Origin: Candidatus Methylomirabilota bacterium
GTDB lineage: Bacteria > Methylomirabilota > Methylomirabilia > Rokubacteriales > CSP1-6
Direction: 5' to 3'
Length of the DNA: 16,339 nucleotides
NCBI GenBank assembly: GCA_046726415.1
Contig: JBKPAK010000210.1
Span: 1 to 16,339, forward strand
Shown: piece by piece, positions 1 to 16,339 of the stretch
Layout of the letters: the number at the start of each line of letters is the position of its first letter
Position numbering within the stretch: the first letter of the stretch is position 1
Made by a program: the position numbers and the translations under genes
Notes under the pieces: model-generated
Told to the model about the DNA's origin: nothing
The model's database searches: none
What the model saw: only the letters and a program-made list of their open reading frames with translations

Positions 1-1
1 A

Positions 2-529
2 GTGGTAGAGACCATCGCCAACCAGGAGGGCGGCGTGGCCGAAGAGGAGTCGATGCCCGGCGTCACCGTCAAGTGGTCGGCCGAGGCCCGGGATGCGCTC
101 CGGGAGGTGACCGACGCCTATCTGCGCCGCCGGGCCAAGGCGCGCGTCGAGAAGTACGCGCGTTCCAAGCGCATTCCCGTCATCACCTGCCAGCTGGCCC
201 TGCCCATCATCGAGGACACCGTGGGCCGGGACAAGCTGGGCGCCGGGTGGGACACCCTGCTGGCCAAGACGAAGTTCGAGGCAGCCACTCCCTCGACGAC
301 GAACGAGGTGGGTCAAAGGTTCAGTTGGACTGAAGACGCCACCGCGCGTCTCAACCGGGTGCCGGCCGGCTTCATGCGCGACATGACGCGCGAAGAGATC
401 GAGCGGGTGGCGACGGAGAGGGGTGTTGCGACCATCGACCTCGCCGTGTGCGAGGCGGGGATTGGGCACGCTCGCGAGACGATGAACGAAGTCATCGCGG
501 GCTACGTCTCGAACAAAAAGCCACGCTAG
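2..529 (+). CDS. C-terminal part (5'-truncated by window) of a protein with at least two tandem PCP_red (protochlorophyllide reductase B C-terminal-like) domains
   Basis: Frame open from the window edge to TAG 527-529. Two ~45-aa units match the PCP_red pattern W-x2-[ED]-A-x3-L-x2-(P)..R..E..A..G: WSAEARDALREV...VEKYARSKRIPVIT (W at 74) and WTEDATARLNRVPAGFMRDMTREEIERVATERGVATID (W at 326). Confidence 0.8.
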   Translation: MVETIANQEGGVAEEESMPGVTVKWSAEARDALREVTDAYLRRRAKARVEKYARSKRIPVITCQLALPIIEDTVGRDKLGAGWDTLLAKTKFEAATPSTTNEVGQRFSWTEDATARLNRVPAGFMRDMTREEIERVATERGVATIDLAVCEAGIGHARETMNEVIAGYVSNKKPR

Positions 530-544
530 GCATGGTGGATTGAC

Positions 545-561
545 GAACGACCATGTCGTTC
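545..561. promoter_or_regulatory. Perfect inverted repeat GAACGAC-CAT-GTCGTTC next to a TTGACG hexamer; possible operator or hairpin
   Basis: 7-bp arms 545-551 and 555-561; TTGACG at 540-545; lies in the intergenic gap upstream of the radical SAM gene. Confidence 0.3.
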
Positions 562-661
562 ATGTGTGAACGCGCTTAAGCGGCTGGAGCTTGCGCATGG
601 TGAGCGCCCGCCGGCGGCCGACCTTTTGCCTCCGCGCCGCGCCCGGTTAGCGAGCAGCGCG

Positions 662-2044
662 ATGTCGTCATCCCCCCCCGCGCATCCCTACACGGCGTAT
701 TCGGTGTCGTGGAATCTGACCCGGCGATGCAATCTGGAGTGCGCGCACTGCTACCTGTCGGCCTCGGCGAGTGCCGACACCCGCGGCGAGTTGACCACGG
801 CGGAGTGTCGGCGCGTCCTCGACGAGATCGCCACGGTCAATCCGAACGTCTTCCTGATCCTGACCGGTGGCGAGCCCTTCCTGCGCCGGGACCTCTTCGA
901 GATCGCCGGCTACGCGGCCGAGAAGCGCTTTACCACAGTGTTCGGCACCAACGGGGTTCTCCTCCGCGAGCGAGAAGTGGCCCTCATGCGCCACCACGGT
1001 GTGCTCGGCGCCTCCATCAGCCTCGACTCCACGCACCGCGCCAAGCATGATGCCTTCCGGCGCCTTCCCGGAGCCTGGGATGGCGCCGTGCGTGCGACGC
1101 GCGTCCTCAGCGACGCTGGTCTCGACTTCTCACTCCACATGTCGGTGACCGACTGGAATGTGGATGAGGTTCCGGCCATGATCGACTTCGCCCGCGCCCG
1201 CGGCGCCAAGGTATTGAACTTTTTCTTCCTCGTTCGCACCGGGCGTGGACGTGACCTGACCGACATCGACCCGGCCGCCTACGAGAGGATCTTGACCTAT
1301 CTGGCCCGGGCTCAGGGGGTGAGCAGTGGACCGCCCTCCCTCGTCCAGAGCTTGTTGGGTCGAGTTCCGGGATCGGGGCCGGAGACCTCGTTCGAGGACC
1401 CCTGGTCGGCACCAGTGGGCCAGGTTGACGGCCTCCTGATCCGCGCGAAGTGCGCCCCGCACTTCCGACGGATCCTTTGGGAGCTGAACCCCTCCTCGCC
1501 CTTGCTGAAGAACTATGCGCACGGCTCCTGCCCGGCGGGCAAGTACTACTGTCGGATCACGCCCGACGGCGACGTCACCCCGTGTCCCTACATGCCGGTC
1601 GCCGCCGGGAACCTGCGCGCGGCGTCGTTCGCCGACCTTTGGCGGGAGGCGGGGGTCTTCGGCGACCTCCGCGATCCGAAGCTCCGCGGGCGCTGCGGTG
1701 TGTGCGAGTTCTCGAAGATCTGCGGGGGCTGCCGCTGCCGCGCCTACGCGACCCACGGCGACTACCTCGCCGAGGATCCCGCCTGTGCCTATCAACCCGG
1801 TGCCCACGGCGGCCAGGTGATCGAGTTGCCCGAGACTCTCACCTTTGGACTCCCCGTGGCCTACGAGCTCACGTGGGAGGCGGAGGCCCGCGAGCGCCTG
1901 CGGGCGATCCCGTCCTTCGCGCGGGGCATGGTGGTGAGAGCCGTGGAGGCTTATGCTCGCCGCAGGGGCGACACGGTGATTACCACGGAACTGCTTGCCG
2001 ACGTCCGCGCGCGCTGGGGCGCACGGTTTCGACCTCAGGCGTGA
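662..2044 (+). CDS. Radical SAM/SPASM protein (AhbD/NirJ-like) with C-terminal PCP_red domain
   Basis: SWNLTRRCNLECAHC (CxxxCxxC), LTGGEP, TNG, SISLD, HDAFR..GAW, KCAPHF (AhbD-like), SPASM CPAG..C.ITPDGDVTPC and CGVCEFSKICGGCRCRAYA..GDYLAEDPAC, then WEAEARERLRAIPSFARGMVVRAVEAYARRRG (W at 1874). ATG 662 preferred over GTG 566 because recognisable sequence starts just after it. Confidence 0.9.
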   Translation: MSSSPPAHPYTAYSVSWNLTRRCNLECAHCYLSASASADTRGELTTAECRRVLDEIATVNPNVFLILTGGEPFLRRDLFEIAGYAAEKRFTTVFGTNGVLLREREVALMRHHGVLGASISLDSTHRAKHDAFRRLPGAWDGAVRATRVLSDAGLDFSLHMSVTDWNVDEVPAMIDFARARGAKVLNFFFLVRTGRGRDLTDIDPAAYERILTYLARAQGVSSGPPSLVQSLLGRVPGSGPETSFEDPWSAPVGQVDGLLIRAKCAPHFRRILWELNPSSPLLKNYAHGSCPAGKYYCRITPDGDVTPCPYMPVAAGNLRAASFADLWREAGVFGDLRDPKLRGRCGVCEFSKICGGCRCRAYATHGDYLAEDPACAYQPGAHGGQVIELPETLTFGLPVAYELTWEAEARERLRAIPSFARGMVVRAVEAYARRRGDTVITTELLADVRARWGARFRPQA

Positions 2045-2085
2045 TGGCCGTGATGTGACCGGCTTGGCCTGAGGCGTGACGGGTC

Positions 2086-2514
2086 GTGGATTCCCGTCGC
2101 TTTTGTCGAGCAGCCCACGCCTACTTCATCTACGGGGTGGTGTATTGGCTGGGCGGTGTCTACCTTGCGCTGCACGGCGTCGGCGTGCGGGGCGCGGCCT
2201 TCTCGGAGGGGATCGCCTGGATCGCGATAGGTCTCGTGCTCGTCTTTGGCGTTCCCTATTTGCTCCGCCGGCCCCGGGCGTGGTTCGAGCGCTGGGTGCT
2301 GAGCCGCCGCGACTTCGCCCGCATCATCGCGCTCTTCATGGCCCTTCGCGCGCTCGCCGTGCTTCGGGTGGTTCTGCGTCCGGAGGCAGCCTCGGTGACC
2401 GCGCCCTGGGGAGGCCAGATCAGCTACCGGCTTGGGGCAGCGGTCTTCTTCGCGGTCACGCTGGCCGCGCTGGTCTTCGTCGCCCGCGCGGCCTGGCAGC
2501 GAGAGGCGGCGTGA
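2086..2514 (+). CDS. Small integral membrane protein (~4 TM helices), unknown function
   Basis: 142 aa with four hydrophobic stretches (AYFIYGVVYWLGGVYLAL; IAWIAIGLVLVFGVPYLL; IIALFMALRALAVL; LGAAVFFAVTLAALVFVA); fills the gap between the co-oriented rSAM and ATPase genes. Confidence 0.75.
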   Translation: MDSRRFCRAAHAYFIYGVVYWLGGVYLALHGVGVRGAAFSEGIAWIAIGLVLVFGVPYLLRRPRAWFERWVLSRRDFARIIALFMALRALAVLRVVLRPEAASVTAPWGGQISYRLGAAVFFAVTLAALVFVARAAWQREAA

Positions 2515-2566
2515 ACTGGCTCGCGTGTGGCGTCGACCTCGAGTCGCGCGAGAGGAGTGCAAGAGC

Positions 2567-3490
2567 GTGAAGCGATACAGGGACCTCGCCGGCGACGGCG
2601 GCTCGAACATCGTCGGGCAGGTCCAGGAGCAGCAGACCCGCCTAGAGCGGCGACTGCGTGATGTCCGTCATATCGTCGCGGTCGTATCCGGCAAGGGCGG
2701 TGTGGGCAAGTCGTCGCTGAGCGGCGGCCTCGCCTGCTGTTGGGCGCTCCAGGGCTGGCGCGTCGGCGTCCTCGACGCCGACCTCAACGGGCCCTCGATG
2801 GCGAAGATCCTGGGTGTGCGGGGAGCCCAGCTGGTGACCGCGGACGGAGCCGTGATCCCTCCCCACACCCCGCTCGGAATCAAGGTGATGTCCATGGATC
2901 TGCTCTTGCCGTTCGACGCCGCGCCCCTGACCTGGGCGGCGTCCACCCAGCGCGAATCCCATACGTGGCGTGGAATCACCGAGGCAAACGCGCTTCGTGA
3001 GTTCCTGGCCGACACCGACTGGGGCATGCTCGACGTCCTGGTCCTCGACCTGCCGCCCGGCACGGATCGCGTGTCCTCGGCGATTGGGCTGGTCCCTCGG
3101 CTCGCTGGCGCCGTGGTCGTGACGATCCCGTCCGATGTATCTCAGCTGGTGGTGAAGCGGTCGATCACCGCCGTCCGCCAGGCGGCAGCCCCCATCGTTG
3201 GGCTAGTGGAGAACATGGCCGGCCTGTTTACTGGCCCCGACGCCGAAGCCATGGCAATCGAGGCGGCGGTGCCATTCCTCGGGCGGGTCCCCTTCGATCG
3301 AGCGTTGGCCGAAGCCGCCGATCGGGGCCAGGTCTTCGTGACGGCCTCTCCGGAGAGCGCGGCGGCCCGGGCGCTTCTCGAGATGGCTTGCCGCATACGG
3401 AGCGACCTCGAATCCCGTGCGGCGGCAGCCCAGGAGTCGAGGTCGGCGGGCCAGGTCGAACCGAAAGCGGAAAGACGCTCAGGCAGCTAG
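2567..3490 (+). CDS. Mrp/NBP35/ApbC-family P-loop ATPase lacking the C-terminal CxxC motif
   Basis: Deviant Walker A SGKGGVGKSS, DADLNGPS, KVMSM, DLPPGT, GAVVVTIP, GLVENM, FLGRVPFD. GTG at 2567 preceded by GAGGAG (2552-2557). Confidence 0.9.
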   Translation: MKRYRDLAGDGGSNIVGQVQEQQTRLERRLRDVRHIVAVVSGKGGVGKSSLSGGLACCWALQGWRVGVLDADLNGPSMAKILGVRGAQLVTADGAVIPPHTPLGIKVMSMDLLLPFDAAPLTWAASTQRESHTWRGITEANALREFLADTDWGMLDVLVLDLPPGTDRVSSAIGLVPRLAGAVVVTIPSDVSQLVVKRSITAVRQAAAPIVGLVENMAGLFTGPDAEAMAIEAAVPFLGRVPFDRALAEAADRGQVFVTASPESAAARALLEMACRIRSDLESRAAAAQESRSAGQVEPKAERRSGS

Positions 3491-4197
3491 CTGCACTTGG
3501 CCTCGGGATCGGGCTTGTAGTTCGGGATCTTGTAGGTGTTAACGAAGTTGTCCTCCCACGCGGGTAGATTGAGCTCTCCCAGGGCCTTCTCGCCATCCCA
3601 TCCCAGCACCCGCGCGCGCCGAGCCAGTTCGTCGATGTTGATCCGCCTCGAGAGGTAGCCCTCGGCGAGGGGCTTCGATACGTAGACAGCGATTGTCTCG
3701 TGCACTGGCCGACCTGTCCGCTCGGATCCGTCCTGCTTGCGCCATTCGAGGATCGTGATAAAGCCCCCCACGTCCGGGTCCGCCAAAATCTTTGGATTCT
3801 TGGTCATCGTCCGGAGGAGGAAGCCCACATAGCGGGAGAACATCGCCGCCGCCCGATTCTGCGGCTCGAGGGCGGCCCATGCCGGCGAAGGATCTTGCTC
3901 GATGAAGATTCGGATCGACAGGTACCGCTCGTCCTCGACCATGTTCTTGGGCCGGAAAAAGCCGATGCTCTGCTTCTCCGTCTCCACCCACGGCACGCAG
4001 TGATAGATGTACGCGTTCAGATCTCGGAGCGCCGACAAGTGAACTTTGGCTAGGTTGCGTGCCTTGTCGGTGGTGTACCGATCCACGGGCAGGAGGCGGT
4101 CCTGCTCGGGGGCAGCGGAGGCCGCACCCGCCACGAGGAGAACGGGTGCGGCGAGAAGGATCAGCCCGCTGAGGGCGCGCGCCCACCTACCTCTCAA
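3487..4197 (-). CDS. Putative secreted hypothetical protein
   Basis: N-terminal signal peptide (MRGRWARALSGLILLAAPVLLVAGAASA-AP), protein-like composition; TTG start overlaps the end of the upstream lipoprotein gene. Confidence 0.75.
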   Translation of the reverse strand: MRGRWARALSGLILLAAPVLLVAGAASAAPEQDRLLPVDRYTTDKARNLAKVHLSALRDLNAYIYHCVPWVETEKQSIGFFRPKNMVEDERYLSIRIFIEQDPSPAWAALEPQNRAAAMFSRYVGFLLRTMTKNPKILADPDVGGFITILEWRKQDGSERTGRPVHETIAVYVSKPLAEGYLSRRINIDELARRARVLGWDGEKALGELNLPAWEDNFVNTYKIPNYKPDPEAKCS

Positions 4198-4444
4198 GGA
4201 TCTGATCTTGGCTGACGGTGATCGGTCTGCCCCACCAGCCCTGGTCGCGGGCCAAGGTGATGTCCTTGCGTGTCACCGAGGGCTTGCTCCCTTCCCGATT
4301 GCGGACTGAGAAGAACATGTGGTCTCCCGATGCGAAGTGCGCACCGTTGGACCGCCAAATCTGCCATTCCTCCCCCGTCGCGCAGCCCGCCGTTGCCGCC
4401 AGCGCCCCCCCAACGAGAAGCAACCGCACGCCTTTGCTTCGCAT
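4187..4444 (-). CDS. Small putative lipoprotein (85 aa)
   Basis: Basic N-terminus, hydrophobic stretch and lipobox-like TAG-C (MRSKGVRLLLVGGALAATAGC); GGGGAGG RBS upstream of ATG 4444. Confidence 0.8.
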   Translation of the reverse strand: MRSKGVRLLLVGGALAATAGCATGEEWQIWRSNGAHFASGDHMFFSVRNREGSKPSVTRKDITLARDQGWWGRPITVSQDQILER

Positions 4445-4480
4445 GGCCTGGACCCTCCCCCAGATGATGAACGACGTCCT

Positions 4481-4533
4481 ATGCTAGCGGGATCGGCGGT
4501 CGAGGGTCAACAGGGTCGGGCTCGTGCTAGACT
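4481..4533. promoter_or_regulatory. Candidate divergent -10 elements
   Basis: Minus-strand TAGCAT (4486-4481) toward the lipoprotein gene; plus-strand extended -10 TG-C-TAGACT (4525-4533) toward the PAC2 gene. Confidence 0.4.
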
Positions 4534-4656
4534 TCTGACCATCCCGCGCCGGGGAGACGCCATGAGCCTGGAAGGCCCGTCACGTGACGAGATCCTCACC
4601 CCTTTGAGTTGGCCCGGCTGGCCCGCCAACGTGCCGCACGGAACGAGCGGGGAACC

Positions 4657-5538
4657 ATGCCTCCGCTGACGATCCACGCGATGCCCACCGGCCTGCGCCG
4701 TCCGCTGCTGATCATGGCGTTCAGCGGCTGGAATGACGCGGCGGAGTCGGCGACCACCGCCGTGCGGTTTCTGGGGTCGGCGTTCGGCGCCGAGCGGTTT
4801 GCCGACATCGATCCCGAGGAGTTCTATCACTTTGGCCTGACCCGGCCCAACGTCCGCTATAGGTCCGACCAGCCATCTGAGCGGGAGATCATCTGGCCCG
4901 CCACCGAATTCTCGATCGCCCAGTCGGCCGATCTCTCGCGCGATGTCATCGTGGGCGTCGCCGCGGAGCCGCACCTCAAGTGGAAGACGTACTGTGCCGC
5001 CGTCGTGGAGCTGGCCCGCCACTGCGAGGTCGGACTGGTCCTCACCCTCGGCGGATTGCTCGCCGAAGTCCCGCACACTCGGCCGGTGCGCCTGTCGGGG
5101 AGCGCCTCCGACCCGGAGCTGGCGGCGCGACTTGGCGTGCGACCCTCGCGCTATGAGGGGCCCACCGGGATCGTCGGAGTCTTGAACTCCCACTGCCGTG
5201 ATCACGGGCTGGCCACTGCCAGTCTGTGGGCCAACGTCCCGCACTACGTCTCTGGGATCGAGAACCCCAAGGCGGCGCTGGCCCTGGTGCGGCGCGTCCT
5301 CGCCATGATCGACGCCACGGCGGACCTGGCCGAACTGCAGGAGGCCACCAAGCAGTTCGAGCAGAACCTCTCGGAGGTGGTTTCCCAGAACGCCAAGATC
5401 GCCGGGTACATCAAGAGGTTGGAGTCCAAGGCGGCTGAGGAAGAAGAGCCACCTGCCGCACCACCGAGCGACTTGCCCCCAGCCTCTGAACTCGTGAACG
5501 AGATCGAGCAGTTCATGCGGCGTCAGCGCCCGGAGTGA
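4657..5538 (+). CDS. PAC2 (proteasome assembly chaperone-like) family protein
   Basis: AFSGWNDAAESAT, IDPEEFYHF..RP, EPHLKW, LGGLLAEVPHTRP, YEGPTGIVGVL, LWANVPHY, PKAALAL and C-terminal EIEQFMR match the bacterial PAC2 family; ATG at 4657. Confidence 0.9.
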   Translation: MPPLTIHAMPTGLRRPLLIMAFSGWNDAAESATTAVRFLGSAFGAERFADIDPEEFYHFGLTRPNVRYRSDQPSEREIIWPATEFSIAQSADLSRDVIVGVAAEPHLKWKTYCAAVVELARHCEVGLVLTLGGLLAEVPHTRPVRLSGSASDPELAARLGVRPSRYEGPTGIVGVLNSHCRDHGLATASLWANVPHYVSGIENPKAALALVRRVLAMIDATADLAELQEATKQFEQNLSEVVSQNAKIAGYIKRLESKAAEEEEPPAAPPSDLPPASELVNEIEQFMRRQRPE

Positions 5539-6416
5539 AGAGGCCGCGGGTCACGGTCGGGCTCGCGCTGGCTGCTCTGGTCGCCGGCGCCGTCCCGGCC
5601 CTCGCCGGATCGTCGCTCCGCGCGCACTGGCGCCCGGAAGCGCCGCGGGTCGGCGATGTCCTGTTTCTCGAAGTGAGCGGAACCTTTCGCCCAGGCGCGG
5701 CGCTCACGGGGAAGCTCGACTCGAGTCCGCTGACCTTCTTCTCCTACGACGGGGGTCACGCCGCGCTGGTCGGCATCGACCTCGCGGCGTCGCCGGGCCG
5801 GCATGAGTGGCGAATCGAGGTCCGTGAGCCCGGGGAACCAGTGCGCGAGCTGCGGGGTCAGCTTCCGGTCGCTCCTCGCACCTTCAGCGTCCAGCGGCTC
5901 ACCTTGCCCCGGGCCATGGTCGACCTGGATCCAGACACCGAGCAACGCGCCGTGGCTGAGGGCCAGCGCCTGCGGGCGCTGTACCGCACGCTGACGCCCG
6001 AACGGCTTTGGCGCGGGCGCTTCGCGCACCCGCTCGGTGGCGACGAGCTAGGCGGAGGCTTCGGAGCGCAACGGATCATCAACGGCCAAGCTCGGGCGCC
6101 GCACGCGGGCACGGACTACCCGGCGCCGCTGGGGACACCGGTCCTCGCCGCCAATGCTGGCCGCGTCGCCCTCGTGGCGGAGTTCTTCTTCCCGGGCCGG
6201 CTGGTCATCATCGATCATGGACTCGGTCTCTACACCCTCTACTTCCACCTCGACAACGTGGCGGTATCCGAAGGCGCGATGGTCGAGCGCCGTCAATCCA
6301 TCGGAACTGTGGGCGCCAGCGGCCGCGCGACGGGACCGCACCTGCACTTCGGGGTGCAGGTCGGAGAAGCGCGCGTCGACCCCGACGTTCTCCTGGGCCT
6401 CGGCGTCGCGGACTGA
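5535..6416 (+). CDS. Secreted M23 family metallopeptidase
   Basis: Signal peptide; HAGTD (HxxxD), IIDHGLGLYTLYFHL and GRATGPHLHF (HxH); GTGA overlap with the PAC2 stop. Confidence 0.92.
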   Translation: MKRPRVTVGLALAALVAGAVPALAGSSLRAHWRPEAPRVGDVLFLEVSGTFRPGAALTGKLDSSPLTFFSYDGGHAALVGIDLAASPGRHEWRIEVREPGEPVRELRGQLPVAPRTFSVQRLTLPRAMVDLDPDTEQRAVAEGQRLRALYRTLTPERLWRGRFAHPLGGDELGGGFGAQRIINGQARAPHAGTDYPAPLGTPVLAANAGRVALVAEFFFPGRLVIIDHGLGLYTLYFHLDNVAVSEGAMVERRQSIGTVGASGRATGPHLHFGVQVGEARVDPDVLLGLGVAD

Positions 6417-6420
6417 TGAG

Positions 6421-6496
6421 ATGGGGGGCCTCGAAAGGGCCCCCCAAGCCCCCCAAACGCTCGGCGCGCCCCGGGGAACCCGGGGCACGCCTCGAC
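6421..6496 (+). repeat. REP-like palindromic element, copy 1
   Basis: ATGGGGGGCCTCGAAAGGGCCCCCCAA (6421-6447; 9-bp stem TGGGGGGCC/GGCCCCCCA) is identical to the reverse complement of 8310-8336; followed by a second hairpin GCCCCGGGGAACCCGGGGC and CCTCGA. Confidence 0.85.
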
Positions 6497-6706
6497 AGGG
6501 CTTGGCGGTCGGCAGCTGTGACGGCGCGCTGCGACCCGGCCCGCGCCGCGCCGGGCCCTTGGCGAACCCGGGGCACGCCTCGACAGGGCTCGGCGGTCGG
6601 CAGCTGTGACGCCGCGTCTCGACCCGGGCCCCGCCGCGCCGGGCCCTTGGCGAACTCGGGGCACGCCTCGACAGGGCGCGGCGGTCGGCAGCTGTGACGG
6701 CGCGCT
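6476..6706 (+). repeat. Non-coding tandem repeat, 88-bp period, ~2.6 copies
   Basis: GAAC[C/T]CGGGGCACGCCTCGACAGGGCnnGGCGGTCGGCAGCTGTGACG recurs at 6476, 6564 and 6652; period is not a multiple of 3; lies between convergent genes. Confidence 0.9.
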
Positions 6707-6750
6707 CGCGCCCTCCAAGCATGGGCGGGGTATTTCGGGACGCTCTGTTG

Positions 6751-7773
6751 CTAGGTTCGGCGAGCTCGCCTTCGCAATTGCGCTGCCTCCGTGACCAGCG
6801 CGCGATTCGACCACACCATCAGGGCCGAGCCCGCGAGGACCCGCCGCACCACGGTCCGCGAGATCTTGACGGGTGTTGCGACTGCCAGTGGGTCGGAGTG
6901 CGCGGCCAGGACGGCCAGGGTCCGAAGGCCGATCATAAGCGGCCACGTGCATGCGAATCTCATGCGCCATTCTCGCCGCGGGATGGCCAGTGTGTAGTGC
7001 CAGGCGACGTCGTAGTGCTCGAGGGTCATCGCGAGGAGATTCTCGAAGAGTGGCCGTGCCGCCCGCGTCCGCTCAGCATCGAGGAGATCCCGTGGCGCCA
7101 GGCCCCGAGCCGCTAGCTCGTCGGCCGGCAGGTAGCAGCGGCCGCTCCGCAGATCGCGCGGGACGTCGCGCAAGACATTCGTCATCTGGAGAGCCTTGCC
7201 GAACCGAATGCCCTGAGCACTCATGTGCGCCAGATCCCAGCCTGCCAGGGCGGGGCGGTGGGCCACGTGTAGCGCCGTCCAGAACTCCCCGACGCACCCG
7301 GCCACGAGATACGTGTAGCGGTCGAGTTCCTCCCGGCTCGACAGGGCGGTCAAGCCAGCGGCGTCCTCGCTGGGAAATCTCTCGAGATCGAAGATCTGGC
7401 CCGCGGTAATCGTAGCGAGCACCCGGCGTACCTGGCGACGATCTGCGGCGCTCAGTGCCTCGACGCGCTCCACGGCCTCGCCCACGCGCTCGAGAAGGGA
7501 TCGTTCGGCTAAGTCGACCTGGTCAGTTGCGCATGCCGCCGACACGGCCGCGGTGTCCGTGCTCTCACCGGTAAAGACACGGCGGAGCGTCTCGAGGTGC
7601 CGGAGTCGTTCCGCCCGGGGAATGAGCGGCGTGTCCGCGACGGTGTCGGTCGCGCGAGCCAGCAGATAGGCGAGGCCGATTGGCTCGCGCAGCGACCGCG
7701 GCAAGATGGCGAGCGATAGATAGAAGCTGCGGCTGACGCTCCGCAGGAGGCTGCCCAGCAGCGCGTCAGTCGT
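6751..7773 (-). CDS. Squalene/phytoene synthase family protein (single-enzyme, FDFT1-like type); start codon non-canonical or uncertain
   Basis: LLRSVSRSFYLSLAILP, YLLARATDTVAD, YTYLVAGCVGEFWT, FGKALQMTNVLRD and GRCYLP motifs. Homologous-looking sequence extends 23 codons upstream of the track's TTG (7704) to an ACG at 7773. Confidence 0.88.
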   Translation of the reverse strand, partial: TTDALLGSLLRSVSRSFYLSLAILPRSLREPIGLAYLLARATDTVADTPLIPRAERLRHLETLRRVFTGESTDTAAVSAACATDQVDLAERSLLERVGEAVERVEALSAADRRQVRRVLATITAGQIFDLERFPSEDAAGLTALSSREELDRYTYLVAGCVGEFWTALHVAHRPALAGWDLAHMSAQGIRFGKALQMTNVLRDVPRDLRSGRCYLPADELAARGLAPRDLLDAERTRAARPLFENLLAMTLEHYDVAWHYTLAIPRREWRMRFACTWPLMIGLRTLAVLAAHSDPLAVATPVKISRTVVRRVLAGSALMVWSNRALVTEAAQLRRRARRT

Positions 7774-8062
7774 AATCGTATGGCCGGCGGGGCGGGTCCG
7801 GCGAGTCCTTGGCTTTCTTCAGGCTTTCCCGGAATTTGCGATCGAGCACCTTGTCCTTCTGCGACTCGGCCTGCATCTGTTGCCGAAAGCGCTCCTCGCG
7901 CTCGGCCGACTTGGTGACGAGCTTGCTGAAAGCGTCCCCGAGGCTGTGCGCCTCGCGCCGAGGTGGAGGCTCCTCATGCGCAATGACGGCTCCCAGTTCG
8001 GGGTCCAAGGTGAGCTTGGCCTCACAACAGGGGCAGGTAACGATGAAGCTTGGCGTCGCCAT
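7766..8062 (-). CDS. Small protein with N-terminal CPCC (half Zn-ribbon-like) motif and charged helical C-terminus
   Basis: 98 aa: VTCPCCEAKLTLDP, then a coiled-coil-like segment (SAEREERFRQQMQAESQKDKVLDRKFRESLKKAKD), ending PYDYD; overlaps the synthase gene. Confidence 0.8.
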   Translation of the reverse strand: MATPSFIVTCPCCEAKLTLDPELGAVIAHEEPPPRREAHSLGDAFSKLVTKSAEREERFRQQMQAESQKDKVLDRKFRESLKKAKDSPDPPRRPYDYD

Positions 8063-8068
8063 GCTCCC

Positions 8069-8074
8069 ATTCTA
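8069..8074 (-). promoter_or_regulatory. Candidate -10 (TAGAAT) of a leaderless transcript
   Basis: TAGAAT ends 6 nt before ATG 8062. Confidence 0.5.
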
Positions 8075-8139
8075 ACGGAGCCGGTCCTCCATTCGCCCCG
8101 AAGAATCAAGTCCCGCAGACACGCCCCGAGCGTCGGTAC

Positions 8140-8270
8140 ATCGAGGGGCGGCACCGCTTCGCCAGTGGCCCGGGGGATATCGAGGGGGCCCTGCGTCGCA
8201 GTTCCCAGCGCCGCGCGATATCGAGGGGTCCGGCGCGTCACCCCTCCCCAGCGCCGCGCGATATCGAGGG
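8140..8270. repeat. Degenerate ~41-bp tandem array (4 units)
   Basis: ATCGAGGG recurs at 8140, 8179, 8220 and 8263 (spacing 39/41/43); an exact 24-bp repeat CCCAGCGCCGCGCGATATCGAGGG occurs at 8204-8227 and 8247-8270. Confidence 0.8.
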
Positions 8271-8336
8271 CCGCTCCGGCTTCGCGGGGCGGCCCGAGCG
8301 CAGGCGGGTTTGGGGGGCCCTTTCGAGGCCCCCCAT
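8263..8336 (-). repeat. REP-like palindromic element, copy 2 (inverted relative to copy 1)
   Basis: Reverse complement of 8310-8336 is identical to 6421-6447; it continues with CGCTCGG, a GC-rich hairpin and CCTCGA, as copy 1 does. Confidence 0.85.
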
Positions 8337-8340
8337 GTCA

Positions 8341-9045
8341 TCACAGAGCCAGGTACTGGTGACGGATCGATTCGTCCTCGCGAAACTGCCGTGCGGTGCC
8401 CTGGTAGCGGATGTGGCCCTTCTCGAGGACGTACACGCGATCCGCGAGCTCCAGGCAGAAGTCGACGTTCTGCTCGGCGAGAAGGATGGTGAGGCCGTCG
8501 TCCTGGAGCCGGGCGATCTGCTCCTTGAGGTGTTCTACCACGAGGGGCGCCAGACCCTCCGAGGGTTCGTCGAGGAGCAGGAGCTCTGGGTTTCCCATCA
8601 GCGTGCGGGCGATGGTGAGCATCTGCTGCTCGCCCCCGGACAGGAAGCCACCCCGCCGGTCGCGCAGCTCGCGAAGCGTGGGGAACAGGTCGTACACGCG
8701 CTCGACCGTGCAGCCGCCATGGCGGCGGCGCGCGGCCACGTCGAGGTTTTCCCACACCGTCAGCTCGGCAAAGATGCGGCGGTCCTCGGGAACGAACCCG
8801 ATTCCCAGATTGGCCACCTGGTAGGCGGCGTGGCCGCGAATGTCGCGTCCCTTCCACACGACGCGGCCGCGCGCCGGCGGGGTGAGGCCCATGATGCTTC
8901 GCATGGTGGTGGTCTTGCCCACGCCATTCCGCCCGAGAAGGCACACACACTCGCCCGCCGCGACCTCCAGGGACACCCCAAACAGAACCTGAGAGAGACC
9001 GTAGGAGGTGTAGATCTCCTCGACGGCGAGGACGGCCGACGTCAT
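8341..9045 (-). CDS. livF: Branched-chain amino acid-type ABC transporter ATP-binding protein (LivF-like)
   Basis: GRNGVGKTT, FVPEDRRIF, LSGGEQQML, LLLDEPSEGLAP, LAEQN. Confidence 0.92.
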   Translation of the reverse strand: MTSAVLAVEEIYTSYGLSQVLFGVSLEVAAGECVCLLGRNGVGKTTTMRSIMGLTPPARGRVVWKGRDIRGHAAYQVANLGIGFVPEDRRIFAELTVWENLDVAARRRHGGCTVERVYDLFPTLRELRDRRGGFLSGGEQQMLTIARTLMGNPELLLLDEPSEGLAPLVVEHLKEQIARLQDDGLTILLAEQNVDFCLELADRVYVLEKGHIRYQGTARQFREDESIRHQYLAL

Positions 9046-9782
9046 CGATGCTTGTCTCCCAGGTAGACCCGGCGAACGTCCGGGTCGCGGCGTACCTCGT
9101 CGGGCGTTCCCATGGCAATGACGCGCCCCTGATGGAGCACGGTGATGTGCTGTGAGATGGAGAACACGACCTCCATGTCGTGCTCCGTGAAGAGGAGAGT
9201 CAGGTTGCGCTCGCGGGTCAACCGGTCGATGAGGGCGATCGAGTCGCGCGTCTCGGTGGCTGACATGCCGGCCGTCGGCTCGTCTAGCAAGAGCAGTTCG
9301 GGCTCGAGGGCGAGGGCGATTCCCAGCTCGAGCTGCTTCTGGTTGCCATGGGACAGGAAGCCCGATACCTCACCGGCCTTGCCACCCAGGCCCACGGCCT
9401 CGAGGAGGGCCTCCGTTTCCTCGCGATAGAGGTGCTCGACGGGGGTGAGCAAATCCCAGCCGCGGCCGCGATGGGAGACGAACGCCGCCTGGATGTTCTG
9501 GAACACCGTGAGGCGAGGAAAGATGTTCGTCCGCTGGAAGGACCGCCCCATGCCGAGACGACAGAGATCATGAGGCGCGATGCCGGTCACGTCGCGACCC
9601 TTGAAGACGACCCGACCAGCATCGGGCGGCACGTGTCCGGTGATCAGGTTGAAGAGCGTGGTCTTGCCTGCCCCGTTGGGCCCGATGATCGAGCTGATCG
9701 AGCCCGCCGCGACGGTGAGGCTCACTCCGCCGACGGCCCGAAAGCCGGCGAAACTCTTGGTCACCCCCCGCACCTCAAGCAT
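9042..9782 (-). CDS. livG: Branched-chain amino acid-type ABC transporter ATP-binding protein (LivG-like)
   Basis: Start ATG 9782 (MLEVRGVTKSF); GPNGAGKTT, GRSFQ, LSHGNQKQLE, LLDEPTAG, TEHDM, VYLG. Confidence 0.92.
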   Translation of the reverse strand: MLEVRGVTKSFAGFRAVGGVSLTVAAGSISSIIGPNGAGKTTLFNLITGHVPPDAGRVVFKGRDVTGIAPHDLCRLGMGRSFQRTNIFPRLTVFQNIQAAFVSHRGRGWDLLTPVEHLYREETEALLEAVGLGGKAGEVSGFLSHGNQKQLELGIALALEPELLLLDEPTAGMSATETRDSIALIDRLTRERNLTLLFTEHDMEVVFSISQHITVLHQGRVIAMGTPDEVRRDPDVRRVYLGDKHR

Positions 9783-10752
9783 GACTGAGCGTCCGACCGA
9801 GGCGCCGCCAGAGGGCCGAGAGGGCGCCGGCGATGCCGCCGGGAAACACGAAGAGGAGTAGGACGAGGATGAGGCCCAGAACGAGCGGCCAGTACTGCGT
9901 GTACGACACAATCTGTTGATTGAGCCAGAGTAGCACCAGGGCTCCAATCGCCGGGCCGTAGAAGGTGCCCATCCCCCCGAGGAGCGTCATGATGAGCACC
10001 TCTGATGACTTCGTCCAGTACGCAAAATCGGGGAAGACCCCTCGATTGAAGATCCCGAAGATGCCGCCGGCCAGCCCGGCAAAAACCCCGGCGAGCACGA
10101 AGGCGGCCAGCTCGTAGCGCCGGACGTTCACGCCGATGAACTCTGCGCGCTCGGCGTTTTCCCGGATGGTGGTCAGCATGCGACCGAAGGGTGAGTCGAC
10201 GATGCGGCGGAGCACCCAGAGGCAGGCGCCGACGAGGATCAAGGTCGTGAAGTAGTAGTAATCGGAGATCCGGTAATCACCGAGCCACGGCAGGACGGCC
10301 GCCACGCGATCCACCCAGTCGAAGCTCGGGTACGGGATCTCCGGCATCCCTTGCTCGCCCCCGGTCACTTCGTTCCACTTGAAGCAGATGGCCCAGACGA
10401 TCTGGGCAAAGGCCAACGTCAGCATGGCGAAGTAGATCCTGGTCAGGCGCACGCAGAAGAAGCCGAAGACCAAGGCTGCGGCGCCGGCCAGGATGCCGGC
10501 GGCTGGAAAGGCCAGCACGAACGGCGCGCCCAGCTTCTTCATGAGGATCCCGGTGGTGTAGGCGCCGATGCCAAAATAGGCGGCATGCCCGAAGGACACG
10601 AGGCCGGTGTAGCCCACCAGAAGATTGAGACTGGTGGCGAAAAGTGCCCAGATGAGCACGTCGTTGGCCAGAAACACGTAGAAGCGAGCGCCGCTGGCCG
10701 GCACGCCAAACGCGGTCAGGAAGACGAGGAACGCCCAGGGGACGCGGCGCAT
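9775..10752 (-). CDS. livM: Branched-chain amino acid-type ABC transporter permease (LivM-like)
   Basis: SLNLLVGYTGLVSFGHAAYFGIGAY, YFAMLTLAFAQ, TGGEQG, SPFGR..IRENAERA; ATG 10752 overlaps the livH stop (TGATG). Confidence 0.9.
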   Translation of the reverse strand: MRRVPWAFLVFLTAFGVPASGARFYVFLANDVLIWALFATSLNLLVGYTGLVSFGHAAYFGIGAYTTGILMKKLGAPFVLAFPAAGILAGAAALVFGFFCVRLTRIYFAMLTLAFAQIVWAICFKWNEVTGGEQGMPEIPYPSFDWVDRVAAVLPWLGDYRISDYYYFTTLILVGACLWVLRRIVDSPFGRMLTTIRENAERAEFIGVNVRRYELAAFVLAGVFAGLAGGIFGIFNRGVFPDFAYWTKSSEVLIMTLLGGMGTFYGPAIGALVLLWLNQQIVSYTQYWPLVLGLILVLLLFVFPGGIAGALSALWRRLGRTLSHA

Positions 10753-11636
10753 CACCGGAGCGGACGTCCGAGCAGGCCCCACGGGCGGAGGATGAGGACC
10801 GCGGCCATGAGGGCGAAGACCGCGAAGATCGAAAAACGCGGGAAGAAGAGGATCCCGAACGAGAGCACTTGCCCGTAGACGATCGCGCCGAGAAAGGTGC
10901 CCCAGAACGATCCCAGCCCGCCGATCACGACGACCACGAAGGCCTCCACGATGACTTCAGTGTCCATGCCGGGGACGATGGCGCGCATGGGGCTGATGAG
11001 CGCACCCCCCAGGCCACCGAGGAAGGAGGCCAGCACGAACACCCACATGTAGAGCGCGTCGACGTTGACCCCCAAGGCGCCGAGGGTCTCCCGGTCGAGC
11101 GCGGCGGCCCGTATGAAACGCCCCATGCGCGTCCGCTGCAAGACGAACCAGAATCCGAGCGCGATGGTCGGGCCCAGCAGGAGGATGAAGAGATTGTAGG
11201 AGGGGATGGTGGTGCCGAACAGCGAGAAGGACCCCGTGAGCCCGACCGGCCGACTGAGCGACTTCTGCTGCGTTCCCCAGATGATCTTGGCCGCGTCACT
11301 CAGGATCAGCACGAGGGCGTAGGTGAAGAGCAGCTGGTAGAGTTCCTCCTTGCCGTACAGGTGGCGGAACAATAGGCGTTCGATGACGCCGCCCAGAGCC
11401 GCGATGGCCACGGCCGCCCCGACCGCGGCCATCCAGAACATTCCCGGGCCCGGTCCGAGCCACTGGACGAACTGGTACGCAGAGTAGGCGCCCAGCATAT
11501 AGAACGTGCCATGGGCAAAGTTGAGCACGCGCAGGACTCCGAAGATCAGCGAGAGCCCGGCAGCGATGAGGAACAGGAACATGGCGGCGGTGAGGCCACT
11601 GAGCGACTGGGCGAAGACGAAGGAGAAGTCTGGCAC
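10752..11636 (-). CDS. livH: Branched-chain amino acid-type ABC transporter permease (LivH-like)
   Basis: GLSLIFGVLRVLNFAHG, MGRFIRA, AFVVVVIGGLGS, RPWGLLG. Confidence 0.9.
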   Translation of the reverse strand: MPDFSFVFAQSLSGLTAAMFLFLIAAGLSLIFGVLRVLNFAHGTFYMLGAYSAYQFVQWLGPGPGMFWMAAVGAAVAIAALGGVIERLLFRHLYGKEELYQLLFTYALVLILSDAAKIIWGTQQKSLSRPVGLTGSFSLFGTTIPSYNLFILLLGPTIALGFWFVLQRTRMGRFIRAAALDRETLGALGVNVDALYMWVFVLASFLGGLGGALISPMRAIVPGMDTEVIVEAFVVVVIGGLGSFWGTFLGAIVYGQVLSFGILFFPRFSIFAVFALMAAVLILRPWGLLGRPLR

Positions 11637-11785
11637 GTAAGCCTATGAAAGTGTCGTCGAGTGCACCGCGATCAGCCGGGAGTGGTCGGGCCTCGGGTGA
11701 ACGGCGGCTCGGGGCGGCGTCAAGCGCAACGCGAGGGCGCGTTCGGGGCGATCGTCGGCGGCAACGCGAGTCAGGGGTTTTATTG

Positions 11786-11801
11786 GGGGGCGTCTTCCCC
11801 C
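11786..11801 (-). other. Short hairpin GGGGG-AAGACG-CCCCC just after the solute-binding protein stop codon
   Basis: Follows the stop by 8 nt; followed on the mRNA by CAATAAAA (not a U-tract). A 10-bp direct repeat GCAACGCGAG lies at 11726 and 11761. Confidence 0.4.
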
Positions 11802-11809
11802 TGCTGGCA

Positions 11810-13000
11810 TCAATCCATGAACTTCGTGGGGTCCACGTAGGTCACCGGCTTCATGATCGGGAAGGGATACTGCGCGTCCTTCACCGTCCTGCCGTAGAGC
11901 TGGCCGCGGTTGGCCTGATGGTCCTTCTCGCGGATGGTGAGCGACCCCACTGGCGTCTCCACGGTCAGACCGAGCAGCGCCTTGGCGACCTTGTCGGAGT
12001 CAGTGCCTCCAGCCTTCTTGATGGCCTCGGTCAGAAACTGCATCGCGATGTACCCCTGGATGGCCCAGGACGACGGGTACTCGTCCTTCGTGAATCTCGC
12101 CAGGCGCGCCGTGTAGTCGCGATGGGCGGGCGAGGCGGTGTCCCAGTAGAAGGCGTCGTAGGAGTTGCCCCAGATTCCGACCGGATAGTCCTGGCCCATG
12201 GACTTGGTCGTCTCCGGTGAGCCTGCCTCGCCAAGGCCGATGAAGTTGTACTTGAGGGCGTCGAAGTATCCGAGCGCCTTGGCCTGCTTGGAGAAGGTCA
12301 CGAAGAAGCCGCCCCAAATGGACGACACCACCGCTTCGGGCTTCTTCGCCATCTGGGCGTTGATGAACGGGTTGTAGTCCTGCTCACCGAGCTTCGGCCA
12401 CTGTTGATCCACGATCTGGATACTCGGTTTGACCTTCTTGATGTGCTCGACGAAAGCCCGGGTGACGTCCTGCCCGTACGCGTAGTCGAAGGCGATCGTG
12501 CCGACCCGTGTCACCGGCCACTTGGCCACGATCTCCGCCGCGCTCCGCCCTTCCATGGTCGTCGTGGCAGCTACCCGGAACACGTAGGGATGGAGCTTGT
12601 CGCCGGCGGTGAGCTGGTCGGTCTTGGGAATGGGGGCGATGAAGACGATCTTGTTCTCCTTGGCGACCACGGAGACGGCCGGCCCCTCGGCCGAGGTCAA
12701 GGTGCCGACCAGAAAGTCCACGTTCTCCTTCAAGATCAGCTCGCGGGAGACGCGGACCGCCTCGTTGGCGTCCGCCTTGGAGTCGCGGGTGAGGAGTTCG
12801 AACTTGCGGCCGAGCACGCCGCCCTTGGCGTTGATCTCCTCCACGAACATCGAGGCGCCCTTGGTGGCCGGTTCCCCGAACAGCGCGGGGGGGCCGGAGA
12901 GGGGCATGGGCATGCCGACCTTGACGGGCTTCTGGGCGTGGGCGATCCGGGGTGCCGCCAGAGCGGCTCCCGTCATCACGAGGAAGCGGCGCCGTTGCAT
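11810..13000 (-). CDS. ABC transporter solute-binding protein (LivJ/LivK fold) with Tat-type signal peptide
   Basis: ATG 13000 after a GAAGGAGG RBS; MQRRRFLV...AHA-Q signal; PLSGP..G, INAKGGVLGR, RDSK, DYAYG. Confidence 0.92.
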   Translation of the reverse strand: MQRRRFLVMTGAALAAPRIAHAQKPVKVGMPMPLSGPPALFGEPATKGASMFVEEINAKGGVLGRKFELLTRDSKADANEAVRVSRELILKENVDFLVGTLTSAEGPAVSVVAKENKIVFIAPIPKTDQLTAGDKLHPYVFRVAATTTMEGRSAAEIVAKWPVTRVGTIAFDYAYGQDVTRAFVEHIKKVKPSIQIVDQQWPKLGEQDYNPFINAQMAKKPEAVVSSIWGGFFVTFSKQAKALGYFDALKYNFIGLGEAGSPETTKSMGQDYPVGIWGNSYDAFYWDTASPAHRDYTARLARFTKDEYPSSWAIQGYIAMQFLTEAIKKAGGTDSDKVAKALLGLTVETPVGSLTIREKDHQANRGQLYGRTVKDAQYPFPIMKPVTYVDPTKFMD

Positions 13001-13014
13001 GGAGCCCTCCTTCA

Positions 13015-13135
13015 TCAGGGCATGGGCCCCGGGCTGTCGCTCGCCCACACCCCGTCGGAATCACACTGCGCTCAGTTCTTCAGTCGCGCTGCGTGTGCGC
13101 CCGACGGTGGTTGCGCCCGCTCGGGCCCCGCCTGA
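13015..13135 (-). promoter_or_regulatory. Long imperfect hairpin ending next to the RBS of the solute-binding protein gene
   Basis: Nested complementary arms: TCAGG 13015/CCTGA 13131, GGGCCC 13024/13123, CCGTCGG 13052/CCGACGG 13101, CACAC 13062/GTGTG 13093, GCGC 13068/13086. Confidence 0.45.
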
Positions 13136-13194
13136 ACTGCCCCGTGGGTTGTCCGCCGCCTTGCGTGAATGCCCGACACCGGGCGAACAGCGAT

Positions 13195-14037
13195 TCAGAA
13201 CGCCCGGCCACCGGGGATGTCGCGACGGAGCCGGTACAGTGACGTAGACGCCGTGATGAATAGGGAGCGGTAGTCGCCGTCGCCCCAGGCGAAGTTGGCC
13301 GTGTACTCTGGAGTCTCGACGACCTCGCGGAGGTTTCCGTCGCCGTCGAACACGTGGATGCCTCCCGGGCCGCAGCAATAGATATTGCCCGCGGAGTCGA
13401 GCTTCATACCGTCCGGCGACCCCGGCTTGTCGCCCTTCGTCTCGGCCCACACCCGCCCCTTGATAAGCGCCCCCGTAGGCGTCACGTCGAAGACGCGGAT
13501 GTGCTGGCGGACAGTGTCGTTGATGAACAGCCGCCGCTCGTCCAGGGAGAAGCAGAGCCCGTTGGGTCGATCGAAGTCGTCGATGAGCAATTCCGGGTTC
13601 CCCGGATCGGGCCCGACCCGGTACACGCCCTGGAAAGTCAGCTCCTGCGGCCGTTCCACCCCGTAGAACTTCGTCCGGCCGTAGGGCGGGTCGGTGAAGT
13701 AGATACTCCCATCGCTGCGACAGACGATATCGTTGGGGCTGTTGAGCTGTTTGCCTCGATAGTGTGTCGCCAGAGGAACGATTCGACCGTTGGCCTCGGT
13801 TCGACTGACTCGACTGGTCGCGTGTTCGCACGTCAGCAACTGGCCCTGCGGGTCGTAGGTGAGGCCGTTGGACATGTGGCACGGCTTACGGAACGTCGTG
13901 ATTCCGTCGCCGGCCGACCAGCGCCGCAGATGGTCCCCGGGCATGTCGCTGAACAGCAGGAATTGCCCAGTTGGGTGCCAGACCGGCCCCTCCGTGAAGA
14001 GGAATCCGGTGCCGAGCTTCTCGAACCGCGGACTCAC
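13195..14037 (-). CDS. SMP-30/gluconolactonase/LRE family protein
   Basis: FTEGPVW, FSD, SNGL, LNSPND, YFTDPPYG, PNGLCFS and PDGMKLDSAGN motifs. Confidence 0.92.
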   Translation of the reverse strand: MSPRFEKLGTGFLFTEGPVWHPTGQFLLFSDMPGDHLRRWSAGDGITTFRKPCHMSNGLTYDPQGQLLTCEHATSRVSRTEANGRIVPLATHYRGKQLNSPNDIVCRSDGSIYFTDPPYGRTKFYGVERPQELTFQGVYRVGPDPGNPELLIDDFDRPNGLCFSLDERRLFINDTVRQHIRVFDVTPTGALIKGRVWAETKGDKPGSPDGMKLDSAGNIYCCGPGGIHVFDGDGNLREVVETPEYTANFAWGDGDYRSLFITASTSLYRLRRDIPGGRAF

Positions 14038-14075
14038 CTCTCGATGGGCTCTTCTCGAACCGCTGACTCACCTCT
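14017..14075. repeat. Direct duplication (25 bp, 1 mismatch, 34-bp period) of the tautomerase stop / lactonase start junction
   Basis: CTTCTCGAACCGC[G/T]GACTCACCTCT at 14017-14041 and 14051-14075. Confidence 0.85.
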
Positions 14076-14259
14076 TGACGGGCTGGCCTGGCGCACCCGC
14101 CGCGTACCAATCCGTCGGTGGAACCTCCTCGAAGACGACCCACACCGCTTCGCGCGGCACCCGGCACACGTCGTGGACCGCCTCGGTTACCCGCTTGGCC
14201 AGCTCGTCCTTGCGCTCCTTTCCGTGTCCCTCGTACAACCGAATGTTGACGAACGGCAT
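14068..14259 (-). CDS. 4-oxalocrotonate tautomerase family protein (63 aa)
   Basis: M-P start (catalytic Pro1), PFVNIRLYEGHGKERKDELAKRVTEAV...VWVVFEEVPPTDWYAAG; GGAGGAG RBS upstream of ATG 14259. Confidence 0.9.
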   Translation of the reverse strand: MPFVNIRLYEGHGKERKDELAKRVTEAVHDVCRVPREAVWVVFEEVPPTDWYAAGAPGQPVKR

Positions 14260-14296
14260 TGGTCGCTCCTCCGTGAACTTTTTCTGGATGGGCCAG

Positions 14297-14317
14297 ACGT
14301 TACCACGCTCGTACAAT
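14297..14317. promoter_or_regulatory. Back-to-back divergent -10 elements
   Basis: Plus-strand TACAAT (14312-14317) ends 7 nt before ATG 14325 (leaderless geometry); minus-strand extended -10 TG-G-TAACGT (14305-14297) points to the tautomerase. Confidence 0.5.
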
Positions 14318-14324
14318 GCGGGCA

Positions 14325-15245
14325 ATGGCCGAGCTGACCAACGAGTTTTCCTGGTCTCGGAGCCGAGACTCCAGCTTCCACGAATGTCGCCGGCGCTACT
14401 TCTACCAGTACTACGGCGCCTGGGGTGGATGGGAGGCGACGGCGCCGGCGGACGTGCGCCGTCTCTACATCCTCAAGCAGCTTGCCACCAGGCAGATGTG
14501 GGGCGGACGGGTGGTGCACGAGGCCATCGAGATGGCGTTGCACGTGTTCCGGGACGGTCGCGACATCCCCATCGAGCCATTCATCGCCGATGTCATCGAG
14601 CGAATGCGGGGCGAGTGGCGGCTGTCGAAAGCGGGGCGATACCGCGAGTCGCCCAAGAGTCCCGCGCTGTTCGAGCACGAGTACGCCATCGAGCTCAAAG
14701 CCCAAGTGTGGCAGGCTCTCAGCCGCCACGTCGCCACGTGCCTCCGGAACTTCTTCCGCCTCCCCCTTCTCGCGACCATTCGCCGGTCCGAGCCTGAGCA
14801 CTGGTCCATCGAGCACTGGTCCAAGACCTTCGAGTTCGAGGGAACGCCGGTCTGGATGGCCCCGGACTTCGGGTTCTGGACCGAGGAGGGCCGCCTGGCC
14901 CTGGTGGACTGGAAGACGGGCGCGTCGGATCCCCACGACACCGCGTTTCAACTCGGCGGCTATGCACTCTATGCGCACGAGGTGCTCGCCGTGCCGCCCA
15001 CCAATGTCGATCTGTACGAGGTCAATCTGCGCGAACCGCTCGTGACACCGCTCACCTGGAGCAATGAGAGACTGGAGGCCATCAAGGAGCGCCTGCGCTT
15101 GTCCGTGCGCTCGATGAAGGCCTACCTCGCCGATCCCCAGACGAACGTGGCGGTGATCGGGGACTTCGAGCGCACGGAGGAGCTGCGGATCTGCCGCTGG
15201 TGTAACTTCCGCGCAGTCTGTCGGCCCGAGCTGGCGGGAGCCTGA
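14325..15245 (+). CDS. Standalone PD-(D/E)XK nuclease family protein (AddB/RecB/Cas4-like) with four putative Fe-S cysteines
   Basis: FSWSRS..F.ECRRRYFYQY, G..VHE, APDF, LVDWKTG, QLGGY and C-terminal CRWCNFRAVC. ATG 14325 preferred over 14316, which overlaps the TACAAT box. Confidence 0.88.
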   Translation: MAELTNEFSWSRSRDSSFHECRRRYFYQYYGAWGGWEATAPADVRRLYILKQLATRQMWGGRVVHEAIEMALHVFRDGRDIPIEPFIADVIERMRGEWRLSKAGRYRESPKSPALFEHEYAIELKAQVWQALSRHVATCLRNFFRLPLLATIRRSEPEHWSIEHWSKTFEFEGTPVWMAPDFGFWTEEGRLALVDWKTGASDPHDTAFQLGGYALYAHEVLAVPPTNVDLYEVNLREPLVTPLTWSNERLEAIKERLRLSVRSMKAYLADPQTNVAVIGDFERTEELRICRWCNFRAVCRPELAGA

Positions 15246-15372
15246 CCCGCACGCGGGAACCGGCGGCGCGGGGACCCGAGTTGATTGACAGGTTCCCGTG
15301 TCCGATGGTAGAAGCGAGCACCGCTCCTACCGAAACCGACGTGGACAACGCGATGAGGCTGCTCTAGCTAGC

Positions 15373-16137
15373 AGCCTGTCCGACTACTGGGTGCGGCTCC
15401 CCGGGCAAGTTCGTCGGCTTTCAGAACTTCCGGGACATCTTCGGCAACGAAGTCTTCCGGCAGACCGTCTACAACTCATTCCTCTTCACCACCATCGCCG
15501 TCATTTTCAAGACCCTGCTCGGGGTGTGGCTGGCCATGCTCCTGTTCCGGAATTTCAAGTTCAAGCGGCTGATCCGCGGGGCGGTGCTGCTCCTGTGGGT
15601 TATCCCGACCGCGCTCTCCACGCTGGCCTGGGGGTGGATGTTCGATTCGCTCTACAGCGTGGTCAACTGGACGGGAATCCGCCTCGGGCTGCTGGCCGCG
15701 CCCGGGCCGAACTGGTTGGGGATCGCGTCGTACGCCATGACCGCGGTCATCGCCGTGAACGCGTGGCGCGGGCTGCCCTTCTTCGCCATCATCGTGCTGG
15801 CCGGCCTGGTGTCGATTCCCCGCGAGTACTACGAGGCGGCCGAGGTGGACGGCGCCGGGTCGTGGCGCCGTTTCTGCCACGTGACGCGGCCCTTGCTCAA
15901 GCCGGTGCTGGCCGTGGTGATCCTCTTCTCGACGATCTTTACCTTCGCCGATTTCAACATCGTCCAGGTGCTGACTCGAGGCGGGCCGGTCAATACGACG
16001 CATCTCTTCGCCACCCTCGCGTACCAGACGGGGCTGTCGGGTGGCAACCTCGGGCAGGGGGCGGCCATCTCGCTCTTCCTCTTCCCGTGCTGGCCGCAGT
16101 CGTTTTCATCCAGCTGCGCTATATCCGGAGGGAGTGA
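15373..16137 (+). pseudogene. Carbohydrate ABC transporter permease (MalF/UgpA-like), 5'-truncated with two frameshifts
   Basis: Reconstructed reading: SLSDYWV, +1 nt at ~15394, GSPGKFVGFQNF...WRGLPFF..LAGL.SIP.EYYEAAEVDGA (EAA motif)...TRGGP...ISLFLFP, -1 nt at ~16084-16088, VLAAVVFIQLRYIRRE* (16137). No first TM helix or usable start upstream. Confidence 0.8.
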
Positions 16138-16138
16138 G

Positions 16139-16339
16139 GTGAACGTCGGCGTCCGCGGAAAGGGCCAGCGGCTCCGATCGGCGGCGTTCGGGTATGCCAA
16201 CGTGATCCCGTTCCTGCTGTTCGCCCTCTTTCCCTTCTACTACATGGTGATCACGTCGCTGAAGAACGATGCCGAGCTGTACAACCTCAAGGCCGTTCCG
16301 TTTCTCATCCAGACCGGGGTCATCACCGATCACTACCGC
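16139..16339 (+). CDS. Carbohydrate ABC transporter permease (MalG/UgpE-like), N-terminal part, runs off the window
   Basis: GTG 16139 after GGAGGGAG; IPFLLFALFPFYYMVITSLK..ELY is typical of the MalG-type N-terminus. Confidence 0.8.
   Translation, partial: MNVGVRGKGQRLRSAAFGYANVIPFLLFALFPFYYMVITSLKNDAELYNLKAVPFLIQTGVITDHYR

Follow-up and report, generated by a model that had tools for sequence, protein, structure and literature searches.

What is PCP_red, a small domain that to our knowledge has hitherto been characterised only in chlorophyll synthesis, doing beside the terminal oxidase genes of a member of the Rokubacteria? The question arises at the start of the window, by which we mean the whole 16,339-nucleotide stretch of DNA analysed from a Candidatus Methylomirabilota bacterium. 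The original prediction of four co-oriented genes in this region was borne out by our check of the open reading frames (ORFs), which lie at 2-529, 566/662-2044, 2086-2514 and 2432/2567-3490, all on the plus strand. They represent the form taken, in one family of soil-dwelling Rokubacteria, by a gene set that is widespread but uncharacterised and is centred on a relative of AhbD, a radical SAM enzyme that makes heme independently of oxygen; literature searches turned up no publication describing it. The most likely role of the set is to complete heme, or to pass it on, for the adjoining oxidase.

The presence of PCP_red itself is readily established. Searching the ORFs at 2-529 and 662-2044 with the Pfam profile gave matches in both, and together with a whole-genome scan it placed three units exactly where the original prediction had them. 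Two belong to the first gene, namely unit 2 at 74-193 (PF08369, 29.7 bits alone, below the Pfam cut-off of 32.5 bits) and unit 3 at 326-454 (47.2 bits), and one forms the tail of the radical SAM enzyme at 1874-2005 (51.3 bits in the whole-genome scan), all on the plus strand. Scored over the entire sequences, ORF 2-529 reaches 67.6 bits in two stretches and the radical SAM protein 45.9 bits at its C terminus. A fourth unit, at 37.1 bits in the genome scan, lies on a second contig, C274. These four units are the sole PCP_red matches in the 7.6-Mb genome, and thus no BchB-type gene was found; DPOR and other photosynthesis genes are likewise absent from the genome, and the whole-genome scan detected no gene for a Zn-ribbon-PCP_red protein. 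Among control genomes, 1 of 14 gave a PCP_red match. The AlphaFold model of ORF 2-529 (pLDDT 72.5, with unit 2 helical and above 80) resembles two PCP_red domains of solved structure, 2KRU and 2L09 (TM 0.71, Foldseek probability 1.00), and ChlB in 2YNM (2YNM_D, probability 0.99), and the family profile matches BchB both in 3AEK (residues 466-516 of 525) and in 2XDQ (residues 451-502). The units are therefore like the BchB/ChlB tail, 2KRU and 2L09 in sequence and fold, but differ from them in forming arrays and in sharing a polypeptide with a radical SAM enzyme, with tandem USP domains or with Zn ribbons.

The first gene proved to be considerably larger than the part visible in the window. It is truncated by the contig start, and window positions 1-141 are identical to the end of C274 and in frame with it. 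This 141-nucleotide overlap between C274 and the window's contig joins the first 466 codons on C274 (L003:15117-16652) to the last 175 codons at 2-529 on the plus strand, giving a product of about 641 amino acids; uninterrupted full-length orthologues have 622-658. Instead of the small two-unit scaffold first envisaged, ORF 2-529 is the tail of a protein composed of tandem USP domains, a PCP_red unit, a rubredoxin-like ribbon with four cysteines and two further PCP_red units. The C274 part contains two Usp domains (139 bits in two stretches), PCP_red (34 bits) and RUBY_RBDX (32.4 bits) by Pfam. The ATP-binding motif of Usp proteins is G-x2-G-x9-G-S/T, and glycine/serine patterns that fit it are invariant in both Usp domains when alignment A1 is inspected by eye. 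The PCP_red units encoded by the locus thus number four, alongside a pair of USP domains and one 4-Cys ribbon.

The second gene, at 662-2044 on the plus strand, encodes a 460-amino-acid radical SAM/SPASM enzyme with the C-terminal PCP_red unit, and its start at 662 agrees with homologue lengths of 445-489 amino acids. Pfam identifies Radical_SAM (77 bits) and SPASM (36.6 bits). Its AhbD/NirJ-like identity, proposed originally, is upheld by the NCBIfam models, the best of which are TIGR04545 AhbD (292.2 bits, E 6e-87, in two stretches) and TIGR04055 NirJ2 (291.7 bits, 8e-87), both far short of the curated cut-off of 500 bits. Regular-expression searches of the translation located the CX3CX2C radical SAM cluster motif at residues 23-30 (728-751, plus strand) and a CX2CX5CX2CX17C auxiliary-cluster motif at residues 345-375 (1694-1786, plus strand). 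The latter exactly reproduces the C-terminal motif given for AhbD (PMC10452713 and the accessible part of PMC10114771), and further SPASM cysteines accompany it. In 48 homologues, C23, C27 and C30 are invariant, as are C264, C290, C308, C345, C348, C354, C357 and C375. The structural model (pLDDT 80.8) has a SPASM-enzyme fold. In this model the PCP_red tail (pLDDT 74-88) folds on its own, set off from the rest of the enzyme by a linker of low confidence (residues 391-400, pLDDT below 50). The protein thus resembles AhbD in its CX3CX2C core, its full set of SPASM cysteines and its best HMM matches, and perhaps in its genomic company, hemE-hemH-hemY with no AhbC at E<=1e-20. It departs from AhbD in having about 85 further residues after the C-terminal motif (linker and PCP_red) and a low-confidence insertion of 24 residues, which precedes the SPASM part and splits the AhbD/NirJ2 match, in scoring below the family cut-off, and in the position of its gene within an oxidase operon with PCP_red partners.

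The genomic setting points to the likely beneficiary of this enzyme. A client encoded upstream of the window had been predicted, and across C274 and the window's contig the gene order is COX2-COX1-CtaA-CtaB-COX3-COX3-COX4, followed by the module. The four genes therefore sit at the 3' end of an operon for an aa3-type cytochrome oxidase that includes the heme A synthase (CtaA) and heme O synthase (CtaB) genes. The expected synteny was also found: the stretch from COX1 to an M23 peptidase gene is contiguous with module order kept in 10 of 10 loci of the same family, and sets akin to this one are present in Poribacteria, Rhodothermales and Tectomicrobia. Among 54 well-flanked loci, the radical SAM gene is present in 42 and an oxidase gene in 44; going by the group names in the record titles, at least four phylum-level groups have the module next to genes for an oxidase and for heme A synthesis. 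Among the more distant families of the phylum, however, 4 of 20 loci have the enzyme gene separated from the rest of the module, which counts against the proposal made below. The module is also missing from some relatives. PCP_red was found in 0 of 13 genomes of genus g7, in 0 of the 7 from g11 and in 1 of the 8 from g13, genera in which the radical SAM query returned nothing or distant matches only, and in five genomes from these PCP_red-poor genera the sole COX1 is 49-51% identical, compared with 84-95% for COX1 beside same-family modules.

The last gene of the set encodes a 307-amino-acid P-loop ATPase of the Mrp/NBP35/NUBPL type (2567-3490, plus strand; PF10609, 198 bits). Its GTG start at 2567 was set by an N-terminal motif conserved in orthologues. 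It scores 197-198 bits against the ParA/NUBPL Pfam family and falls below the NCBIfam cut-offs for MrpORP (194.9 bits, cut-off 450) and ApbC (140.6 bits, cut-off 348). The deviant Walker A motif at residues 41-49 (2687-2713, plus strand) is invariant in 50 homologues, as are the switch residues. In these respects and in PF10609 it is like Mrp, ApbC, NBP35, NUBPL and MrpORP, but the ATPase of the window's family has a conserved N-terminal extension and lacks the CxxC loop of the Mrp/ApbC/NBP35 carriers. In Mrp-type carriers, the CxxC motif holds the bridging cluster. Its absence, noted originally, is real, and reflects an 11-residue deletion between residues 219 and 220 (3221-3226, plus strand). 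It is not a property of the system, as had been supposed, but a derived deletion of one Rokubacteria family: in an alignment of 16 orthologues, the gap is shared by the window's ATPase and 10 of 10 same-family loci, and five orthologues from families f2, f7 and f11 keep the motif as CPSC, CPTC or CKHC. Overall, CxxC is retained in 47 of 63 loci.

Between the enzyme and the ATPase lies the gene for a 142-amino-acid membrane protein (2086-2514, plus strand) with about four hydrophobic segments. It has no Pfam or NCBIfam match, the Atlas search gives hypothetical proteins only, and its 39 relatives found by tblastn, nearly all from Methylomirabilota, have no conserved histidine or cysteine. Kinship with the CopD/HemJ-like protein found in other lineages was considered and rejected (hhalign probability 0.4%).

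We propose, with a probability of roughly one in two, that the module comprises an AhbD-type coproheme decarboxylase, its PCP_red partners and an ATPase derived from an Fe-S carrier, together serving oxidase biogenesis. On this proposal the enzyme, a radical SAM/SPASM protein of the AhbD type, would have three [4Fe-4S] sites and most likely decarboxylates the two propionates of Fe-coproporphyrin III to yield heme b without O2; this heme b would supply the oxidase and the synthesis of hemes O and A. One PCP_red unit hangs from the enzyme by a flexible linker and three belong to the tandem-USP partner. By analogy with the BchB tail, these units may close over tetrapyrroles as lids or pass them on, or else may serve as docking modules that join the partners like with like. 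The ATPase appears to descend from a CxxC Fe-S carrier that in other lineages is paired with a Zn-ribbon-PCP_red adaptor, a pair that probably loads or repairs the enzyme's clusters. With the cluster loop lost and the ATPase motifs kept, the form in the window now probably acts in ATP-dependent assembly or regulation. The probable role of the small membrane protein is to tether the set to the membrane, the site of the heme O and heme A synthases.

A different role for PCP_red was suggested by the original prediction, namely that it is a docking tag bringing the enzyme and a multi-PCP_red scaffold to the Mrp-type ATPase for ATP-driven modification of a cofactor or its insertion into the upstream oxidase, on the model of BchL and BchB. 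We consider this unlikely, even though the oxidase client is present, the ATPase motifs remain invariant in the CxxC-less form and gene order lends it support. No gene accompanies the USP-PCP_red gene more constantly than Mrp, present in 50 of 54 well-flanked loci, and a Zn-ribbon-PCP_red gene directly follows CxxC-bearing Mrp in 36 of 47 loci (-60 to +300 nucleotides), counts that overstate the number of independent events because kin share gene order; four further CxxC-Mrp loci have negative offsets that are apparently artefacts of ORF starts. In family f11, beside hemB, the Mrp gene and a gene for a 141-amino-acid PCP_red protein overlap by 4 nucleotides. A functional tie between Mrp-type ATPases and PCP_red proteins thus finds support in gene order. 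In the window's own family, though, CxxC-less Mrp has an adjacent PCP_red partner in 0 of 16 loci, and this genome lacks the Zn-ribbon-PCP_red gene altogether. Moreover, in the relative L025 a protein with three PCP_red units occupies the position of Mrp. The analogy with BchL and BchB is itself weak, as the C-terminal helix of BchB is described, in the single statement found on it (PMC4071322), as covering the pigment or substrate cavity and not as a docking surface for the BchL reductase.

The enzyme might, instead of making heme b, alter a heme-type cofactor in some other way that needs no O2, for respiratory oxidases (aa3 here, bd-like complexes elsewhere), with the PCP_red proteins as cofactor carriers. 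Its score below the AhbD cut-off, its insertion and tail, and the fact that its gene travels with oxidase genes and not with the genome's hemE-hemH-hemY operon would all fit such a role. So would redundancy: the genome also encodes a partial match to the Chlor_dismutase family (39.7 bits) that could be a divergent ChdC, and in a Poribacteria genome CopD-like, rSAM-PCP_red, DUF420 and Chlor_dismutase-like genes form one co-directional run, so that a second coproheme decarboxylase would seem superfluous. It also counts against our own proposal that, across 201 genomes, the enzyme shows no complementarity with ChdC-type genes; a genus that lacks the module has nothing beyond the weak ChdC type either, and many genomes have both. 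Heme b synthesis is therefore not obviously dependent on the window's enzyme. Nevertheless, we regard this alternative as quite improbable. AhbD and NirJ2 are the top models, well above NirJ (190 bits) and AhbC (169 bits), the AhbD cysteine motif is exact, CtaA and CtaB are on hand to make hemes A and O, and heme synthesis commonly pairs an aerobic isoenzyme with an anaerobic one, as stated in PMC13564367. In favour of our main proposal, the window's gene is the genome's sole AhbD/NirJ-type gene, with no AhbC-like paralogue, at E<=1e-20, and AhbD is found in bacteria of the coproporphyrin pathway without other Ahb enzymes, according to the available portions of PMC13564367 and PMC10114771. Least probable by far is a peptide (RiPP) maturase of the SPASM type with PCP_red as its peptide-recognition element. 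The nearest solved structures are indeed the peptide-modifying SPASM enzymes PqqE, SkfB, SuiB and CteB, but NCBIfam models of peptide maturases score far below AhbD, clustering of 4842 ORFs from 80 loci revealed no conserved precursor-peptide gene, and it is genes for heme and oxidases that consistently lie nearby.

The placement of an O2-labile radical SAM enzyme within an operon for an aerobic oxidase is odd in itself, and counts against a heme synthase. A functional parallel for the handling of heme may be drawn with HemW, a radical-SAM-like chaperone that delivers heme to respiratory enzymes (as summarised in the available part of PMC10114771). The likeness would be one of function only, that of a cytoplasmic Fe-S protein handling heme for a membrane respiratory complex, and the family is different, HemW being HemN-like.

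Taken as an AhbD-type coproheme decarboxylase with its partners, the module is a concrete, testable candidate for the O2-free completion of heme b in bacteria that use the coproporphyrin route, and it also bears on the question of how heme is delivered to terminal oxidases. The family studied here offers a natural experiment, in which one lineage lacks the cluster-binding loop of the ATPase and keeps everything else. A more ambitious picture, which we consider unlikely, is that PCP_red is a portable module that both hands over tetrapyrroles and docks like with like. By means of it the O2-independent heme synthase, a USP scaffold that senses nucleotides and bears an iron or zinc ribbon, and the Mrp-derived ATPase would come together at the membrane as an ATP-gated complex that makes heme b and passes it straight to heme O and heme A synthase and the oxidase; in most lineages, it might also keep the enzyme's Fe-S clusters loaded under oxygen. 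If true, terminal oxidases would have in this complex a machine dedicated to the delivery of their heme.

PCP_red domains, best known from photosynthesis, occur in the window as parts of a four-gene module, and their assignment is secure. Four co-oriented ORFs take up nt 2-3490 at the start of contig C210, in a genome of 7.6 Mb that is 98% complete and that belongs to Methylomirabilota/Rokubacteria by the source names of near-identical proteins. A whole-genome scan with the Pfam model PF08369 gave four matches in total: one on contig C274 and three in the window (74-193, 326-454 and 1874-2005), exactly where the original prediction had placed PCP_red units. The ORF at 2-529 scores 67.6 bits over two stretches (cut-off 32.5), and its AlphaFold model (mean pLDDT 72.5) contains two helical units, which in structure most closely match the solved PCP_red domains 2KRU and 2L09 (TM 0.71) and ChlB in 2YNM. 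The family profile aligns with BchB residues 466-516 of 525, and the one control genome of 14 with a PF08369 match is a cyanobacterium. Because the genome holds no PCP_red match beyond these four, it lacks a gene of the BchB type, and its PCP_red units have nothing to do with photosynthesis; they are true family members in a new setting.

The ORF at 2-529 is the tail of a longer gene. The last 141 nt of C274 are identical to window nt 1-141, and an ORF starting at C274:15117 enters the window at position 2 in frame, for 466 + 175 = 641 codons. Its C274 part encodes two Usp domains (139 bits), a PCP_red unit (34 bits) and a rubredoxin-like four-cysteine ribbon (RUBY_RBDX, 32.4 bits). Full-length orthologues have 622-658 residues and a mean identity per column of 77%, with the four ribbon cysteines and both glycine-rich USP loops invariant, and contiguous order in the long contigs of relatives confirms the join at 10 of 10 same-family loci. 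Another contig pair, C244/C323, likewise shares exactly 141 identical end bases. Such overlaps look like the k-mer overlap of an assembler, which allows genes that they split (hemH and the USP gene) to be followed from one contig to the next.

Upstream of the USP gene, C274 carries genes for COX2, COX1 (520 bits), a COX15/CtaA-type heme A synthase, a UbiA-type protein in the position of heme O synthase (CtaB), two COX3 and COX4_pro. The original prediction had treated the four window genes as a unit, and their order is indeed kept in other genomes: all 10 same-family loci run contiguously as COX1-CtaA-CtaB-COX3-COX3-(conserved ORF)-USP/PCP_red-rSAM-membrane-Mrp. The conserved ORF, which always separates the oxidase genes from the USP gene, appears on C274 (locus L003, 13303-15114) as 603 residues with a weak CarboxypepD_reg-like end. 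It does not stand as a single gene of that length, as COX3 and COX4_pro (13580-13942) share its first ~240 codons in other frames; judging from these reading frames, the real conserved gene inside it probably encodes about 360 residues. On the 3' side, the Mrp gene is followed in the same 10 loci by a convergent gene, a PAC2-family gene and an M23 peptidase gene. The convergent gene in the window (3487-4197, minus strand; 236 residues, a signal-peptide-like N-terminus and no family) overlaps the ATPase stop by 4 nt, and the PAC2 (proteasome assembly chaperone-like) and M23 genes (4609-6416, plus strand) also overlap each other by 4 nt. Farther on (6751-16339) lie genes for a squalene/phytoene synthase, a five-gene Liv-type branched-chain amino acid ABC importer, an SMP-30/gluconolactonase, a tautomerase and a PD-(D/E)XK nuclease. 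Scanning nt 1-4700 for promoters and terminators gave results at chance level (one promoter-like site against 0.3 expected, two terminator-like sites against 2.3).

The second gene (662-2044) had been described as an AhbD-like radical SAM/SPASM enzyme, and the best NCBIfam models agree, AhbD at 292.2 bits and NirJ2 at 291.7, though both fall under the cut-off of 500; TIGR04053 (256), NirJ (190) and AhbC (169) score lower. Pfam finds Radical_SAM (77 bits), SPASM (36.6) and a C-terminal PCP_red (45.9). The enzyme has the motifs of AhbD but not the curated score, and it differs from AhbD in having its own tail, an insertion and another genomic context. The motifs CX3CX2C (residues 23-30) and CX2CX5CX2CX17C (345-375) are accompanied by further SPASM cysteines, and all of these cysteines are invariant in 48 homologues, which makes it likely that the enzyme has three [4Fe-4S] sites, as demonstrated for its M. 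barkeri counterpart. In the structural model (mean pLDDT 80.8, pTM 0.77) a confident core is interrupted at low confidence by the insertion (222-245, before the SPASM part) and by a linker (391-400), beyond which the helical tail is folded separately (pLDDT 74-88). The PCP_red unit in this model is thus tethered to the enzyme rather than integral to it. Its nearest solved structures are PqqE, SkfB, SuiB, CteB and anSME, and a sequence-based structure search with the enzyme found none of AhbD.

The module extends well beyond the phylum. With 15 aligned USP-PCP_red orthologues as query and a single genome searched for each species, there were at least 600 candidate stretches, and 577 of the 600 listed encode relatives. 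Among the matches listed we kept 80 loci, from Rokubacteria/Methylomirabilota, Poribacteria, Rhodothermales, Tectomicrobia/Entotheonella, Planctomycetota and Ktedonobacterales. By tblastn, the 54 loci among them with at least 6 kb on each side have an Mrp gene in 50 cases, an oxidase gene of any kind in 44, the enzyme gene in 42, CtaB in 32 and the window-type membrane protein in 15; USP-PCP_red, Mrp and the enzyme form a trio that crosses phyla. Clustering of 4842 ORFs from the 80 loci kept revealed two more conserved members outside the window's family: a protein of ~165 residues (ribbon-PCP_red) that begins with a four-cysteine ribbon, has a CPF motif and ends in a PCP_red unit, and a membrane protein resembling CopD/HemJ(UPF0093) in which one histidine is invariant. 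In those loci Mrp is usually followed by ribbon-PCP_red and then by the CopD-like gene; the enzyme gene follows the CopD-like gene in Poribacteria and precedes the USP gene in Rhodothermales. On one Poribacteria chromosome the run continues with weak PCP_red, HEAT-repeat, DUF420 and Chlor_dismutase-like genes, the last next to the DUF420 gene. Against 1.84 billion representative sequences, the PCP_red array of one orthologue matched 582 proteins at E ≤ 1e-3, 256 at E ≤ 1e-10 and 85 at E ≤ 1e-30.

The fourth protein (2567-3490; ParA/NUBPL, 197 bits) is a true member of the Mrp/NUBPL family but lacks its CxxC. The original prediction of a CxxC-less ATPase holds for the window protein, but as a derived change rather than a property of the module, since other lineages keep the motif. 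In an alignment of 16 orthologues, an 11-residue gap deletes the CxxC loop in the window and in 10 of 10 same-family loci, while CxxC persists as CPSC, CPTC or CKHC in families f2 (three loci), f7 (one) and f11 (one). Among the matches listed, 63 loci have an Mrp match of at least 50% coverage, a filter that excluded one Tectomicrobia locus; 47 of them have CxxC, and all 16 that lack it are of the Rokubacteria type. Because the gap is confined to the window's lineage, the loss is derived and lineage-specific. Walker A, the switch residues and the ENM motif are invariant in 50 of 50 aligned homologues.

The ribbon-PCP_red gene starts between -60 and +300 nt from the Mrp stop in 36 of 47 CxxC loci and in 0 of 16 CxxC-less loci among the matches listed. 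The 11 exceptions with CxxC comprise four negative offsets resembling over-long ORF calls, two loci with the gene at less than 1 kb, one contig end and four f2-type loci without a ribbon-PCP_red gene in view. The whole-genome PF08369 scan found no such gene in the window's genome; both sister genomes have one. In the window's family and f2 it lies away from the module, beside a D-Ala-D-Ala carboxypeptidase gene (L039, 7016-7513, and L042, 7412-8116, both minus strand). By these alignments and gene positions, the loss of CxxC coincides with an uncoupling of the ATPase from its PCP_red neighbor.

The third gene (2086-2514) encodes a 142-residue membrane protein with about four hydrophobic segments and no conserved histidine or cysteine. 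Pfam and NCBIfam assign it no family and the Atlas only unnamed Methylomirabilota clusters; its 39 relatives in the collected loci, among the matches listed, are almost all from Methylomirabilota. It is not the CopD/HemJ-like protein of other lineages (hhalign probability 0.4%). A separate CopD/HemJ-like gene, of the kind that other phyla have within the module, lies far from the window at the start of contig C21 (L125, 249-902, minus strand). A role for the membrane protein as an anchor is the weakest part of our account.

Of 201 genomes of the phylum, 166 have a match to the enzyme query (E ≤ 1e-20) and 131 to PCP_red; the 201 include five unpublished genomes (G029, G047, G058, G101 and G151), on which no single claim rests. 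PCP_red is found in 0 of 13 genomes of genus g7, 0 of 7 of g11 and 1 of 8 of g13, and the enzyme query finds nothing in g11, only distant matches in g7 and mostly distant ones in g13. The only COX1 of five genomes in these genera is 49-51% identical, against 84-95% for the module-adjacent orthologues of the same family. This pattern indicates that the module and this oxidase operon come and go together, although related genomes are not independent and the co-occurrence may reflect few events. Family f2 keeps the same order; in three loci a stretch of 1.1-1.5 kb separates Mrp from the membrane gene, and a contig end cuts the fourth. Families f6, f9 and f11 have the enzyme gene alone (4 of 4 loci), with the USP gene elsewhere in at least one such genome. 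In f7 the module adjoins genes for a bd-like subunit I, cytochromes c and an EB_dh-domain protein, and one f7 locus has a protein with three PCP_red units in the Mrp position. In loci L025, L087 and relatives, from f7 and Rhodothermales, the module has as neighbors a gene resembling that for cytochrome bd subunit I (66-90 bits), several genes for cytochromes c and one for an EB_dh-domain cytochrome, a respiratory complex different from the aa3 oxidase.

The enzyme is the only AhbD/NirJ-type gene product of the genome at E ≤ 1e-20, which makes a siroheme route with AhbC unlikely; hemE, hemH and a HemY-type oxidase gene are consecutive across the second 141-nt contig overlap, and HemN_C has a single match. 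Two reviews place AhbD in coproporphyrin-pathway bacteria without other Ahb enzymes, where it may replace ChdC without O2 (PMC13564367; PMC10114771). The genome also carries a Chlor_dismutase-family gene (L036 on contig C28, 4226-5047; 39.7 bits over half of the model, no NCBIfam name), which speaks against a simple AhbD story. Across the 201 phylum genomes, a strong Chlor_dismutase type (~200 bits) is common and a weak one, of ~250-270 residues and matching only the second half of the model at about 40-64 bits, is near-universal. The weak type is also found in Poribacteria and Rhodothermales, and a Chlor_dismutase-type gene was present in five of five genomes searched from other phyla. The expectation that ChdC would be absent where the module is present did not hold, as neither type is complementary to the module in the 201 genomes; for the weak type, being near-universal, complementarity is uninformative. 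The weak-type protein may be a divergent coproheme decarboxylase.

We give roughly even odds (about 0.5) to a reading that combines an AhbD-type reaction, PCP_red hand-off or docking, and cluster loading by Mrp. The enzyme would act on coproheme that the hemE-hemH-hemY genes provide. By analogy with BchB, whose C-terminal helix covers the pigment cavity (PMC4071322), the PCP_red units might cover or pass on the tetrapyrrole, or pair together to dock partners. The CxxC form of Mrp, with ribbon-PCP_red as adaptor, would load or repair the three clusters of the enzyme, a plausible need if an O2-labile protein is made together with an oxidase; the CxxC-less ATPase may keep an ATP-dependent role of another kind. 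The original prediction took PCP_red instead for a docking tag for the ATPase. The adjacency of Mrp and ribbon-PCP_red genes in CxxC lineages speaks for that idea and their separation in the window's family against it, and a complex prediction of two ATPase copies with ATP and the two-PCP_red tail of the USP protein (score 0.00, mark 0.32) bears neither way on binding; we consider the docking-tag idea unlikely. Somewhat less probable still is that the enzyme performs a different heme modification, a proposal favored by its sub-cut-off AhbD score and the Chlor_dismutase-family gene and opposed by its AhbD motifs and heme synthase neighbors. To a function as peptide maturase, favored by the nearest solved structures and opposed by the best-scoring AhbD and NirJ2 models, we attach little weight.

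No paper describing the module was found in a literature search that ran without subscription journals or preprint supplements, nor was anything relevant found on PCP_red/PF08369, PCP_red with radical SAM, or Asr4154/2L09/2KRU. New here are the ancestral presence of CxxC in the ATPase and its removal by the 11-residue deletion, the pairing of Mrp and ribbon-PCP_red genes and its loss in the window's family, the presence/absence link of the module with one oxidase operon, and the lack of complementarity with ChdC. If the AhbD-type reading is right, the resulting heme b would feed the synthesis of hemes O and A at O2 levels that do not suffice for the aerobic route.
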